Shown here: piece after piece, positions 1 to 64,000 of the stretch
Layout of the letters: every line of letters starts with the position of its first letter
Position numbering within the stretch: position 1 is the stretch's first letter
Assembly (NCBI GenBank): GCA_938091495.1
Contig: CALLJF010000012.1
Span: 32,154 to 96,153 of the forward strand
Reading direction: 5' to 3'
Length of the DNA stretch: 64,000 bases
Source: an uncultured Nitrososphaerales archaeon
Lineage (GTDB): Archaea > Thermoproteota > Nitrososphaeria > Nitrososphaerales > JACAEJ01
Position numbers and translations under genes: made by a program
The notes under the pieces: generated by a model
The model's database searches: none
What the model saw: the letters and a program-made list of their open reading frames with translations, nothing else
What the model was told of the DNA's origin: nothing

Positions 1-257
1 CTGATAATTCTTTAGTAAAATGTTTCTAAGAATGGCCGTTTTTGTAGCTGAAGCAAGTTAGGAGGTACTTGCCACCAGCCTTAAAGAGTTCTGTAAACAT
101 CTTTGATAAAGAGCTCTCTATCATCAACAGTATATGATGGAAGCAACCCATGCCAAAGATGAAGAGCGTTTCCTACGATGGATCTTATCTTGACTTTCGC
201 AGCCTTGGCTTTCTCTTTGGCAATCTCAATAGCTCGTGGGGATATGTCTATCCTTCT
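1..257 (-). pseudogene. Remnant of a class I SAM-dependent methyltransferase (no N-terminus, frameshifted)
   Basis: Minus-strand translation reads DISPRAIEIAKEKAKAAKVKIRSIVGNALHL...DRELFIKDVYRTL*. One base out of frame it continues KAGGKYLLTCFSYKNGHS*. These resemble Rossmann methyltransferase segments. There is an in-frame TAG at 258-260, no start codon, an apparent internal deletion and a shift at a T-run. Not in the ORF track. Confidence 0.4.
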
Positions 258-380
258 CTATCTTATGGATAATTTTCTATATTCCTTTTGGCGTGATCCA
301 AACTCAACAGGTTCGCTTAATGCTGCTACCAAATATTAACTGATGCTTTTTTCAACTATAATGGCTGGGTTTGAATATGG

Positions 381-1703
381 TTAGGCTTTTGCTGTTACTT
401 TCTCTACAGTCCATCTTTGAGTGATCTCTTTTACAACCCCTGCAGCTATTGTTGTGCCCATGTCTCTAAGAGCGAAACGCCCTAACTCTGGTATATCCTT
501 AAACAGTTCTATGCAAAGAGGCCTTACAGGTTGAATCCTTACTATAGCTGAATCTCCTGTCTTTAGGGATTTGGGCTTCTCCTCAACTACTTGACCAGAC
601 CTTGGGTCTATCTTTGATATTAATTCAGTAATCTGAGCAGCCACCTGAGCAGTATGGGCATGCAATACAGGGGTGTATCCCGCTGCTATCGCTGTTGGAT
701 GGAATACAATTATTATCTGAGCAATGAACTCTTTAGCCACTGAAGGCGGGCTAGTAGGATGACCGATTACGTCTCCTCTTTTGATATCCTTTTTGGCAAC
801 ACCTCTTAGGTTAAAGCCTATGTTATCTCCAGGTATGGCTTGAGGAATGCTTGTATGATGTGTCTCTATAGACTTGACTTCTGCTGTTATCATAGATGGC
901 GCTATAACTACTGTATCTCCAACTTTTAGTACACCTGTCTCTACCCTTCCTACTGGGACTGTGCCTACGCCTGTGATAGAATACACGTCTTGAACAGGGA
1001 GGCGAAGAGGTTTATCGATGGGCTTTGAAGGTTCAACCAGTTGATCAAGAGCCTCATATAGCGTAGGACCTGTGTACCATGACATCTTTTCTGATCTCTT
1101 GACAAGGTTTTCACCCGTCCAGCCCGATCCTGGTATAAACGGAACCTTCTTCGTATCATAACCTACTGTTTTGAGAAGTTTCTCCACACCTGCCTTGACT
1201 TCTTCATATCTATCCTTGCTATAGTTGACGGTAAAGTCGTCGAACTTGCTCATGAATGTAACTACTTGGTTCACTCCTAATGTTCTTAGAAGGAAGGCAT
1301 GTTCACGAGTCTGTCCTCCGGGGCCTATGCCCACCTCATACTCGCCTTTCTTGGCAGATACCACTAACACAGCAGCGTCGGCTTGGCTTGCTCCTGTGAT
1401 CATGTTCTTGACGAAATCTCTATGGCCTGGTGCATCTATGAGAGTGAAGAAATACTTATCTGTCTCAAACTTCTGAAAGGCCAAGTCGATGGTGACTCCT
1501 CTCTCACGTTCGTCCTTTAATCTGTCCAGAACCCAAGCAAATTTGAAGGTATCTCCGGCACCAGTCTTCTCTGACTCCTTTGCATATTCTTCTATAGTGC
1601 GTGCATCAACCACGCCAAGGTCATAAAGAAAATGACCCATAGCTGTCGATTTTCCATGGTCGACGTGCCCACAAATTACAAGGTTCAAATGTGGCTTTGG
1701 CAT
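381..1703 (-). CDS. tuf: Translation elongation factor EF-1 alpha (aEF1A)
   Basis: 440 aa. GTPase motifs GHVDHGKST, DAPGHRDF and the overall EF-1alpha/EF-Tu layout are present. Confidence 0.95.
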   Translation of the reverse strand: MPKPHLNLVICGHVDHGKSTAMGHFLYDLGVVDARTIEEYAKESEKTGAGDTFKFAWVLDRLKDERERGVTIDLAFQKFETDKYFFTLIDAPGHRDFVKNMITGASQADAAVLVVSAKKGEYEVGIGPGGQTREHAFLLRTLGVNQVVTFMSKFDDFTVNYSKDRYEEVKAGVEKLLKTVGYDTKKVPFIPGSGWTGENLVKRSEKMSWYTGPTLYEALDQLVEPSKPIDKPLRLPVQDVYSITGVGTVPVGRVETGVLKVGDTVVIAPSMITAEVKSIETHHTSIPQAIPGDNIGFNLRGVAKKDIKRGDVIGHPTSPPSVAKEFIAQIIIVFHPTAIAAGYTPVLHAHTAQVAAQITELISKIDPRSGQVVEEKPKSLKTGDSAIVRIQPVRPLCIELFKDIPELGRFALRDMGTTIAAGVVKEITQRWTVEKVTAKA

Positions 1704-1776
1704 GCTTACCCACTTTACATCAAAATATAAAATCCTTTCGTTATATAAGGGTTAAGGTGCTTTGAACTCTTATTAA

Positions 1777-1855
1777 TGGCGGGCTCGCGGGGATTTGAAC
1801 CCCGGACCTTCAGCTCCGGAGGCTGACGCCCTGATCCAGGCTAGGCGACGAGCCC
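1777..1855 (-). tRNA. tRNA-Arg (anticodon CCG), CCA encoded
   Basis: The reverse complement GGGCTCGTCGCCTAGCCTGGATCAGGGCGTCAGCCTCCGGAGCTGAAGGTCCGGGGTTCAAATCCCCGCGAGCCCGCCA folds as a cloverleaf. Anticodon loop is CTCCGGA and the T-loop is TTCAAAT. Confidence 0.9.
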
Positions 1856-1925
1856 TAAAATTTAATCAGCTCGCTGTGTACATTAATAAAATTAAAAAGT
1901 TACGACTTTTTACTCCATATTGTAA

Positions 1926-2621
1926 TTGGACATAAAAGGCTTCGCTGTAGATGTAGATGGAACCATAACAGAGGATGGCGGAGTGATAAGCCTCGATGCT
2001 GCCTATGCTCTTCGCTGGTTGGAGAAGATGAATTATAGAGTGATTTTGGTCAGTGGAAGGAGTGCATGGGAGGCTTATGCCTTATCAGTATATCTTGGGA
2101 CGACAAAAGTCGTAGTAGGAGAGAATGGAGGAGTCGTTGCAACTTCTCCATTGGATATGATGTTACTTGCAGATATTTCCTATAGCTTGATGGCTTACGA
2201 TTATTTGTCAAAGAAAATTTCAAACGTTAAAAAGAAGCTTGTCTTCCCTCGCTTCACAGAAATTGTTTTGGAGAGAACCTTCAATATCGATGAAGGGAGA
2301 AGGGTTCTTGATGAAAGTGGCATACCAGTTACCATCAACGATAGCAAATATGGGTATCATCTCACTCATAAGAGTGTGAACAAGGCGGTAGGCTTAAAGT
2401 TGGCAGTAAAGCATCTTGGTATCGATACAAGCGAGATAGTAGCTGTTGGTGATAGCGAGATAGACATACCTATGTTCAAGATATGTGGCTACAGCATAGC
2501 GTTAGGAAACTCACCTGATAGTCTAAAGAATGAGGCAAGCTTTTCTGTTAATTTAAGCATGGGCGATGGGCTCGTTGAAGCAATTCAGCACGTTGCTGAG
2601 AAATTCATGAAGATTAAATAG
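1926..2621 (+). CDS. HAD-IIB (Cof-type) phosphatase, archaeal phosphoglycolate-phosphatase-like
   Basis: 231 aa. HAD motif I is VDVDGTIT, motif IV is GDSEIDIPMF, and the size and layout match archaeal PGPase-type HAD proteins. TTG start. Confidence 0.7.
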   Translation: MDIKGFAVDVDGTITEDGGVISLDAAYALRWLEKMNYRVILVSGRSAWEAYALSVYLGTTKVVVGENGGVVATSPLDMMLLADISYSLMAYDYLSKKISNVKKKLVFPRFTEIVLERTFNIDEGRRVLDESGIPVTINDSKYGYHLTHKSVNKAVGLKLAVKHLGIDTSEIVAVGDSEIDIPMFKICGYSIALGNSPDSLKNEASFSVNLSMGDGLVEAIQHVAEKFMKIK

Positions 2622-2633
2622 AGAGGATAAGAA

Positions 2634-4535
2634 TTGAGTTTTAGAGAGTTTAAGGAGCATGTAAAAAAGAGCGTAGAGATAGCCATAGGTGAGGCAGACT
2701 ATCCATTGATAGATTATGAGCTTTTTGAACCTCCAAGACCTGAATTTGGCGATCTATCAGCAAATGTTGCCTTCATGATAGCCAACAAACTAGGTCTTAA
2801 TCCACTAGAAGTGGCAGAGGCTATAGGAGATAAGTTAAGAATACCTGAGGATTCCTTGATAGCAGACTTTGAAGTCCATGAACCTGGTTACATTAACTTT
2901 AAGGTAAGATACCCAGACCTAGCCTACAGATCGATCCTTGATGCAATTTCTAAAGAAGATTATGGCTCATTGAATATTGGAAAAGGGAAGAAGGTTTGTG
3001 TCGAGCATACAAGCGTTAATCCTAACAAAGCTTTGCACATAGGTCATGTGAGAAACCTAGTTCTTGGTGACTCTATCTATAGAGTATTGAAGTTCACAGG
3101 CCATGATGTTCAAATATTGAACTATATCGATGACTCAGGATCACAGATAGCAGACATAGTAGTCGGTTTCAAGTATGCAGGCTTTCCTCTTGAGCCACCA
3201 GATGGTAAAAAGTTTGACCATTATTGTGGCGATCATGTCTATGTAAAAGTCAACGAATTATACGCTAAAAAGCCCGAGCTTATTATGAAGCAGAAAGAAG
3301 TATTAAAGGCTATGGAAGAAGGCAAATCAGATATAGCAGACTTTGCAAAGGAACTGACAAAAAGAATACTGAAAGAGCAACTTAAAACTTGCTGGAGAAT
3401 AGGAGCTTATTACGATTGTCTAAACTTTGAATCTCACATAATAGAGGCAAAAATCTGGGATAGATTGTTCAATCTTATGAAGGATAAAGGCATAGTTCAA
3501 TTCGTAAAGGAAGGCGAGCTTTCTGGATGCTGGGTCATAAAAATGGAAGGCGAGGATAAGGAGAAAGTGCTCAAAAGAAGCGATGGTACCTTGACATATA
3601 TTGCTAAAGACATACCTTACGCTGCATGGAAGATAGGCTTGATCGAAGATCCTTTTCAATATGATATATTCATAAAACAGCCCAATGGAAAAGACCTTTG
3701 GTCTTCAGTATCAGGAAAAGGTAAAGATGAGCACCCTTCCTTTGGTAATTCAGACCTTGCCATAACTGTAATAGATGTTAGGCAGAGTAGACTTCAAAAA
3801 ATTATATCATACATCCTATCTCTCTTGGGCGGTAAATCGGAGAAGAAGTATCTGCACCTTAGTTATGAAGTGGTCTCTTTGAGCAAAAAAACTGCTGACG
3901 AGCTTGGAATAACGATAGAGAAGAAAGAATTCATACATATGTCTGGTCGAAAAGGAATTTACATGAACGCTGACGATGTTCTCGATGCTTTGCATAAAAA
4001 AGCCTATGAAGAAACTAAAAAGAGAAATCCGGACGAGAGTGAAGAGTGGCACCATAACATAGCTGAGAAGGTAGCAATATCAGCCCTTCGCTTCGATCTC
4101 ATAAAGCAGGATTTAGACAAGATGATAGTATTTGATCTGAGTGAAGCTTTAAACTTGGAGGGTGAAACCGGTCCTTATGTTCAGTATGCTCATGCAAGGG
4201 CATCAAGCATAATTCAAAAGGCTGGAATAATACCGATAATCACTCTTGATGGCGCCTCCTTATTAAACGATCCTATAGAGCGAGAATTGGTAAAAATGAT
4301 ATCAAAGTTTGACCTTTACGTTGAGGAGGCTGTAAAGAATCTATCGCCAAAGACTCTCGCTAGATACGCTTATCAATTAGCTACAGATTTCAACGCATTT
4401 TATGAAAGGAAGCCAGTATTGCAAGAAAAGGATGAAACAAAGAGAGAAGCAAGGATAGCTTTGGTCCATGCTTTTAGAAACGTAGTGAAAACTGCTTTTA
4501 ATCTACTAGGGATAGAAACTCCTGATAGAATATAG
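2634..4535 (+). CDS. argS: Arginyl-tRNA synthetase
   Basis: 633 aa. Class I HIGH motif in NPNKALHIGHVRN; C-terminal anticodon-binding region with ARYAYQLATDFNAFY. Confidence 0.9.
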   Translation: MSFREFKEHVKKSVEIAIGEADYPLIDYELFEPPRPEFGDLSANVAFMIANKLGLNPLEVAEAIGDKLRIPEDSLIADFEVHEPGYINFKVRYPDLAYRSILDAISKEDYGSLNIGKGKKVCVEHTSVNPNKALHIGHVRNLVLGDSIYRVLKFTGHDVQILNYIDDSGSQIADIVVGFKYAGFPLEPPDGKKFDHYCGDHVYVKVNELYAKKPELIMKQKEVLKAMEEGKSDIADFAKELTKRILKEQLKTCWRIGAYYDCLNFESHIIEAKIWDRLFNLMKDKGIVQFVKEGELSGCWVIKMEGEDKEKVLKRSDGTLTYIAKDIPYAAWKIGLIEDPFQYDIFIKQPNGKDLWSSVSGKGKDEHPSFGNSDLAITVIDVRQSRLQKIISYILSLLGGKSEKKYLHLSYEVVSLSKKTADELGITIEKKEFIHMSGRKGIYMNADDVLDALHKKAYEETKKRNPDESEEWHHNIAEKVAISALRFDLIKQDLDKMIVFDLSEALNLEGETGPYVQYAHARASSIIQKAGIIPIITLDGASLLNDPIERELVKMISKFDLYVEEAVKNLSPKTLARYAYQLATDFNAFYERKPVLQEKDETKREARIALVHAFRNVVKTAFNLLGIETPDRI

Positions 4536-4586
4536 ATTTGAATTTCGATTAATAAGAACTTTTAATAATGATGATCGTAGGCTATC

Positions 4587-5813
4587 TTGATGATGTTCAA
4601 ACTAGTTTGCATAAACTGTAAGTCAGAGTATAGTCTAGATGAGATAATATATCGCTGCGAAAAGTGCAACAATCTTCTTGAAATTCAAACTGATTTAGAG
4701 AAAGCAAAAGAATTAATCAGTAAAAGAACCTTGGCTTCAAAGCCCCTCTCAGTCTGGAAGTATTCTGATCTTATCCCTGTCTTTGATAGAAATAAGATAG
4801 TAACCATTAATGAAGGAGGAACAAAATTATATAAATGTAGCAAACTGGCAGAAGAACTTGGAATCAAAAAATTATATGTGAAGAATGAAGGAGAGAATCC
4901 AACAGGATCTTTTAAAGATAGAGGAATGACCGTAGGTGTTACGAAGGCCAGAGAATTTAATGTAAGGGAGGTTGCATGTGCATCGACTGGGAATACTGCA
5001 GCATCCTTGTCTGCTTACGCTGCAAAAGCAGGTCTAAGAGGCATAATCTTGATTCCATTTGGAGCAGTTGCAATGGGAAAATTGGCCCAATCTATAATCT
5101 ATGGCGCCAAAGTGATAGCGATAAAGGGAAATTTTGATGAAGCATTACCTTTGATCATAGAGGCCAGCAAGAGCCTTGGACTATATTTACTGAATTCCAT
5201 AAATCCCTTTAGAATAGAAGGCCAAAAGACGGCTGCCTTTGAAGTTTGTGAACAACTCGATTGCCATGCTCCAGATAGATTCATAATCCCTGTTGGTAAC
5301 GCTGCTAACATATCAGCCTACTGGAAGGGCTTTAAAGAATTTTATGAATTGGATTTGGTCAAAAATTTGCCAAAGATGGTAGGGATTCAAGCGTCTGGTG
5401 CGAGCCCGATAGTTCAAGCCATAAAGGAAGGAAGAGATAGCATAAAGCCTGTGGATAATCCGAACACTGTTGCCACTGCCATAAGAATTGGTAAACCTGC
5501 AAGCTGGAAGAAGGCTTTAGCTGCAATAAAAGAGTCCAAAGGTTGTGCTGAATCCGTAAGTGATGAGGAGATACTATATGCTCAAAGATTGCTGGCAAGG
5601 AAAGAGGGATTGTTCGTAGAGCCTGCCAGCGCATCTAGCATAGCAGGTCTTAAGAAATTAATTGAATCGGGTTCAATAGACAAGGATGAAGAGATAGTCT
5701 GTGTTGCTACTGGTCATGGTTTGAAAGATCCTGATAGCGCCTTAAAATTCTATCAAGAGCCTATTGTGATAGAGCCTAGGTCTGATATGCTAAAAGAAGT
5801 CATAAAGAATTGA
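4587..5813 (+). CDS. thrC: Threonine synthase with N-terminal zinc ribbon
   Basis: 408 aa. N-terminal CxxC...CxxC. PLP-lysine motif NPTGSFKDRGM. The true start may be the ATG at 4590. Confidence 0.9.
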   Translation: MMMFKLVCINCKSEYSLDEIIYRCEKCNNLLEIQTDLEKAKELISKRTLASKPLSVWKYSDLIPVFDRNKIVTINEGGTKLYKCSKLAEELGIKKLYVKNEGENPTGSFKDRGMTVGVTKAREFNVREVACASTGNTAASLSAYAAKAGLRGIILIPFGAVAMGKLAQSIIYGAKVIAIKGNFDEALPLIIEASKSLGLYLLNSINPFRIEGQKTAAFEVCEQLDCHAPDRFIIPVGNAANISAYWKGFKEFYELDLVKNLPKMVGIQASGASPIVQAIKEGRDSIKPVDNPNTVATAIRIGKPASWKKALAAIKESKGCAESVSDEEILYAQRLLARKEGLFVEPASASSIAGLKKLIESGSIDKDEEIVCVATGHGLKDPDSALKFYQEPIVIEPRSDMLKEVIKN

Positions 5814-5820
5814 ATTACTG

Positions 5821-7104
5821 CTAAACATTAGCCTTAAGAAAGGATGCTATCTCATCTATTCCTATTTGCGTTTCGGTTCCATTTATCATATCCTTTGCGA
5901 CTATTTTCTTTTGTGAATACTCTCTCGGTGCTAATATCAATACGTATTTTGCATTCAAAGACGAAGCAACTTCCATCTGCTTTTTCAAATTCTTTCCTGA
6001 TAGATCATATTCGACTCTTATACCATTCTTCCTTAGTTCTGATGCCAGTCGAATAGCAGGCTTTATGAAATCTTTGTTTGCATATGCAACATATATCAAT
6101 GATAATTCTTCACTCTTAACCTTGCCTATCTTGGACAGTGCGATCGCTATTCTCTCAACTCCTCCTGCAACTCCCGTTGCTGCCAGATCTGGTCTATCAA
6201 AAACTGCTGGTAGGCTATCGAATCTTCCTCCTCCTGCCAAGGCTCCTATATCAATATTTTTTTCATCAAATACCTCAAAGACTATTCCATCATAATAGTC
6301 CAATCCTCTGACTATTCCCATGCTCAAAAGAACATTTTTCATCCCTCTTGTATCAAGAGATTCTGTTAATCTTATCAGATCATCTAAATTTTGAATCCCT
6401 TGCTCTCTTAATGAATTTATTATATCATCAGGCTTTCCTCTTAAATTAGCGAATTCTATGATCTTGTTCATGATGCTCTCATTTATCCCTTTATTAGCAT
6501 ATTCGTCTATGATTTGCTGAATGGTTTTCTTCTTTACTTTGTCCAAAGCCCTTAGTGCATCTAAGATCAATCTCTCATCATTTGTCTTCATCTCTCTTCT
6601 TACATATTCTTCGACTACCTTTCTATTCCCGATCTCTATAATACAATTTTTTAATCCAAGTTTATCAAATATCATATTCGTCAGTTCGATTATCTCTGCA
6701 TCTGCCTCTATACTTTTTGAACCAAAGATTTCTGCATCCCATTGATAGAACCATCTATATCGCCCATATTGAGGTTCATCATACCTCCACATGCTTGAGA
6801 AAGAACATAATTTTATTGGTAGTTGAAGATCACGGCGAGAAGCCACAAACCTTGTTAACCCTACTGTCAAATCGAACCTCAACCCTAGTTCTCTCCCTGC
6901 TTTGTCTTTAAAGTAATAAATTTCATCAGATATTGTAGGTCCGCTCTTTGCCTCCAAAGTGCTTAAGAGCTCGATTGGAGATGGCTCCATAAGCTTGAAT
7001 CCAAAAATCTTAGTAACTTCTAGAAAATTACTCCTTATCCTCTCTAACAGTTCAAAATCCTCTGGCTCTAGATCCCTCATCCCTCTTGGTAGCTGAAACT
7101 TCAT
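5821..7104 (-). CDS. hisS: Histidyl-tRNA synthetase
   Basis: 427 aa. N-terminal PRGMRD, class II motifs, and the GGGRFD motif. Confidence 0.9.
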   Translation of the reverse strand: MKFQLPRGMRDLEPEDFELLERIRSNFLEVTKIFGFKLMEPSPIELLSTLEAKSGPTISDEIYYFKDKAGRELGLRFDLTVGLTRFVASRRDLQLPIKLCSFSSMWRYDEPQYGRYRWFYQWDAEIFGSKSIEADAEIIELTNMIFDKLGLKNCIIEIGNRKVVEEYVRREMKTNDERLILDALRALDKVKKKTIQQIIDEYANKGINESIMNKIIEFANLRGKPDDIINSLREQGIQNLDDLIRLTESLDTRGMKNVLLSMGIVRGLDYYDGIVFEVFDEKNIDIGALAGGGRFDSLPAVFDRPDLAATGVAGGVERIAIALSKIGKVKSEELSLIYVAYANKDFIKPAIRLASELRKNGIRVEYDLSGKNLKKQMEVASSLNAKYVLILAPREYSQKKIVAKDMINGTETQIGIDEIASFLKANV

Positions 7105-7158
7105 TTTGTATTCTAACGATGGATTGCTATCTTGTTATTAAAATGTTTAATGATATCC

Positions 7159-7563
7159 TTAACTGTAGAAGGTAAGGCGCTTCTCTAATGGTGTATGCTG
7201 TCCAAAGCATTCCTTGTATGAATCGATCATACGCTGAATCTTTACAAAAAGAGTTTCTTTAGGATGATAACCTACTATAGATTCCATCGGTCTTCCACGA
7301 CAGAAAAGGATGAGCGTTGGTGTACCCATGACCCCAAAAAATTCAGCGATCTGAGTGTTTTCTTTGCTTGATAGAATATCGATCTTTGCTATCTTTAATT
7401 TGTCTGCAAAGATTCTTGCTGCCTCATCTATTAATGGATTCAGCTTTTTACACCATATACAGTGTTGATGCCAGAATTCCACTAAGACTGGCTTTTCCGA
7501 TTTGTTGACTTCTAATTCCCAATTGCTTGAATTAACCTCAACAGGAATTGTCAAAATGATCAC
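7159..7563 (-). CDS. Thioredoxin-fold protein (CIWC active site)
   Basis: 134 aa. VLVEFWHQHCIWCKKL followed by GTPTLILF is the typical Trx CxxC plus cis-Pro region. Overlaps the RFC stop by 4 nt. Confidence 0.75.
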   Translation of the reverse strand: MIILTIPVEVNSSNWELEVNKSEKPVLVEFWHQHCIWCKKLNPLIDEAARIFADKLKIAKIDILSSKENTQIAEFFGVMGTPTLILFCRGRPMESIVGYHPKETLFVKIQRMIDSYKECFGQHTPLEKRLTFYS

Positions 7564-9899
7564 TCTTCTTTAACTTTTGAAAAGCCGCTTTCTTTCCCTA
7601 TCCTACCTAGCTCTGCAATCATAGCGGTCAGTTGAATGTCAGGATGGGCTCCTACTATGAGCCTATAATCGTATTTTGCCAATGCTTCTGCAACCTCATC
7701 AAGATTATTTAATTTAAGCTTGAATACCTCTTCATTTACATACTTTATTATGTCTCTTTCAGACATGCCATAAACTCTAATAAGTTCTAGCAACTTTTCT
7801 CTTGCTTCCTTAAATCTCCCTTCCAAGGATAATTCTACCAATTCTCCTACCTTCGCCTTTCCCGATATTCCTGCTACCTTTTTTACATTATCTATGCTAA
7901 TTTCACCTAGGGATGAGGAGGATTGTAGCATATTTATTGCAAGTCTTAGATCTCCTTCAGTCAGTTCATAGATTAAGCTTAAAGCGTTATCAGAATACTT
8001 AACCTTCTCATTCTTACAAATCTTCTTCAAATGGTTTAAAACATCCTTTTCATCTATTCTAGAAAATCTAAAGATGGCGCATCTGCTTTGAATAGGCTCA
8101 ATTATTCCTGAAGAATAATTACAAATCAATATGAATCTGCAAATCCTTGAACTCTCTTCCATTATTCTTCTCAAAGCTGTTTGAGCATCACTGGTCATCT
8201 CATCGGCTTCATCAAGGATTATTATCCTAAAGGGAATCTCAACTCTCTTATCAATATATCTTGCAAAGGTCTTCACTCTCTCTCTTACTGTGTTTATTCC
8301 TCTCTCATCACTATTATGAAGTAGTATAGGCACTGTCCCTCCCCAGAAGGTCTCACTGCCTGGGACAGAGACGTCATAGACATACCCATCGTATTCCTCC
8401 AGCTCTATCCTCTTTACCATAACTACCGAAAGATCAGAATCGATCAGCCTTCTAACTCTCTTTAATAACTCTCTCTCTTCTTCATTTAATGAGGACATCT
8501 CTATCTTCTTTAAGACCTCTCTGGCCTTAATCTTTACGACCCTCTTAGACCTCTTGTAATACAGCTGGTGCCTCAGCTCGTACTTCCAATTGAACCCCAG
8601 CCTATTGCCTATCATCCTTAAGAACTTCAATAAAAACTCTGCCGGGATGAATTCGCTTCGTATGTAAGAGTAGCCTCCCAGTTGCCATACCAATCTCGCT
8701 TCTCTATCGAACACCGAAGTTTCTAGGCCAGATATCCTGCCCAGCCAAGCCACGTCTATTAGAAGTTCATTAGAGATTGAGGAATATCTGACGTGTTCGT
8801 TCCATCTGCCGCTCGCATCGCCCATGTAACCCATAAGAAAGGCATGCCTCAGCTTAAGGGGAAGGCTGAAGATGAAGTCAGGGACTCTCTTGTTCCCAGC
8901 AAGCCTACCACCTTTGTAAAAGTTGTCCCTAATGAACTTGGCCAACTGTGTGGAAGAGAGAGTCAGTTGAATTCCGGATAACCTTCTACTTGTGCCAGAC
9001 CTTATAAGATGAGTTTTGGAGGGTAAGTTGAGACTCTCAACAAAGTATTTAGAGACTTTGTTAGCAACCGCTACCTCTTCTGGATAACCATAGGTCAGAA
9101 CCAAGATGCCACTTGTATCTCCTCTGAACTCTATAGCACCTTCGGCCATGTAGTTGCCAAAGAGCCAGGCCGTTTCTTCATCTATCCTAACCTTATCGAT
9201 GATTCTATTTACCCTAGGGTTCTTTATCCTACCACTCCTCAACTCTGAGAACTCCTTTGGCCTGTAGCCAGATAGGTCCAAATCCTCCAGCTTGCCTTCT
9301 AACACAGTCTTAAAAGTTAGCAACAAATCTCCCTCCTTAAGTTCGCTGACTCTGACATCCCTCAACTCCCCGTCTTCGCTTATGGTCATCACAGAATGAT
9401 CAAGAGTAGTTTTTACGTATCCGCCATCAAATCTTATCTTTGCCACCTTGCCTACTTTATGCCTCGATATGTTCCTCACAGGCATGAAGTTCACGTTAAG
9501 GTCCTCATCAACCGATAGGATCTCCAAGCCTTCAGGGTATGCATATTTGGAATTCTGGTCCTTAAAGTACTCTTTAGCTAACTCGCCTATCGTTGTTCTT
9601 TTGATGACCCCTCCCTTCTTGACCATTATCGGTGTATCAGGGGTTACCGATGCGTTTAGCTCTAAAGTGTAATCTCTCCAATAGTCTTTTAGTATGCTTC
9701 TTGCTATGCATAAAGCAGCTGTAGTCTTTCCAGTTCCAGGAGGACCAGCGAATAACAAATGTGGCATCTCATTTGGTGAATTTAGCATGGATTTTAATCT
9801 CTCAACTATCGAACTTTGATTCACTAAGTCTTCTAGCTTTAAGGGTCTGTATTTTTCTACCCACATCAGATTCTCGATTGCCATCGACAAAGATATCAA
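7560..9899 (-). CDS. rfcS: Replication factor C small subunit, interrupted by one intein
   Basis: 779 aa. N-extein has WVEKYRP and the Walker A GPPGTGKTT, ending LELNA. C-extein reads SDERGINTVRERVKTFAR...ILDEADEMT...SRC. The extein total of about 333 aa fits RFC-S. The start may be an internal Met (9884 or 9866). Confidence 0.9.
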   Translation of the reverse strand: MISLSMAIENLMWVEKYRPLKLEDLVNQSSIVERLKSMLNSPNEMPHLLFAGPPGTGKTTAALCIARSILKDYWRDYTLELNASVTPDTPIMVKKGGVIKRTTIGELAKEYFKDQNSKYAYPEGLEILSVDEDLNVNFMPVRNISRHKVGKVAKIRFDGGYVKTTLDHSVMTISEDGELRDVRVSELKEGDLLLTFKTVLEGKLEDLDLSGYRPKEFSELRSGRIKNPRVNRIIDKVRIDEETAWLFGNYMAEGAIEFRGDTSGILVLTYGYPEEVAVANKVSKYFVESLNLPSKTHLIRSGTSRRLSGIQLTLSSTQLAKFIRDNFYKGGRLAGNKRVPDFIFSLPLKLRHAFLMGYMGDASGRWNEHVRYSSISNELLIDVAWLGRISGLETSVFDREARLVWQLGGYSYIRSEFIPAEFLLKFLRMIGNRLGFNWKYELRHQLYYKRSKRVVKIKAREVLKKIEMSSLNEEERELLKRVRRLIDSDLSVVMVKRIELEEYDGYVYDVSVPGSETFWGGTVPILLHNSDERGINTVRERVKTFARYIDKRVEIPFRIIILDEADEMTSDAQTALRRIMEESSRICRFILICNYSSGIIEPIQSRCAIFRFSRIDEKDVLNHLKKICKNEKVKYSDNALSLIYELTEGDLRLAINMLQSSSSLGEISIDNVKKVAGISGKAKVGELVELSLEGRFKEAREKLLELIRVYGMSERDIIKYVNEEVFKLKLNNLDEVAEALAKYDYRLIVGAHPDIQLTAMIAELGRIGKESGFSKVKEE
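8313..9650 (-). mobile_element. Intein (446 aa) with LAGLIDADG homing-endonuclease domain inside rfcS
   Basis: Starts with Ser (SVTPDTPIMV, block A). Has TLDH (block B TxxH). Two LAGLIDADG-like motifs: WLFGNYMAEG and FLMGYMGDASG. Ends VPILLHN followed by the +1 Ser of SDERG. Coordinates were checked codon by codon. Confidence 0.85.
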
Positions 9900-9924
9900 A
9901 TAGGGTATTTATAATTCTGTATAT

Positions 9925-10350
9925 CTAAAGCCTTGCCCTTTCTTTCCATAATATCCATAAATTTATTATGAATATTACCCATGCAGGACCAATTACTCCT
10001 CTTATTTCTAATCCTATCCAGAATAATAGAAATGTAGATGCTAATCCTATGATTATGGCTAATGCTGATACAAATTTCAAATACTTGCTTATTTTACCAA
10101 TATAGAACTCATATCCAGCATAAAATCCTAATAGCGCTGATGCAATGTATGGGATAATAAACATCATACTAGCTTGAACTAAAGCGTTAAAGATTAAAGA
10201 TATGATAAGATATGCACTAGCTGTTATATGCAATAATGCTAATCCTTCGAATTTTGGAGTTTCAGCTATTGCTCCAAGCCTTGCACCACAATTGCCACAG
10301 AACTTTAAATTTGTTGGATTATCGAATCCACACTTCTCACATTTTACCAA
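9925..10350 (-). CDS. Zinc-ribbon (CxxC-x11-CxxC) N-terminal domain protein with about 4 TM helices
   Basis: 141 aa. MVKCEKCGFDNPTNLKFCGNCGARL is followed by hydrophobic segments. TTG start. Full-length member of the repeated 5'-end family (see 11043..11279 and 11740..11835). Confidence 0.7.
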   Translation of the reverse strand: MVKCEKCGFDNPTNLKFCGNCGARLGAIAETPKFEGLALLHITASAYLIISLIFNALVQASMMFIIPYIASALLGFYAGYEFYIGKISKYLKFVSALAIIIGLASTFLLFWIGLEIRGVIGPAWVIFIINLWILWKERARL

Positions 10351-10378
10351 ATTTTATCATCTTTGCTTCATTCGATTC

Positions 10379-10395
10379 GATTATTTAACTTTTCA
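10379..10395 (-). promoter_or_regulatory. BRE/TATA-like promoter element upstream of the zinc-ribbon gene
   Basis: Gene-sense sequence TGAAAAGTTAAATAATC lies 29-45 nt upstream of the TTG start. The same 17-mer is at 11311..11327 and a near copy at 11761..11778, with the same spacing to their ORF starts. Confidence 0.5.
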
Positions 10396-10490
10396 TTAAA
10401 TCCGATCTCATACAATAAACTTCTGCTAATATAGGTTTATCCGGACACTATCGATGCTCTTACAAAAAGATTTTAAATAATGCCAGCCAA

Positions 10491-10694
10491 ATGGTTGATG
10501 GTTTGAGTCTCATAAAAAAGAGAATTCAGAAGCTGGAGAAAAGGATCGATGAGTTAGAGGATACAATAGAAGTCTTGAGCGACTCTGAAGCAATTAAGGA
10601 GATAAAAGATGCATTAGAAGATATAAAAGAAGGAAGGTTCAAAATTTACGATGATATAGATGCTTATATGGCAGAGCTGGGCTCATCTCCTTGA
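10491..10694 (+). CDS. Putative antitoxin (small coiled-coil protein paired with RelE/ParE toxin)
   Basis: 67 aa, acidic and helical, with LSDSEAIKEIKDALEDIKEGRF typical of antitoxins found upstream of RelE/ParE genes. Its stop overlaps the toxin start by 4 nt. Confidence 0.6.
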   Translation: MVDGLSLIKKRIQKLEKRIDELEDTIEVLSDSEAIKEIKDALEDIKEGRFKIYDDIDAYMAELGSSP

Positions 10695-10945
10695 AATATC
10701 GCATCATAGTAACTAATACTTTCGATAAATGTATGCGCAGGTTAATGCCAGATAATAGGGAGAGAGCTCGGCGGCTTATCAAAGAGATTCAAGCAAACCC
10801 TTATGCCTTCAAGGAGTTAAGCGGGAAGCTTAGAGGGCTGAGAAGTGCAAGGTTTGGAGATTATAGGATTATCTTTGCTATAAATGAGAGGCAAAAGACA
10901 GTAATCTTATTTTCTGTAAGACCGAGAGAAAGAGCCTATGAATAG
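10691..10945 (+). CDS. relE: RelE/ParE-family toxin
   Basis: 84 aa. The pattern ...LSGKLRGLRSARFGDYRIIFAINERQKTVILFSVRPRERAY matches the RelE/ParE C-terminal signature (R-x-G-DYR-I-I/Y ... V-x-I-x-x-V-x-x-R). Confidence 0.8.
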   Translation: MKYRIIVTNTFDKCMRRLMPDNRERARRLIKEIQANPYAFKELSGKLRGLRSARFGDYRIIFAINERQKTVILFSVRPRERAYE

Positions 10946-10954
10946 TGATAGTCA

Positions 10955-10980
10955 GCCTAAAAAATGCTTAGGCGTTTTCC
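10955..10980 (+). terminator. Hairpin plus T-run after relE
   Basis: GCCTAA (10955-10960), a 7-nt loop, TTAGGC (10968-10973), then GTTTTCC. Confidence 0.35.
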
Positions 10981-11042
10981 AATAGGCTGTAAAAATTTAA
11001 ATCGTTAAGAGTTCTACTGGCTTTAGCTTTTTTGTTAATGGA

Positions 11043-11279
11043 TCAACTTGATAGCCTAATGATTCTAAGCTTGTTGCTTGTGCACCTGCTGTAATTGCAT
11101 CTAGCTTGAATCAAAGCGTTGAATATTAATGATATGAGCAAATATGAACTAGCTGTTATATGTAATAATGCTAATGATTCAAACTTAGGAGTTATTATAG
11201 CACTAAGCCTTGCACCACAATTACCACAGAACTTCAAATTGGATGGATTTTCAAATCCACACTTCTCACATTTGATCAA
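11043..11279 (-). pseudogene. Truncated paralog (5' fragment) of the zinc-ribbon membrane gene
   Basis: The first ~60 codons (MIKCEKCGFENPSNLKFCGNCGARLSAIITPKFESLALLHITASSYLLISLIFNALIQA) parallel 9925..10350. After that come 18 unrelated codons and a stop. DNA homology about 11103-11330 vs 10171-10400. Confidence 0.7.
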
Positions 11280-11310
11280 AATTACATCATCCTCTCTGTA
11301 TCCATAATTT

Positions 11311-11327
11311 GATTATTTAACTTTTCA
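11311..11327 (-). promoter_or_regulatory. Second copy of the BRE/TATA-like 17-mer
   Basis: gattatttaacttttca is identical to 10379..10395 and lies 32 nt upstream of the truncated ORF start. Confidence 0.45.
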
Positions 11328-11391
11328 ATATGGTTCTGATCATCCTTTATCTCACAAAACTATCTCTAATTGATTATATGCTGAGGAAAAA

Positions 11392-11730
11392 TCAGCCTTT
11401 AGCCTCAATCCTTGCAAGGCGGGCTTCAAGTTCCATGATCTTTTCCATAAGAGGCATGCGTTTCTCTATGGAGTCAAATCGAGTGATCATCTCATTTCTT
11501 AATGATAATAGCCTCTCTTCTAAAGCCTTGAACTTTGCATCCATTTCGTTTCTTAATGACCCAAGCCTCTCATTCATCTCATTTCTCAAGCTCGCTATCC
11601 CTTTCTCCACACTATCTACTCTCTTATCTAAGCTATCTATCCTTGCGTGTATAGCCTTTATTTCGCCTGTTATCTCGCTCAGCCTTGGCAGTAAGAGCCT
11701 TTCAATCCAGCTTGGTATCTTTTCAGCCAA
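11392..11730 (-). CDS. Coiled-coil protein with three SLRNEM repeats
   Basis: 112 aa, heptad-like throughout. ASLRNEMNERLGSLRNEMDAKFKALEERLLSLRNEMITRF. TTG start with a BRE/TATA-like element about 31 nt upstream. No family recognised. Confidence 0.6.
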   Translation of the reverse strand: MAEKIPSWIERLLLPRLSEITGEIKAIHARIDSLDKRVDSVEKGIASLRNEMNERLGSLRNEMDAKFKALEERLLSLRNEMITRFDSIEKRMPLMEKIMELEARLARIEAKG

Positions 11731-11739
11731 GTTTTAGCC

Positions 11740-11835
11740 TCAGCATGTAATGCTCTTTAAGGTTATTTGAAGTTTTCTAATAGAGGATTTTAAATTAGAT
11801 GGATTATTAAATCCACGCTTCTCACATTTTACCAA
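11740..11835 (-). pseudogene. Third, shortest 5' fragment of the zinc-ribbon gene
   Basis: TTG-VKCEKRGFNNPSNLK followed by unrelated residues, with a stop at 11740. 11792-11850 aligns with 10305-10362, including an identical 23-mer ctcacattttaccaaattttatc. Confidence 0.6.
11761..11778 (-). promoter_or_regulatory. BRE/TATA-like element for the coiled-coil gene
   Basis: Gene-sense AGAAAACTTCAAATAACC lies 31 nt upstream of the TTG at 11730. About 14/18 positions match the 17-mer upstream of the zinc-ribbon copies. Confidence 0.4.
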
Positions 11836-11886
11836 ATTTTATCGCCTTATCATAATAAAAAAATAAAGGGTGGGAATTATAGAGCG

Positions 11887-12933
11887 TTAATATTTGATTA
11901 TTCCGTCAAAAGACCCACTGAATGTTTTATCACTAGTATTAATGTCTGCAACGATCGTGCCACTACCTGTTGCACCTTTATATTCTCCAGTACCTGTGAT
12001 GATCGTGTATGTGCCAGTCAAATGATTAATCCCAGTATAACCCTCATTCCATACTTCACGTTGTATGCCCTCTATTTTGATGTGAATCTGATCCCCATTA
12101 ATTATAGTGATATTGAACCTTCCAGTTACAAGAGCGCCTTTGTTCAACGCTGAATAATGCCCCCAATCAGATACAAGATAGCCTTCAAATGTAAAGTAAA
12201 CACCAGTAGTGTTAATTGTTCCAGATCCACTTCCACTCACAGCGTTTACAGCTATCGTATTATTAGGAGGATTAAAAGCGGAATCCTCAGTATAACTACC
12301 ACTGAAAGTTCCTTTGAAATCTGGCTTGGCTATAAGCTTGGCTATAATATAATCTAGTTTATCTTCAAGCTGAGTCTTAAGGTCTGATATAGCTGTTAGA
12401 ATGGCTTTCGTAGCATTTGTTATGGCTGATAGTGTGGTTTCGAACCAATCATTAACGAATTTGTAGAAAGATCCTCCTTCATCTAGCTTATCCTCAATAG
12501 CTAAGATTTCTTTTTTAATATCTAAGAGCTTATCCCATATTGTATAGACGATGAATTGTGCTGAAGCTATTGCAGGAGCAGTATATGGATAGACATCAGC
12601 TCTTATATAGTATGTTCCATATGGTACTGAAGGTATAGTAAGAGTTGTTGTGAATGTTCCTGCAGAACCAACATAAACTGATTTGTATGGTTCACCATAA
12701 TTCCATGCTGAATTGCCGTTGGTATCAAAGTAGACTCTATAATATGTGTAAGGAGTAAAGCCACTTCCAGTAATAGTCACAATAGTTCCTGAAGGACCAC
12801 TAGTTGGAGATAAGGTTAATGTTGCTGGTGAAGCGAATGCTAATGGCACTGTAGCAAATATTGATAGCATAGATATGATGAATAGACTGATTATAGCGGT
12901 GGATAATATCTTCTTATCTTTGGATTGCATCAA
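11887..12933 (-). CDS. Secreted/anchored protein: signal peptide, Ig-like (IPT/TIG-like) domain, coiled coil, beta-rich C-terminal domain
   Basis: 348 aa. Hydrophobic N-terminus ending AFASPA. LTLSPTSGPSGTIVTITGSGFTP is IPT/TIG-like. The central helical segment is EILAIEDKLDEG...LKTQLEDKLDYIIAKL. The C-terminus is G/T/S-rich. Function unknown. Confidence 0.6.
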   Translation of the reverse strand: MMQSKDKKILSTAIISLFIISMLSIFATVPLAFASPATLTLSPTSGPSGTIVTITGSGFTPYTYYRVYFDTNGNSAWNYGEPYKSVYVGSAGTFTTTLTIPSVPYGTYYIRADVYPYTAPAIASAQFIVYTIWDKLLDIKKEILAIEDKLDEGGSFYKFVNDWFETTLSAITNATKAILTAISDLKTQLEDKLDYIIAKLIAKPDFKGTFSGSYTEDSAFNPPNNTIAVNAVSGSGSGTINTTGVYFTFEGYLVSDWGHYSALNKGALVTGRFNITIINGDQIHIKIEGIQREVWNEGYTGINHLTGTYTIITGTGEYKGATGSGTIVADINTSDKTFSGSFDGIIKY

Positions 12934-13219
12934 ATTTTTTGTTATGGACGAATATGATATATAAATCTTATGGAATCTCTAAAAGTCCAACTAAGAAACA
13001 TTAAATACTTCCTCATTTCACTTCTCGTGAACAGTGATAGCGATAAAAAAGCATTATGTAAGAGTCCTTCTTGAAAGAACATTTGCGTATGTTTGAAAAA
13101 ACTCCTAGGCATCACAGCGGATACAGAAGTCTGCTGTCATGCTCTGAAAATCCTTCATGAAAAATTACTTAAGAAGAGAGGATAAGTCTCAATTTTGTAT
13201 TTGACTTGTGATTATCTCT

Positions 13220-13534
13220 TTACTTGAAGTGCTCTATTCGAGGTCTCTCTCTTTCCCTTTCTCTTTCATCTTTTTCAGTAACCTTTTCATCAAAATCAAG
13301 GAAATCTATTGCAAATTGCTTTAATCTGTCGAAGAAGGTCTTAAGCTCCTCTTCATCGAATTTACTCATCTTTATCGGGTTTGATAGCCATTGCATCCAA
13401 CCATTAACACTCTGGTTTATTGCCAAAAGTGACTGAATACAGCCCTCTACATAACCGAGACGATCCTTCGGGGCCATAGCATCCAATGATTTTCTGCGCT
13501 CTTTAATTATCTCTGTCCAACTTCGGCCTGCCAT
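13220..13534 (-). CDS. Hypothetical protein with ERERER C-terminal tail
   Basis: 104 aa, a clean ORF with plausible composition. No motif recognised with confidence. Confidence 0.5.
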   Translation of the reverse strand: MAGRSWTEIIKERRKSLDAMAPKDRLGYVEGCIQSLLAINQSVNGWMQWLSNPIKMSKFDEEELKTFFDRLKQFAIDFLDFDEKVTEKDERERERERPRIEHFK

Positions 13535-13604
13535 ATCTTTGAATTCATCCTCCTAACTTATAATACTATCGCCTAAAATATTTTGCCGTAATGATATGAA
13601 TAAT

Positions 13605-14657
13605 TCACCTTATGTATTTTGAGACAAAGTTTTCGTAGGCATCTCTCAACTTTATAATCTTTGGAGGATGTTTGAAACCATAACCACAGATATCTAAAGG
13701 CGCACCAAATTCTCCTTCATCTTTTGCAACTTTTACAGCTCTTATCACATCGAGCAAGATGTTTCCAGCATTAGGACCATCAGATGAGCGCAGATATATA
13801 TCAAACTTTATAGATGAGCCCAAAAAACCCTCTCCTTGTATCCAGTAGTAGCTAGTCCTATCATTTTGCAGATAATCGACGTAGTCAGTAGTCCCAGCCA
13901 CAGTTTCAAACTCGTAAGGCAGTTCAACGGATATGGCTTTTGTCTTCATATTCCTTTTTATGAACTTAACATTCTCATTTAATGTGTTAAAAGTCTCAGC
14001 TCCTCCGCCAACGTCTAATTGATAACTTTTCATGACCCTTATCCCTCTACTGTGCATGAAGTCAAGGATGCCTTTATGAAAAGCAGTCCCTCCAAACTGG
14101 CTCATAAGGTCGTCGCCAACTACAACTAAATTCTCTTCTTTGAATTTTTTTACCATGCTCTCATCAGATGCTATTAATGATGGAGTTGCATTGATAAAGC
14201 AACACCCTGATTTAATAGCGACTTCAGCATAAAATTTTGATGTCTTATCTAAGCCTGATGATATCAGATTCACTAAAACATCCACTTTGCTTTCTTTCAA
14301 TGCATCTATCATATCACAAGGCTCATCATTCTTAATATCAAAAGAATTTCTTAGATGATATGAGAGATCATCGTATAAGAAGCCTCTTTTAACCTTTACA
14401 TTCAAAGCATTAACATCAAAGTACTTTTTTGCCACGTTAGGTTTTGAGAATATGGCTTCAGAGAGGTCTAAGCCTATCTTCTTAGCATCTATGTCAAAGG
14501 CTTCAACTATTTCCAAATCACTGACTCTATAATTTCCTATCAATCTGTGCCAAAGACCATTTTTAGAGTCGTTCTCACTATAGTAAATTATCCCCTGAAC
14601 TAAACTGCATGCACAATTGCCTATACCTATTAGTGCTATTCTTATCTTGCCACTCAT
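13605..14657 (-). CDS. ino1: myo-Inositol-1-phosphate synthase (archaeal short form)
   Basis: 350 aa. N-terminal Rossmann IRIALIGIGNCACSLVQGI and overall similarity to archaeal/bacterial MIPS. Confidence 0.8.
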   Translation of the reverse strand: MSGKIRIALIGIGNCACSLVQGIIYYSENDSKNGLWHRLIGNYRVSDLEIVEAFDIDAKKIGLDLSEAIFSKPNVAKKYFDVNALNVKVKRGFLYDDLSYHLRNSFDIKNDEPCDMIDALKESKVDVLVNLISSGLDKTSKFYAEVAIKSGCCFINATPSLIASDESMVKKFKEENLVVVGDDLMSQFGGTAFHKGILDFMHSRGIRVMKSYQLDVGGGAETFNTLNENVKFIKRNMKTKAISVELPYEFETVAGTTDYVDYLQNDRTSYYWIQGEGFLGSSIKFDIYLRSSDGPNAGNILLDVIRAVKVAKDEGEFGAPLDICGYGFKHPPKIIKLRDAYENFVSKYIR

Positions 14658-14697
14658 AGTCTTAAAGCAGTATTGGTTTACTTTTTAATGTTATTGT

Positions 14698-14895
14698 TTA
14701 ATCCAGTTTTGAAATTAGAGCAACTAAGCCAGAGATGATGAATAAGATCGAAATAAAGTAGTATATAGGTGATATCTGAGGAATTATAGGGGTTGTTGCT
14801 GTAAAGTATGCTATAGATATACCTATAATCAAGAATATAAGACCTATAAGGCGGATGAATACATCAATCCTCTCAGTAGTTCTTGAGCCCTTCAA
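14698..14895 (-). CDS. Small membrane protein (2 TM)
   Basis: 65 aa with two hydrophobic helices. No homolog recognised. Confidence 0.4.
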   Translation of the reverse strand: MKGSRTTERIDVFIRLIGLIFLIIGISIAYFTATTPIIPQISPIYYFISILFIISGLVALISKLD

Positions 14896-14939
14896 ATTGG
14901 ATTTTTGTTCTATCTATCTATTAAATAAGCTTATTTGAA

Positions 14940-16040
14940 TCATAGGCTTTTAGCGATTTCTAACTTCTCTGGTAAATACTTATCACTTATCGTTGTCAAA
15001 CCATATTTAGCAAAGGCTTCGAGTTCGCTCTTCTTTCTTATCTTTAAGAAAAAGTCCAATTCCCTCTGCCATATTCCTCCTTTGTACCTTGGGTCTTTCT
15101 TTAGTTCGTAGATGCGTTTTATATCCATATCTGTAAGGGGATCGCTAGGAAGTTTGTATTTTTTTATATCGCTACCCCATACCCCTATCCATTTACCAGA
15201 CGGTACAGTCAACTCTCTTAGATGAGCAGCATTGGCAGATCCAGAAATTATTACCATGGCTATATGTTCGCCATAAACATCCCCATCTGTCAAAATATAG
15301 ACCGATAATCCTAATTCTTGATTCAACCTTCTAAGCATATATCTTGTAGACCTTGGGGGCTGACCTGCTGTATCTATTATCAAGGCTTTGTACCTATTGT
15401 GCACTTTCTCTTCAACGAATCTAGTGAACAAACCTCCTTTTTCTACAGCTAAGACCATTTCAGCAGATGTGTCTATAAAGTCAGCAGTGCTCAAGCTCGG
15501 TCCTATTAAGTAACCGTCTGGATGGGAGGCTAAGTTTAACCTCTTCCCTTCATATCCTGGCACAGTATACTCTATAGTAAGGTCGCCGAATATGGCTGAG
15601 CGCTCTTCAGGATAGACATTAAAATCCTCTCTAGCTTTGGACAATAATGCTTCTAAATCCGTTATTATTTCATCAGATTCCGATTGATCCATAAACTCCA
15701 TATCATAGGCTTGAGCAGAGTAGAACACATCTCTAAGAGTGCTTGTCTTTCCTTGCTCTATTAACTTTTTTACAAAAAAAGCCAGCCATATCAATTGAGT
15801 AAAAGGGCGGATATGTTTTATATTATGAGTTGATCTTCTTACAGAGGTTTTGCCAAGGATGTATTGCTTTAGTCTTTCATCATAAACTATGTTCCTCACA
15901 GATCTGCTTGGAAAATTTATTTCTGGAAATACGCCTTCATTTATATCTGAGTATATTCTTAACCCTAAATCTTTGAGAAGTTTTCTGACTTCCCTCTTTC
16001 TAGCACTGGCTATACCTTCTTTAGAGATCTTTGAACTCAT
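14940..16040 (-). CDS. top6A: DNA topoisomerase VI subunit A (Spo11-like)
   Basis: 366 aa. 5Y-CAP region, and a Toprim region with VEKGGLF and ILTDGDVYGEHI. Confidence 0.9.
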   Translation of the reverse strand: MSSKISKEGIASARKREVRKLLKDLGLRIYSDINEGVFPEINFPSRSVRNIVYDERLKQYILGKTSVRRSTHNIKHIRPFTQLIWLAFFVKKLIEQGKTSTLRDVFYSAQAYDMEFMDQSESDEIITDLEALLSKAREDFNVYPEERSAIFGDLTIEYTVPGYEGKRLNLASHPDGYLIGPSLSTADFIDTSAEMVLAVEKGGLFTRFVEEKVHNRYKALIIDTAGQPPRSTRYMLRRLNQELGLSVYILTDGDVYGEHIAMVIISGSANAAHLRELTVPSGKWIGVWGSDIKKYKLPSDPLTDMDIKRIYELKKDPRYKGGIWQRELDFFLKIRKKSELEAFAKYGLTTISDKYLPEKLEIAKSL

Positions 16041-16703
16041 AGTCTCAACTAGGATGATTTGCTAAATGTATAGATTTAAAATTTTGGATACCCATTTTTG
16101 ACCTAAATAGATCACGTGATATTTAACAGAATCCAATGTTAACTTAGCCAATACAATATGAAAAACATATCCTTTGCGTATAGCCTTGTTGGGAACGAAT
16201 TTCCTGTGACATGTAAAGTCAGTTGTCCTTTGAAGCTGCATCTATTATCGTAGGAGGCAAGCTCAAACCAATCCTTGCATAAGATTTACGAACCCTATAA
16301 GATCGCTCTTTAATTCACTTACAAAGAGGGAGAAGATTAAAATTTTTAGGTTGGATTAAGAAGACCTACAAGTTTAAGAATCTGACCAGTTTAAAACTCT
16401 CTGTTAGTGAATGTAAGTTGGAGCAAGAAGTATCGTTTAAAGTGAAGTTTAAGCCAAAATTGTCATGGGTGGATAAGGTCTACTTGGGGAATATGCTTAT
16501 TGAGTTATTAGGAACTGTATCAAAAGCAACATCAGCCTTTGATTTTGAAGTTATATCTTCAGAGTGATCTATTTTCATAATTATCAATAACTATCTATTT
16601 AGATTAAGTCAAGAATTGTTAAAGAGTCATAAAACGGTAAGCATATATTCTTGACCAAGAAATATATCAATTGATTAAGATAAGATTTCTCAAAGTGATA
16701 AAA

Positions 16704-17015
16704 ATGGGTAAAAGAAAAGTCTTGAGCGAAGAAGAACTAAAAGATTTAGTGCTTCCAGATAAGGGTGAACTATTGGGGAGAGTGATAAAACTTTTGGGTA
16801 GCGATCACCTCATGATAAAGTGTACAGATGGAAAGGCCAGACTAGGAAGGATTAGGGGGAAATTAAAGCGAAGAATATGGGTGAGAGAGAACGACGTGGT
16901 ATTAGTAGCGCCATGGGAGTTCAAGAGTGACGAAAGATGTGATGTGCTCTGGAGATACACTTTAGCTCAAGTGGATTGGTTGAAGGCCAATAACTATATA
17001 CCGAAGGAATTATGA
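16704..17015 (+). CDS. eif1a: Translation initiation factor aIF-1A
   Basis: The S1/OB-fold factor sequence begins MGKRKVLSEEELKDLVLPDKGELLGRVIKLLG. The start was moved from 16671 to the ATG at 16704. Confidence 0.9.
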   Translation: MGKRKVLSEEELKDLVLPDKGELLGRVIKLLGSDHLMIKCTDGKARLGRIRGKLKRRIWVRENDVVLVAPWEFKSDERCDVLWRYTLAQVDWLKANNYIPKEL

Positions 17016-17159
17016 GTAATAATTTGTTAAAACACATTGCATCTATTCGATAAGAAATAAAGAAGGCTAAGAGGGCAATATACGCACTTATAATGGCAAT
17101 ATATGTTATTAAGGGAGAAAAAACTTGAACTTTTACTCAAGTTAAGAATTGGGGTTTTT

Positions 17160-17957
17160 ATGACTAAAGACGATAATGAGCTTCATGACAAAGAAAGAGA
17201 GAAGCTTGAGCTTAAGCTTCGCACAACGGAGAGAAGGGATAGGATGCTCATAAAGGATCGTTCATCTGAGGCAGCAGTTATGGAGGAGGTCTTTGACAAG
17301 CCTACTTTATTGACCCTTCATTACCTTATGAAGTCTGGAGTTTTAAGAAGTTTGAATGGAGTTGTAAGTTCAGGAAAAGAAGCAAGAATATATTGGGGGG
17401 AGAGAGATGATGGCTCTTCTGTTGCAGTCAAGATATATCTAACTGTTACAGCCGAATTCAAGAAGAGGTTGCCTTACATAATTGGAGATCCCCGTTTTGA
17501 AAATGTTAAGCATGGCTCAAGCAACATAATCAAAATATGGGCACAAAAGGAGTACAAGAACCTTATGACAGCTTACCAAGCAGGAATACCTGTTCCAAAG
17601 CCTCTAGCCATAAAAAGAAACGTCCTTGTAATGGAGTTCATTGGTGATGGTGGTTGGCCTGCCCCTCTTCTTAATGAAGTTGAAGTGAGGCAAAGTGATT
17701 ATAAAAAGGTAATATCCTTAGTAGATAAGTTATACAATAGCGCTAATTTAGTTCATGCGGATTTGTCTGAGTACAACATATTTAAGCATGGAAAGAACCT
17801 TATCCTCTTCGACTTCGGATCAGCTGTGGACATAAGGCATCCTCTCTCAAAAGAATTCCTGATAAAAGACTTAAACAACATAAACCGTTTTTTCGTTAAG
17901 CAGGGGTTAAAGGTGGAGCCTTTAGAAAATTTACTAAAAAAGGTGATTAGACTTTGA
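17160..17957 (+). CDS. rio1: RIO-type serine/threonine kinase (Rio1-like)
   Basis: N-terminal RIO helix region, SSGKEARIY (P-loop-like) and VHADLSEYNI (catalytic loop). The conserved archaeal order is aIF1A-Rio-KH. The start was moved to the ATG at 17160. Confidence 0.85.
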   Translation: MTKDDNELHDKEREKLELKLRTTERRDRMLIKDRSSEAAVMEEVFDKPTLLTLHYLMKSGVLRSLNGVVSSGKEARIYWGERDDGSSVAVKIYLTVTAEFKKRLPYIIGDPRFENVKHGSSNIIKIWAQKEYKNLMTAYQAGIPVPKPLAIKRNVLVMEFIGDGGWPAPLLNEVEVRQSDYKKVISLVDKLYNSANLVHADLSEYNIFKHGKNLILFDFGSAVDIRHPLSKEFLIKDLNNINRFFVKQGLKVEPLENLLKKVIRL

Positions 17958-18517
17958 GCTTCCAAAGGATTGTGAGACTATCGTTGGATCGCATAGGAGT
18001 CTTGGTTGGGAAGAACGGAGTCGTAAAGAGTGAGATAGAGCACAGATGCAATGTGAAATTATCTATAGACAGTAAGAATGGAGAAGTTAGGATAGATTCG
18101 AATGGAGATATAACAAAATCACAGCCTTTCAAAGCCGTAGATATAATAACAGCCATAGGAAGAGGATTTTCCCCACAAAAAGCCTTTAAGCTCTTGGATG
18201 AAGATATGGTTTTGCAAGTGGTTGATTTAAGAGATTATGCAGGAAAGTCCCAAAGCTCTCTTGAACGTATAAAAGGAAGAATTATAGGCTTAGAAGGCAA
18301 GTCGAGAAGGTTCATAGAAGAATTAACTGACGCTTACATCTCTGTCTTTGGTCATACAGTTAGTATCATAGGAAGCGTCAATGGGGCGAGATTGGCTTTG
18401 GATGCAATAGATATGCTTGCATCAGGAAGCACCCATAAGACTGTTTACAACATGCTTCAAAGAGCCAGGAAAAAAGCAAAGATAGATCGACTGAAACTAT
18501 GGGAAAGTCAGGAATGA
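17954..18517 (+). CDS. KH-domain RNA-binding protein (archaeal Dim2/Pno1-like)
   Basis: 187 aa with two KH-like modules (IGVLVGKNGVVK and GRIIGLEGKSRRFIE). Overlaps the rio1 stop. Confidence 0.8.
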   Translation: MSFQRIVRLSLDRIGVLVGKNGVVKSEIEHRCNVKLSIDSKNGEVRIDSNGDITKSQPFKAVDIITAIGRGFSPQKAFKLLDEDMVLQVVDLRDYAGKSQSSLERIKGRIIGLEGKSRRFIEELTDAYISVFGHTVSIIGSVNGARLALDAIDMLASGSTHKTVYNMLQRARKKAKIDRLKLWESQE

Positions 18518-18652
18518 ATAATCTTTGAAGTTTTGCATTCTCTCAAGCTCATGCTCAAGAATAAGATTAATAAATAAAAATTTAATGACCAAGGAGAAAA
18601 GAAATCTTGGATGTTGCAAGGAAGATATATATATAACTATGTTATAAATAAA

Positions 18653-19366
18653 ATGCAAATGCAAAAAGAAAGTGGGCAAACTGAAATTATGGAGGAACTT
18701 GCGAGCATAAGTAAGGAAATAGATATCCTATCGTATAAGATTAGCCGCAGAGCTAACCAGTTACATGGTGATATCTTCACAATAAGAAGCGACCCTGTAA
18801 TAACAGATCTTTGGCATAGCCTTTGCAAATACCATAAAAAAGCCATAGTATTGTGCGCTGGCATGGGCAGTAGAAAGCCTGCGGTATGTGGAAGACTTGA
18901 AAGACCCCAAGCATGCGTCTATACTTTGCATCTTTCTGAGGAAGAAATCTGCTGTGTTGTCTTTAGACGTAATCTGCAAGCCAAAACAGAAGAGAATCGT
19001 AAGGTCAAGCACTTTATGTCGTCTCCAGTGGTGACCATAGATCCAAACTCAAAGATCATAGATGCTTTAGAAATTATGAAAAAACATGAAATAGGAAGTC
19101 TTGTTGCGGTGGATAAAGGGAAGATAAAAGGCATATTGACAGAAAAGGATCTAGTATCCAAGGTCTTTATAAGTGCTACTGGATTAGATGGAATTTTAGT
19201 TAGAGATGTAATGACCTCTGAGCCCTTGATAACAGTAGATCCAGAAACCGATATACAAAAAGCAGCAAAAATAATGGCTGAGAAAAACGTGAGGCATCTT
19301 CCTGTCATAGAAAAGGAAAAACTCGTAGGAATGTTGGCTATCCCTGATTTTTACAGAGAGATTTAA
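18653..19366 (+). CDS. CBS-pair protein with unrecognised Cys-rich N-terminal region of about 120 aa
   Basis: The C-terminal half has two CBS motifs (MSSPVVTIDP...GILTEKDL and VRDVMTSEPLITVDP...VGMLAIPDF). The N-terminal half has 7 Cys and no recognised fold. The start is set at the ATG at 18653, downstream of an atatatatata TATA-like run. Confidence 0.65.
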   Translation: MQMQKESGQTEIMEELASISKEIDILSYKISRRANQLHGDIFTIRSDPVITDLWHSLCKYHKKAIVLCAGMGSRKPAVCGRLERPQACVYTLHLSEEEICCVVFRRNLQAKTEENRKVKHFMSSPVVTIDPNSKIIDALEIMKKHEIGSLVAVDKGKIKGILTEKDLVSKVFISATGLDGILVRDVMTSEPLITVDPETDIQKAAKIMAEKNVRHLPVIEKEKLVGMLAIPDFYREI

Positions 19367-19480
19367 ATAGAGATTATCTTGACATCAAAGAATTATGACA
19401 AGATAGTAAAGAGACGATAGAATTCATCGATATAATTCTCGAAATAACTTTATTCAGTGTAATTCTTTCGTTTGCAAAAA

Positions 19481-20074
19481 TTACTTTTTCCTATACATTC
19501 TAATGCTGAGTACAATAATCCAGAAAGATGCCAGAAGGATATTAATTGTTTCAGGAATTGCTACACCTGACAGACGAACAGTAGCCCAGACGATCCAACC
19601 AATGAAGCTAATAATGCCGATCAAAAGAGTAAAGATGCCTAAGCTCTTATTTGAGATATTTAAAGTAAAATGAATGCCCAAAATAATTGAAGATAGGATA
19701 AGTGATACGAAGAATGCCGCTGAGAAGTAAAAGTGAACTAAGCCAAAAGCCTCTGAAAATACGCCAACACCTATCAGGAATACAGATGATAATAATAGCA
19801 TCACCGATCCAATCAGCCCAAGGCGTTTTGTCCGCTCGATCTTAGCTAATCCGACAATGAATGGAAAGATAAGGATTCCACAAATAATCAATCCAGAATT
19901 AAAGATCGGAGCCACTCGTGACACGCCCAGATCACTGAGTGCATTATCAGTCCAGCTAAACCATGGAGAAAGAGCGATGGAGATGCCTATAGATGCCAGC
20001 GCCCACGTCGGAGCAATAATCCCAAATGATGCAGCAACTCTTGGTTCAGTTATCTCTCTCCATCCCAGCACCAT
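19481..20074 (-). CDS. Polytopic membrane protein (DUF998-like)
   Basis: 197 aa with about 6 TM. The SWTDNALSDLG motif resembles the DUF998 signature (from memory). Confidence 0.5.
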   Translation of the reverse strand: MVLGWREITEPRVAASFGIIAPTWALASIGISIALSPWFSWTDNALSDLGVSRVAPIFNSGLIICGILIFPFIVGLAKIERTKRLGLIGSVMLLLSSVFLIGVGVFSEAFGLVHFYFSAAFFVSLILSSIILGIHFTLNISNKSLGIFTLLIGIISFIGWIVWATVRLSGVAIPETINILLASFWIIVLSIRMYRKK

Positions 20075-20303
20075 GAAAAATTACATCCCTAGAACCTTTG
20101 ATTTATTGTCTTATTAAAATTCTCTTCACTTTCTTGCTTTTCAATGAAAAATAGAAATGAATATTAACAATTATTAAAGGAGAGAACATGATGATCAAAT
20201 GGATGGTCATGGATAACTCTAAGAGATTTTTTATTGTGATTAAGCCTTGGTTAATAAAAATGAGAAAACATACTCATTCATAAAGCTCTAGGAGGAATTT
20301 GGA

Positions 20304-21845
20304 TTGATCAATGAGTTCACTGAAATATCCCCTTCAGAGTTTTTCTATAGAAATAGAGATTTAGCAGGGTTTAGTAACCCCTCTCGTGCATTATACTCAG
20401 CCGTTAGAGAACTTCTTGAGAATAGTTTAGATGCATGTGAACTCCATAACATACTCCCAGAAATCTTCGTAAGATTAACGCCGATGGACTTCGATATGAA
20501 TAGCCAAGACCCCAAGGCATACATGATAAAAGTTCAAGACAATGGTTCTGGTATAGAACCAAAATATGTCCCAAAGGCCTTTGGGCAGGTCTTCTTTGGT
20601 TCTAAGTTTCAACTAAGGCAATCAAGGGGTATGTTCGGCATGGGAGGGACTATGGCCATACTCTATGGCCAGATAACGACTAACAAACCTGTTAGAATAA
20701 CCACGTCTGTTGATGGAATACAGGCCTTCACCTTCGATTTGCTTATCGATGTTCAAGAGAACACTCCCATAATCTTAAGAAAGGATTCTCATCCAGCCGA
20801 AGGCTCAACAGGAACCATGATAAGTTTGACTTTAGAGGGCGATTATTCAAGAGCCTCCCAAAAGATATTAGATTATCTTAAGCAAATAGCCATGGTAACA
20901 CCTTACGCCAACATTACCTTCATAGACCCTTATGGGCGACTGTTTCTTTATGATAGGGTTACGAAGACCATACCTATCCCGCCTAAAGAGACGCTATTAC
21001 ATCCTTATGGCACAGATGTGGAAGCCATTCGAAGGATGATAAAGAGATCAAAGCAAGACAGCATGGTAGAGTTCATGTCTAAGAATTTTCATAGAGTTGG
21101 CAAGAACATAGCGAAAAAGTTCCTTGATTACGCTGGTTTCGACCAAAACACTGATCCAAAGACCTTATCAAATGATGAAATTACAAAGCTAGTAAGAGCC
21201 CTTCATAGATACGATGGTTTCTTGCAGCCAGATGCTAGTTGCCTCTCCCCCCTTGGAGAAGAGATTTTAATGACTGGTATAAAGAAAGAGTTGGAGCCAG
21301 AGTTTACAACTGCAACTACCCGCCCCCCGTCAGCTTACTCAGGCTTTCCCTTCATAGTAGAAGTTGGTTTGGCTTATGGAGGAAAAATTCTTCCAAAAGG
21401 TTTAAAGCTCTTTAGGTTTGCCAATAGAATACCTTTACTTTATGACGAGGCGAACGATGTTACAAGCAAAGTTTTAAACGAAGAAATAGATTGGAAGCGC
21501 TACAGAATACCAGAAGATGCTCCTTTGGCAATAATAACTCATGTCTGCTCCACTAAAATACCTTATAAGACTGTTGGCAAAGAGTACTTAGCAGATAGGC
21601 CTGAGCTTGAGAGAGAATTAAAAAATGCTATTAGAGAGGTTCTTAGAAAGCTGAGCCTTTATCTCTCAAAGAAAGTGTCCATTGAAATGGATAAACGAAG
21701 GTTTAACATATATGGTAAGTATTTGCCATTGATAGCAAGATTCTCAAAAGAACTATCGGAGGCCAAGAGATTACCAGACTATAAGAAACTGCTGGATAAA
21801 AAGATGTTTCAGAAGGATATTGAAGAATACATAAATATTAAATGA
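20304..21845 (+). CDS. top6B: DNA topoisomerase VI subunit B (GHKL ATPase)
   Basis: 513 aa. Bergerat-fold motifs ELLENSLDA, DNGSGI and GMFGMG. TTG start 8 nt after AGGAGG. Confidence 0.9.
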   Translation: MINEFTEISPSEFFYRNRDLAGFSNPSRALYSAVRELLENSLDACELHNILPEIFVRLTPMDFDMNSQDPKAYMIKVQDNGSGIEPKYVPKAFGQVFFGSKFQLRQSRGMFGMGGTMAILYGQITTNKPVRITTSVDGIQAFTFDLLIDVQENTPIILRKDSHPAEGSTGTMISLTLEGDYSRASQKILDYLKQIAMVTPYANITFIDPYGRLFLYDRVTKTIPIPPKETLLHPYGTDVEAIRRMIKRSKQDSMVEFMSKNFHRVGKNIAKKFLDYAGFDQNTDPKTLSNDEITKLVRALHRYDGFLQPDASCLSPLGEEILMTGIKKELEPEFTTATTRPPSAYSGFPFIVEVGLAYGGKILPKGLKLFRFANRIPLLYDEANDVTSKVLNEEIDWKRYRIPEDAPLAIITHVCSTKIPYKTVGKEYLADRPELERELKNAIREVLRKLSLYLSKKVSIEMDKRRFNIYGKYLPLIARFSKELSEAKRLPDYKKLLDKKMFQKDIEEYINIK

Positions 21846-21924
21846 TCGAAAAATTAATGACAAAGAATTATCATGTGTATACGAAGATGCTCTATGGATT
21901 ACTACCAATCTTTTTCGTAATAAT

Positions 21925-22206
21925 TTAATAATCTTCTTTTCGCCATACCCCAAACTTCACGGTCTCTCTAAAAAAGGCTGGGTCACGGCAAATCGGACAT
22001 GGAATTGAACTTTTATGGACCTCATAGTCGATACCGTCAACCCCAAACTTATGTCCTTGCTTGCATTCATAGAAATCGACCAAACGCTCAATTGACATCT
22101 TGCTTTTCTTAAACGTCGTACAGAATACTATACTGTCATCAGCCATTTTACATGAACCTTTGTTTTGACAAAAACTACAGATGGCATTCTTGTTTACTAC
22201 TTCCAT
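21925..22206 (-). CDS. Small Cys-rich (zinc-finger-like) protein
   Basis: 93 aa with CSFC...C and CPIC pairs. Family not recognised. Confidence 0.45.
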   Translation of the reverse strand: MEVVNKNAICSFCQNKGSCKMADDSIVFCTTFKKSKMSIERLVDFYECKQGHKFGVDGIDYEVHKSSIPCPICRDPAFFRETVKFGVWRKEDY

Positions 22207-22572
22207 CTTCTCTACATGTCTGATTTTTATTTTTCCACCCTCATCTTTTAGTGTTTAATAGCACTTGATCGAATATTGTACAAGATAATCACTTAAGATA
22301 CTTATGAAATTGAGCAATATACGGGTGTTCTATCTGAATTGGACTTGACCTTGTCAGATGTAATTGTATTCTCAAATAATGCCAAACAGAATTTACTTTT
22401 AACCTTTTCTTTAGATTCTAGTCGATTCTAATCGAATTAATCATGTGAAAAAAGATAGGAATTCGCTCCTCGAATATCATCAAAAGAATGGACCAACTAT
22501 GTTCGTTAAAGCAAAAAGATGTAGTTTGATCAAATTCAAGGGCGATTCTGGTGAAATATGAATGACTTCAAA

Positions 22573-22896
22573 CTATCTCGAAAATTTAAATATCATCAAG
22601 AATGGTGTCGAACCTATCTTCTTCACTGCATGTTTTGAGGCCATTTCAGCCTTTATGACTTCGATTACTATCTTTTCTCCTACTAAGTTTGCAACAGAAG
22701 ATGATTCTATCAATAAAAGAGCTTCGTCTACATTTACAAGTTCTCCCTCAAAATAGCTTGGAGAAATGTGCATCTCTACCTTTTCACCCTTTATAGTCTT
22801 TCCTATTAGGTCTTTATCACAAATGTTGACCAGCTTCATTCCTTGCCAATCTATTATTCTTGCCACGTAGCATTTTTCTTTCCTCAAGAATATCAC
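22573..22896 (-). CDS. DUF424-like conserved archaeal protein
   Basis: 107 aa, immediately downstream of and overlapping aIF-2beta, the usual position of DUF424. Motif ICDKDLIGK. Confidence 0.6.
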   Translation of the reverse strand: MIFLRKEKCYVARIIDWQGMKLVNICDKDLIGKTIKGEKVEMHISPSYFEGELVNVDEALLLIESSSVANLVGEKIVIEVIKAEMASKHAVKKIGSTPFLMIFKFSR

Positions 22897-23336
22897 TTTG
22901 ATTTAGTTGGTGACTTCGCTCCACAGGCTTCACAGACTAGAAACTGTAATCTTTTGACTTTTTCAATATTTGTGTCCGGGCTTCCACAGACTGGACAATT
23001 TACAAAGTCTTTCATATACCGATTGATCAAAACTGAGAAGGATTGAGGCTCCTTTCTCCCTATGAAGATGGCTCTATCCTTGTCCAGAGATACAGCCGTT
23101 GCTAACTCCTTAGCTAAGAACATCAGTAAATGGTTAGGGTCTCTCCTCACGATTCGAGCAAACTCCATGAAGTTCCTGAAAATTGTTTTATTACCTACCC
23201 AAAATATGATAGGTTTTGGGAGTTCGAGTCTAACAACCTTAGTTCCTGACTCCATTATGTTTTGGCTACTCTTCAACCTCTTCAACAGGTCATCATAGGA
23301 TAGGGTCATTCCACTGACTCCTAGAATATACTTCAA
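22893..23336 (-). CDS. eif2b: Translation initiation factor aIF-2 beta
   Basis: 147 aa. C-terminal zinc ribbon CPVCGSPDT...CEACGA preceded by the conserved helical core. Confidence 0.9.
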   Translation of the reverse strand: MKYILGVSGMTLSYDDLLKRLKSSQNIMESGTKVVRLELPKPIIFWVGNKTIFRNFMEFARIVRRDPNHLLMFLAKELATAVSLDKDRAIFIGRKEPQSFSVLINRYMKDFVNCPVCGSPDTNIEKVKRLQFLVCEACGAKSPTKSK

Positions 23337-23461
23337 TTAGGAATATATGAGTTTTGCATCATAAAAAGAATTGCTTCTAAATCGAGACTAGATAACCTTA
23401 AAATCCAGGGCAATAATCTAAAGCCACGCATAAATTAATAGCGAGAAAGAGGTTATGATTT

Positions 23462-23689
23462 ATGAATTTTTTGAAGAGGCTTAAGGCTAACATATCGCTA
23501 AACTTCAACAAAGCCACTCTCAATTTAGGAGAGAATCTAGAAGGCATATTGGGAGTGACATCAGAAGAAGAATTTGATGTGATTAAGACGAGAGTTGGAT
23601 TAGATGCGTTGAAAAAAGGAATGAACATAACTGCTGCAAACATCAAACTTTGTATCTATACTGTGGATCGTCTAGGAGGGCATGAATAG
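23462..23689 (+). CDS. Hypothetical small protein (possibly a truncated Spo0M/arrestin-N-like fragment)
   Basis: 75 aa. The N-terminus MNFLKRLKANISLNFNKATLNLGENLEGIL loosely resembles Spo0M-type N-termini. Weak evidence. Confidence 0.3.
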   Translation: MNFLKRLKANISLNFNKATLNLGENLEGILGVTSEEEFDVIKTRVGLDALKKGMNITAANIKLCIYTVDRLGGHE

Positions 23690-23746
23690 TAGTGAGATTA
23701 CATATTTACTTCATTAAAGAGAATTTGACGCCAAAGTAAATCATCC

Positions 23747-24019
23747 TTGTCCTTTTGTAATATATATAAAAAGCATTACATCATGATGATCACTATGGGC
23801 AGAATTAGTGTAATGATAGGACTATGGTTGGTCGGTTTCGTGATTGGCTTCCTAGGCTTCATAATCTTCACCGCTCTTGCTCAAGCGCTGATGAATCTTC
23901 TTCCTTTTCTAGCCACGATGGACAGCTACCTCTTAAGTGCTACTCTATCTGGATTCGTGGGTTCCGTAGTAACAATCATAGCTGTAACTGTCTGGAGTTA
24001 TTCTTCAAGGCGCTACTAA
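23747..24019 (+). CDS. Small membrane protein (about 3 TM)
   Basis: 90 aa, hydrophobic. The real start is probably one of the internal Met at residues 13-17. Confidence 0.4.
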   Translation: MSFCNIYKKHYIMMITMGRISVMIGLWLVGFVIGFLGFIIFTALAQALMNLLPFLATMDSYLLSATLSGFVGSVVTIIAVTVWSYSSRRY

Positions 24020-24102
24020 AATCTCCAACAAATACATAGTACTAGGGCAATCCCAAGCCCAACTTTTAATTATTACTAAAGAATGTTATGTAAAGTAAAG
24101 TT

Positions 24103-24687
24103 TCAATTTTTCTCTTGATTTCTTAGAATTTCTTCAATAATTCTTTCTTCTACATCTATATTGAAACTTTTCTTTATCTTCGATTTAATCTCTTTATCAC
24201 TCAGCTTTTCAAACTCATTAAGATTATTATAGATTATTCTTCTAACGCTGTCTACAAAATTCCAAGGGAATATGATCGAACTATGGGAAATCTCTCCAAC
24301 ATAATAATCTGGCTTTATAGTTCCTTTAGCGTAAAATAATGCTAAAATTCTAATTCCATTTGACTTTGATGATGCTATGGATTTAATGGCTTGCATGCTC
24401 CTTTTATCCATCATATCATTCACTAATAGAATCTTCTTTTCTAAAAGATTTGCGTTAAGAAGACTCGAACCAACTTGCTTATCCCAGTGCTTTAAGTCTA
24501 GGCTAAAAATATCTTTGCAATCTATATAATCACAAAGCAATCTTGCTACTGCCCATCCTCCCCTTGATATTCCAAGTATCATATCAGGCTCATACTTTGA
24601 TTCTTTGATCTTCTTTGCTAAAATCTTCGTAAGATTCTGCAATTTGTTCCAATCAATTAATTCGTAATTGAGTTTTTCTTCACTCAT
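24103..24687 (-). CDS. Phosphoribosyltransferase-fold protein (Gpt/purine PRT-like) with degenerate PRPP loop
   Basis: 194 aa. ILGISRGGWAVARLL and IIFPWNF match archaeal purine PRTases. The PRPP motif reads KILLVNDMMDKRSMQ instead of the expected VLIVDDVxDTGxT. Confidence 0.6.
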   Translation of the reverse strand: MSEEKLNYELIDWNKLQNLTKILAKKIKESKYEPDMILGISRGGWAVARLLCDYIDCKDIFSLDLKHWDKQVGSSLLNANLLEKKILLVNDMMDKRSMQAIKSIASSKSNGIRILALFYAKGTIKPDYYVGEISHSSIIFPWNFVDSVRRIIYNNLNEFEKLSDKEIKSKIKKSFNIDVEERIIEEILRNQEKN

Positions 24688-24769
24688 GCCTGAATATTGA
24701 CAATTAAGACCTTCATAAAAGAGTTTAAAAAGTTTTAATATACTTTTTATCCTAAGAGTGTGAAAAGAG

Positions 24770-25564
24770 TTGAAGGAAGAAAGAGCAGAGATAGGAATAA
24801 TAGGAGGTACTGGTGTCTACGATCCTGGTTTATTAGAAGATTCGAAGGAGATAAAGGTCTACACTCCTTACGGAAAGCCCTCTGACTTTATAACAATAGG
24901 GTTCTTTAAAGGTAAGAAGATAGCCTTCATACCAAGGCATGCTAAAGGTCACCAGATACCTCCACATAACATAAACTTCAGAGCGAATATTTGGTCTTTA
25001 AAGCAACTCGGAGTTACTAGAATAATAGCCCCAGCCGCTGTTGGAAGCTTAAAAGAAGAGCTGAAGCCAGGAGATATAGTCATACCTGATCAATTCATAG
25101 ACAGAACAACAGGCAGAGCGAGCTCTTTCTATGACGGGGGCAGAGTATGCCATATATCTACAGCTGACCCTTTCTGTCCTGAGTTATCAAAAATTGCCTT
25201 CAATGCTGGAAAAAATTTAAAACTACCTATTCATAAAGGTGGCACTTGTATAGTAGTTCAAGGACCTAGATTTTCAACGAAGGCTGAGTCTAGATTGTAT
25301 AGGAGTTGGGGAGCAGATATAATCAACATGACCATGGTTCCTGAGTGTGTATTGGCAAGAGAAGTTGAGATTTGCTATGTGCCAATAGCAACGATAACTG
25401 ACTATGATGTATGGAAGGAAAGGTTAGTCAGTGTCGATGAAATCATAAGAACATCAAAAGAAAATGTTGACAAAACTAGGATGCTCTTAGAAAATATGAT
25501 ACCTAAAATTCCTAAGGAGAGAAGTTGTATCTGCAAAGACGCATTAAAGGATGCTCTGATATGA
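24770..25564 (+). CDS. mtnP: 5'-Methylthioadenosine phosphorylase
   Basis: 264 aa. IGIIGGTGVY, FIPRHAKGH and INMTMVPE are typical of MTAP/PNP family 2. Confidence 0.9.
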   Translation: MKEERAEIGIIGGTGVYDPGLLEDSKEIKVYTPYGKPSDFITIGFFKGKKIAFIPRHAKGHQIPPHNINFRANIWSLKQLGVTRIIAPAAVGSLKEELKPGDIVIPDQFIDRTTGRASSFYDGGRVCHISTADPFCPELSKIAFNAGKNLKLPIHKGGTCIVVQGPRFSTKAESRLYRSWGADIINMTMVPECVLAREVEICYVPIATITDYDVWKERLVSVDEIIRTSKENVDKTRMLLENMIPKIPKERSCICKDALKDALI

Positions 25565-25592
25565 AAATCGATCATGAAGTGAAGGACAAAAA

Positions 25593-25976
25593 TCAAGCGT
25601 TTGAGAGAGATTTGTAAAGAATCGCTCCTAAACCCATTGTAAGAAAGGCTATAACTACTACTGTAAACTCAAATTGTAGTAGCATTATTAAGGAAGAAAG
25701 GGCTCCAAAGACTGCCAGTATTGGCAAATTCATTATTGTAAGAGGTGATCTAAAGGCTTCTTAAACCTTAGGCTTATCAAAGCCAGATTCACTGAAAAGA
25801 AAACAAGAAAGGTTGTAAAATTCGTCCCATTCGCTACTAGCTCAATACTGACTCTTTTATCCCCAGAAATTGACCAAAGAAAGTAAGATGCAAGCTTGTC
25901 CAGCAGCCTTTCCTATCAGAGCATAGACTCCTGCTCCAACTAAACCGATTTCTCTTTTAAGCGCGGTAGAATTCAT
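25593..25976 (-). pseudogene. Heavily deleted remnant of an APC-family amino-acid permease
   Basis: Minus-strand pieces in three frames: MNSTALKREIGLVGAGVYALIGKAAGQACILLSLVNFWG*, ...SIELVANGTNFTTFLVFFSVNLALISLRFKKPLDHLLQ*, and LTIMNLPILAVFGALSSLIMLLQFEFTVVVIAFLTMGLGAILYKSLSNA*. These look like the N-terminal and C-terminal ends of an APC transporter with the middle missing. Confidence 0.5.
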
Positions 25977-26102
25977 TTTAACTCTCCATGTAAGAAAAGA
26001 TATTGATAAGCTTGATTAAGTTCAACTAATCAGCGCCAAAATTAGAGCTTTTGCCATAATTCATTACTTTTTATGAAAAATTGGATTATGGTTGGAAATT
26101 CC

Positions 26103-27818
26103 CTATCGTGGGGGTGGAGGCAAATAAGTGATAGATGGTGATATTCCTTTACTTGTTAGAGCAATGACCCCGCTTACGATTTTAACTATCGCTGCCATTA
26201 AGAGCAGATAAGAACCTAGGGCCAGGCCCCATGATAATTGCACGACGCCATATTCTCCTATACTCCCAGAATATGATCCAGTCATTGGGCTCGATGATAT
26301 TTGATTTGATATCGTCATAAGTTCTGCTGGAACTTCGCCACCGGCAAAGGATGGTATCATAGATGCAAGTAAAGCCACGAATAGCAGTATTATTATGACT
26401 GGAATAAGAAGAGCTATGCCTCCTGTGATGTATTTCCTTCCTAGTTGTCTCGAAGACTTCATGCCTATCAAGTCCAGGATGCTCAACACTACTAGGGCAA
26501 GTATTATTATAAGGAATGGAATCTTCATTCCAAAGAATTGCACTAAACCATCCCCAAGAAGGTTGACTTGTACTCCCCTTATCCCGTCTATCACAAGCAC
26601 GTCTACATTACCATCCGTCGTAAAAGGCCCTGACTGAATGTTTATGGTTGTAATATACCACGGTAGGAATAGAGCCATAATTACTAGAACAATGCTAACT
26701 ATCCCAAGGATTATGCCTATGCTTGCTCTTGTTCTTAGATTTGCCCATAATCTTAATCCTCCTTTCCTATGAAGCTTTACTATACCGTAGATTTTCCAGA
26801 CCACAAGTATGATTATTATTATCGAGAAGATGAGCAAGAAATTTGCGACTAACCAATTCATAATGAACCAATTTCCATCCACTGTAAATAGCCCCAATCC
26901 CCATGATACAGGGCTTTGCCACTTGCTTCCATCCTGACTGTACTTTGGACCCAAAGGACCGTTTCTTCCTCTTAATTCTTCAGCGCCTCCTCCCAAAGCA
27001 CCCCATCTCCCTGCGAATTCAAGCCAGCCTTGAGTCCCTGTCCCTACTTCCTTTAACAATACAACTTGAAGATCCGAGTCGTTCCAGTTTATCATCTTGC
27101 CATTGGCTCCAACTATGTCGTTCTCCATCCCAAGATTACCTTGATATGCTCTGAAATAATTAGCGTGAGATCCTTGGGCAACGTAAACTTTAGGGTGAGT
27201 GCCATCGACTTTTTCTACATTACTCCATGAAGTCTTCTCTCCGCTCTCGTGTTGTGAATATGAAGCATATAGAGGTTCTTTACTACTATTCAATATGATT
27301 TCAACAACTTCCCAATCGCCTTGATGATCGTTCAGAGCTCCATTGTTAAAGGCATAGAATAGCCAATACTGGACTATTATGTAGCTTTCACCATCAGCCA
27401 TGTCTGGCTTAACATGAGCATATACAAAGTATCCGTTTACTTCCTTCCAGTCGTTATAATCCTGAGATATTTCTTCAAAGCTTAGTTCGTTCTCTAAAAA
27501 GTAGTTATCGTTGACATTGGTCAAGACAGCTATCTCAGCTATAGTTGGTGAAGTATCTACCGTGATAATACTGTCTCCAACCTTCCTTTTCAAAATTGAG
27601 TTGGATAGATGATAGTCTATGGATGCTGGAAAGAACAGTTCTCCATCTACGAATTGTAATGTTGGCAGATAAGTATTTGCCAAGCTGGCTTCAACAGCAT
27701 CGTCTAATCCATCACCATCCGAATCAACTCCTAGAACATTAACTGGAGCAAAGATAAAAAGAAGAGAAAGGAACAAGAGAATGATTATTCTCCCATGTTT
27801 TTTCGAAAAGCTCTTCAT
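26103..27818 (-). CDS. Signal peptide + Vps62/DUF946-like domain + 5-6 TM C-terminal region
   Basis: 571 aa. N-terminal signal peptide, then an acidic DSDGDGLDD repeat. The core YWLFYAFNNGALNDHQGDWEVVEI...HPKVYVAQGSHANY matches my recollection of the Vps62 (PF06101) pattern. The C-terminal half is polytopic and ends PPPPR. Confidence 0.55.
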   Translation of the reverse strand: MKSFSKKHGRIIILLFLSLLFIFAPVNVLGVDSDGDGLDDAVEASLANTYLPTLQFVDGELFFPASIDYHLSNSILKRKVGDSIITVDTSPTIAEIAVLTNVNDNYFLENELSFEEISQDYNDWKEVNGYFVYAHVKPDMADGESYIIVQYWLFYAFNNGALNDHQGDWEVVEIILNSSKEPLYASYSQHESGEKTSWSNVEKVDGTHPKVYVAQGSHANYFRAYQGNLGMENDIVGANGKMINWNDSDLQVVLLKEVGTGTQGWLEFAGRWGALGGGAEELRGRNGPLGPKYSQDGSKWQSPVSWGLGLFTVDGNWFIMNWLVANFLLIFSIIIIILVVWKIYGIVKLHRKGGLRLWANLRTRASIGIILGIVSIVLVIMALFLPWYITTINIQSGPFTTDGNVDVLVIDGIRGVQVNLLGDGLVQFFGMKIPFLIIILALVVLSILDLIGMKSSRQLGRKYITGGIALLIPVIIILLFVALLASMIPSFAGGEVPAELMTISNQISSSPMTGSYSGSIGEYGVVQLSWGLALGSYLLLMAAIVKIVSGVIALTSKGISPSITYLPPPPR

Positions 27819-27939
27819 TTATATCATATCCATTTTTAAAACTGAGAATCCTTATCCATAATAAACCTTATGTTTCTGTTTTGTCTAATAAGCAAAAAAT
27901 TAGGATAGAAAGGTTGAAATTTGGACATAATGATGCTAA

Positions 27940-29193
27940 TTGGGAAAGAAGTTGCAAAGCAGAATAGCGAACCCGTCGTTAGTCCCTGAAGGAGAAAAAT
28001 CATACTCTTGGGCATATAGGAACATGCCAGCTTTAGTTAAGACAATAGATAGCTTTGGTGATAAAAAACCATTGGCAGGGAAAAGGATTGCCATGTGCTT
28101 GCACGTAACAAAAGAAACTTCAGTTTTGGCTATGGGGCTGAAAAAGCTCGGAGCTGATGTTTACTTGAGTGCAGCAAATCCATTAACTACTCAAGATGAT
28201 ATTGCTGCTTATCTATCATCTCAAGGCATAACCGTTTTTGCATGGAGAGGAGAAAATTCAGATGAATATTTTGATTGCATAAGAAGCATTTTGAAATTCA
28301 AACCCGACATAATAATGGATGATGGTGGAGATGCCCATATAACTTTTCATGAAGAGTTCTCAAATCACAAAATCCTAGGTGGAACTGAGGAGACGACAAC
28401 AGGGGTTACTCGTTTAAGAGCTTTGTCAAAGGTTGGAAAGTTGCGTTACCCAGTTATAGCAGTAAACAATGCTTACACAAAATTCCTATTTGATAATCGT
28501 TATGGAACAGGTCAAAGCACTTTTGATGGCTTGCTAAGGGCTACGAGCTTACTAATAACTGGTAAGAAAGTAGTAGTAGCTGGCTATGGATGGGTGGGAA
28601 AAGGCATAGCAAAGAGAGCAAGAGGTCTTGATGCTCATGTAATAGTGACAGAAGTTGATCCTCTTAAAGCCTTAGAAGCTCATATGGATGGCTTTGAAGT
28701 AATGCCCATGAGTAAAGCAGCAGAAATTGGCGATATATTCATAACTGCAACTGGTCAAATAAACGTGATAAGAGGAGAACATTTAGAAAGGATGAAGGAT
28801 GGAGCAATACTAGCAAACGCTGGGCATTTTGATGTTGAGATCAATGTCAAGTATTTGGAGCAAAACAGCCTATTGAAAAGAAGTGTAAGACAGTTTGTAG
28901 ATGAGTATAGGCTGAAGAATGGAAAAAGGCTCTATTTGATAGGCAGAGGTAGGATCGTGAATCTGGTGGCTGCTGAAGGTCATCCTCCAGAGGTGATGAT
29001 GATGTCCTTCTCAAATCAATTGTTATCAGCAGTTTACATATCTGAAAACTATCGAAGTCTTGAAAATAGAGTTTATGATGTGCCTGAAAGCATAGATAAG
29101 CAAGTAGCAAAAAATGCATTAGAAGCGATGGGAATAGAAATAGACGAAATAACTGAAGAGCAGAAAAAATATGCAGGCGATTGGAGAGTCTGA
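27940..29193 (+). CDS. ahcY: S-adenosyl-L-homocysteine hydrolase
   Basis: 417 aa. NAD-binding VAGYGWVGKG, GHFDVEI, and overall SAHH layout. TTG start. Confidence 0.9.
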   Translation: MGKKLQSRIANPSLVPEGEKSYSWAYRNMPALVKTIDSFGDKKPLAGKRIAMCLHVTKETSVLAMGLKKLGADVYLSAANPLTTQDDIAAYLSSQGITVFAWRGENSDEYFDCIRSILKFKPDIIMDDGGDAHITFHEEFSNHKILGGTEETTTGVTRLRALSKVGKLRYPVIAVNNAYTKFLFDNRYGTGQSTFDGLLRATSLLITGKKVVVAGYGWVGKGIAKRARGLDAHVIVTEVDPLKALEAHMDGFEVMPMSKAAEIGDIFITATGQINVIRGEHLERMKDGAILANAGHFDVEINVKYLEQNSLLKRSVRQFVDEYRLKNGKRLYLIGRGRIVNLVAAEGHPPEVMMMSFSNQLLSAVYISENYRSLENRVYDVPESIDKQVAKNALEAMGIEIDEITEEQKKYAGDWRV

Positions 29194-29225
29194 AATCAAG
29201 TTTGATCATTTTTTCAAATAAGTTC

Positions 29226-29963
29226 TTACTCAAAAATTACTCCTAAAGACCACATCAAAAATATGCCCAGAGAAAGAAATATGAGTTGAACTATAGAATC
29301 TCTCATCTTCTCTCTTTTGTGCATTTCAGGAAGAAGGTCTGTGGCTGCGATATAGACGAAGCCTCCAGCAGCGAAAGGCAAAAGCAGTGTTGAAAAATAT
29401 CCTGTGTATTGAATGAGGTAATAAGCGAAGACTGCTCCAATGATAGCAGTTATTGCTGATGCAAAATTGTAAAATAGTGCCTTTGTCTTTTTGAAGCCGC
29501 CATAAACTAATATCCCAAAGTCCCCTATCTCCTGTGGAATTTCATGGGCAGCTATAGCAAAAGTAGCAACTATGCCCAACTCTATGCTTGTAAGAAAACT
29601 TGCTGCTATTATCATTCCATCTATCCAGTTATGTATCCCATCGCCAATCAAGTTCAGATAGGTGAATGCATGAATATCGCACTTCCCCTCATGGCAGTGC
29701 CTCCAGCGTAGGAATTTCTCAATTACGAAAAAGAGCATTATGCCCAAAAGAACGAAGATAAAGATTTCTTCGCTGCCCAGTGCCAAGGATTCAGGCAACA
29801 AATCAAGAAAGGCTCCTCCCAGCAGTGCGCCAGAAGCAAAGGCGACCAGTATTAGAAGAAGGTTGTTAAGTATCTTATCGTTTAAGGATAAGAAAAGAAC
29901 TCCTACAAGAGATATCGAGCTGACCAATAATGTAGCGAAGATGATTAGCAAAAGGTCTGACAT
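29226..29963 (-). CDS. zupT: ZIP-family divalent metal (Zn/Fe) transporter
   Basis: 245 aa with about 8 TM. HEIPQEIGDF signature. Confidence 0.8.
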   Translation of the reverse strand: MSDLLLIIFATLLVSSISLVGVLFLSLNDKILNNLLLILVAFASGALLGGAFLDLLPESLALGSEEIFIFVLLGIMLFFVIEKFLRWRHCHEGKCDIHAFTYLNLIGDGIHNWIDGMIIAASFLTSIELGIVATFAIAAHEIPQEIGDFGILVYGGFKKTKALFYNFASAITAIIGAVFAYYLIQYTGYFSTLLLPFAAGGFVYIAATDLLPEMHKREKMRDSIVQLIFLSLGIFLMWSLGVIFE

Positions 29964-29984
29964 ACACTCACCTACGAATGACTA

Positions 29985-30410
29985 CTACTTCATACACTCT
30001 CTATGCACTAGAACTTTACCATGGATGCAAGTCTCTGGATAATTCAAAGTTCTGCAAATTCTTTTAATCAACTTCATATCTACAAAGTAGTCCATTTTAG
30101 ATGCTTCTTTGCAAGAGGTTTCATCATCTAGACCCAAAACTTTCCTGAAGTAGACTTCAAGAATTCTATGATTGTGAATCATTTTTAGGGCTAAATCGTT
30201 TCCCCTTTTAGTAAGCCTTATTCTTTTCCAAGGAGTCCTCTTAACCAATCCGTAGGATTCGAGCTTCTTTAATGTGTCTATCACAGAGGGTGCTTTTACA
30301 TCAAAAATCTTTGCTAATTTCCCTGTAGATAGCACTTGTTTATCCTCCTCAAGCCTCCACAGGGCTAAAAGGTAAGATGCGCTAGTGGAAGTTAATCTGG
30401 TTTCTTGCAT
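29985..30410 (-). CDS. DtxR/MntR-family metal-dependent transcriptional repressor
   Basis: 141 aa. Winged-helix N-terminus (YLLALWRLEE...STGKLAKIFDVKAPSVIDTLKKLESYGLV) and a dimerisation/metal domain (HNHRILEVYF). Adjacent to the ZIP transporter. Confidence 0.8.
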   Translation of the reverse strand: MQETRLTSTSASYLLALWRLEEDKQVLSTGKLAKIFDVKAPSVIDTLKKLESYGLVKRTPWKRIRLTKRGNDLALKMIHNHRILEVYFRKVLGLDDETSCKEASKMDYFVDMKLIKRICRTLNYPETCIHGKVLVHRECMK

Positions 30411-30559
30411 CCCAAAAATTAGGTAAATCCTAAATTTAAGTGTTTCTTCGCTAGGGAAATCTAGATATTAAAGAATATGAAAAAGTAATTCAATTTGTAA
30501 TTAACATAAAAGATAAGGTATTTATGAACATCTTTTCTTGAATCATCTAAATAAGGTTC

Positions 30560-32242
30560 GTGGCAATCTTGGTGAAGTGGGTAGTAACATCGGCATGGCC
30601 ATATTCCTCTGATATACCACATCTAGGCAACCTTATAGGCTCTGTATTGTCTGCAGACGTAATAGCAAGATATCTTAGGATGAAAAAACATTCAGTAATC
30701 TTCGTATCTGGCTCTGATGAGCATGGGACACCAGTTGAGATAGAAGCAATAAAGCATAAAATTCCAGTAAGAGAGTTTGCAGATGCTAACCATGAGCGCA
30801 TAAAGAAATTGTTTGAGGATTGGAAAATATCTTATGATAACTATACAAGGACAGAAAGCCCAACTCATATAAATTTCGTAATGAATCATTTTAGAGAGAT
30901 ATATGAGAATGGCTTCATATTTGAAGAAGAGGAGCTTGTGCATTATTGCCCTAAAGACAAAAAATTTCTACCAGATAGATTTGTTGAAGGGACTTGCCCG
31001 TATTGTGGAGCACGTGGTGCAAGAGGGGATCAGTGTGATAATTGTGGAAAGCCTTTGGATGCTATAAAGCTCATAGATGCTTATTGTGCCATTTGTAACG
31101 GTAAGACCGAGATTAAAAGTACAAAACAATGGTACTTCGATCTGCCAAAGCTAAGTGAGAGAATAAGGAGCTATCTTTTGAACAATAAAGAGCTTTCTGA
31201 AAACGCCGTAACCTTTAGCCTAAGCCTAATAGAAGAAGGGTTAAAGCCTCGCTCTCTCACAAGGGATACTCAATGGGGGATACCTGCACCTTTCCCAGGA
31301 GCTGAAGGAAAGACTATCTACGTATGGATGGAAGCCGTTTTAGGCTATGTCTCGGCCGTTATAGAGTACTTTAAGATTAAAGAAAATGAAGATGGATGGA
31401 AGGATTATTGGCTTGATCCAAGTACAAAGACAGCCTTTTTCATAGGTAAGGACAATATACCTTTTCATACCATCATCTTTCCAGCCCTTCTCCTTGCATC
31501 AAAACAAAATTACACTCTGCCAAATGTAGTTAGTGCCACTGAATTTCTTCAATTCGAAGGGAAAAAGTTCTCAAAGAGCAGAAGGATAGGCATATGGATA
31601 AACGAAGCCCTTGAGATTTTACCTGTGGATTACTGGAGATATTGTCTATTATCCATTAGGCCTGAAAGCGGAGATGTAAACTTCACCTATGAGTTATTAG
31701 AGGAAAAGGTGAACAGTGAGCTTAACGACAAGATAGGGAATTTTATCAATAGAACCCTCTTTGCTATAAAGAGATTTATGAAAGGTGAAATTGCCAAGAG
31801 ACCAAAGCTAAGTCAGCAAGGAGAAGATATGATAGAGAAAATAAATCTAAGGCATGACAAAATTGATGAGCAATACGAAAGATTCAGGATTCAAAGGGCT
31901 GTCAAGCTCACTTTAGAACAAGCTGAAGAAGGCAATGTGTACCTCAATTTGACCGAACCTTGGAAGACTTTTGAATCAAATCAAGATGCAACCTATGAGT
32001 CTCTTTACGTGGTGGCAAGAATGGTCAAGGCATTATCAATAGAACTCTACCCTATAATCCCCAGCACTGCTGATAAAATATGGTCTTTCCTTGGATTAAA
32101 AGGTAAATTGGATAATGCTGATTGGTCAGAAGCGAAAGAAGATTTTCATTATCCAGTCAAAATAGGTGAGTTTCATTCATTGTTTAAGAAGATTAAAAAA
32201 GAAGAAGTTATAAAAAGACTCGATGAAATTAGGAAGAAGTAG
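30560..32242 (+). CDS. metG: Methionyl-tRNA synthetase (catalytic core, no C-terminal tRNA-binding domain)
   Basis: 560 aa. HIGH-type PHLGNLIG, zinc knuckles CPYCG...CDNCG, and KFSKS. GTG start. Confidence 0.9.
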   Translation: MAILVKWVVTSAWPYSSDIPHLGNLIGSVLSADVIARYLRMKKHSVIFVSGSDEHGTPVEIEAIKHKIPVREFADANHERIKKLFEDWKISYDNYTRTESPTHINFVMNHFREIYENGFIFEEEELVHYCPKDKKFLPDRFVEGTCPYCGARGARGDQCDNCGKPLDAIKLIDAYCAICNGKTEIKSTKQWYFDLPKLSERIRSYLLNNKELSENAVTFSLSLIEEGLKPRSLTRDTQWGIPAPFPGAEGKTIYVWMEAVLGYVSAVIEYFKIKENEDGWKDYWLDPSTKTAFFIGKDNIPFHTIIFPALLLASKQNYTLPNVVSATEFLQFEGKKFSKSRRIGIWINEALEILPVDYWRYCLLSIRPESGDVNFTYELLEEKVNSELNDKIGNFINRTLFAIKRFMKGEIAKRPKLSQQGEDMIEKINLRHDKIDEQYERFRIQRAVKLTLEQAEEGNVYLNLTEPWKTFESNQDATYESLYVVARMVKALSIELYPIIPSTADKIWSFLGLKGKLDNADWSEAKEDFHYPVKIGEFHSLFKKIKKEEVIKRLDEIRKK

Positions 32243-32247
32243 GAGAG

Positions 32248-32584
32248 ATGAAAAATATCGAAAGAAGTTTCGTTTGAAGAATTCTCTAGATTAGACATAA
32301 GAATAGGCAAGATAGTAGATGCTCAACAGATACCTGGCTCTAAAAAGCTCATCAAACTTATAATAGATATAGGAGGAGCAACGAAAACTTCTGTGGCAGG
32401 AATAGGAGATGATTACAAGCCAGATCAATTATTATCAAAACTTGTAGCCATAGTCACTAACCTTAAGCCGAGAAAGGTCTTTGGGGTTGAATCTGAAGTT
32501 ATGATACTTGCTGCCCTTGATGGTCCTAATGTTTCGATCCTTCAACCTGATAAGCAAGTCAAGGCAGGAAGTAAGGTGACTTAA
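32248..32584 (+). CDS. Trbp111/MetRS-beta-like tRNA-binding (OB-fold) protein, frameshifted 4 nt after its ATG
   Basis: From 32252 the frame reads KISKEVSFEEFSRLDIRIGKIVDAQQIPGSKKLIKLIIDIGG...LKPRKVFGVESEVMILAA...VKAGSKVT*, the EMAP-II/Trbp111 fold. The ATG at 32248 (after AGGAG) is one base out of frame across the A5 run at 32251-32255. With A4 the ORF would be 111 aa. Confidence 0.65.
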
Positions 32585-32593
32585 TTCAATTAT

Positions 32594-33841
32594 TCATCCA
32601 AGATACTTATCCATTGTTTTAATAGCACAGTATGTGCCACACATAGTGCATGCTTCATTTTTCTGCAAGTTTAGAGATATCATTTTTTCTGGGTAAAGTG
32701 CATAGTGAAACTGACCTGCCCAGTCTAGATTCCTCCTTCTTTTCGCCAATTCTAAATCTCTCTCAGAAATTCCGTATTTTATAGAATCGCCAATATGGGC
32801 AGCTATTCTAAATGCAATAACGCCTTGTTTTACATCATCTATATTTGGTAAAGAGAGATGCTCGCTAGGTGTAATATAACACAAATAATCTGCCCCAGCA
32901 CCAGCAGCAATGCTAGCACCAACACAAGCAGCTATATGATCATAACCTACTGCAACGTCTATAGGCAGAGGACCTGCGACGAATAAAGGGCGATTCTCGA
33001 TGATCTTCTTATGATACTTAACGTATTTCCAAATCTCCGCAGCATTAACATGTCCACCCATGCCTTCGATTATAACTTGCACTCCTTGTTCATTTGCTTT
33101 CTTAGCGAGTTCGCTGTTCATCTTTATTTCAAGTATTTGTGGCTCATCTTTTAAATCGTGAATGCAACCGCTACGCATACTATTACCTAGAGATAAGACA
33201 ATGTCTCTTCTCCTCAATATCTTCAAAATTTCGTCAAATCTCTCAAGAAAAGGATTTTCCACTTGATGCTCGATCATCCATGCTGCAGTTAGGCTTCCAC
33301 CCTTAGAGACCATGCCCATGATTCTTCTTTGATTCTTTAACTTCTCTAACATCTTAAGTGTAAAGCCAGCATGAATAACGATCGAACTCACACCCTCTTC
33401 AGTATGCTTTTCTATCATGTTAATCAAATTTCTATAGCTGACTTTATGGAGGGATTGGTACTCTGCAACTGCCTGATAAATAGGCACTGTAGTAATTGGC
33501 AAGCTTGTAGCAGTGAATATACTCTTTCGAATGGCATCTATATTTCCACCCATGGACAAATCTGAAATCGTGTGCGCCCCAAATTTTTCAGCAACCTTGG
33601 CCTTCTCAACTTCTTCGATTGGATCAACTACTATAGGGGATGTTCCTATGTTCGCATTTATTTTGGTGCTTAACCCTTTCCCGATTCCAAGTGAGCCATA
33701 ACCCTTGCGAGTCATGATTACAATTTCTCCTTTCTCTACACTTTCTCGAATGAACTTTGCCTCTAACTTCTCAGACTTTGCTACTATCTCCATCCCTTGA
33801 GTTATTGTACCAGCAAAGGCAGCCTCTAACTCCGTTTCCAT
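32594..33841 (-). CDS. ThiC-family radical-SAM-type enzyme, divergent paralog
   Basis: 415 aa. Shares KINANIGTS, TVPIYQA, VSKGGS, GYDHIA, YLCYITPSEHLSLP and the C-terminal CTMCGTYC with ThiC. However, it has GNSMRSG where the other copy has GDALRPG, and EGMGGH where the other has EGPGH. It also lacks the TQ..AARQG N-terminal motif. Confidence 0.7.
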   Translation of the reverse strand: METELEAAFAGTITQGMEIVAKSEKLEAKFIRESVEKGEIVIMTRKGYGSLGIGKGLSTKINANIGTSPIVVDPIEEVEKAKVAEKFGAHTISDLSMGGNIDAIRKSIFTATSLPITTVPIYQAVAEYQSLHKVSYRNLINMIEKHTEEGVSSIVIHAGFTLKMLEKLKNQRRIMGMVSKGGSLTAAWMIEHQVENPFLERFDEILKILRRRDIVLSLGNSMRSGCIHDLKDEPQILEIKMNSELAKKANEQGVQVIIEGMGGHVNAAEIWKYVKYHKKIIENRPLFVAGPLPIDVAVGYDHIAACVGASIAAGAGADYLCYITPSEHLSLPNIDDVKQGVIAFRIAAHIGDSIKYGISERDLELAKRRRNLDWAGQFHYALYPEKMISLNLQKNEACTMCGTYCAIKTMDKYLG

Positions 33842-33894
33842 ATCTCAAACCCTCTACTTACCCATTCTAAACCTTTCTCGCCTTATCTAAAAGG

Positions 33895-34858
33895 CTAGGA
33901 AAACATAGAGCATCTTCTCTTATGATCGATAAAGGAATTTATGATAAACTCTTTAAGGTTCAACGGATCATCGATAAAAGCAACAGTGGAATTCCCATTC
34001 ATTCTTGCCATATCATCACATATATCCCTTAACCTAACATTAGAGTCTAGCATCATTATGTTCATTCTTATGCCCTCCCTTCCTGCTAAATAGGAAGTCC
34101 TCAAAGCACTTTGTAATGGTGTTTGCCCTGGATAGTAAGAGATCGTTGGTTCACTGTCTGTTATTAGGAAGATGTTCCTGTTGCCATCCTCTTTCGCTAA
34201 AATCTTTCTAGTAAAATCCAGTGCGTGCCCAATGTCCTTAAATGCCAATCAGGAATTTCTGACTCCAAGCCTTTTACTTTCACTAGATACATATTTCTTT
34301 TTCCTATTTCGATCTCTTCTTCAAGAGTTTCAGGAGGGGCTATCTCTATTTCTTCCATTCTATCCAAAAGTGGCTCTTTTATAGGGCTTTTACCCCTATA
34401 GTTTGCAGGATTTGTTGCAGCCAATATGATTGCATCAAGTCTAAATGGAACTATATCCCCCTCTGTAGTTGTCACTTGCTTTTCCTCAAAAAGTTCATGA
34501 AGCAATGTTTGAAGAGACGAGGGTATTGCCCCAAATATCAACCTCACTTCCACCTAGAACGTAATAAGGCGCATTATTCCTGTTAACCTTAATATCCTCA
34601 AAGAGTAGTTCAGTAGGTATCTTTGGCTTCACTCTTACACCCATATTCTAAGCTTACCATGATTATTTACAATCTAGGATAATAATGTTCTGCTTTTTTG
34701 TTACCATCGCCATTCTTCATGACAATTCTCTTACAAACCAACAATCGTCCAATTTTCTCCTTCAGCCTCTTCAAAAATCTGACAGGTTCTAACATTAGAT
34801 TCTTTAACTTCGTGATAAATTCTGATGTACTAAATTTTGATATCGCTTGATTTTTGCA
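33895..34858 (-). pseudogene. Decayed AAA+ (MoxR/ChlI-like) - vWA fusion gene
   Basis: Fragments lie in several frames. One is ...FRLDAIILAATNPANYRG...LLDRMEEIEIAPPETLEEEIEI (AAA+ sensor/lid region). Another is DIGHALDFTRKILAKEDGNRNIFLITDSEPT... (the middle and C-terminal part of a vWA domain). Walker A and MIDAS are not intact, and stops separate the pieces. Confidence 0.5.
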
Positions 34859-34875
34859 TTAGAAATACAAAAGTT

Positions 34876-36657
34876 TCAAAAGTCCATTGCATTAAGAATC
34901 TCTTCTGGCAAGCCAGGACATTGAATACTTAAGTAGTATTTACTCTTGATTATTTGGGCTTTTATGAGTTCTCTCATTTCTTCCATACGACGATATGTAA
35001 AAGGATTCAATTGACTAAGTCTCTCTTTTGAAATGCCTTCGATTTCAGTTGATACAAGTACTTTCTCGCCCCATATTGGATGAGGTTCGTATTCAACAGC
35101 CCCTCTAGCAGCTTGGAGCAAGAATAACTCTGTTTCTTCTATCGTTGGGCTTGTACCACCAACAGGCTTTGGAATACCATTTGATCCTGTTTTGAGCTTT
35201 GACCTAGGCATCATGTAACTCTTGTCACCAAGTTTTTCTTCGACCCACTCATATTCCGAGCCTATCTTACCAAGGGTAGTCAGCAGGTATAAATCAACAG
35301 GATTGCCCTTCTCTTTTCTCTTTTTCAGTATTTCATAGAATCTAACCACATGCGCAGCGTTACCAACTCCCATCGTAAAAGGCAAACAATACCTAGATTC
35401 GTATAATTCTTTGCCCACTACAGCCAGAGATTGAGCAGGGTGACCAATCGTTCTACCATCTGCCAATACTTTAGCGGCAAAGGCCAAATCTTCTATCTTA
35501 ACCCAAGCATAGTCACAGAAGTTTCCTGGACTTATGAATACTGCCATATTCAATGGACCTGTTGAATCTATTTGGCCATCGAAATAACCCGTATCTTCTA
35601 AGTTAAATACACTCCTAGCATTGCGATTTTGTGCTCCCTGATACTGGAAGAGTGTCCCACCTAAGCATGGATTCCCATCAGGCCCAAATTCTGTATTTTC
35701 ATGCAAAGCGTTAGATGACATCGCCGCACGCCAGATAGGAAGTTGAAGTTCTGTTACATCCTCAGTTTTAGTCCAAGAGCCCCTTTCTGAGCCATATACT
35801 CGATCCTCAAATACTGCCACAATATCATCATTTCTTATCACCTGGTCTGATAAATATTCAGTTGGATCTACACCAAATTGCTGAACAAACAAGTGCTTAT
35901 TGTGCTCACCGAAGACATACATGCCATGAGTTGATTTCCCAGTGCCAGTTAATCCCCAAATACACATTACAATTCTTTTAGATTTATCATCGACTGTTTT
36001 TACAGTGAACTCCCTTAAAGATGCATGTTCACCACATCCGCCTTTTTTGTAAACAAAATAAATCCAATGGGACAAGAAGCCTTTTTTCACTTCACCTTGA
36101 TATGAGCTACAAGTCACAATAGTATAATTATGGAATGGAAAGCGAATTACCCGAAGCATTTGGTTTGTTCCAGGTATGTTTGGATTTCCTAAGTAATGAG
36201 GAATATCAATGAGCATTACATCCGGTTCTTCTTCTGGAGGAGCTGGGAAGTTTATCCGGGACCACCTATAGGCAATGTCTGGGAATTGAGGATCACAGTA
36301 TAATCTGGCATGCATTTTGACAGGAGAATTTTTTGACCCTAAGTAACAGTCGACCTGAATTAGAGGACCTTGGGCTAAGATATGCTCGAGTACCCTCATC
36401 ATTAAAAATTTATAATCAGGTTTTAAGTCTTCATTCTTCTCAATTACCAAACTTCCAGTAGCAGATCGATGCCAGATATTTGAAGCCCAGCCCCAAGCAT
36501 TATTCTTAAATCTTGTACCATAAAATTTTGCCCTCTCAAATAGATCTGGTGGATTGTTCAATATCGCTTTGATTCCAGCTTTCTCTTTCATTTCAATAAT
36601 TTTAAAAAAAAGTTCCTTGAATCCTTCAATCGTTATTTCTTCTTGTTTTATTAACAA
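34876..36657 (-). CDS. PEP carboxykinase (ATP)-family protein, divergent
   Basis: 593 aa. Aligns by eye with PckA landmarks: HRSATGS (vs GRSPKDK), SYQGEVKKG (vs YGGEMKKG), GEHAS (Mn His), GLTGTGKST (P-loop), RNDDI (vs GDDEH), RGSWTKT (vs GGCYAKT), NARSVF (vs NTRVSY). TTG start. Confidence 0.6.
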   Translation of the reverse strand: MLIKQEEITIEGFKELFFKIIEMKEKAGIKAILNNPPDLFERAKFYGTRFKNNAWGWASNIWHRSATGSLVIEKNEDLKPDYKFLMMRVLEHILAQGPLIQVDCYLGSKNSPVKMHARLYCDPQFPDIAYRWSRINFPAPPEEEPDVMLIDIPHYLGNPNIPGTNQMLRVIRFPFHNYTIVTCSSYQGEVKKGFLSHWIYFVYKKGGCGEHASLREFTVKTVDDKSKRIVMCIWGLTGTGKSTHGMYVFGEHNKHLFVQQFGVDPTEYLSDQVIRNDDIVAVFEDRVYGSERGSWTKTEDVTELQLPIWRAAMSSNALHENTEFGPDGNPCLGGTLFQYQGAQNRNARSVFNLEDTGYFDGQIDSTGPLNMAVFISPGNFCDYAWVKIEDLAFAAKVLADGRTIGHPAQSLAVVGKELYESRYCLPFTMGVGNAAHVVRFYEILKKRKEKGNPVDLYLLTTLGKIGSEYEWVEEKLGDKSYMMPRSKLKTGSNGIPKPVGGTSPTIEETELFLLQAARGAVEYEPHPIWGEKVLVSTEIEGISKERLSQLNPFTYRRMEEMRELIKAQIIKSKYYLSIQCPGLPEEILNAMDF

Positions 36658-36658
36658 T

Positions 36659-36893
36659 TCAATTAACCTCCTCCTGCTTTTTGTCTAGACTATGTTGTCT
36701 AACTCTTTGATTATCAAAAATAAAGTCAAGCCAGAACTTCGTTTTTTCATGTTCAACATAAAGTTGTAATTCCCAAAAAATAGTTTTTACCAAGGCTTTT
36801 TTCTGTCCTCCTCAACTCTTCGAGCTTGAGATGGTGTGCACTAGGCTGATTGTATGCATGGTCTGCTAGTCTTAAGGCTCTCTTATCGCTCAT
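36659..36893 (-). CDS. Small ORF (77 aa if one base is removed) coupled to the PEPCK-like gene
   Basis: As written, the ATG at 36893 gives MSDKRALRLADHAYNQPSAHHLKLEELRRTEKSLGKNYF, which then stops after 46 codons. Removing one base from the A6/T6 run (36775-36780) gives ...NYFWELQLYVEHEKTKFWLDFIFDNQRVRQHSLDKKQEEVN*, ending 1 nt before the TTG start at 36657. No family recognised. Confidence 0.35.
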
Positions 36894-37216
36894 ACTTCCA
36901 TTGCCTACTATACTGCGTAAATAAAATCTTTACTAATTAAATGTTAAAACTAATACTTCTCTATGAACCAAGTCTTGTCGAAATCTTTAATCTGCTTAAC
37001 CGTAGTTTCAGGCTTCCATACTACACACATAGCTATGTCTTTATCCATGTCTATACTCTTGTAGAGTTCCAGCCAGATGAAGGCAAGTATCGTATAAACA
37101 GCCATGGCAAGCTTGTTAGAATCAGCGACGAATTCTTTGTATTTCTCCCTCCTGATGATGTAAACACATCGAAAGTTGTCTCCAACGTTTCACTCCTAAT
37201 GTAACAAAGCTTGTAA

Positions 37217-38362
37217 TTATATATGCCTTACCTCTTGAGTAAAGTACCGGATAGCATGTGATACCCTCCCAAGATGCTCTAACGCACATTCGTAATTTGG
37301 ATAAGTCTTCATACCACACTCAGGACCTGCATATGGAACCCTTTCAATACCATAGAAATCCACTGCTTTTTTCAATCTTTTTTTCATTATTTCAACAGAT
37401 TCGAGATAGTCCTTCGGATCGATTGTCCCTTTCTTTATCCCAGCCCAAACCTTTTCAACCTTTTGCATAAGAGCCGCTTCATTAACTTCTCTAGATTTTA
37501 TTAGGGTCTCATCTCTGACCAGCCTGTCAAAATCAGTCACGCATATGCTCGATTTCAGGAATTTATCCCTTTCCTCAAGTAATTGCTTTGCTCTTTTAGA
37601 TTCATAGATGGGGTCTTCAACGTGTGATTCAATTATATTCAGTGAGTTTATCTCCCAAAACAACTCATCTGATGTGTTATGAAGGTGAATGCACGACTTC
37701 ACTCCTCTTAAAATTATCTCATGGAAAATATTCTCCCATGCCTTTAGCAATTCTTCTCTTCCTTCAGAACCGTAATCGATCAAAGGATCGCTCAAAAAAC
37801 CAAAAACTGGCTCATCAACAGCAATTAGTTCTATCTCTGAGTATTTGTCTTTATGAATGTTGTTTGAAACGAATTTTGATATAACTTTACTTAGCTCACT
37901 GAATATACCGCTTGTTCTATTTAAAAGAAGAGATGAAATCGTATATGGTCCAGTTATGCAGATCTTTATCTTAAAAGTATTGCCTAATTTCTCATAAATC
38001 CTTCTCGAATTCTTTTTGATTGCCTGGACCTCAGGTATTCTAGCCGTTTCAGGTTTTACTGATAAGCTTCCGACGATCGAGTAACCGTCTTTACCCTTTT
38101 CTATTCCCTCTATCGAGTCTAGGAACATCTTGTTCATGTCTCTGAATTGTGGATAGTTAGGAACGTTTATTCCGGCTTCAAGCTTGTCTAAGAATCCTTT
38201 TACGATTTTCTCCTCAAAATATATTATAGGCTTGTATAAAGGATGATCCGTGCCATGGAGAAGGGGAAGCATCGAGTTGAAGTTCATGGCTCCTTTTGAG
38301 AATTTATCGAAATCTCCAATAAAGGGCATGCTCCCAACATCGTAGGATTTGATCTTTGACAA
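37217..38362 (-). CDS. MetE-like (cobalamin-independent methionine synthase C-terminal domain family) protein
   Basis: 381 aa. UROD/MetE-fold features include VDEPVFG, CIHLHN (His/Cys zinc-ligand region) and GPECGMK (equivalent to the NPDCGLK Cys ligand of MetE). Confidence 0.55.
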   Translation of the reverse strand: MSKIKSYDVGSMPFIGDFDKFSKGAMNFNSMLPLLHGTDHPLYKPIIYFEEKIVKGFLDKLEAGINVPNYPQFRDMNKMFLDSIEGIEKGKDGYSIVGSLSVKPETARIPEVQAIKKNSRRIYEKLGNTFKIKICITGPYTISSLLLNRTSGIFSELSKVISKFVSNNIHKDKYSEIELIAVDEPVFGFLSDPLIDYGSEGREELLKAWENIFHEIILRGVKSCIHLHNTSDELFWEINSLNIIESHVEDPIYESKRAKQLLEERDKFLKSSICVTDFDRLVRDETLIKSREVNEAALMQKVEKVWAGIKKGTIDPKDYLESVEIMKKRLKKAVDFYGIERVPYAGPECGMKTYPNYECALEHLGRVSHAIRYFTQEVRHI

Positions 38363-38503
38363 TTATCTTAATCCTCCAAGTTTAGAAAAGAGTCTTACTG
38401 CATGTAAAGGTTATCGCTTCAGCTATAAATCTTACCTCTATTCATCTTAAGCATAACATGTCAAGAAAGACATGTAGTTGGAGTTCATATTATGATGGCA
38501 AAT

Positions 38504-38627
38504 TGGTGCGGGGGGTGGGATTTGAACCCACGAACCCCTAAGGGACAGGGTTCTAGGATCATCGTTCTAAGCCCTGCGCTTCCAAGAAGCGAGTAGTTTC
38601 TCTTTGACCAGGCTTGGCAACCCCCGC
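38504..38627 (-). tRNA. tRNA-Leu (anticodon UAG), two predicted introns, CCA encoded
   Basis: Gene-sense sequence: GCGGGGGTTGCCAAGCCTGGTCAAAG[AGAAACTACTCGCTTCTTGGAA]GCGCAGGGCTTAGA[ACGATGATCCTAGA]ACCCTGTCCCTTAGGGGTTCGTGGGTTCAAATCCCACCCCCCGCACCA. The acceptor, T-arm and long variable arm are perfect. The cloverleaf is restored only by removing about 22 nt in the D-arm and 14 nt at the canonical 37/38 position. Confidence 0.75.
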
Positions 38628-38766
38628 TCATATAATTTGCTAATAAAGCCATATTTATGGTTAATTCAGAAAAGAATTCGGCTATTTTTGATAGAAGAGA
38701 ATCAGTGAGTTTTAAACTCATGCTTCTCTCTAAGTGGCATACACACTTTTCATAGGCTCGGTCTTT

Positions 38767-39765
38767 CTACAAGGAAGCACTTTTTGGGGAAGGCAAAACC
38801 TTCTTTATGGGCTCTCCGTCAAGGTAAGAACAACGAAGTCCGAACTTTCTGACACATTCTAGGCATAGGGCAGGGTCACAAAGGGATGTTGTAAGGTACT
38901 TTTCACCACCATCTGGAGCCATGACCACCATGACTCCTTTGTCTAACTCTCTTGCCTTCTTTAAGGCTATGTAAAAAATCGCTCCAGAGCTAGGCCCTAC
39001 AAAAATTCCTTCTCCCAATGCTAACATTCTTGCTGTCTCTTCAGCCTGTTTTATGTCTACTCGATGTATTTCATCGACCCTTGAAGGTTCCCAAATCTTT
39101 GGTACGTATTGGGTCTCCAGGTTCTTTAAGCCTTGAATTGGAGTTTTAACATCTGGCTCTACAGCGATAATTCTAACATTAGGATTATACTCCTTTAATC
39201 TTTTGGATACTCCTACCAGAGTGCCACTAGTTCCTATCCCAGCCACGAAATGGGTTATCCTACCATTCGTATCCTTCCATATCTCCTCTGCTGTTGTTTC
39301 GTAGTGAGCGAGAACATTGTACTTATTGGCGAATTGATTTGGCATAAAGTATCTTTCAGGGTCTTTGCTTATGATCTCCCTTGCCAAGTCTTCAGCACCG
39401 TCCATACCCTTTGATCCTTCAGACAGGATTATCTTGGCTCCCAAGGCAATGAGGATAAGCCTTCTTTCAAGGGTCATGGTTTCAGGCATTACCAAAATTA
39501 GTTCGTAGCCTTTCGCGGCGCAGACAAGAGCTAAACCTATGCCTGTGTTACCGCTGGTGGGCTCTATTATTATCTTATCCTTTGTCAACTCGCCAGTCTT
39601 CTCAGCATGCTCTATCATATACTTGGAAATCCGATCTTTGACTGAGCCACCTGGGTTGAACTTCTCCAATTTTAAGTACAATTCTAGATTCTTGTTTGGA
39701 TTCAGTCTATTTATTCTCACCATAGGAGTATTCCCAATCAAGTCCAGTATGCTATCAGCAATCAT
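38767..39765 (-). CDS. cysK: Cysteine synthase / O-acetyl(phospho)serine sulfhydrylase family PLP enzyme with Cys-rich C-terminal tail
   Basis: 332 aa. PLP-lysine motif NPGGSVKDR, the SGNTG loop, and GIGTSGT. An extra C-terminal segment reads LCDPALCLECVRKFGLRC. Confidence 0.85.
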   Translation of the reverse strand: MIADSILDLIGNTPMVRINRLNPNKNLELYLKLEKFNPGGSVKDRISKYMIEHAEKTGELTKDKIIIEPTSGNTGIGLALVCAAKGYELILVMPETMTLERRLILIALGAKIILSEGSKGMDGAEDLAREIISKDPERYFMPNQFANKYNVLAHYETTAEEIWKDTNGRITHFVAGIGTSGTLVGVSKRLKEYNPNVRIIAVEPDVKTPIQGLKNLETQYVPKIWEPSRVDEIHRVDIKQAEETARMLALGEGIFVGPSSGAIFYIALKKARELDKGVMVVMAPDGGEKYLTTSLCDPALCLECVRKFGLRCSYLDGEPIKKVLPSPKSASL

Positions 39766-39833
39766 GATAGATTATTAATAACAGTGTCATATTAATTTTG
39801 TTAGTGCAAAGTTTTCCATATCTATGAAAAATG

Positions 39834-39937
39834 TGGTAGCCCGGGCCAGATTCGAACTGGCGTCACCAGGTAACCCCTTTTTGGATCCAGAGCCTGGCAT
39901 CCATAGCCCTTGAGGTTGACCGCTAGACGACCGGGCT
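39834..39937 (-). tRNA. tRNA-Gln (anticodon CUG), two predicted introns, CCA encoded
   Basis: Gene-sense sequence: AGCCCGGTCGTCTAGCGGTCAA[CCTCAAGGGCTAT]GGATGCCAGGCTCTGG[ATCCAAAAAGGGGTT]ACCTGGTGACGCCAGTTCGAATCTGGCCCGGGCTACCA. The D-stem GTCT/GGAT matches that of the intron-less tRNA-Val in this window. Exact junctions are ambiguous by 1-3 nt. Confidence 0.75.
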
Positions 39938-40340
39938 TCCAGACTCATTTAGAAAAGAACGGATTAAAATCTTTTCCAGCTAGTCTGGGCGGTGTTAAAT
40001 TAGCATCATTTTGACTTGATGGTCAGATCTTTTCCTCTTAGGACTCGAAGGAATGTCTTGGTTCAAGAGAGAACCATTCAGTATCTAGAATAGGATTGAT
40101 GGCTTTTATGATTACTATCCATGCTTGAGCATGTGAATAGATTGCTCTATCTCTTCACATATCTACACGATGCTAGAAGACACATCAAGTTTAAAGAGAT
40201 ACTGAGCCTCAAGGTGAGTGGGCCTTAAGTTAACATCGCCCTCTTAAGACTGGCAAAACTATTTGATTAACTAATCCAATTCAGTGAGTAAAGTAAACTT
40301 TACGCTGTGAGACAAAAAATGAGGGGTCATCGAACCCCTT

Positions 40341-40616
40341 TCATTTGCTGAGATATATTTCAATGGAACTGACGTTGTTTATGTTACCTGTTTCGTTGCT
40401 CTTGACTTGCTCTGTGTTTATGTTTATGTCCTTTACTTTTATGCCTGTAGCAAATCTTTTCATGGCTATCTGAGCCACATCTACAGCCTTGCTTATAGCT
40501 CTGCCCCTAGCTTTGATTGTTACCAATTCGCTGCCATTTTGGAACAATGTTAGGCATGCCAAGACATAGTTCATGACTGGCTTTTTCCCTATGAATACAG
40601 AATTTGTCTCTGACAT
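40341..40616 (-). CDS. albA: Chromatin protein Alba
   Basis: From the internal ATG: MSETNSVFIGKKPVMNYVLACLTLFQNGSELVTIKARGRAISKAVDVAQI..., the Alba/Sac10b signature. The upstream 46 codons of the track ORF were discarded. Confidence 0.9.
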   Translation of the reverse strand: MSETNSVFIGKKPVMNYVLACLTLFQNGSELVTIKARGRAISKAVDVAQIAMKRFATGIKVKDININTEQVKSNETGNINNVSSIEIYLSK

Positions 40617-40724
40617 ATTGACACCTGGCTTGTAATTGAAGGGATAGAGATTTACCTTAAATACATTACGGTCTTGACTCAAAGCAAATTCATAAATAAA
40701 AGTATGAGTAAAAATAAGATAATC

Positions 40725-42044
40725 ATGGCGACTCAGATCATAGCAGCTCGACAAGGTATCATTACAGAAGAGGTTAGAAAAGTAGCCATTGAGGAAGGAT
40801 TGTCTGCTGAAAGGCTAAGAGATCGAGTGGCTCGTGGCAAAGTTGTAATTACCCACAACAATGGTAGAAACTCCTCTAAGCCCATCGGTATAGGGCAAGG
40901 GCTTAGGACGAAGATCAACGCAAATATAGGCACTTCTCTTGATGTTTGCGATTTGAACCTTGAACTAGAGAAGGCAAGGGTAGCCATCAAGTATGGAGCA
41001 GACACCATAATGGACTTAAGTACAGAGGGAGATCTGGACCTTATAAGAAATGCAATCCTTAAGGAAGTGCAAGTCCCTTTTGGCACAGTTCCTGTGTACC
41101 AAGCATATATAGAAACTGTGAAAAAAAGTAAGAATCCTGCCAGCATGAGTATAGACGATCTCTTTAATGTTATTGAGAAGCAGATGAGGGACGGTGTTGC
41201 CTTCATGACTTTACACTGTGGCATAACGTTAGATATTGTGAATCATGTTATAGATCATCCTAGGTTGAATGGAATAGTGAGTAGAGGAGGGGCCTTTCTC
41301 GCTGCTTGGATGCTTCATAATGAGAAGGAGAATCCGCTTTACTCGAATTATGACTATCTCCTTGAATTGGCAAAGAATTATGATGTAGTATTGAGCTTGG
41401 GAGATGCGTTAAGGCCTGGAAGCCTTGCTGATGCTAGTGATTATGCCCAGTTTCAGGAGTTAATAACCATAAGCAACCTTGTGAAGAGGGCTTGGGACGA
41501 GGGTGTTCAGGTTATAGTCGAAGGACCAGGCCATCTGCCATTGGATCAGATAGAGGCTAATGTAAAGATGGAGAAGTTGTTGTGTAAAGGCGCACCCTTT
41601 TATCTACTGGGTCCTCTCGTGACAGACATAGCTTCTGGCTATGATCATATAGCTGGAGCCATAGGCGGAGCTATAGCAGCCATGGCCGGAGCAGACTACC
41701 TTTGCTACGTTACTCCAGCAGAGCATCTTGGTCTTCCTAGCATAGAGGATGTTCGTCAAGGCGTAATAGCATCGAAGATAGCTGCCCATGCAGCCGATAT
41801 AGTAAAGCTTGGCAAGAAGGCCATTAAACATGATATTGAAATGTCGAAGGCTCGCTCTCTTCTCGATTGGAAGACTCAGATAAGTTTGAGCGTAGACCCT
41901 GATGGAGCAAAAGAAATACATTACAGAGTGAGAAGCAAAAGCGGGACGTGCACTATGTGCGGCGATTATTGCACCTATAAGATCCTAGGAAATTCTTCAA
42001 GAAAGTCAAAAAAGAGTATATCAAGGCAAATTGTAAACCCATGA
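40725..42044 (+). CDS. thiC: Phosphomethylpyrimidine synthase ThiC (canonical-looking copy)
   Basis: Motifs TQIIAARQGIIT, KINANIGTS, TVPVYQA, GIVSRGG, SLGDALRPG, EGPGH, LGPLVTDIASGYDHI, YLCYVTPAEHLGLP and CTMCGDYC. The start was moved to the ATG at 40725. Confidence 0.9.
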   Translation: MATQIIAARQGIITEEVRKVAIEEGLSAERLRDRVARGKVVITHNNGRNSSKPIGIGQGLRTKINANIGTSLDVCDLNLELEKARVAIKYGADTIMDLSTEGDLDLIRNAILKEVQVPFGTVPVYQAYIETVKKSKNPASMSIDDLFNVIEKQMRDGVAFMTLHCGITLDIVNHVIDHPRLNGIVSRGGAFLAAWMLHNEKENPLYSNYDYLLELAKNYDVVLSLGDALRPGSLADASDYAQFQELITISNLVKRAWDEGVQVIVEGPGHLPLDQIEANVKMEKLLCKGAPFYLLGPLVTDIASGYDHIAGAIGGAIAAMAGADYLCYVTPAEHLGLPSIEDVRQGVIASKIAAHAADIVKLGKKAIKHDIEMSKARSLLDWKTQISLSVDPDGAKEIHYRVRSKSGTCTMCGDYCTYKILGNSSRKSKKSISRQIVNP

Positions 42045-42084
42045 TGAAAAAAGATTATAAGAACGATACTTTGGTGAAGAATCT

Positions 42085-42252
42085 ATGCCCATTACAGACG
42101 TTATGAAAAAGCAGTTGGCTCAAAGGAGAAAACTGTTCTTCAAGATTTGCTTAAAGTGTGGTTCAAAGAACTCTATATCTGCTACGAGATGCAGGAAATG
42201 CAAAAGTGGAGACTTAAGATTAAAGAACAGAGCCCTTGCTGCTAAGAAGTAA
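42085..42252 (+). CDS. rpl40e: Ribosomal protein L40e
   Basis: 55 aa, below the ORF-track cutoff. MPITDVMKKQLAQRRKLFFKICLKCGSKNSISATRCRKCKSGDLRLKNRALAAKK carries the C-x2-C-x11-C-x2-C zinc ribbon and basic tail typical of L40e. Confidence 0.8.
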   Translation: MPITDVMKKQLAQRRKLFFKICLKCGSKNSISATRCRKCKSGDLRLKNRALAAKK

Positions 42253-42260
42253 ATTTTACA

Positions 42261-42335
42261 GGGCCGGTAGTCTAGTCTGGTTAGGATGCCGCTCTCACAC
42301 AGCGGAGGTCCCAGGTTCGAATCCTGGCCGGCCCA
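42261..42335 (+). tRNA. tRNA-Val (anticodon CAC), no intron, CCA not encoded
   Basis: GGGCCGGTAGTCTAGTCTGGTTAGGATGCCGCTCTCACACAGCGGAGGTCCCAGGTTCGAATCCTGGCCGGCCCA is a perfect cloverleaf. Confidence 0.9.
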
Positions 42336-42455
42336 TCAATTCAAGCGCTTTTCATAAGAGAATGTTAAAGCAAAAAAGAAATACTTATCATCAGCATTGG
42401 ACCAATTAAAAGGCAGTCCGTACTCTTAAAGAAAATATATTGATAAAAATAGCCT

Positions 42456-42492
42456 TGGCGGAGTGGCATAACTGCCTTCCGCCAGATTTTTT
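42456..42492. terminator. 7-bp hairpin flanked by T-runs on both strands
   Basis: TGGCGGA (42456-62) pairs with TCCGCCA (42478-84), followed by T6 on the plus strand and ATTTTTAT on the minus strand. It sits between the convergent L40e/tRNA-Val unit and the TRAM gene. Confidence 0.4.
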
Positions 42493-42517
42493 GCGTAGAG
42501 AGAACTTATTCCTACTG

Positions 42518-42706
42518 CTATTCTTCCTTCTCTGCAGTTTCGACTATTTGACCGTTGGCGGATCTGTTTCCAACCTGAGTGATCTTGATTCTTGCTTTTT
42601 GTCCTTCTTTTGCTCCTGCAACGAAGATAATGAATCCTTCGATCTTCGCTATTCCGTCTCCGCGTCTGCTGATCTCAGTGATGGTAACATCGTATTCCTT
42701 GCCCAC
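42518..42706 (-). CDS. TRAM-domain (OB-fold) small protein
   Basis: 62 aa from the GTG start. GKEYDVTITEISRRGDGIAKIEGFIIFVAGAKEGQKARIKITQV is a classic stand-alone archaeal TRAM sequence. In-frame Gly-rich codons extend upstream without a start codon (see findings). Confidence 0.75.
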   Translation of the reverse strand: MGKEYDVTITEISRRGDGIAKIEGFIIFVAGAKEGQKARIKITQVGNRSANGQIVETAEKEE

Positions 42707-42997
42707 TTCGACAGGCTTTGGTCTGAACGACCTTGAACCACCGAAGCCGCCATGTCTATAGCCGCCTCCTTGTCCGTAACTCGTATCTTCTCAACTCCTA
42801 GCGCTTTATTGCGCTGGAAAAGGGTAGCAATTATCACATATATAGCTATTGTTTTGATCAACGCCTATTCTTTAGCAAGGGCTTTTAGAGAATTATAGCC
42901 CAACGCATCTAACTTCTTTCCATCTTATTACTTGATTTTCTGATGCTCACTTGTATAAGTTTATAAATTAAAGCGATAATCTTTAGATGAAAATTGA

Positions 42998-43690
42998 ATG
43001 GAGAATGAAACTTCCGTCCAAAGTAAGCCTTCGTCAGTTTTCACAGGTTTTCTAGGGAGGCTTGGAGGAACTCTGTTAGAGCCTCGTAAGACCTTTTATG
43101 ATATGATGCAAAGAGAGATGCGTATAATAGAGCCTCTGTTCTTGATCATAGTATTTTTTGGAATTCAAGGTGCCCTTGTTGGTGTCTTCACAGTTAGAAT
43201 ACTTTATTCCTTTCTTGCTTTTTTAAGCCCTATCATCGGTGCTAAGCAATTGCAGGCTTTTCAGGGAGGTCTTCTCATAATACCTTTCATCATCGCTATA
43301 TCTTGGATTGTTTTTGCTCTCATGATATGGATAATATCGGCAGGCATCGCTCATTTATGCGCCAAGTATATCTTCAAGGGCATGGGTTCATATACTCAAC
43401 TTCTCAAACTTTATGGTTACGCTTCTGTTCCAAGCTCTCTAGTTATATTAGGGATGATGCTCACAAGTCTGAACTTTTCTATCTTCTTCGGTCTTTCTAT
43501 GATCCTTTGCTTGATGGCTGTCTTCTGGACAGTCGTTATCCTAGTAGTTGCCGTTGAGAGATGCTACTTGATAGACCCTGGTCAAGCCTTCATATCCTCC
43601 TTCATAGCGCCCCTAATTGTTTATCTTGCCTTATCGGCACTTGTCTGGCTAATCTTCTCCAGTTTAGTACTAGGAGGTTTCTCTTTATGA
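42998..43690 (+). CDS. Yip1-domain membrane protein
   Basis: 230 aa with 5 TM. The N-terminal GTLLEPRKTFYDM motif is typical of the Yip1/DUF1282 family. Confidence 0.55.
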   Translation: MENETSVQSKPSSVFTGFLGRLGGTLLEPRKTFYDMMQREMRIIEPLFLIIVFFGIQGALVGVFTVRILYSFLAFLSPIIGAKQLQAFQGGLLIIPFIIAISWIVFALMIWIISAGIAHLCAKYIFKGMGSYTQLLKLYGYASVPSSLVILGMMLTSLNFSIFFGLSMILCLMAVFWTVVILVVAVERCYLIDPGQAFISSFIAPLIVYLALSALVWLIFSSLVLGGFSL

Positions 43691-44583
43691 GAGCTAACAC
43701 CATTATAGGGGGAATCATAATTGCCATTTTATTGGCAAGTGTGATCTTTACTTTTGCATCCCCTATCCTTCTTGGACCTCTTATCAAATTCGAGGAAGAT
43801 AGAGCTAAAGTCACTAGAACATATTTGTTTACTTCAGATGATGCACCAGGAGTAGATTACGTAAATCTGAACTTTACAATAAAGGCTGGCAGGATTGATA
43901 TCAATTTCATTGATGATAGCAGTTTGATCTATAAGTTTGTTTTTAAGCAAGATGAAGGAACTACAAAACCTAGCATTGAAAACATAACTGTCGATAGTGA
44001 TCTGCTCGTTAATGTAATGGCTGAATCTGGTGATGTTAAAGTGACCTTCGGCAACAATTACATTTACAATGGAACGCTAAGAGTAAGCTTAGGTGGGATA
44101 GCAGCGAAATTATCTAACTATTCTAACATAGAATTTTTCGATCTTGCTGCAGTCTATGCTGGTGGCGTCTCAGTAGATGTAGAAGATGATGCGTCATTTG
44201 ACCATTTGAATATTAGAGTGAATGCAGGAGGAATAACGATGCATATTGGAGCTAAGACTCTTAAAAAAAGCTCAAGCATATTCGCCAGAGTTGAACTTGG
44301 AGGAATTGCAGTTGATTCAATTCCTAAGGGAACAAGCCTAGGTAGCAGATTGAAGGCATTCGCTGACATAGGTGGAATTTCTCTAAATCCTAGAAACTAC
44401 ACAGTAATAAGCCATACAGTCAATAGAGTTGAAATAGAGACGGAAAATTATCCAACTGCACCCATTAAGCTTGAAATTGAGGTTTTCACAGGATTAGGAG
44501 GGACGACAATAAACCAACCCTTCTTTCTAGCCTTTCCAACTAGCTTCAGCCAAGAGATTACAGCAAGATATTTTCTTGAATAA
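43687..44583 (+). CDS. Membrane-anchored protein with repeated GG[IV]-strand (Toastrack/DUF4097-like) domain
   Basis: The start was reassigned to the ATG at 43687 (ATGA overlap with the Yip1 stop). One N-terminal TM, then repeated LGGIAAKL, AGGVSVDV, AGGITMHI, LGGIAVDS, IGGISLNP and LGGTTINQ. Confidence 0.5.
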   Translation: MRANTIIGGIIIAILLASVIFTFASPILLGPLIKFEEDRAKVTRTYLFTSDDAPGVDYVNLNFTIKAGRIDINFIDDSSLIYKFVFKQDEGTTKPSIENITVDSDLLVNVMAESGDVKVTFGNNYIYNGTLRVSLGGIAAKLSNYSNIEFFDLAAVYAGGVSVDVEDDASFDHLNIRVNAGGITMHIGAKTLKKSSSIFARVELGGIAVDSIPKGTSLGSRLKAFADIGGISLNPRNYTVISHTVNRVEIETENYPTAPIKLEIEVFTGLGGTTINQPFFLAFPTSFSQEITARYFLE

Positions 44584-44609
44584 GAGCATTTAAATCATAT
44601 TGACCACAT

Positions 44610-45800
44610 ATGGCAACTATGGAGAAGCAACTTTACATAATCACCGTTCAAGGTTTGGACAGACCAGGTCTAGTAGCAGGAATTTCAGAGATTTTAGCAG
44701 AGGCAAACGTTAATCTTTTAGATGTAGATCAAACGGTGATAAGAAAACTCTTTGCCATGTTCATGATAGCAGATTTCACAGCAGCTAGTAAAAAATTTGA
44801 AAGAGTAAAAGAAGATTTGTTCAAAAAAGCTAGAGAGCTTAGGATAAAGGTTTCAATCGAGCCTTATGTATTTAACGAAAGTCTAAAGAGAAAAGAGGAA
44901 AGAAATCTTATCTTACTAACGATAATTGGCAAGGATAGACCCGGCATAGTGGCCAGATTTTCTAAGATTTGCGCTGATAACGGTGTGAACATAGAAAGAA
45001 CAAGGATGATAGCGAGAGGGGAAACTATAGCCCTTGAGATGCTAATAAACGTGGAAGGTTTGAAGACAGATTTTGATAAGTTCAAGGAACTTCTTCATCA
45101 AGTAGGCTTGGACTTATCCTTAAGTGTAATAATTCAGAAGCAAAACATTTACCATAGGGCTAAGAAGCTGATAGTCTTTGATCTAGACACAACCTTCATC
45201 CAACAAGAAATAATTGATGAAATTGCAAAGATAGCTCATGTTGATCGACAGGTTAAAGAAATAACGAAAAGAGCCATGAAGGGTGAAATGGATTTTAAGC
45301 AAGCGCTGAGGGAAAGAGTCAAATTGCTCAAGGGTTTGCCCATTTCATCCTTAGGTTCGATCTTAAAGGAAATTAGGTTGACTAAGGGTGTTGAAGAACT
45401 TCTTTCTGTTTTAAAGGAGCTAGGATGCAAGATAGCAATAATCACAGGCAGCTTTTCCTATTTTGCTGATAAAATCAAAGAAAAATTTGATTTGGATTAT
45501 GCATTTGCGAATGAGTTAATAATCAAGGACGGTAAACTCACAGGAGAAATTAAGGAGCCAATATTGGATGCAGAGATGAAAAGAAGATTGATTCAAGATC
45601 TGATAAAGAAAGAGGGGATAAAGAAAGAGGAGGTTATAGCTGTAGGAGATGGTGCAAACGATAGATTTATGCTCATGGAGGCTGGTCTTGGAATAGCTTT
45701 TGATGCTCAAAAGATCTTAAGAAAAGTTGCAGACGGCGTGATAACGAAAGATAATTTAAGAGGTTTGATTTACTGCTTAAATGAATTTAGGGATTATTGA
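44610..45800 (+). CDS. serB: Phosphoserine phosphatase SerB with two N-terminal ACT domains
   Basis: 396 aa. Two ACT-like repeats (GLDRPGLVAGISE and GKDRPGIVARFSK). HAD motifs FDLDTTF and GDGANDRFM. Confidence 0.85.
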   Translation: MATMEKQLYIITVQGLDRPGLVAGISEILAEANVNLLDVDQTVIRKLFAMFMIADFTAASKKFERVKEDLFKKARELRIKVSIEPYVFNESLKRKEERNLILLTIIGKDRPGIVARFSKICADNGVNIERTRMIARGETIALEMLINVEGLKTDFDKFKELLHQVGLDLSLSVIIQKQNIYHRAKKLIVFDLDTTFIQQEIIDEIAKIAHVDRQVKEITKRAMKGEMDFKQALRERVKLLKGLPISSLGSILKEIRLTKGVEELLSVLKELGCKIAIITGSFSYFADKIKEKFDLDYAFANELIIKDGKLTGEIKEPILDAEMKRRLIQDLIKKEGIKKEEVIAVGDGANDRFMLMEAGLGIAFDAQKILRKVADGVITKDNLRGLIYCLNEFRDY

Positions 45801-45808
45801 TCTTTAAA

Positions 45809-46225
45809 TCAGACACACTTGAACTCTAAGCCGTACTTGTTTTTAAGAAATTCTTCAAATTTCTTAAACACTGGGCTTGAAGAAACTCCTATCTTCGTCC
45901 TTTTTTCCAGATCATAACAGATACAACGCTCAGTTATTCTAGGGTCTGCCTTAAGAACTTCATATGCCTCTTTTTCTAGACCTCCGGCGCAGATAAATGC
46001 CATAAAAGATGCCTCTTTAACCTTCCAAAAGTCGCCTTCATGTAATGTAACTTTTTGTAAACATGCCATGGACTTGAGAGTTGTAATGGCTATTGACTTA
46101 GACCAAACAAATACATGATAAGAGCCATCGATCTTGAACCATTGACCGCTCTTTTCGGCTTCCCACTCATCTCGGCAGTGCTCTCTAAAAGCCTTAAGGA
46201 CTTCCCTGACTTTTAGAGTTTCCAA
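45809..46225 (-). CDS. Hypothetical protein
   Basis: 138 aa, a clean ORF with 6 Cys. No motif recognised. Confidence 0.45.
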   Translation of the reverse strand: METLKVREVLKAFREHCRDEWEAEKSGQWFKIDGSYHVFVWSKSIAITTLKSMACLQKVTLHEGDFWKVKEASFMAFICAGGLEKEAYEVLKADPRITERCICYDLEKRTKIGVSSSPVFKKFEEFLKNKYGLEFKCV

Positions 46226-46286
46226 ATTTACTCACGATAAAGAATGCAAAAAGGATCGATTTAAGATTTATCGAGATGCCTAAATT

Positions 46287-47534
46287 TCACTTGTTCAGTA
46301 TGTTCTCATAAACTCGAAGGGTTTGTGTAGCTGCCTTTTCCCATGTAAAGTAATTCAATATCCTTCTTCGCCCATTTTCTCCCCATTTTCTGGCTCTTTT
46401 TTGATCTCTTAGAACTTCTCTTATGCCCCATGCTATGTCAGCCGGGTCATGACCATTGATATGAATACCATTTTGCTCAGGACCCGATGAGACAATCTGT
46501 TCTACAAATCCAACTACTCCTCTTGCTCCTACAACTACTGGCTTCTCCATGGCCATGGCCTCTAGGCTGACTATTCCGAAAGGCTCATACAAGGATGGGA
46601 AGACGCAAACATCCGATGCTGCATAGTGTAAAATGCGCTCTTCCTCAGGCACGAATTCGAACCTATAGAGAACCTTTTCCCTTATTCCTAGCCTATCGGC
46701 CAAAGCCATTAAATCACGCTGCTCCTCACCTCTGCCTAGTATCACAAGTTTAGATTTTGGAAATTCGTTCAGAACGAGGGGGAGAGCCTGTATCAGATTT
46801 CTAACCCCCTTAACCCATGTCAGCCTTCCAACAAAGAGGATGAAGTTTTCATCAGCTCCAATTCCATATCTATCACGCAGTTTTTGGACTTCTTCCTTGC
46901 TTATCCTATTTGGATCGTATCTCTCTGGATCAACGCCATTCCAGACCACATCGATTTTATTCTCTGGCCAACCATGACGGGCCAAGTCTTGTCTCATTAC
47001 GTTGCTAACAGTTACTATGCCATCGGCGCTTTCTGCCGTTACTTTTTCAAGATGACTTATAACTTCTGACCCTGTGTCTCCACTCCTTCCCCACTCTGTA
47101 GAATGAACATGAAACGCCAAAGGCATCTTTTCCAATTCTTCCTTGATTATAAGTCCAGCCATACTGCTTAACCAATCATGAACACTTATCAAATCAAATT
47201 TATAATGATCCCTACGAATTAGTTCATTAACGAACTTTGTAGCAGACAAGATATTGTAGATGAAGACGTCGTTAAAGAATTTCAAATTGGTTCCCCATCT
47301 TCTAAGATCTTCCGTTACTAAAAGGGGGAAGATCTTCGTGGCGTTTGCAATCATGGGTCTATGAACCTCTACCCCCTCTATTATCTCTCTCACTGGCAAG
47401 CCTCCAGGGTTGAGGGTGAAGACTGAAATATCGTGGTCTAGGTCCACTAACTTCCTTGTCATATTCTCTGCATAAGTACCTAATCCTCCTACAAGAACAG
47501 GAGGATACTCCCAGACGAAGAAGGCGATTCTCAA
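46287..47534 (-). CDS. GT-B glycosyltransferase (GT4/GT5, glycogen-synthase-like)
   Basis: 415 aa. The N-terminal MRIAFFVWEYPPVLVGGLGTY resembles archaeal glycogen synthases. The C-terminal EPFGIVSLEAMAMEKPVV is an E-x7-E motif. Confidence 0.7.
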   Translation of the reverse strand: MRIAFFVWEYPPVLVGGLGTYAENMTRKLVDLDHDISVFTLNPGGLPVREIIEGVEVHRPMIANATKIFPLLVTEDLRRWGTNLKFFNDVFIYNILSATKFVNELIRRDHYKFDLISVHDWLSSMAGLIIKEELEKMPLAFHVHSTEWGRSGDTGSEVISHLEKVTAESADGIVTVSNVMRQDLARHGWPENKIDVVWNGVDPERYDPNRISKEEVQKLRDRYGIGADENFILFVGRLTWVKGVRNLIQALPLVLNEFPKSKLVILGRGEEQRDLMALADRLGIREKVLYRFEFVPEEERILHYAASDVCVFPSLYEPFGIVSLEAMAMEKPVVVGARGVVGFVEQIVSSGPEQNGIHINGHDPADIAWGIREVLRDQKRARKWGENGRRRILNYFTWEKAATQTLRVYENILNK

Positions 47535-47703
47535 AAGTCTTCACCTAAAGAAAACAGCAATTGGTTATTAAAACTATTCATATTCGATTAAAAATCTTTC
47601 GTTATCAGATAGATTTTTCAATAGGCAAATCAACTATTTGGCATATTATAAGAAAGATTAAATCTTTGTTTTTAGTATTTATTAAAAATAGAGTGACTCA
47701 TCT

Positions 47704-48441
47704 TTGAGCTCTTTAAGTGTCGAGAATTTAAGCGTCGAAGTTAATGGAAAAAGGATTCTGGACGAAGTAAACTTAGCGATACCGAAGGGAGAAGTTCATG
47801 TTTTATTTGGTCCAAATGCCTCTGGAAAAACATCTCTACTGATGACTATACTGGGTTTCCCTAACTACAAAGTAGTCTCAGGCGAAATCTGGTTCAATGG
47901 CGTGAGTATAACGAATATGTCTACAGATGAGCGTGTAAGACTTGGGATAGGTGTTGCTTTTCAAAACCCTCCTGCCATAAGAGGGGTTAAACTGGCTGAC
48001 ATCCTTCATAACTTTCTCAAATCTGAACCTGAAGCTAAGAAAAAAGAGATCGAGCTATGTGAGACCTTAAACTTCACAAAGGATTTCCTTTCAAGAGATT
48101 TGAACCTTTGCTTCTCTGGTGGGGAGGTTAAGAGATCTGAACTTTTACAAATCCTTGCCCAGAAGCCTAGCTTCGTTATGTTAGATGAGCCAGACTCAGG
48201 AGTCGATATCGAGAACCTTGGGGTCATAGGCAAAGTGATAAACGACTTCCTCAAGGAGAGGTCAGGGCTGTTAATAACTCATCTGGGTTACATCTTACGC
48301 TATGTTAAAGCTGATAAAGCCCATGTCTTGATCGAGGGAAAGGTAGCTTGTTCAGGAAAGCCCATCAAGATTCTTGACCAGATATTAAAGGAAGGCTACG
48401 GATGGTGTGAGAAGTGCTTAAAGATAGAGAAGAAGTGTTAA
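47704..48441 (+). CDS. sufC: Fe-S cluster assembly ATPase SufC
   Basis: 245 aa. Walker A GPNASGKTS, ABC signature FSGGEVKR, and Walker B MLDEPDSGVD. Confidence 0.85.
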   Translation: MSSLSVENLSVEVNGKRILDEVNLAIPKGEVHVLFGPNASGKTSLLMTILGFPNYKVVSGEIWFNGVSITNMSTDERVRLGIGVAFQNPPAIRGVKLADILHNFLKSEPEAKKKEIELCETLNFTKDFLSRDLNLCFSGGEVKRSELLQILAQKPSFVMLDEPDSGVDIENLGVIGKVINDFLKERSGLLITHLGYILRYVKADKAHVLIEGKVACSGKPIKILDQILKEGYGWCEKCLKIEKKC

Positions 48442-49637
48442 AGGCTGTAAGCAAGCCAGCCAGTTTAGGTCCTGATCTAGAAATAAAAGATTACATCAGA
48501 GAAGCTAAAGCCTTTTACTCCTGCCCAGTCTCGTCTCTCCCAAAAGAAATAACAGATCAATCCTTGAAAGTAGGGATAAGAACTGATGAGAAGGATAGGA
48601 TCGGAACTTACTTTCAGATAGACCATTCGGTCGTTTTTCAAGGCTTTCAAAAGGCTTTTGAAGGGAAGATAGAGTTAATGAGTACAACAGAAGCCATCAA
48701 AAAATATGATTGGCTCAAAGATTACTGGTGGAATCTTATACCAGCAAATATGGACAAATACACTGCACTATCAGAGCTAAACTGGGATCATGGTTATTTC
48801 ATCAGAGTCTTAGAAAATCAGAAAATAATGTTTCCTCTTCAGGCTTGCCTCTTCATATCAACTAATGGATTGAATCAGAATGTTCATAATGTTGTGATAA
48901 TGGAGCCTAACTCAGAGGCTCAAATAATAACAGGTTGCACTGTTCATCCCAATGTTCAAAGAGGACTTCATGTAGGAATTACGGAATTTTATTTAAAAAA
49001 AGGCGCTAAGCTTACTTTCACTATGATCCATAACTGGGCTCAGAACTTTGATGCTCGTCCAAGAACAGCAGTGCTTGTAGAGGATGATGCCACATTCGTT
49101 AACAATTACATATGCTTGAAACCAGTGAAGAGCCTTCAAACATATCCAGTTGCATACTGTAAAGGAAGCAACTCAAAAGCAAGATTCAACTCCATAATAT
49201 TTGGAGTAGGAAATTCCAACATAGATTTAGGAGCGAAGATAGTTCTTCAAGGACCTAGAAGCAAAGGAGAAGTTATCACTCATGCCATAGCCTCAGATAG
49301 TTCACAGATATACTCTAGAGGGTTATTGATAGGAGAGCATAGTGATAGCAAAGCCCATCTTGAATGTAGAGGTCTCTTGGTTTCTGATAGAGCTTTTATA
49401 CATGCCATACCAGAGCTTATTGGCAAAGTTAGCGGAACTGAACTTTCTCATGAAGCTGCCGTTGGTAAGATAGCAGAGGAGCAGATAAGATACTTGATGG
49501 CTAGAGGATTTTCTGAGGCTGAAGCAAGATCTTTGATAGTAAGAGGTTTTATGGATGTTACCATATTCGGCCTTCCAGATGCTTTAAGAGATGAAGTGAA
49601 AAGAATCGTTGATGGGACTGCGAAAGGGGTTTTGTAA
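48414..49637 (+). CDS. sufB: Fe-S cluster assembly scaffold SufB/SufD family
   Basis: 407 aa. A beta-helix core with a C-terminal SHEAAVGKIAEEQIRYLMARGFSEAEARSLIV, typical of SufB/D. Confidence 0.8.
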   Translation: MLKDREEVLKAVSKPASLGPDLEIKDYIREAKAFYSCPVSSLPKEITDQSLKVGIRTDEKDRIGTYFQIDHSVVFQGFQKAFEGKIELMSTTEAIKKYDWLKDYWWNLIPANMDKYTALSELNWDHGYFIRVLENQKIMFPLQACLFISTNGLNQNVHNVVIMEPNSEAQIITGCTVHPNVQRGLHVGITEFYLKKGAKLTFTMIHNWAQNFDARPRTAVLVEDDATFVNNYICLKPVKSLQTYPVAYCKGSNSKARFNSIIFGVGNSNIDLGAKIVLQGPRSKGEVITHAIASDSSQIYSRGLLIGEHSDSKAHLECRGLLVSDRAFIHAIPELIGKVSGTELSHEAAVGKIAEEQIRYLMARGFSEAEARSLIVRGFMDVTIFGLPDALRDEVKRIVDGTAKGVL

Positions 49638-49722
49638 TCACCCTTATATCATTAACTAAAAAGCAAAGCTTTTACACTTACTAAGACGCTAAATATAAAT
49701 CAGCAAAGTAAACTAATCTATA

Positions 49723-50748
49723 TTGATACAATTGAGTACAGAGCTTATTCGCCTTGAACACGGAGGCGGCGGAAAACTCATGAGGTCGCTTATCGAGAAT
49801 GTAGTCATACCAAGTTTTTCTCTCAAAAAAGTTGAAGGAGGAACAGGATTGCCAGAGGAAGACGATGGTGCAGTAATACCTATTGGAGAAGGCTATCTTG
49901 TTTTGACTACAGACTCTCATACTGTAAAGCCCTTGTTCTTCCCTGGAGGAGATATAGGAAGATTGGCAATATCTGGTACAATAAACGATCTGGCAGCAAT
50001 GGGCGCAAGACCTATTGCTATAACCTCTGCAATTGTCATAGAGGAAGGCTTCCCTATTTCTCAACTTAAGAGAATTCTTGATTCTATGAATAGGACTTTG
50101 ATGGAAGTAGGTATACCGTTAGTAGCCGGCGATACAAAGGTTGTTGAAAAAGGTGGGATCGACAAGATCGTAATTACAACAGCAGGCATAGGATATACTC
50201 ACACTCCCATTTTCGATAGCGGACTAAAACCTGGAGACATGATAGTAGTAACAGGTCCTATTGGAAGGCACGAAGTCGCTTTACTGTCTAAAAGGGAAGG
50301 ATTAAAGTTTGAGATTCGACTAGAATCTGATGTAGCGCCTCTTTGGAATATGGTAGAAATGGCTTTGAAATCAGGTAAGATCACTTCTATGAAGGATCCT
50401 ACTAGAGGAGGGGTTGCTGGAACTCTTAACGAGATGGCTCGCAAGTCTAATGTGAATATAAACATATGGGAAGATATGGTTCCAGTGGATGATGAGATAA
50501 GAGGTGTAGCTGAAATGTTGGGCATAGACGTCTTTGAAACTACGAATGAAGGGATAATGATAATGGGCGTTGCAAAAGATGACGCTGAAAAAGTGCTAAA
50601 AGCTGTAAAATCTACAAAGCATGGGCAAAAGGCAAGCATCATAGGAGAGGTGGAGAAAGGTGAAGGAATGGTGATCCTTGAGACCAGCACAGGCGGAAAA
50701 AGAATCATAGAAGAACCTATTGGAAGTCCGTTGCCAAGAATATGTTAA
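49723..50748 (+). CDS. hypE: Hydrogenase maturation protein HypE
   Basis: 341 aa. PurM-like fold with the diagnostic C-terminal PRIC. Confidence 0.9.
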   Translation: MIQLSTELIRLEHGGGGKLMRSLIENVVIPSFSLKKVEGGTGLPEEDDGAVIPIGEGYLVLTTDSHTVKPLFFPGGDIGRLAISGTINDLAAMGARPIAITSAIVIEEGFPISQLKRILDSMNRTLMEVGIPLVAGDTKVVEKGGIDKIVITTAGIGYTHTPIFDSGLKPGDMIVVTGPIGRHEVALLSKREGLKFEIRLESDVAPLWNMVEMALKSGKITSMKDPTRGGVAGTLNEMARKSNVNINIWEDMVPVDDEIRGVAEMLGIDVFETTNEGIMIMGVAKDDAEKVLKAVKSTKHGQKASIIGEVEKGEGMVILETSTGGKRIIEEPIGSPLPRIC

Positions 50749-50793
50749 AGCCTTATGATTAGGTTTATTTGGCACTGAATGCAAATTTATTTT

Positions 50794-51012
50794 ATGTGCC
50801 TAGGCGTGCCTGGCAAGCTTGTGAAGATCGTAGGAGCAAAGGGTATAGTAAGTTTCGGAGGAGCAAAAAGAGAAGTAGATTTATCCCTTATTGAAAAACC
50901 TATCATTGGAGAGTATGTTATAGTCCATGCCGGCTTTGCCATAGAAAGGATAGATGAAGGTGAAGCTAGGAAGACCATAAAGCTTTTGAAAGAGACTTTT
51001 GATTCCTTTTAA
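50794..51012 (+). CDS. hypC: Hydrogenase maturation chaperone HypC
   Basis: Starts MCLGVPGKLV (essential Cys2) when the ATG at 50794 is used. Confidence 0.9.
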   Translation: MCLGVPGKLVKIVGAKGIVSFGGAKREVDLSLIEKPIIGEYVIVHAGFAIERIDEGEARKTIKLLKETFDSF

Positions 51013-53350
51013 AATCTTTTGCCAAGAGCTTTGATGCCCCTAATACTGCTTGACCTAAAGCTAATCCACCATCTCCACAAGGTAAGATTCTATGCCTCAA
51101 GAAGGCTAAACCTTCCTTCTCAACTTTGCTTCTGATGATTTTAGTCATGGCTTCATTGTAGGCAACCCCCCCTGAAAATCCGATGAATTTTATGCCTTTT
51201 TCTTTAGCCACTCTTGTGGCTATATCTGCCAAGCCTTCAGCCAGTCCTCTTTGGAAAGAAGCAGCCAAGTGCCTTCTTGACTCACCCTTTTGCAAGAGAG
51301 ATTTTACTTCAGCGAAGGCATCAGATGTCATCAGTATTTCTTTATCATCTAAGTTTTGGAACTTAAATGATAAAGGTATCGAATCATCTCCTTCAATTGC
51401 TAGAGATTCTAGCTTCATAGCCCCCTCTCCCTCATAAGTCCTCTTAAAGCAAATGCCTAGAAGGCAAGATAAGGCATCAAGAACTCTTCCAGTGCTCGTT
51501 GTTAGAGGTGTGTTTATCCTTTTTTCGATCTGTTGAAAGACTACATCTACCTCCTTTGCTCCATATTTAAAACCATTAAAATAGTTTGCCTTAAGAAAAT
51601 CAGTCAATTCTCTTTTTTCAATGACTTTATAGAGAATGCTTTGAAGCATGCGACCATACCAAATCGCGCTTAGATCTCCACCAGGCATAAACTGTGGCTC
51701 TAAACTAGCAACTCTCTCAAATCGGCTATACCCTCCCAATAGTATTTCCCCTCCCCAAAGCGATCCATCAGTACCATAGCCTATGCCATCACATGTTATC
51801 GCTAAAATTTCATCCCTAGGATCAATTCTATTTTCAGTCATAAGGGATGCAAGATGAGAATGGTGATGCTGAACCTCAAAGATTGGTGCACTAAATCTTT
51901 TTGAAAATCTTTCAGCTACTTTACGAGTATGAAAAAGGGGATGAAGATCAACTACAATCGAATCTAAGCTTTCTACCTTCAATATCTTTATAAGATGTTC
52001 TATAGCCTCTTCCAAGAATCTAATGCTTTCTAAACTCTCAACTTCTCCCACATGCTGGCTTAAAAACGCTTTATCCTTTTTGATCAAGCAAGAGGCAACC
52101 ATGAACTCTCCTCCTACAGCCAATATATTGCTATTGAAAGGCAACGGTATCAAAAGAGGGGTTGGAGTGTATCCTCTCGACCTTCTTATGGGCAATGGCT
52201 CATTATCAATAATTCTTATGACAGAATCATCGCACCTCATGTATATTCTTCTATTGTGAATGAGAAAGTAGTCAGCTATATTCTTCATTCTTCTAAAGGC
52301 TTCTTGATTTTCTATAATCATAGGCTCATCAGGGTTATTGGCTGAAGTCATCACGAATGTCTTAGTATTGGCATAATGGAAGAGTGTATGATGAATTCCA
52401 GAGTAAGGGAGCATAACACCAATGTTATGAAGTTGAGGCGAAACATTTTTAGCCAACGCAGATGGTTCCTTTTTTCTTAACAGAACTATGGGTGCCATTA
52501 GAGAATTGAGTAACTGCTCTTCTATGCTTGATATGTAAGCAAAACTCTTCACTTCTTTCAAGTTTGAAGACATTACAGCGAAGGGTTTTTGGGGTTTTCT
52601 CCTTCTTACCCTTAACTCGTTTATTGCCTCTTCATTGTATGCATCTACAGAGAGATGGAAGCCTCCAACTCCCTTAATGGCTACTATATAACCCTCGTCA
52701 ATTAGTTTTGCAGCTTCTTCTATTGGATTTCCATTAACTAAGCTTTCATCATTTCTTCTCAATTCATATTTTGGACCGCAATTTGGGCAGCACGTTGTTT
52801 GAGCGTTAAAACGTCTATCGGGTGGATGGTTATACTCCTTTTCACAATCTGGGCAAAGAGGGAAATTTTTCATGGTAGTTCTTTCTCTATCGTATGGTAA
52901 CTCTTCGATTATTGTGAATCTTGGACCACAGTTGGTGCAACTGGTGAAAGGATAAAGGTAGAAGCGAGCATGAGGGTCAAAGATTTCTTTTGTACAATCA
53001 TTGCATGTTGCTAGGTCTGGCGTTGGGTAAGATAGACCTCCGCTGCTCTCTATCGAGCTTCTCTCAATCTTAAAATCTTTAAAATCGCCTTTGAAAGGCT
53101 TAAAGTCTATGTGCAAGTCTGTGTAATATGCCAAAGGAGGCTTTTCTTCAACAAGACTCTTAAGAAAATCTTTGATAATTTTTTCATTTCCTTCTACTTC
53201 AATCCTAACGCCTGCATCTCCAAGGTTTAGTACATAACCTGTTAAGTTGTATCTAGTGGCCAATCTATAAACGAAGGGTCTATACCCTAACCCTTGAACA
53301 AGACCCGATACACTAACGATTGCTCTTACTTTTTTGGGCATCTTCTTCAT
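50966..53350 (-). CDS. hypF: Carbamoyltransferase HypF
   Basis: 794 aa. Acylphosphatase domain (VQGLGYRPFV), two zinc fingers (CNDC...CTNCGPRFTI, CPDC...CPNCGP), then YrdC-like and Kae1-like domains. The 3' end overlaps hypC convergently by 47 nt. Confidence 0.9.
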   Translation of the reverse strand: MKKMPKKVRAIVSVSGLVQGLGYRPFVYRLATRYNLTGYVLNLGDAGVRIEVEGNEKIIKDFLKSLVEEKPPLAYYTDLHIDFKPFKGDFKDFKIERSSIESSGGLSYPTPDLATCNDCTKEIFDPHARFYLYPFTSCTNCGPRFTIIEELPYDRERTTMKNFPLCPDCEKEYNHPPDRRFNAQTTCCPNCGPKYELRRNDESLVNGNPIEEAAKLIDEGYIVAIKGVGGFHLSVDAYNEEAINELRVRRRKPQKPFAVMSSNLKEVKSFAYISSIEEQLLNSLMAPIVLLRKKEPSALAKNVSPQLHNIGVMLPYSGIHHTLFHYANTKTFVMTSANNPDEPMIIENQEAFRRMKNIADYFLIHNRRIYMRCDDSVIRIIDNEPLPIRRSRGYTPTPLLIPLPFNSNILAVGGEFMVASCLIKKDKAFLSQHVGEVESLESIRFLEEAIEHLIKILKVESLDSIVVDLHPLFHTRKVAERFSKRFSAPIFEVQHHHSHLASLMTENRIDPRDEILAITCDGIGYGTDGSLWGGEILLGGYSRFERVASLEPQFMPGGDLSAIWYGRMLQSILYKVIEKRELTDFLKANYFNGFKYGAKEVDVVFQQIEKRINTPLTTSTGRVLDALSCLLGICFKRTYEGEGAMKLESLAIEGDDSIPLSFKFQNLDDKEILMTSDAFAEVKSLLQKGESRRHLAASFQRGLAEGLADIATRVAKEKGIKFIGFSGGVAYNEAMTKIIRSKVEKEGLAFLRHRILPCGDGGLALGQAVLGASKLLAKDFKRNQKSLSKALWSS

Positions 53351-53399
53351 ACGTCCAAATCGTTATAAGCCTGATGTAAATAAAATAACATACAACTTT

Positions 53400-54521
53400 G
53401 TGATAAGTTTGTCGTCCAAGGCTTTGACAAAGGATTACAGAAATAAGGATTTAATATCAAATTTAGCCAAAATTATCAGAGAAGAGGCTTCAAACGATAA
53501 CTATAGATTCATGCATGTGTGTGGCACTCATGAAGATACTATTACAAAACATGGTTTGAGGTCTATTCTTCCCAGTAATATAGAAGTAGTGGCTGGTCCA
53601 GGCTGTCCTGTCTGCGTTACACATCCTGAGAAGATAGAGTTGGCATTGAAACTCCTTGAGGAAAGGAAGAACATAATTCTAACCACTTTTGGGGATATGT
53701 ATAGAGTGCCATCGAAGTATGGAAGAAGCTTCAGTCATGCCAAAGCTCAAGGATTTGATGTTAAGGTTGTTTACAGCATATCAGACTCAATAAGAATGGC
53801 AAAAAACAATGATGATAAAGAAGTGGTACATTTCGCAGTAGGTTTTGAGACTACAGCACCATCTACAGCATCTACTCTTTTACAAGACCCTCCTGAGAAC
53901 TTCTCAATAGTATCTGCTCATCTAATAGTTCCGCCAGTATTGGATTATCTTTTGGCATCGGGCGAAGTTGCAGTTCAAGGCCTTGTATTGCCAGGCCATG
54001 TCTCAACCATAATAGGTTCCAAAGCCTACGAATTTCTTGCCAATAAATACAAGGTTCCTCAAGTAGTTGCTGGATTTGAGCCTCTAGATGTAATCATTGC
54101 TCTGAAGATGTTATTAAGGCAAGTTAAAGAAGGCGAAATCAAAGTTGAGAATGAATATGGCAGAGTGGTAAAACCAGATGGAAATTTAAAAGCAAAAAGG
54201 CTGATGAATGAAGTTTTCAAGCAAGAAGACGCTAAATGGAGAGGTTTGGGTGAAGTGCCTAAATCAGGCCTAGGACTTAAGCCAGAATTCAAAAAGTTCG
54301 ATGCTTCTGTTAAATTCGATGTAGAGCCACCCGAAATCGCTAGAGATATAGAGATTGGATGTAGATGTAGTGACGTCATAAAAGGATTGGTAAAGCCTGA
54401 AGAATGTAAGTTTTTTAGAAGAGTCTGCACTCCTTATGATCCCAGAGGACCATGCATGGTCAGCATTGAGGGTACCTGTGCCATTGCATACAAGTATGGA
54501 AGGCTGAAACTTAAAAACTAA
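53400..54521 (+). CDS. hypD: Hydrogenase maturation protein HypD
   Basis: Motifs MHVCGTHE, GPGCPVCV and FETTAP. The start is uncertain (GTG at 53400 or TTG at 53409). The track start at 53334 would overlap the hypF start. Confidence 0.85.
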   Translation: MISLSSKALTKDYRNKDLISNLAKIIREEASNDNYRFMHVCGTHEDTITKHGLRSILPSNIEVVAGPGCPVCVTHPEKIELALKLLEERKNIILTTFGDMYRVPSKYGRSFSHAKAQGFDVKVVYSISDSIRMAKNNDDKEVVHFAVGFETTAPSTASTLLQDPPENFSIVSAHLIVPPVLDYLLASGEVAVQGLVLPGHVSTIIGSKAYEFLANKYKVPQVVAGFEPLDVIIALKMLLRQVKEGEIKVENEYGRVVKPDGNLKAKRLMNEVFKQEDAKWRGLGEVPKSGLGLKPEFKKFDASVKFDVEPPEIARDIEIGCRCSDVIKGLVKPEECKFFRRVCTPYDPRGPCMVSIEGTCAIAYKYGRLKLKN

Positions 54522-54557
54522 TATTTGTAATAATTTTAGTCAAGGGGGTCTCTATTA

Positions 54558-54962
54558 TTGCATGAACTTGCTTTGGTGGAAGGGATAATTTCAAATGTTA
54601 TAGACCTTGCTCATGAGCGGAAAGGACATGTAGTAAGTTTCAAAGTTGCCATTGGAGAATTCGCTCAATTCGATAAAAAGTTGATAAAAGATTTGCTAGT
54701 AGAACTTGTAAAAGGAACAGAATTGGAAAGGGCTAAGATGACGGTAGAAATTGAGAAGGCAGAGATAAAATGCCTTTACTGTAATTCTAAGTGGAAAGTA
54801 AATGAACTATTAGAACCATTATCTAACGATCAAAAGGAGATGATACACTTCTTGCCTGAATTGTTAAACTCTTTTACCAAATGCCCTAACTGTGGAAAGA
54901 GCGATTTTGAGATAGAAAAAGGAAGAAGTGTGAGAGTAGTAGAGGTCGAATTAAATGTCTAA
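54558..54962 (+). CDS. hypA: Nickel-insertion protein HypA
   Basis: 134 aa. N-terminal MHELAL and a zinc site CLYC...CPNCG. TTG start. Confidence 0.85.
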   Translation: MHELALVEGIISNVIDLAHERKGHVVSFKVAIGEFAQFDKKLIKDLLVELVKGTELERAKMTVEIEKAEIKCLYCNSKWKVNELLEPLSNDQKEMIHFLPELLNSFTKCPNCGKSDFEIEKGRSVRVVEVELNV

Positions 54963-55755
54963 AACTAATACAAGCTTAGACTTTAGAGAAGGCATAATTA
55001 GAAAAAGATTAGATAAGATAAACAGAACAATCCTCGTTACAAGTGGCAAAGGAGGGGTAGGAAAAAGCATGGTGGCAACAACCATGGCAGCTTCGATGGC
55101 AAAGTCTGGTATGAAAGTTGGTCTTTTAGACGCTGATGTTTATGGACCTTCTTCTGCTTTTATTTTCAAGGTGAAAGATTTGCCAAGAGAAGATAGGCAC
55201 GGTCTTTTGCCTCCAGTTTCTAATGGTGTAAAAGTTATGTCTCTAGATTTATTCGTTAAAGGAAAACCTCTTCCAATAAGTGGAAAAGGGGCTAGACAGA
55301 TCATCAAAGAATTGCTTGCACTAACAGAATGGGGGGATTTGGATTTCTTGATAGTAGATACACCTCCTGGCACTGGTGATGTTTTGATGACTTTGATCAA
55401 GACTTTAGGAAACAAGTCAAGTTCTATAGTAGTGACTTTACCAACAGCCCTCTCCACATCTATTGTTCGAAGGGTTATAGAGCTATTGCTATCTTCACAA
55501 ATCCCTATACTAGGTGTGCTAGAGAATATGTCATATATAGCCAGTAGCAAGACAAGACCTATACAAAGTAGTGAAGGAAAGTCACTCGCATCAGAATTTG
55601 GTGTGAAATTTCTAGGAGAGTTGCCCATAGATTATGAGGCATCCAAAGTTGCTGATGCTGGCGATATGCAATCTTTACTTAAGACCGATTTTGCAAGGGC
55701 TCTAGTAATTTCACTAGAAAAATTGAACCTCATAAAAAATGTGGAATTATCTTAG
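54955..55755 (+). CDS. Mrp/MinD-family P-loop ATPase (ATPase-type HypB candidate)
   Basis: 266 aa with deviant Walker A GKGGVGKS. It sits directly downstream of and overlaps hypA, the arrangement described for the Mrp/MinD-type HypB of Thermococcus. Confidence 0.7.
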   Translation: MSKTNTSLDFREGIIRKRLDKINRTILVTSGKGGVGKSMVATTMAASMAKSGMKVGLLDADVYGPSSAFIFKVKDLPREDRHGLLPPVSNGVKVMSLDLFVKGKPLPISGKGARQIIKELLALTEWGDLDFLIVDTPPGTGDVLMTLIKTLGNKSSSIVVTLPTALSTSIVRRVIELLLSSQIPILGVLENMSYIASSKTRPIQSSEGKSLASEFGVKFLGELPIDYEASKVADAGDMQSLLKTDFARALVISLEKLNLIKNVELS

Positions 55756-55818
55756 TAAGATGCTGTTTTAAAAAATAAGAAGGCGGATACAGTTATTCGT
55801 GTCATAGATATTAAATTC

Positions 55819-56070
55819 CTAGATGTTGCCTGTTTCGGGTCCATCATTGAATAGGTCATACTCAACATTCTCTTTCACTACGTTGAACGCTATGATGTTG
55901 TAACTTGTTTCGAACATGCTATCAGGACTGAACCGGACGATTCCTATACCGTTGTCTCTTACTGTATTCCAAACTATCGTATTGTTGCTCGATTCTACCT
56001 AGTCGATTTATCCTATGCTAATATCCCTTGGTCTAGCATCTGGGATATAAAATCTTCTATGCTCCCACAT
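55819..56070 (-). pseudogene. Remnant of a parallel beta-helix (PbH1) repeat protein
   Basis: One frame reads MWEHRRFYIPDARPRDISIG*ID*VESSNNTIVWNTVRDNGIGIVRFSPDSMFETSYNIIAFNVVKENVEYDLFNDGPETGNI*. The N-x-I/V-x-x-N and DNGIGI periodicity is PbH1-like. There are two in-frame stops. Confidence 0.35.
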
Positions 56071-56079
56071 CATTATCGA

Positions 56080-56202
56080 TGCGGGGGGTGGGATTTGAAC
56101 CCACGAAGGCCTTAGCCAGCAGATCTTGAGTTTAGGCTTTTTAACTGCCCCCTTTTGTCGTCTAATTTAAGTTTGGCTTTAACCTGGCTTGGGGACCCCC
56201 GC
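56080..56202 (-). tRNA. tRNA-Leu (anticodon CAA), two predicted non-canonical introns, CCA not encoded
   Basis: Gene-sense sequence: GCGGGGGTCCCCAAGCCAGGTTAAAG[CCAAACTTAAATTAGACGACAAAA]GGGGGCAG[TTAAAAAGCCTAA]ACTCAAGATCTGCTGGCTAAGGCCTTCGTGGGTTCAAATCCCACCCCCCGCA. The anticodon stem GCAGA/TCTGC and loop CTCAAGA appear only if 13 nt are removed from within the 5' strand of the anticodon stem. A D-arm insert sits at the same place as in tRNA-Leu(UAG). Confidence 0.7.
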
Positions 56203-56240
56203 AATATCAAATAAAATTCTCTATAATTAATTCTTTATCA

Positions 56241-56456
56241 TCATCTAGGAGATAAGAAAGAAATTACAAGGATAAAGATGAACATAACTACAAAGAATAG
56301 CAGATAGAGCCTGCTCGTCCTTCTAGCCTTCTTTTGTGCTTTTAATTCTTTTTCTCGACACTCGTTGGAGCAATAATCTTTACCCCAGGGTATGGATTTG
56401 CCACATACTTTACAATGTGTATGTAAAGGAATTGGTCCTCTTTCTCTTGCAGACAT
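56241..56456 (-). CDS. Zn-ribbon plus C-terminal TM small protein (DUF2116-like)
   Basis: 71 aa. HCKVCGKSIPWGKDYCSNEC followed by a basic linker and one TM helix. Confidence 0.55.
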   Translation of the reverse strand: MSARERGPIPLHTHCKVCGKSIPWGKDYCSNECREKELKAQKKARRTSRLYLLFFVVMFIFILVISFLSPR

Positions 56457-56465
56457 TTTTAACGC

Positions 56466-57167
56466 CTAATATTCATTGTTCTTTTGAACTTTTTCGTTGC
56501 TAATAACTGTACCTATCCTTTCGCCTTTTATTGCCAACCTAATGCCTTCAGGTTTAAAGCCATTTAGTATTATGGCCTTTATGCCGGATTCTCTAAGAAT
56601 TCTTACTGCCTTTGCATCCAAGACGCTATGCATGCCTGGTTTGTGCTTCGCTTTTGAGATATCGCTCAACTCATCAAAGCTGATATAGTCAAGCTTCTTA
56701 GCCTCAGGATAAATTTTAGGATCTCTAGTGTAAACTCCTTCTTGATCTGTTGCTTTAATTAACAGATCAGCCTTGATGGCTTTAGCGATCATGGCTGCAA
56801 CAGAGTCTGTGGTCATGCCTGGTTTCAATCCGCCCATAACAGTTATGCTCGAAACTCTCAACAATCGGGTGAGTTGACCTATTGAAGACGGAATTACGTC
56901 TGGCGCTATACCTTTAAGCATCTTGGCCAGAAGTCTAGCGTTTAACCTGGAGACCAATATAGCCAAATCATCTTTATCTTCGTCCTTTAAGCCCAAAACC
57001 TCAGCCGTCTCTATGTATTGCCTTGAGAGAGGGCCGCCGCCAACGACAATAACAAGAACGTGTCCCTCCTCCTTTAACCTTAAAATTTGCTCTGCATAAG
57101 ACTTTAAGATTAAGGGGTTAGGTGGAGAGCCTATTATCGAACCGCCTATCCTTAGAACTATCTTCAT
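56466..57167 (-). CDS. pyrH: UMP kinase (archaeal type)
   Basis: 233 aa. Amino-acid-kinase fold with MKIVLRIGGS, VVGGGPLSR and GMTTDSVAA. Confidence 0.85.
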   Translation of the reverse strand: MKIVLRIGGSIIGSPPNPLILKSYAEQILRLKEEGHVLVIVVGGGPLSRQYIETAEVLGLKDEDKDDLAILVSRLNARLLAKMLKGIAPDVIPSSIGQLTRLLRVSSITVMGGLKPGMTTDSVAAMIAKAIKADLLIKATDQEGVYTRDPKIYPEAKKLDYISFDELSDISKAKHKPGMHSVLDAKAVRILRESGIKAIILNGFKPEGIRLAIKGERIGTVISNEKVQKNNEY

Positions 57168-57260
57168 ACCAATGCTCCAAGTTTTTGAAATATTCTTAAC
57201 TTATTTATGCCTATCCCAATTCAAACGATAGCTATTAATTCATCTTCATGGGTTATATGT

Positions 57261-58517
57261 ATGATGAGTTCAAGAGTCGATTCAGTAGCATTCTACAAGA
57301 TGAAAAGGACTTTGGCAGAACTCTCTACTAAAAAAGGTAGAGGCACTGAGCTAGTGTCATTATATATACCGCCAAAAAGGCCATTGCACGAGGTCATAAG
57401 TGCTTTAAAAGATGAGTATGGTACAGCATCTAACATAAAGTCTGACAGCACTAGAACACACGTTCAAGACGCTTTGGTGAAGATCATGCAAAGATTGAAA
57501 CTCTATGATAAAACACCTGAAAACGGGCTTGCCATATTTTGTGGTGCCTTGCCTCTAAGCCCTAACGCCCCGCTTGGTAGCGAAGTTCTACAACTGTATG
57601 AGGTACTGCCTCACAAGCCAATACAAACCTATCTTTATAGATGCGATGATCATTTTCACCTAGAGCCCCTTCGTGAAATGATAAAAGAGGAAAAAATTAT
57701 AGGAATCATCTCCATAGATAATACTGAAGCGGGGCTTGGAATAGTATCGGGCAATAGACTAGAAGTTGTAGACGTGGTTACTTCAGGAGTATCGGGAAAG
57801 CATAGAGCAGGAGGGCAGTCAGCTAGAAGGTTTGAACGCCTCAGAGAAGCTGAGATTAACGATTATTTCAACAGATTAGCAAAACATGCGACCAAAGTCT
57901 TCTTAGAGCAGTATAGCATCAAAGGTTTGGTAATAGGAGGGCCTGGTCCTACCAAAGACTATTTCTTAAAAGGGGAGTATCTAGATTACAGGTTGCAAGA
58001 CAAAGTATTGGCAGTCGTGGATACTTCTTATTCAGGGAGGGAAGGGATAAGGGAGACTATAGATAGGGCTAAAAGTGTTCTGCAAGACTTGAGAATAATA
58101 GAAGAAAAGGAACTAGTCAAGAAATTCTTAAATGAAGTCTCTTCAGACAAAGGCTTGGCAATATATGGAGTTCAAGAAGTGATAGATTCTTTGAAAAGGG
58201 GGAATGTGCATACCATTCTTGTTTCTGAGGATGTGGGTCTTGAATATCTTCAAGTAACGTGCAAAAAGTGTGGCTCAGTTAGAGAGGTCGTGATCGATCA
58301 AGAAAGCAAGATCTCTGAAAAACAGAAGTTAATCTCAGAACCATGCCCTTCATGTGGCAGTAATGACATTGAAATAGTTGAGAAAGATTTTATCGATTTC
58401 CTGGCTGACAAAGCCATAGATTCAGGAACCAAAGTAGAGGTCATATCTTCTAAGAGTGAGGAGGGAGTCATGTTCAAGAGCTTTGGAGGAGTTGGAGCTC
58501 TCCTAAGATATAGATGA
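57261..58517 (+). CDS. prf1: Peptide chain release factor aRF1
   Basis: NIKS motif (TASNIKS), GGQ motif (AGGQSARRF), and a C-terminal zinc-ribbon insert. The start was moved to the ATG at 57261. Confidence 0.9.
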   Translation: MMSSRVDSVAFYKMKRTLAELSTKKGRGTELVSLYIPPKRPLHEVISALKDEYGTASNIKSDSTRTHVQDALVKIMQRLKLYDKTPENGLAIFCGALPLSPNAPLGSEVLQLYEVLPHKPIQTYLYRCDDHFHLEPLREMIKEEKIIGIISIDNTEAGLGIVSGNRLEVVDVVTSGVSGKHRAGGQSARRFERLREAEINDYFNRLAKHATKVFLEQYSIKGLVIGGPGPTKDYFLKGEYLDYRLQDKVLAVVDTSYSGREGIRETIDRAKSVLQDLRIIEEKELVKKFLNEVSSDKGLAIYGVQEVIDSLKRGNVHTILVSEDVGLEYLQVTCKKCGSVREVVIDQESKISEKQKLISEPCPSCGSNDIEIVEKDFIDFLADKAIDSGTKVEVISSKSEEGVMFKSFGGVGALLRYR

Positions 58518-58606
58518 GATACTAGACATGTCCTTCTTGCATTATGACCTTTTAGCTTAAATATTGTATATTCTCTTTTAACTCTCCAAGACCGATTGGT
58601 GTCTTA

Positions 58607-60955
58607 ATGAATTTCGTTTCAAAGATAAGGGAGAAAAGATGGAATCCGAGTTTAGAAGAAAAGATCTTTGAGAAATGGCAAAAGGATGGCATATTCCATT
58701 TCAATGAGAAAAGTAGAAAGCCTTTGTTCAGCATAGATACCCCCCCGCCCTATGTCAATACTCCTGTTCATATTGGGCATGCATACACTTACGTATGGAT
58801 GGATGTGATGGCAAGGTACAAGAGGATGCTAGGGTATAGTGTTCTATTCCCTATGGGTCTGGATAAAAATGGATTGCCTATAGAGGTTCAGACAGAAAGA
58901 GAGTTCAACATTAGGATGAGTGATATACCTCGTCAAGATTTCATAGAAAAATGCAGAACGTTACTTAAAAAATATGGAGACATATCTTTGGATACTTTCA
59001 AAAAATTAGGCTTAAGCTGCAATTCATGGGATAAAAAGTACGAATTAGGAGGTAGATACGATACGGACGATCCTGAGTACAGAAGGCTTACTCAAGAGAC
59101 TTTCATCCATCTTTGGAAGAAGGGTCTAATTTATGAGGGAATAAAGACCATGAACTACTGCCCAGTCTGCAAAACAGCCATATCTGATGCTGAGGTAGAA
59201 TATGTTGAAGATTATACAGATCTAAACTACATAAGATTCAAAGTAAAAGAGAGTCAAGAAGATGTAATCATAGCAACGACAAGACCTGAGTTGCTTTGCG
59301 CTTGTAAATTGGTACTCTTCAACCCTAGCGATGATAGATATGAAAAACTAGAAAATATGCACGCTATTGTCCCAATTTATAACAACGAAGTTAAGATAAT
59401 CGCTCATCCTTACGCAAAGCCTGAGTTCGGCACCGGATTGGTGATGATATGTAGTTATGGAGATTATGGCGACGTAAGGCTTCTTAGAGAACTTAACATA
59501 GAACCAACTTATGCTATAGACAAAGAAGGTAAGATGAACGAAAATGCAGGAAAGTATGCTGGTTTAAGTGTCTCAAAGGCTAGAGAGCAGATTGTAAAGG
59601 ATTTAGAGAGCGCGGGTCTATTAGTAAAGAAGGAGAGTATAAAGCATAGAATGCCAATTTGTGAACGCTCCAAAGACCCTATAGAATTCATAGCTATGAA
59701 TGAGATTTATCTGAAGCAAGTAGATTACAAGGACGAAATTCGAAAGATGGCTGATGAGATGAGTTTCTATGCACAAGAGAGTAAGCAGATTCTGATAGAC
59801 TGGATTGATTCAATAAGCACAGACTGGGTAATATCACGCAGAAGATATTATGGTACAGAGATTCCTCTGTGGTACTGTAAGAATTGTGGCAATGTTATTT
59901 TACCGGAACCAGGCAAATATTATCAGCCTTGGAAAGATAGATGCCCAATCAATAAATGCCCAAGATGTAGTGGTGAAGAATTCGAAGGGGAAGAGAGAAT
60001 CTTTGATACTTGGTTCGATTCTAGCACATCAGAAGTCTATATTCTGGGCTATCTTTGGGATAAAAAATTCTTTAATAAAAAATTCCCGTGCAGTATGAGA
60101 CCCCAAGGAAAAGAAATAGTTAGAAACTGGCTTTATTTCACTCTTTTGAAATCCTATCACTTATTTGGGAAGAAGCCTTTTGAAAACGTTTGGGTACACA
60201 TGCACGTAGTAGATGAGAAAGGAGAGAAGATGAGCAAGAGCAAGGGTAACATAATAGATCCCCAAGATGTGATCAAAAAATTCGGTGCTGAAGGTTTCAG
60301 AATATGGGCTTGTTTAGAAGGAGATATAACCAAAGGCGATATAAGATGCTCCTTTGAGAGGATAGAAGGGCATGCAAAATTCATAACAAAACTTTGGAAT
60401 ATTGCAAGGTTCGTTTCCACTTTCCCAAGAGTCAACGCAAAACCTCAAGATACTGATAAATGGATTCTAGGAGAGCTATCGAGGCTAATAGAAGATGTGA
60501 AAAAGAGTTATGACAGATATGCCTTCAATGATGTTGCAACTTTGATCAGAAACTTCACCTGGAATTTATTTGCATCAAATTACATCGAGATGGTGAAGGC
60601 AAGAGCTTACGGTCAAGAGTTTTCAAAAGAAGAGCAGAAAGCATCATGGTTTACATTGAACGAGTGTTTAAGAAACGTTCTTTTATTATTAGCTCCAATA
60701 ATGCCCTTTTTTACTGAGCATGTATGGTCTACAATCTATGGTGGAAAGAGCATCCATCTTAAAAAATTTCCAAAAGCAAAGTGGGATAAGAGCTTAAATC
60801 GACTAACACAAAAACTCATAGATTTCAATTCGTTCTTATGGAATAAGAAGAAAGAGGAAGGATTGTCTTTAAAGGACCCCATCAAGATTATGGTGCCAGA
60901 GAATCTCATGATTTTCTATAAAGATTTGAAAGCCATGCATAACATTATCGATTGA
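58607..60955 (+). CDS. valS: Valyl-tRNA synthetase
   Basis: 782 aa. TPPPYVNTPVHIGHAY (HIGH), KMSKSKGN, and an editing domain. The size and N-terminal pattern fit archaeal ValRS rather than IleRS or LeuRS. Confidence 0.8.
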   Translation: MNFVSKIREKRWNPSLEEKIFEKWQKDGIFHFNEKSRKPLFSIDTPPPYVNTPVHIGHAYTYVWMDVMARYKRMLGYSVLFPMGLDKNGLPIEVQTEREFNIRMSDIPRQDFIEKCRTLLKKYGDISLDTFKKLGLSCNSWDKKYELGGRYDTDDPEYRRLTQETFIHLWKKGLIYEGIKTMNYCPVCKTAISDAEVEYVEDYTDLNYIRFKVKESQEDVIIATTRPELLCACKLVLFNPSDDRYEKLENMHAIVPIYNNEVKIIAHPYAKPEFGTGLVMICSYGDYGDVRLLRELNIEPTYAIDKEGKMNENAGKYAGLSVSKAREQIVKDLESAGLLVKKESIKHRMPICERSKDPIEFIAMNEIYLKQVDYKDEIRKMADEMSFYAQESKQILIDWIDSISTDWVISRRRYYGTEIPLWYCKNCGNVILPEPGKYYQPWKDRCPINKCPRCSGEEFEGEERIFDTWFDSSTSEVYILGYLWDKKFFNKKFPCSMRPQGKEIVRNWLYFTLLKSYHLFGKKPFENVWVHMHVVDEKGEKMSKSKGNIIDPQDVIKKFGAEGFRIWACLEGDITKGDIRCSFERIEGHAKFITKLWNIARFVSTFPRVNAKPQDTDKWILGELSRLIEDVKKSYDRYAFNDVATLIRNFTWNLFASNYIEMVKARAYGQEFSKEEQKASWFTLNECLRNVLLLLAPIMPFFTEHVWSTIYGGKSIHLKKFPKAKWDKSLNRLTQKLIDFNSFLWNKKKEEGLSLKDPIKIMVPENLMIFYKDLKAMHNIID

Positions 60956-61021
60956 AAAAACAAATTTTCACAAATTAGAGGAAGCTTTTTAACCTCTATC
61001 TTTTATCAGTCCATAGGCTAA

Positions 61022-63178
61022 TTGAAGCTCCCTAAGATCAAGATTTCAGCCTTAAAGCAAGTAGTAACGAAGCCCAAGGTAAAAAGGCGCACCTTACTGA
61101 TATCTCTAATACTCATAGTATCCTTCTCATCCGCTTTAATTATAAGAATGGCTCCTGCAAATTATGGCTTTTATCTGAACGAATTTGACCCTTATTTTGA
61201 TTATTATGCTACTAATTTCATTGTGAACAACGCTGAAAAATATGGATTAGGAGTTGTTTTATCAGATAATCCAAACATCAACTACTTTTTATGGCATGAC
61301 TATATGACTTGGTACCCAGAAGGCCGCGATGTAGCAGCTACATCTCAAGGAGGGTTACACTTTGCTGGAGCAATACTATTCTTACTCTTCAAGGATTTTT
61401 TTGGAATAAACATTTCCCTTTACGATTTTCTTGTTTTATTTCCAGTCTTCTTTGGGGCGTTAACGGTTTTTGCAATATTCCTTCTCACAAGGAGAATCGC
61501 AGGAACTACTGCGGGTCTTCTTGCCTCTTTGATAGTGGCCTTCTCCCCCCCTTTGATACAAAGGGGGAACCTTGGCTGGTTTAAGTCAGAGCCCTTTGCA
61601 TTATTCTTGACAGTCCTTTCAGCTTATTTCTTCCTAACTATATTCAGCCCGAAGGTAAAAAAGGCAGGCCTTGTCTGGAGAGCTATAGCATCTGGAATTT
61701 TGCTAGGTTATGCAAGTGCGTCTTGGGGAGGAGTTCAGTACTTCAACGGTGTAATGGGATTAGTTTTTCTAATTGCTCCTTTTCTTGATGTCGATCTAAA
61801 GAGAGTAATATATTCTGGTAGCATTTTCATTGCATCAGACCTTATAGTAGCCTCTGCCTTTCCAAGGCCTGGGCCTGGCATAATACTCTCTTCAGGTCTT
61901 GTCCTACTCGCTGGTCTTGCCTTTGCCATGATGGGTCTTTATGTGAAGAGTGTAACGGAGCCAAAGAATCATAGAAAAGCCCTCATAATATCCTTGGTAG
62001 CTTTCGCTTTACTTGGTCTATTTGTCGTCAGTACTGGCTTGATACCAAGTATTAGCGGCAGATACCTTACAGCAATATTCCCATTCCAAAGAACTGCGGA
62101 TCCTTTAGTAGAATCGGTGGCTGAGCACCAAACCTCAGCTGGCGTCTATTTCTTCACCTCGTTCTGGATTCTAATCTTCTTAGGCGTTTTCGGAGCTTTT
62201 ATGATGTTAAAGAAGAAGACCATATTCTCAGCCTATGCTTTGATTCTAGGAATTACCTCACTCTATGTAGCATCATCCTTTTCTAGGCTCATGGTATATG
62301 CTTCCATAGCCTTTTCTATACTTGCGGGTATAGGTTTCAGTGAACTATCATTCTCTCTGCTTAAGCCTGTGGCACCCATAACAAAAAGGAAGATAAAAGC
62401 CTATGCATTAAGGCCTGAGGTAAAGGTTTTCTCTGCCATCTTTATCATAGCCCTTCTAGCATCTGCCAACTATTATTGGTTACCACAGTATGATGCACCT
62501 GTCTCCATAGTCATCTCAGGTTTGCAGTATGATCCAGGCTTTGCTGTACCAGATTGGCTAGAAGCATTAACATGGATAAGAGAAAATACTCCTGAGAACG
62601 CTGTAATAATAGCATGGTGGGATTATGGCTACTGGATAACCGTAATGGGAAATAGGACTAGCTTGGCTGATAACGCAACGATAAACTCTACCAGGATACA
62701 AGAGATAGGGAGGCTATTCTTGTCGAATGAAACCGAGGCTAAAGGGATCATCAAAGAACTTGTAGGGGATAGACCAGCATACATAGCTGTTCTTTTCTCT
62801 GCCACTAGGTATCAAAACTTGGTATTGATAGGAGGAATTTCGCCTTACCTTTTGAATCTGGGTGGGGATGAAGGAAAGATTAACTGGTTTGCCGCCATAC
62901 CTCGCCTTAACGTTTCTCAGTTCGTAGATGATAATGGACTACCAACCGAATACTTCTGGAATAGCACAATACTAGGAAAGATGTTCCCAATGGATTACGA
63001 TAAGACTAGTTCGGATAACTACAAGACTCAACTTGGAATTCCAGCTAACTTTCCAGCCCAGATAGGCAACTACACCATAAAGTATCAAGATAGTGGCAGT
63101 CTTTTGAAGCTTTCTTTTGCCTCTTCATTCAATAGCTATGCCCAAGTTTTAATCTATCAGGTCATAGAGCAAAGTTAA
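61022..63178 (+). CDS. aglB: Oligosaccharyltransferase AglB (STT3 family)
   Basis: 718 aa with about 13 TM, then WWDYGYWI (the WWDYG motif). TTG start. Confidence 0.9.
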   Translation: MKLPKIKISALKQVVTKPKVKRRTLLISLILIVSFSSALIIRMAPANYGFYLNEFDPYFDYYATNFIVNNAEKYGLGVVLSDNPNINYFLWHDYMTWYPEGRDVAATSQGGLHFAGAILFLLFKDFFGINISLYDFLVLFPVFFGALTVFAIFLLTRRIAGTTAGLLASLIVAFSPPLIQRGNLGWFKSEPFALFLTVLSAYFFLTIFSPKVKKAGLVWRAIASGILLGYASASWGGVQYFNGVMGLVFLIAPFLDVDLKRVIYSGSIFIASDLIVASAFPRPGPGIILSSGLVLLAGLAFAMMGLYVKSVTEPKNHRKALIISLVAFALLGLFVVSTGLIPSISGRYLTAIFPFQRTADPLVESVAEHQTSAGVYFFTSFWILIFLGVFGAFMMLKKKTIFSAYALILGITSLYVASSFSRLMVYASIAFSILAGIGFSELSFSLLKPVAPITKRKIKAYALRPEVKVFSAIFIIALLASANYYWLPQYDAPVSIVISGLQYDPGFAVPDWLEALTWIRENTPENAVIIAWWDYGYWITVMGNRTSLADNATINSTRIQEIGRLFLSNETEAKGIIKELVGDRPAYIAVLFSATRYQNLVLIGGISPYLLNLGGDEGKINWFAAIPRLNVSQFVDDNGLPTEYFWNSTILGKMFPMDYDKTSSDNYKTQLGIPANFPAQIGNYTIKYQDSGSLLKLSFASSFNSYAQVLIYQVIEQS

Positions 63179-63264
63179 ACCTAAGGAGATTTTTACTTAA
63201 CCTTTTCATACATACATCTTTAAATTTGAGCAAAAAATTTCTATAACAAAGGGTCTAATCGTTC

Positions 63265-63726
63265 ATGAGCAAGGAAGAAGAGATTTCAATAAGAGACATG
63301 ACTCTAGATGATCTACCGAGAGTTTTTCATATCGGAGAAGAGATCTTCACTAGCGAAAGATTCCCTCTGATGTATAGAACTTGGGATCAATTTGAGATAG
63401 CCTCTTTATACACTACTGATGCAGAATTTTGTGTTGTGGCTGAAAGGAACAAAAAAGTAATTGGATTTGTAATGGCTACTACAATAAGGAAACCACGATC
63501 AGCTTGGAAGTATGGATACGTGGTCTGGCTGGGCGTGAAGAGAAGGTATCATAGGCATGGAATTGGCGAAAGATTGTATAGAGAAGTAGAGAGAAGATTG
63601 GAACAAGCAGGAATAAGGATGATGATAGTGGACATTGAGCAAGGGAATGATGAAGCCTTAAACTTCTTTGAAAAGATGGGCTTTAATACAAAAAAAGAGT
63701 TTATTTGGATGACAAAGACTCTATAA
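63265..63726 (+). CDS. GNAT-family N-acetyltransferase
   Basis: 153 aa. Acetyl-CoA motif A is RRYHRHGIGERLY. Typical GNAT layout. Confidence 0.8.
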   Translation: MSKEEEISIRDMTLDDLPRVFHIGEEIFTSERFPLMYRTWDQFEIASLYTTDAEFCVVAERNKKVIGFVMATTIRKPRSAWKYGYVVWLGVKRRYHRHGIGERLYREVERRLEQAGIRMMIVDIEQGNDEALNFFEKMGFNTKKEFIWMTKTL

Positions 63727-63735
63727 AAGAGTGTT

Positions 63736-63912
63736 TTATTCGTTCTTTTCTAAATACCTATCTCTGACTCTATATCTAGCATATCTGTCATCAGGAGAAA
63801 ACTTGGCAGGATGAGGAGAAATAGTTTCGCTACCACATTTAGGGCATTGCTTTTTTAATGTATAAATGCTACAATTTGGACATTTCCTCAACAATTTCTC
63901 CAAAGGCATCAT
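63736..63912 (-). CDS. nop10: H/ACA RNP protein Nop10
   Basis: 58 aa, below the track cutoff. [54 protein letters not shown] carries the Nop10 zinc ribbon and PxxFSPxDxY motif. Confidence 0.85.
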
Positions 63913-64000
63913 CCTTCTTTCTTAAAAGAAAAGCTCCCTCCCTTCTTTTCCATGCTTTCCTTTACTTTTTGAGTAACTAACTCTAATGCTTTCTCTGCTA
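63909..64000 (-). CDS. C-terminal end of an upstream gene, probably aIF-2 alpha (partial, runs off the window)
   Basis: Reads ...[29 protein letters not shown], with its TGA overlapping the Nop10 ATG (ATGATG). The aIF2alpha-Nop10 gene order is widely conserved in archaea. The identity rests mainly on that synteny. Confidence 0.4.

Follow-up and report, generated by a model that had tools for sequence, protein, structure and literature searches.

How chromosomal toxin–antitoxin (TA) genes move between genomes without a transposase or an integrase is poorly understood. We analysed a stretch of 64,000 nucleotides (hereafter the window) from an uncultured Nitrososphaerales archaeon, a hot-spring organism of the ammonia-oxidiser type, in which a small zinc-ribbon membrane gene is preceded by two shorter copies of its own promoter and 5′ end, with unrelated cassettes interposed. 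The question raised by this arrangement is whether the copies are decaying members of a tandem paralog array or fragments left behind as small cassettes entered the 5′ region of the gene one after another, the two readings offered by a preliminary description of the sequence. We consider serial insertion with long target duplication, probably driven by host recombination with the 5′ end of the gene as anchor, to be the best explanation, with a probability of roughly 55%.

Two nested stubs precede an intact zinc-ribbon gene

The full-length gene, designated A (9925–10350), lies on the minus strand and is preceded by two nested stubs, B and C, consisting of promoter and 5′ end. The features of the locus are as follows.

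7560–9899, minus strand: replication factor C (RFC) small subunit, intein-containing (Pfam); right border of the variable spot
9925–10350, minus strand: gene A, the proposed target of the insertions; 141 aa, N-terminal zinc ribbon and four predicted transmembrane helices, counted by eye from the sequence
10165–10395, minus strand: A repeat copy, joined to the intact gene; promoter and codons 1–60 (BLAST against B)
10396–10457, no strand: 62-nt spacer between the A promoter and the TA unit; no match in the loci compared
10458–10945, plus strand: TA unit; promoter, putative antitoxin and RelE/ParE-family toxin
10946–11101, minus strand: aspartyl-protease 3′ remnant region, joined out of frame to stub B at codon 60
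11098–11327, minus strand: stub B; promoter (17-mer at 11311–11327), TTG start and codons 1–60
11328–11788, minus strand: second insert, coiled-coil gene; ORF 11392–11730 with about 60 nt of flank on either side
11789–11843, minus strand: stub C; 8 nt upstream of the start and codons 1–16, Cys7 to Arg
11887–12933, minus strand: secreted IPT/TIG-domain protein of 348 aa (Pfam TIG); conserved upstream neighbour of the target gene

BLAST placed all three copies on the minus strand at essentially the coordinates first described. Copy B, estimated by eye at about 80% identity over some 230 bp, aligns (11098–11327) with 10165–10395 at 81.2% over 234 nt (E 1.9e-47), and copy C, described as about 60 bp with 16 codons, aligns (11789–11843) with 10304–10358 at 90.9% over 55 nt (E 3.4e-15); B and C are 85.4% identical over 48 nt. 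The two words that had been picked out as shared are both exact: the 17-mer at 10379–10395 in A and 11311–11327 in B, and the 23-mer in A and C. As described, stub B is an unbroken 78-aa ORF (11043–11279) of 60 homologous and 18 unrelated codons, whose homology to A stops after the common CTAGCTTGAA, a 10-nt identity. Of the 31-aa ORF that stub C forms, 16 codons are homologous; in its zinc ribbon a Cys is replaced by Arg. Such stubs yield short "genes" with intact promoters, like the 78-aa ORF of B, that annotation pipelines will call as proteins. In a whole-window self-BLAST, A, B and C were the only sizeable repeats in the 64 kb and had no further copies there, as a multicopy repeat would; since the sole other repeat was one 28-mer elsewhere, the set lies far beyond chance.

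Gene A matches the Pfam families DZR, Zn_Ribbon_1 and DUF7577, all below their cut-offs, and among its 79 homologs every match with a named source is from an archaeon or from Nitrososphaerales. Its 5′ region carries the 17-mer as a BRE/TATA-like element, a Shine–Dalgarno-like GATGAT and the TTG start. The RFC gene starts 26 nt downstream, and homologs of the TIG protein lie upstream of the target gene in the related loci L009, L010, L113, L114, L115, L117, L119, L121 and L123. The sequence upstream of stub C (CCCACCCTTTATTTTTTT..ATTATGA) matches the native promoters of L001 (36/45) and L113 (31/42), and stub C occupies the ancestral position beside the upstream neighbour gene. The surrounding 25 kb codes for EF-1a, ArgRS, HisRS, thioredoxin, RFC, inositol-1-P synthase, TopoVI A/B, aIF1A, RIO1 and similar genes, and is collinear with L009 at 89–94% nucleotide identity except at the insertion spot. 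On balance, we regard the locus as a small recombination hot spot of this thermophilic Nitrososphaerales archaeon, set among core genes in a region that is stable apart from it.

The inserts are a TA unit with a protease remnant and a coiled-coil gene

Between A and B, where a RelE/antitoxin pair had been noticed on the opposite strand, we found on the plus strand a toxin ORF (10691–10945) matching PF05016 at 33.7 bits (cut-off 23) and, overlapping it by 4 nt, an upstream 67-aa ORF (10491–10694) for a putative coiled-coil antitoxin; the unit carries its own promoter (AAAAAGATTTTAAATAAT). The fold signature, the overlapping small upstream ORF and the promoter together identify it, as a prediction, as a type II unit of the RelE/ParE family. 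As a whole the unit is kept in four other contigs, at 83% nucleotide identity in L193 (694–1182) and L196 and at 75% in L194 and L195, in contexts all different from that of the window. Its occurrence at 83% identity in the foreign context of L193 marks it as mobile. Homology between loci stops exactly at 10458 and 10945, that is, at the promoter and the stop codon, and no conserved cassette ends were found beyond these across the loci compared.

The remainder of this insert contains a hairpin (10955–10973) and the last 34 codons of a retropepsin-like aspartyl-protease gene (11000–11101), recognized by six-frame translation. An exhaustive phmmer comparison with the C-termini of proteins P0090–P0093 gave a best E of 5.7e-5 with 81% identity over 27 aa, and tblastn gave 85% over 26 aa; P0090 itself matches PF13975/PF13650. 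The 18 extra codons of B are an out-of-frame reading of this remnant. The junction of B and the insert thus unites two truncated genes, the target at codon 60 and the protease 3′ end, and is an illegitimate fusion.

The coiled-coil gene reported between B and C is a 112-aa ORF on the minus strand, framed by a 19-nt inverted repeat (11373–11391 / 11733–11751). A homolog lies in L012 directly upstream of a 5′-deleted target gene (tblastn finds 76% amino-acid identity across 111 residues, and the best segment in tblastx reaches 89.6% across 67 aa), and in other lineages homologs at 65% identity occur within a conserved RNase H / radical-SAM context. The L012 target gene lacks codons 1–45, and that of L009 has lost 23 nt internally. 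With respect to the coiled-coil insert, L009 seems to be a secondary deletion and not a pristine empty site.

Related loci contain empty sites and independent inserts

The preliminary description had proposed a search for empty-site alleles in relatives, and these were found in L009, in L008 and, for a cassette of L009, in the window itself. In each of three syntenic comparisons a single-copy target sequence is doubled around a small insert. The A repeat segment is present once in L009, at 4029–4242 (214 nt), which the window covers twice. Reciprocally, L009 has two copies of window 9908–9950 (43 nt), one on each side of a HicB/HicA pair at the 3′ end of the target gene, so that the HicAB cassette and a 3′ stub sit between the target gene and the RFC gene. 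L008 9977–10131 (155 nt) occurs twice in L117, where it flanks a different ParE-like pair. Away from the target gene, the L193 relative of the TA unit of the window lies between Cas6 and VapBC genes with 43-nt direct repeats on either side. Four of the five TA cassettes examined in related hot-spring Nitrososphaerales lie between long target direct repeats, three of them with matching empty sites.

The inserts measure 0.46–0.9 kb, and the direct repeats vary in length and identity: 231–234 nt and 81% for A/B, 55 nt and 91% for A/C, 134–155 nt and 98.5% (over 134 nt) for L117, 43–56 nt and 80% for L009, and 43 nt and 84% for L193. The breakpoints in the target gene fall at codon 16, codon 45, codon 60 and the 3′ end, and the toxins of the window and L117 are 34% identical and oppositely oriented. 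The differing breakpoints and the differing toxins indicate that the insertion events were independent. The L117 left junction shows a 5-nt TAAAG microhomology. AGCTAG ends both 5′ breakpoints, which hints at some site preference, and the hexamer is common to only two breakpoints. All stubs, three 5′ and one 3′, duplicate in direct orientation, across a cassette, the end of the intact gene that faces them.

These comparisons bear on the first of the two early readings, in which an old array of two or three full-length paralogs, with cassettes between them, lost the 3′ parts of its upstream members by random deletion. A single deletion would yield the two truncated genes at the B junction, deletions with arbitrary endpoints do occur at the locus (codons 1–45 in L012, 23 internal nucleotides in L009), and the A–B dN/dS of 0.16 considered below would suit two genes that were both long functional. 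Yet none of about 25 related loci (20 by self-BLAST, about 25 by tblastn) contains two full-length target copies, the stubs share one polarity around the cassettes with none opposite, reciprocal empty sites exist, and the same architecture surrounds a TA cassette in the unrelated context of L193. A decaying paralog array is therefore improbable.

Like the window, every locus compared comes from a metagenome assembly, and an assembler might have concatenated the alleles of co-existing strains. The A–B differences do resemble alleles of different strains, and the contigs of relatives tend to break close to the target gene. However, no junction shares more than 10 nt, much less than an assembler k-mer, each interval holds unique cassette DNA, and the architecture is repeated in four independent assemblies from different projects (window, L117, L009 and L193), which makes an artefact of this kind very improbable.

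The repeats diverge like alleles of different lineages

We compared the divergence of the copies with that of orthologs. Copies A and B differ at dS 0.60 and dN 0.098 (dN/dS 0.16, drawn from 60 codons and 38 synonymous sites), within the ortholog range of 0.08–0.27; a B copy evolving neutrally from the split onwards would be expected to show dN of about 0.35. Flanking genes of the window and L009 show dS of 0.20–0.46, with one gene at 0.80. The promoter of stub B is identical to that of the L009 gene at 43 of 47 positions and to that of A at only 34 of 44. Relative to L001, the sites at which A and B differ are arranged blockwise, in 8 runs by hand count against 16.5 expected. L118 and L117 share a 96.7% patch exactly over the repeat and 85% identity elsewhere. 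In L009, the 3′ stub beside RFC falls in a block 93.8% identical to the window, whereas the gene body is only 78.5% identical, so the L009 gene body and HicAB were probably imported. The evidence for mosaic alleles (dS, dN/dS, promoters, blockwise sites and the L118 patch) draws on a small number of sites. By this evidence the divergence between A and B is that of functional alleles from different lineages, with a signature of purifying selection, and unlike that of a decaying duplicate; this signature also speaks against decaying paralogs. A low A–B dN/dS would equally follow from a functional 78-aa product of B.

The same data address true target-site duplication at the moment of insertion, in which a long-overhang staggered break or template switching would capture a stray TA fragment, both sides would be filled in, and the resulting identical repeats of variable length would later diverge and exchange patches by gene conversion. 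Such an origin would fit the L117 repeats, whose identity is 98.5% over 134 nt and whose empty site in L008 is clean, the TAAAG microhomology at their left junction, the variation in repeat length (43–231 nt) as in bacterial restriction–modification (RM) cases, and the random-looking window insert with its truncated gene. The window repeats fit it poorly: a pseudogene stub should have reached dN of about 0.35, not 0.098, at dS 0.60 with dN/dS 0.16; the B promoter is nearer to that of L009 than to that of A; A–B dS exceeds that of most window–L009 flanking genes, yet L009 lacks the insert; and the L117/L118 patch is left unexplained. We therefore judge duplication at insertion to be unlikely as an account of the locus. 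The L117 copies nevertheless count against the favoured reading, since de novo duplication, or gene conversion afterwards, accounts for them better than the import of a diverged allele does.

Searches for recombinases and mobile elements

The absence of an integrase, asserted earlier for the window, was borne out by Pfam scans for the cassettes and for 25 kb around them: no integrase or transposase was found among all ORFs of at least 90 aa in window positions 1–25,564, where the scan returned housekeeping families only. Signs of an integron were likewise lacking, with no integrase and no attI/attC-like conserved sites between the cassettes. Comparison of the gene, the cassettes and the 23-mer with viruses and plasmids gave no match in IMG/VR, the INPHARED phages or the PLSDB plasmids; matches of the 17-mer in viral, phage and plasmid records were, by estimate, at the chance level for an AT-rich word.

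The second early reading, serial insertion, likened the stubs to the 3′ tRNA fragments left by integrative elements. Its topology stands, upheld by the empty sites, the independent event in L117 and the mirror-image 3′ event in L009. Its mechanism is unsupported. Taken strictly, it calls for integrative elements that a site-specific recombinase inserted at an att site within the 5′ end of the gene; every element would have brought a new promoter and 5′ end with it and have since decayed to addictive or neutral cargo. One gene is indeed targeted repeatedly across lineages, CTAGCTTGAA is identical over 10 nt at the B breakpoint, AGCTAG ends both 5′ breakpoints, and an element-borne replacement 5′ end predicts dN/dS below 1. 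Thaumarchaeal elements are also known to use protein-coding genes, including a Nitrososphaera Zn-finger gene, often with TA pairs, but the reported cases are 3′-distal and have short att sites of about 13 bp (PMC6563490). Against such elements stand four independent inserts of 0.46–0.9 kb with no recombinase or other element gene, of which that in L117 had little time for decay because its repeats are 98.5% identical; four differing breakpoints with no single core reused; cassettes without common conserved ends; a truncated foreign gene at an illegitimate junction adjoining the supposed core; and the absence of gene, cassettes and 23-mer from the viral contigs, phages and plasmids searched. 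The att mechanism thus has a low probability.

Four independent events at the ends of one small gene exceed what purely generic recombination predicts, which also counts against the favoured reading. The type II TA cassettes of these thermophilic archaea might instead be autonomous mobile units with a dedicated insertion mechanism that makes long variable target duplications and favours gene ends so that the target survives. Insertion might then be the work of a trans-acting recombinase or nuclease that loosely prefers sites such as AGCTAG, or might follow breaks provoked by the cassette. We hold this to be quite doubtful; if true, the ends of the zinc-ribbon gene would be a preferred landing pad.

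A model of serial insertion through host recombination

Under serial insertion with long target duplication, two cassettes would have been added successively just upstream of the conserved zinc-ribbon membrane gene: the coiled-coil gene, and the RelE/ParE pair, with the 3′ end of an adjacent aspartyl-protease gene still in tow. A long direct repeat of the target frames each addition, the upstream copy remaining as a stub, C and then B. The target gene survives because the downstream repeat copy, with promoter and 5′ end, stays attached to the intact gene. We infer the recombination pathway and the order of events as follows. DNA of a related lineage, carrying a cassette together with a copy of the target promoter and 5′ end, would enter the cell either in linear form or as a circle excised by recombination between such repeats. 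The homologous-recombination machinery of the host could then integrate it with the target gene as anchor, the other end being joined through the same homology (Campbell-type) or by an illegitimate join (homology-facilitated illegitimate recombination), and an element-encoded integrase would play no part. TA cassettes, we propose, persist because losing them is toxic.

Comparison with known systems

Integron arrays likewise accumulate small or promoterless cassettes, often TA pairs, serially, with newcomers pushing older ones along. Unlike integrons, the locus has no IntI-type integrase, its cassettes own promoters, and its repeats copy the target gene rather than a recombination site.

Among integrative elements that target protein-coding genes and bring a replacement gene end, phage 21/e14 integrates in the 3′ end of E. 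coli icd. As at the present locus, foreign DNA lies between direct repeats of a gene segment and the copy adjacent to the insert restores the gene; tandem arrays at one site are known. These elements differ from the present locus in encoding an integrase, reusing one short core and spanning kilobases; at our locus we found neither a recombinase nor one reused core, nor, in the viral, phage and plasmid records searched, an element or att site. [quoted passage not shown] 2019, PMC6563490).

Homology-facilitated illegitimate recombination has been proposed for serial displacement in T6SS/Rhs arrays (Kirchberger et al. 2017, PMC5361080, which also cites Jackson et al. 2009 for displacement of Rhs C-termini). 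As in the effector–immunity arrays of Vibrio cholerae and in Rhs loci, a conserved gene stretch would serve as recombination anchor, an incoming module displaces the previous copy and leaves orphan fragments in series, and mosaic alleles of differing origin occur without an integrase. Consistent with such displacement, the locus combines a conserved anchor (promoter and 5′ end) with an illegitimate junction at the other end, and copies from different lineages with mosaic alleles. T6SS/Rhs arrays, however, displace variable 3′ ends with immunity genes and so diversify a toxin, whereas here the repeats are conserved 5′ ends with promoters, a mirror image, and the cargo is functionally unrelated to the target gene.

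The closest likeness is to insertion with long target duplication, described for bacterial RM gene complexes (Nobusato et al. 2000, Gene 259:99; Furuta et al. 2010, PMC2853133). In both, a small addictive unit is inserted without a mobility gene. The long direct repeats around it vary from tens to hundreds of bp and correspond to sequence present once at the empty site of a relative; they often extend across a start or stop codon, which in the bacterial RM cases keeps the target intact (PMC2853133), and they may be used serially or in tandem. By the measures of Furuta et al. 2010, flanking direct repeats longer than 30 bp occur in the window, L117, L009 and L193, single-copy empty sites with similarity on both sides in L009, the window and L008, and the inserts, at 0.46–0.9 kb, are below 20 kb and free of mobility genes; the architecture fits, and the cargo class differs from RM. 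On the further measure, near-identity of the repeats to each other and to the target, L117 stands at 98.5% and the other pairs at 80–91%, the A–B divergence bearing the signature of purifying selection. Type II TA pairs (RelE/ParE and HicAB) and a coiled-coil gene take the place of RM genes here, in an archaeal host and with two nested events at a single gene, and the window repeats are far more diverged (81–91%), resembling alleles of different lineages. No archaeal case passed the selection of the 2010 survey (PMC2853133), and we found no literature report of archaeal TA cassettes with this type of insertion. Our findings suggest that an architecture previously tied to bacterial RM genes extends to TA pairs and to archaea, and this extension suggests a general, host-recombination-dependent route for small addictive cassettes. 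The locus shows how such cassettes may spread without an integrase or transposase of their own and, with its nested events, reciprocal empty sites and allele-like repeats, offers a concrete test system.

Three nested copies of one gene's 5′ end

The zinc-ribbon membrane gene, hereafter A, is preceded, at higher coordinates, by two successively shorter 5′ stubs, B and C. BLASTN of 9900-11900 against the whole window, together with the ORF list and Pfam (PF05016), bore out the preliminary description of three nested copies interleaved with an opposite-strand RelE/antitoxin pair between A and B and a coiled-coil gene between B and C.

Features of the locus (window coordinates; similarities by BLASTN)
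9925-10350, minus strand: gene A, 141 aa, N-terminal CxxC...CxxC zinc ribbon, then four hydrophobic helices
between A and B, plus strand: 67-aa coiled-coil ORF, overlapping the toxin ORF
between A and B, plus strand: RelE/ParE toxin, 84 aa (PF05016, 33.7 bits; cut-off 23)
11098-11327, minus strand: stub B, 81.2% identical to A 10165-10395 over 234 nt (E 1.9e-47)
between B and C, minus strand: coiled-coil ORF, 112 aa
11789-11843, minus strand: stub C, 90.9% identical to A 10304-10358 over 55 nt (E 3.4e-15)

Stubs B and C are 85.4% identical over 48 nt. The reported 17-mer and 23-mer proved to be exact matches and the codon counts held: B is an intact 78-aa ORF of 60 homologous and 18 other codons, with homology ending after the common CTAGCTTGAA. 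Stub C, an ORF of 31 aa, retains 16 homologous codons, and one Cys of its first zinc ligand pair has become Arg. When the 64 kb (G+C, 38.8%) were compared with themselves, no further repeat emerged except one 28-mer elsewhere, and the architecture is real, beyond chance. The exact 28-mer (38507-38534 and 56080-56107) comprises the T-arm and acceptor 3′ end of two minus-strand tRNA-like sequences (38507-38628 and 56080-56205) with matching 5′ GCGGGGG ends. Neither ARAGORN nor Rfam called them, and permissive Rfam matched the T-arm only; they are probably tRNA genes that carry an intron or are atypical in another respect. In addition, a 19-nt inverted repeat (11373-11391/11733-11751; 16/19, core ATGCTGAGG/CCTCAGCAT) flanks the 112-aa coiled-coil ORF exactly, and could represent mRNA-end pairing or a relic of terminal repeats.

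Empty sites and independent events in relatives

We compared the window with homologous loci. Along window 1075-16406, L009 (JBNAWJ010000036, a Kamchatka MAG) is collinear at 89-94% nucleotide identity except at this spot. L009 carries one copy of the gene, and its segment 4029-4242 has two counterparts in the window, one in B and one in A. Thus, a single-copy target of about 214 nt was doubled around the toxin-antitoxin (TA) insert, for which L009 is the empty site. Conversely, L009 carries a HicB/HicA pair (PF15919, PF07927) between the target gene and the RFC gene, with a copy of the final 43-56 nt of the target gene on either side of it (80% over 56 nt), and the window is the empty site for this pair, with 26 nt separating the stop codon from the RFC start. 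Because the L009 stub beside RFC lies in a block 93.8% identical to the window, as against 78.5% between the L009 gene body and A, the stub is the resident remnant, and the gene body and HicAB look imported. The neighbouring RFC small-subunit gene (window 7560-9899) contains an intein of about 442 aa at about 8322-9647 (Pfam Intein_splicing) that its L009 ortholog (5275-6276, 333 aa) lacks, with flanking sequence about 93% identical; the intein is thus a presence/absence polymorphism between close relatives.

A further case was found in L117, from an independent JGI hot-spring metagenome, whose gene shares 64% protein identity with A. Its order is a TIG/DUF11 gene, a 5′ stub (5293-5425), an antitoxin, a ParE-like toxin (34% identical to that of the window, in the opposite relative orientation) and the full gene, and the segment is present once (9977-10131) in L008, which is syntenic with L117 at 81-85% nucleotide identity. 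The L117 stub and full gene are 98.5% identical over 134 nt; with these nearly identical repeats and a TAAAG microhomology, the event fits template switching, or a de novo duplication arising at a staggered break, equally well.

Copies of the window's TA unit (10458-10945, from the promoter through the stop codon) occur in L193 and L196 at 83% nucleotide identity, with a Cas6 gene on one side and VapBC on the other, and in L194 and L195 at 75%. In L193, it again lies between direct repeats of 43 nt (84%, E 5.6e-6). These repeats (615-656 and 1278-1320) have a weaker third copy at about 2205-2233, past the adjacent VapBC pair and at a minus-strand gene's 3′ end, and L193 may contain a second nested series resembling that of the window. 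In L012, the target gene starts at codon 46, immediately after a homolog of the coiled-coil gene (tblastn, 76% aa over 111 residues; best tblastx segment, 89.6% over 67 aa). This arrangement is a deletion derivative; on its other side, the coiled-coil homolog is cut by the contig end. The target gene is a pseudogene both in L012 (357-640; codons 1-45 absent, in-frame stop) and in L009 (4075-4494, product P0060; internal 23-nt deletion and frameshift), indicating that it is dispensable in some lineages.

Collectively, of the five TA cassettes examined, four are flanked by direct repeats derived from their target, with empty sites for three of these. The ends of the target gene were struck no fewer than four times, each time elsewhere: at codons 16, 45 and 60 and at the 3′ end. 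The decay of a tandem paralog array, one of two readings initially considered, is unlikely, given that none of the relatives compared carries intact copies in tandem and that all stubs point the way a target duplication would leave them. An assembly artefact is also unlikely, with at most 10 nt common at the junctions and the architecture present in four independent assemblies. The other initial reading, serial cassette insertion with each event leaving a displaced 5′ fragment, agrees in its topology with the empty sites and independent events; its analogy with integrative elements is wrong, or at least unsupported, by reason of the missing element genes and differing breakpoints.

Insert junctions

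Inserts of different loci share nothing outside the 488-nt TA unit, and hence the cassettes have no conserved ends of the attC or terminal-repeat kind. Likewise, no homologs were found for the insert flanks (10396-10457, 11331-11391 and 11731-11790). On the minus strand, the 155 nt from the toxin stop to the B breakpoint code for the C-terminal 34 residues of a retropepsin-like aspartyl protease, with a hairpin after them. Exhaustive phmmer searches with this remnant returned aspartyl-protease C-termini only (best E 5.7e-5, 81% over 27 aa), one of the proteins returned, P0090, matches PF13975/PF13650, and tblastn gave 85% over 26 aa. The 18 foreign codons of B are an out-of-frame reading of the same remnant. 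The B junction therefore joins two truncated genes, a mark of illegitimate recombination or of a deletion and not of a recombinase core. AGCTAG terminates both 5′-stub breakpoints (window 11101-11108; L117 5421-5428) and occurs nowhere else within the gene's first 180 nt. We considered it as a common breakpoint motif and rejected it, as it is absent from the L009 and L193 junctions.

Chromosomal setting of the target gene

The target gene has 79 homologs, many from hot springs, and all source-named matches are to an archaeon or Nitrososphaerales. It is single-copy in relatives, no IMG/VR viral contig carries a homolog, and in nine loci it lies downstream of at least one secreted protein of the IPT/TIG or DUF11 type with homology to window 11887-12933; these features together indicate a chromosomal gene. 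The 25 kb around the locus encode core functions only (EF-1a, ArgRS, HisRS, thioredoxin, RFC, inositol-1-phosphate synthase, topoisomerase VI A and B, aIF1A, RIO1, aIF2-beta and others), with no integrase or transposase. Integrase-mediated elements that later decayed are an unlikely source, since four inserts lack any element gene and their breakpoints differ; moreover, reported thaumarchaeal integrations into protein genes are 3′-distal with short att sites (PMC6563490).

A mobile-element origin of the gene or cassettes was also rejected: in IMG/VR, neither the gene-family alignment nor the coiled-coil protein nor the toxin picked up anything beyond generic zinc-ribbon matches. BLASTN of 10160-11350 against phages and plasmids returned no match, and an NCBIfam search yielded no informative names. 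The 23-mer, proposed as a probe for viral carriers, is absent from IMG/VR; the 17-mer gave 50 matches, an estimated chance level for an AT-rich 17-mer, and seems to be a generic BRE/TATA-type word. The idea of the coiled-coil gene as a defined mobile cassette gained no support, its homologs being widespread small archaeal genes in stable housekeeping contexts. L001-L007 (85% aa) initially suggested a provirus beside the gene; these loci have only the gene in common with the window and contain no extra copies. Their context is quite different and possibly island-like, with about 20 small same-strand ORFs in the roughly 8 kb upstream, including a glycosyltransferase, a methyltransferase and a PKD-domain protein, and PadR/HTH genes downstream. 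Contigs of relatives from different metagenomes are broken at or near the target gene: L002, L006 and L007 stop at the same point about 2.5 kb downstream, and L118 begins within the repeated 5′ segment (1-123). This suggests strain-variable or repeated DNA there.

Divergence between the repeats

We next asked whether the repeats are fresh duplicates or alleles of different lineages, using Nei-Gojobori estimates over codons 2-60. A and B differ by a dS of 0.60 (15.5/38 synonymous sites) and a dN of 0.098; their dN/dS of 0.16 falls within the ortholog range of 0.08-0.27. Had B been a neutral stub since parting from A, a dN of about 0.35 would be expected, and B has therefore mostly evolved within a working gene; a functional 78-aa product would also explain its low dN/dS. 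The dS to L009 is 1.0 for A and 0.68 for B, compared with 0.20-0.46 for the flanking genes and 0.80 for HisRS (window 5821-7104; 85% aa), which may be another imported allele. Furthermore, the B promoter matches that of L009 at 43/47 positions and that of A at only 34/44. At sites differing between A and B, L001 displays A-like, B-like and A-like blocks (8 runs by hand count, 16.5 expected), with a similar, weaker pattern in L009, and the first 123 nt of L118, which coincide with the repeated segment exactly, share 96.7% identity with L117 as against 85% for the rest. These comparisons, small in their counts, indicate that 5′-end alleles of the target gene travel between lineages with the cassettes.

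Proposed mechanism and comparison with known systems

The locus is best described as a recombination hot spot with nested insertions of small cassettes, accompanied by long duplications of the target. The likely order begins with the TIG gene, native promoter and target gene; the coiled-coil insert would then have entered, leaving stub C in a state common to L012, followed by the TA insert, leaving stub B. Adjoining the conserved TIG-type neighbour, C is at the ancestral position, and its upstream sequence (CCCACCCTTTATTTTTTT..ATTATGA..GCGATAAAATTTGG) matches the native promoter of L001 at 36/45 and of L113 at 31/42 positions. The L009 promoter resembles that of the window after deletion of C and the coiled-coil insert, and an extra BRE/TATA-like 17-mer is common to A, B and L009.

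As the preferred pathway, we infer that host recombination could integrate DNA bearing a cassette and a copy of the target promoter and 5′ end. A circle arising from recombination between such repeats would carry exactly these parts and, in any related cell, would insert into this gene again, accounting for both the recurrence and the missing integrase; counter-selection against loss would explain the over-representation of TA pairs. A less likely reading, and the most novel, is that TA cassettes have an insertion mechanism of their own, with a degree of site preference.

Among known systems, the locus agrees with the features by which Furuta et al. recognised 'insertion with long target duplication' of restriction-modification genes: the repeats exceed 30 bp and are single-copy at the empty site, the insert is short, and mobility genes are missing. 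In restriction-modification insertions, the repeats often span start or stop codons and the target gene is spared, and no archaeal case passed that screen (PMC2853133). The allele-like divergence, illegitimate junction and serial stubs also recall 'sequential displacement' by homology-facilitated illegitimate recombination, proposed for T6SS effector-immunity arrays and Rhs loci (PMC5361080); however, those systems displace 3′ ends, whereas 5′ ends are displaced here. Relative to these known architectures, the archaeal host, the TA cargo, the 5′-end displacement and the allele-like repeats are new.
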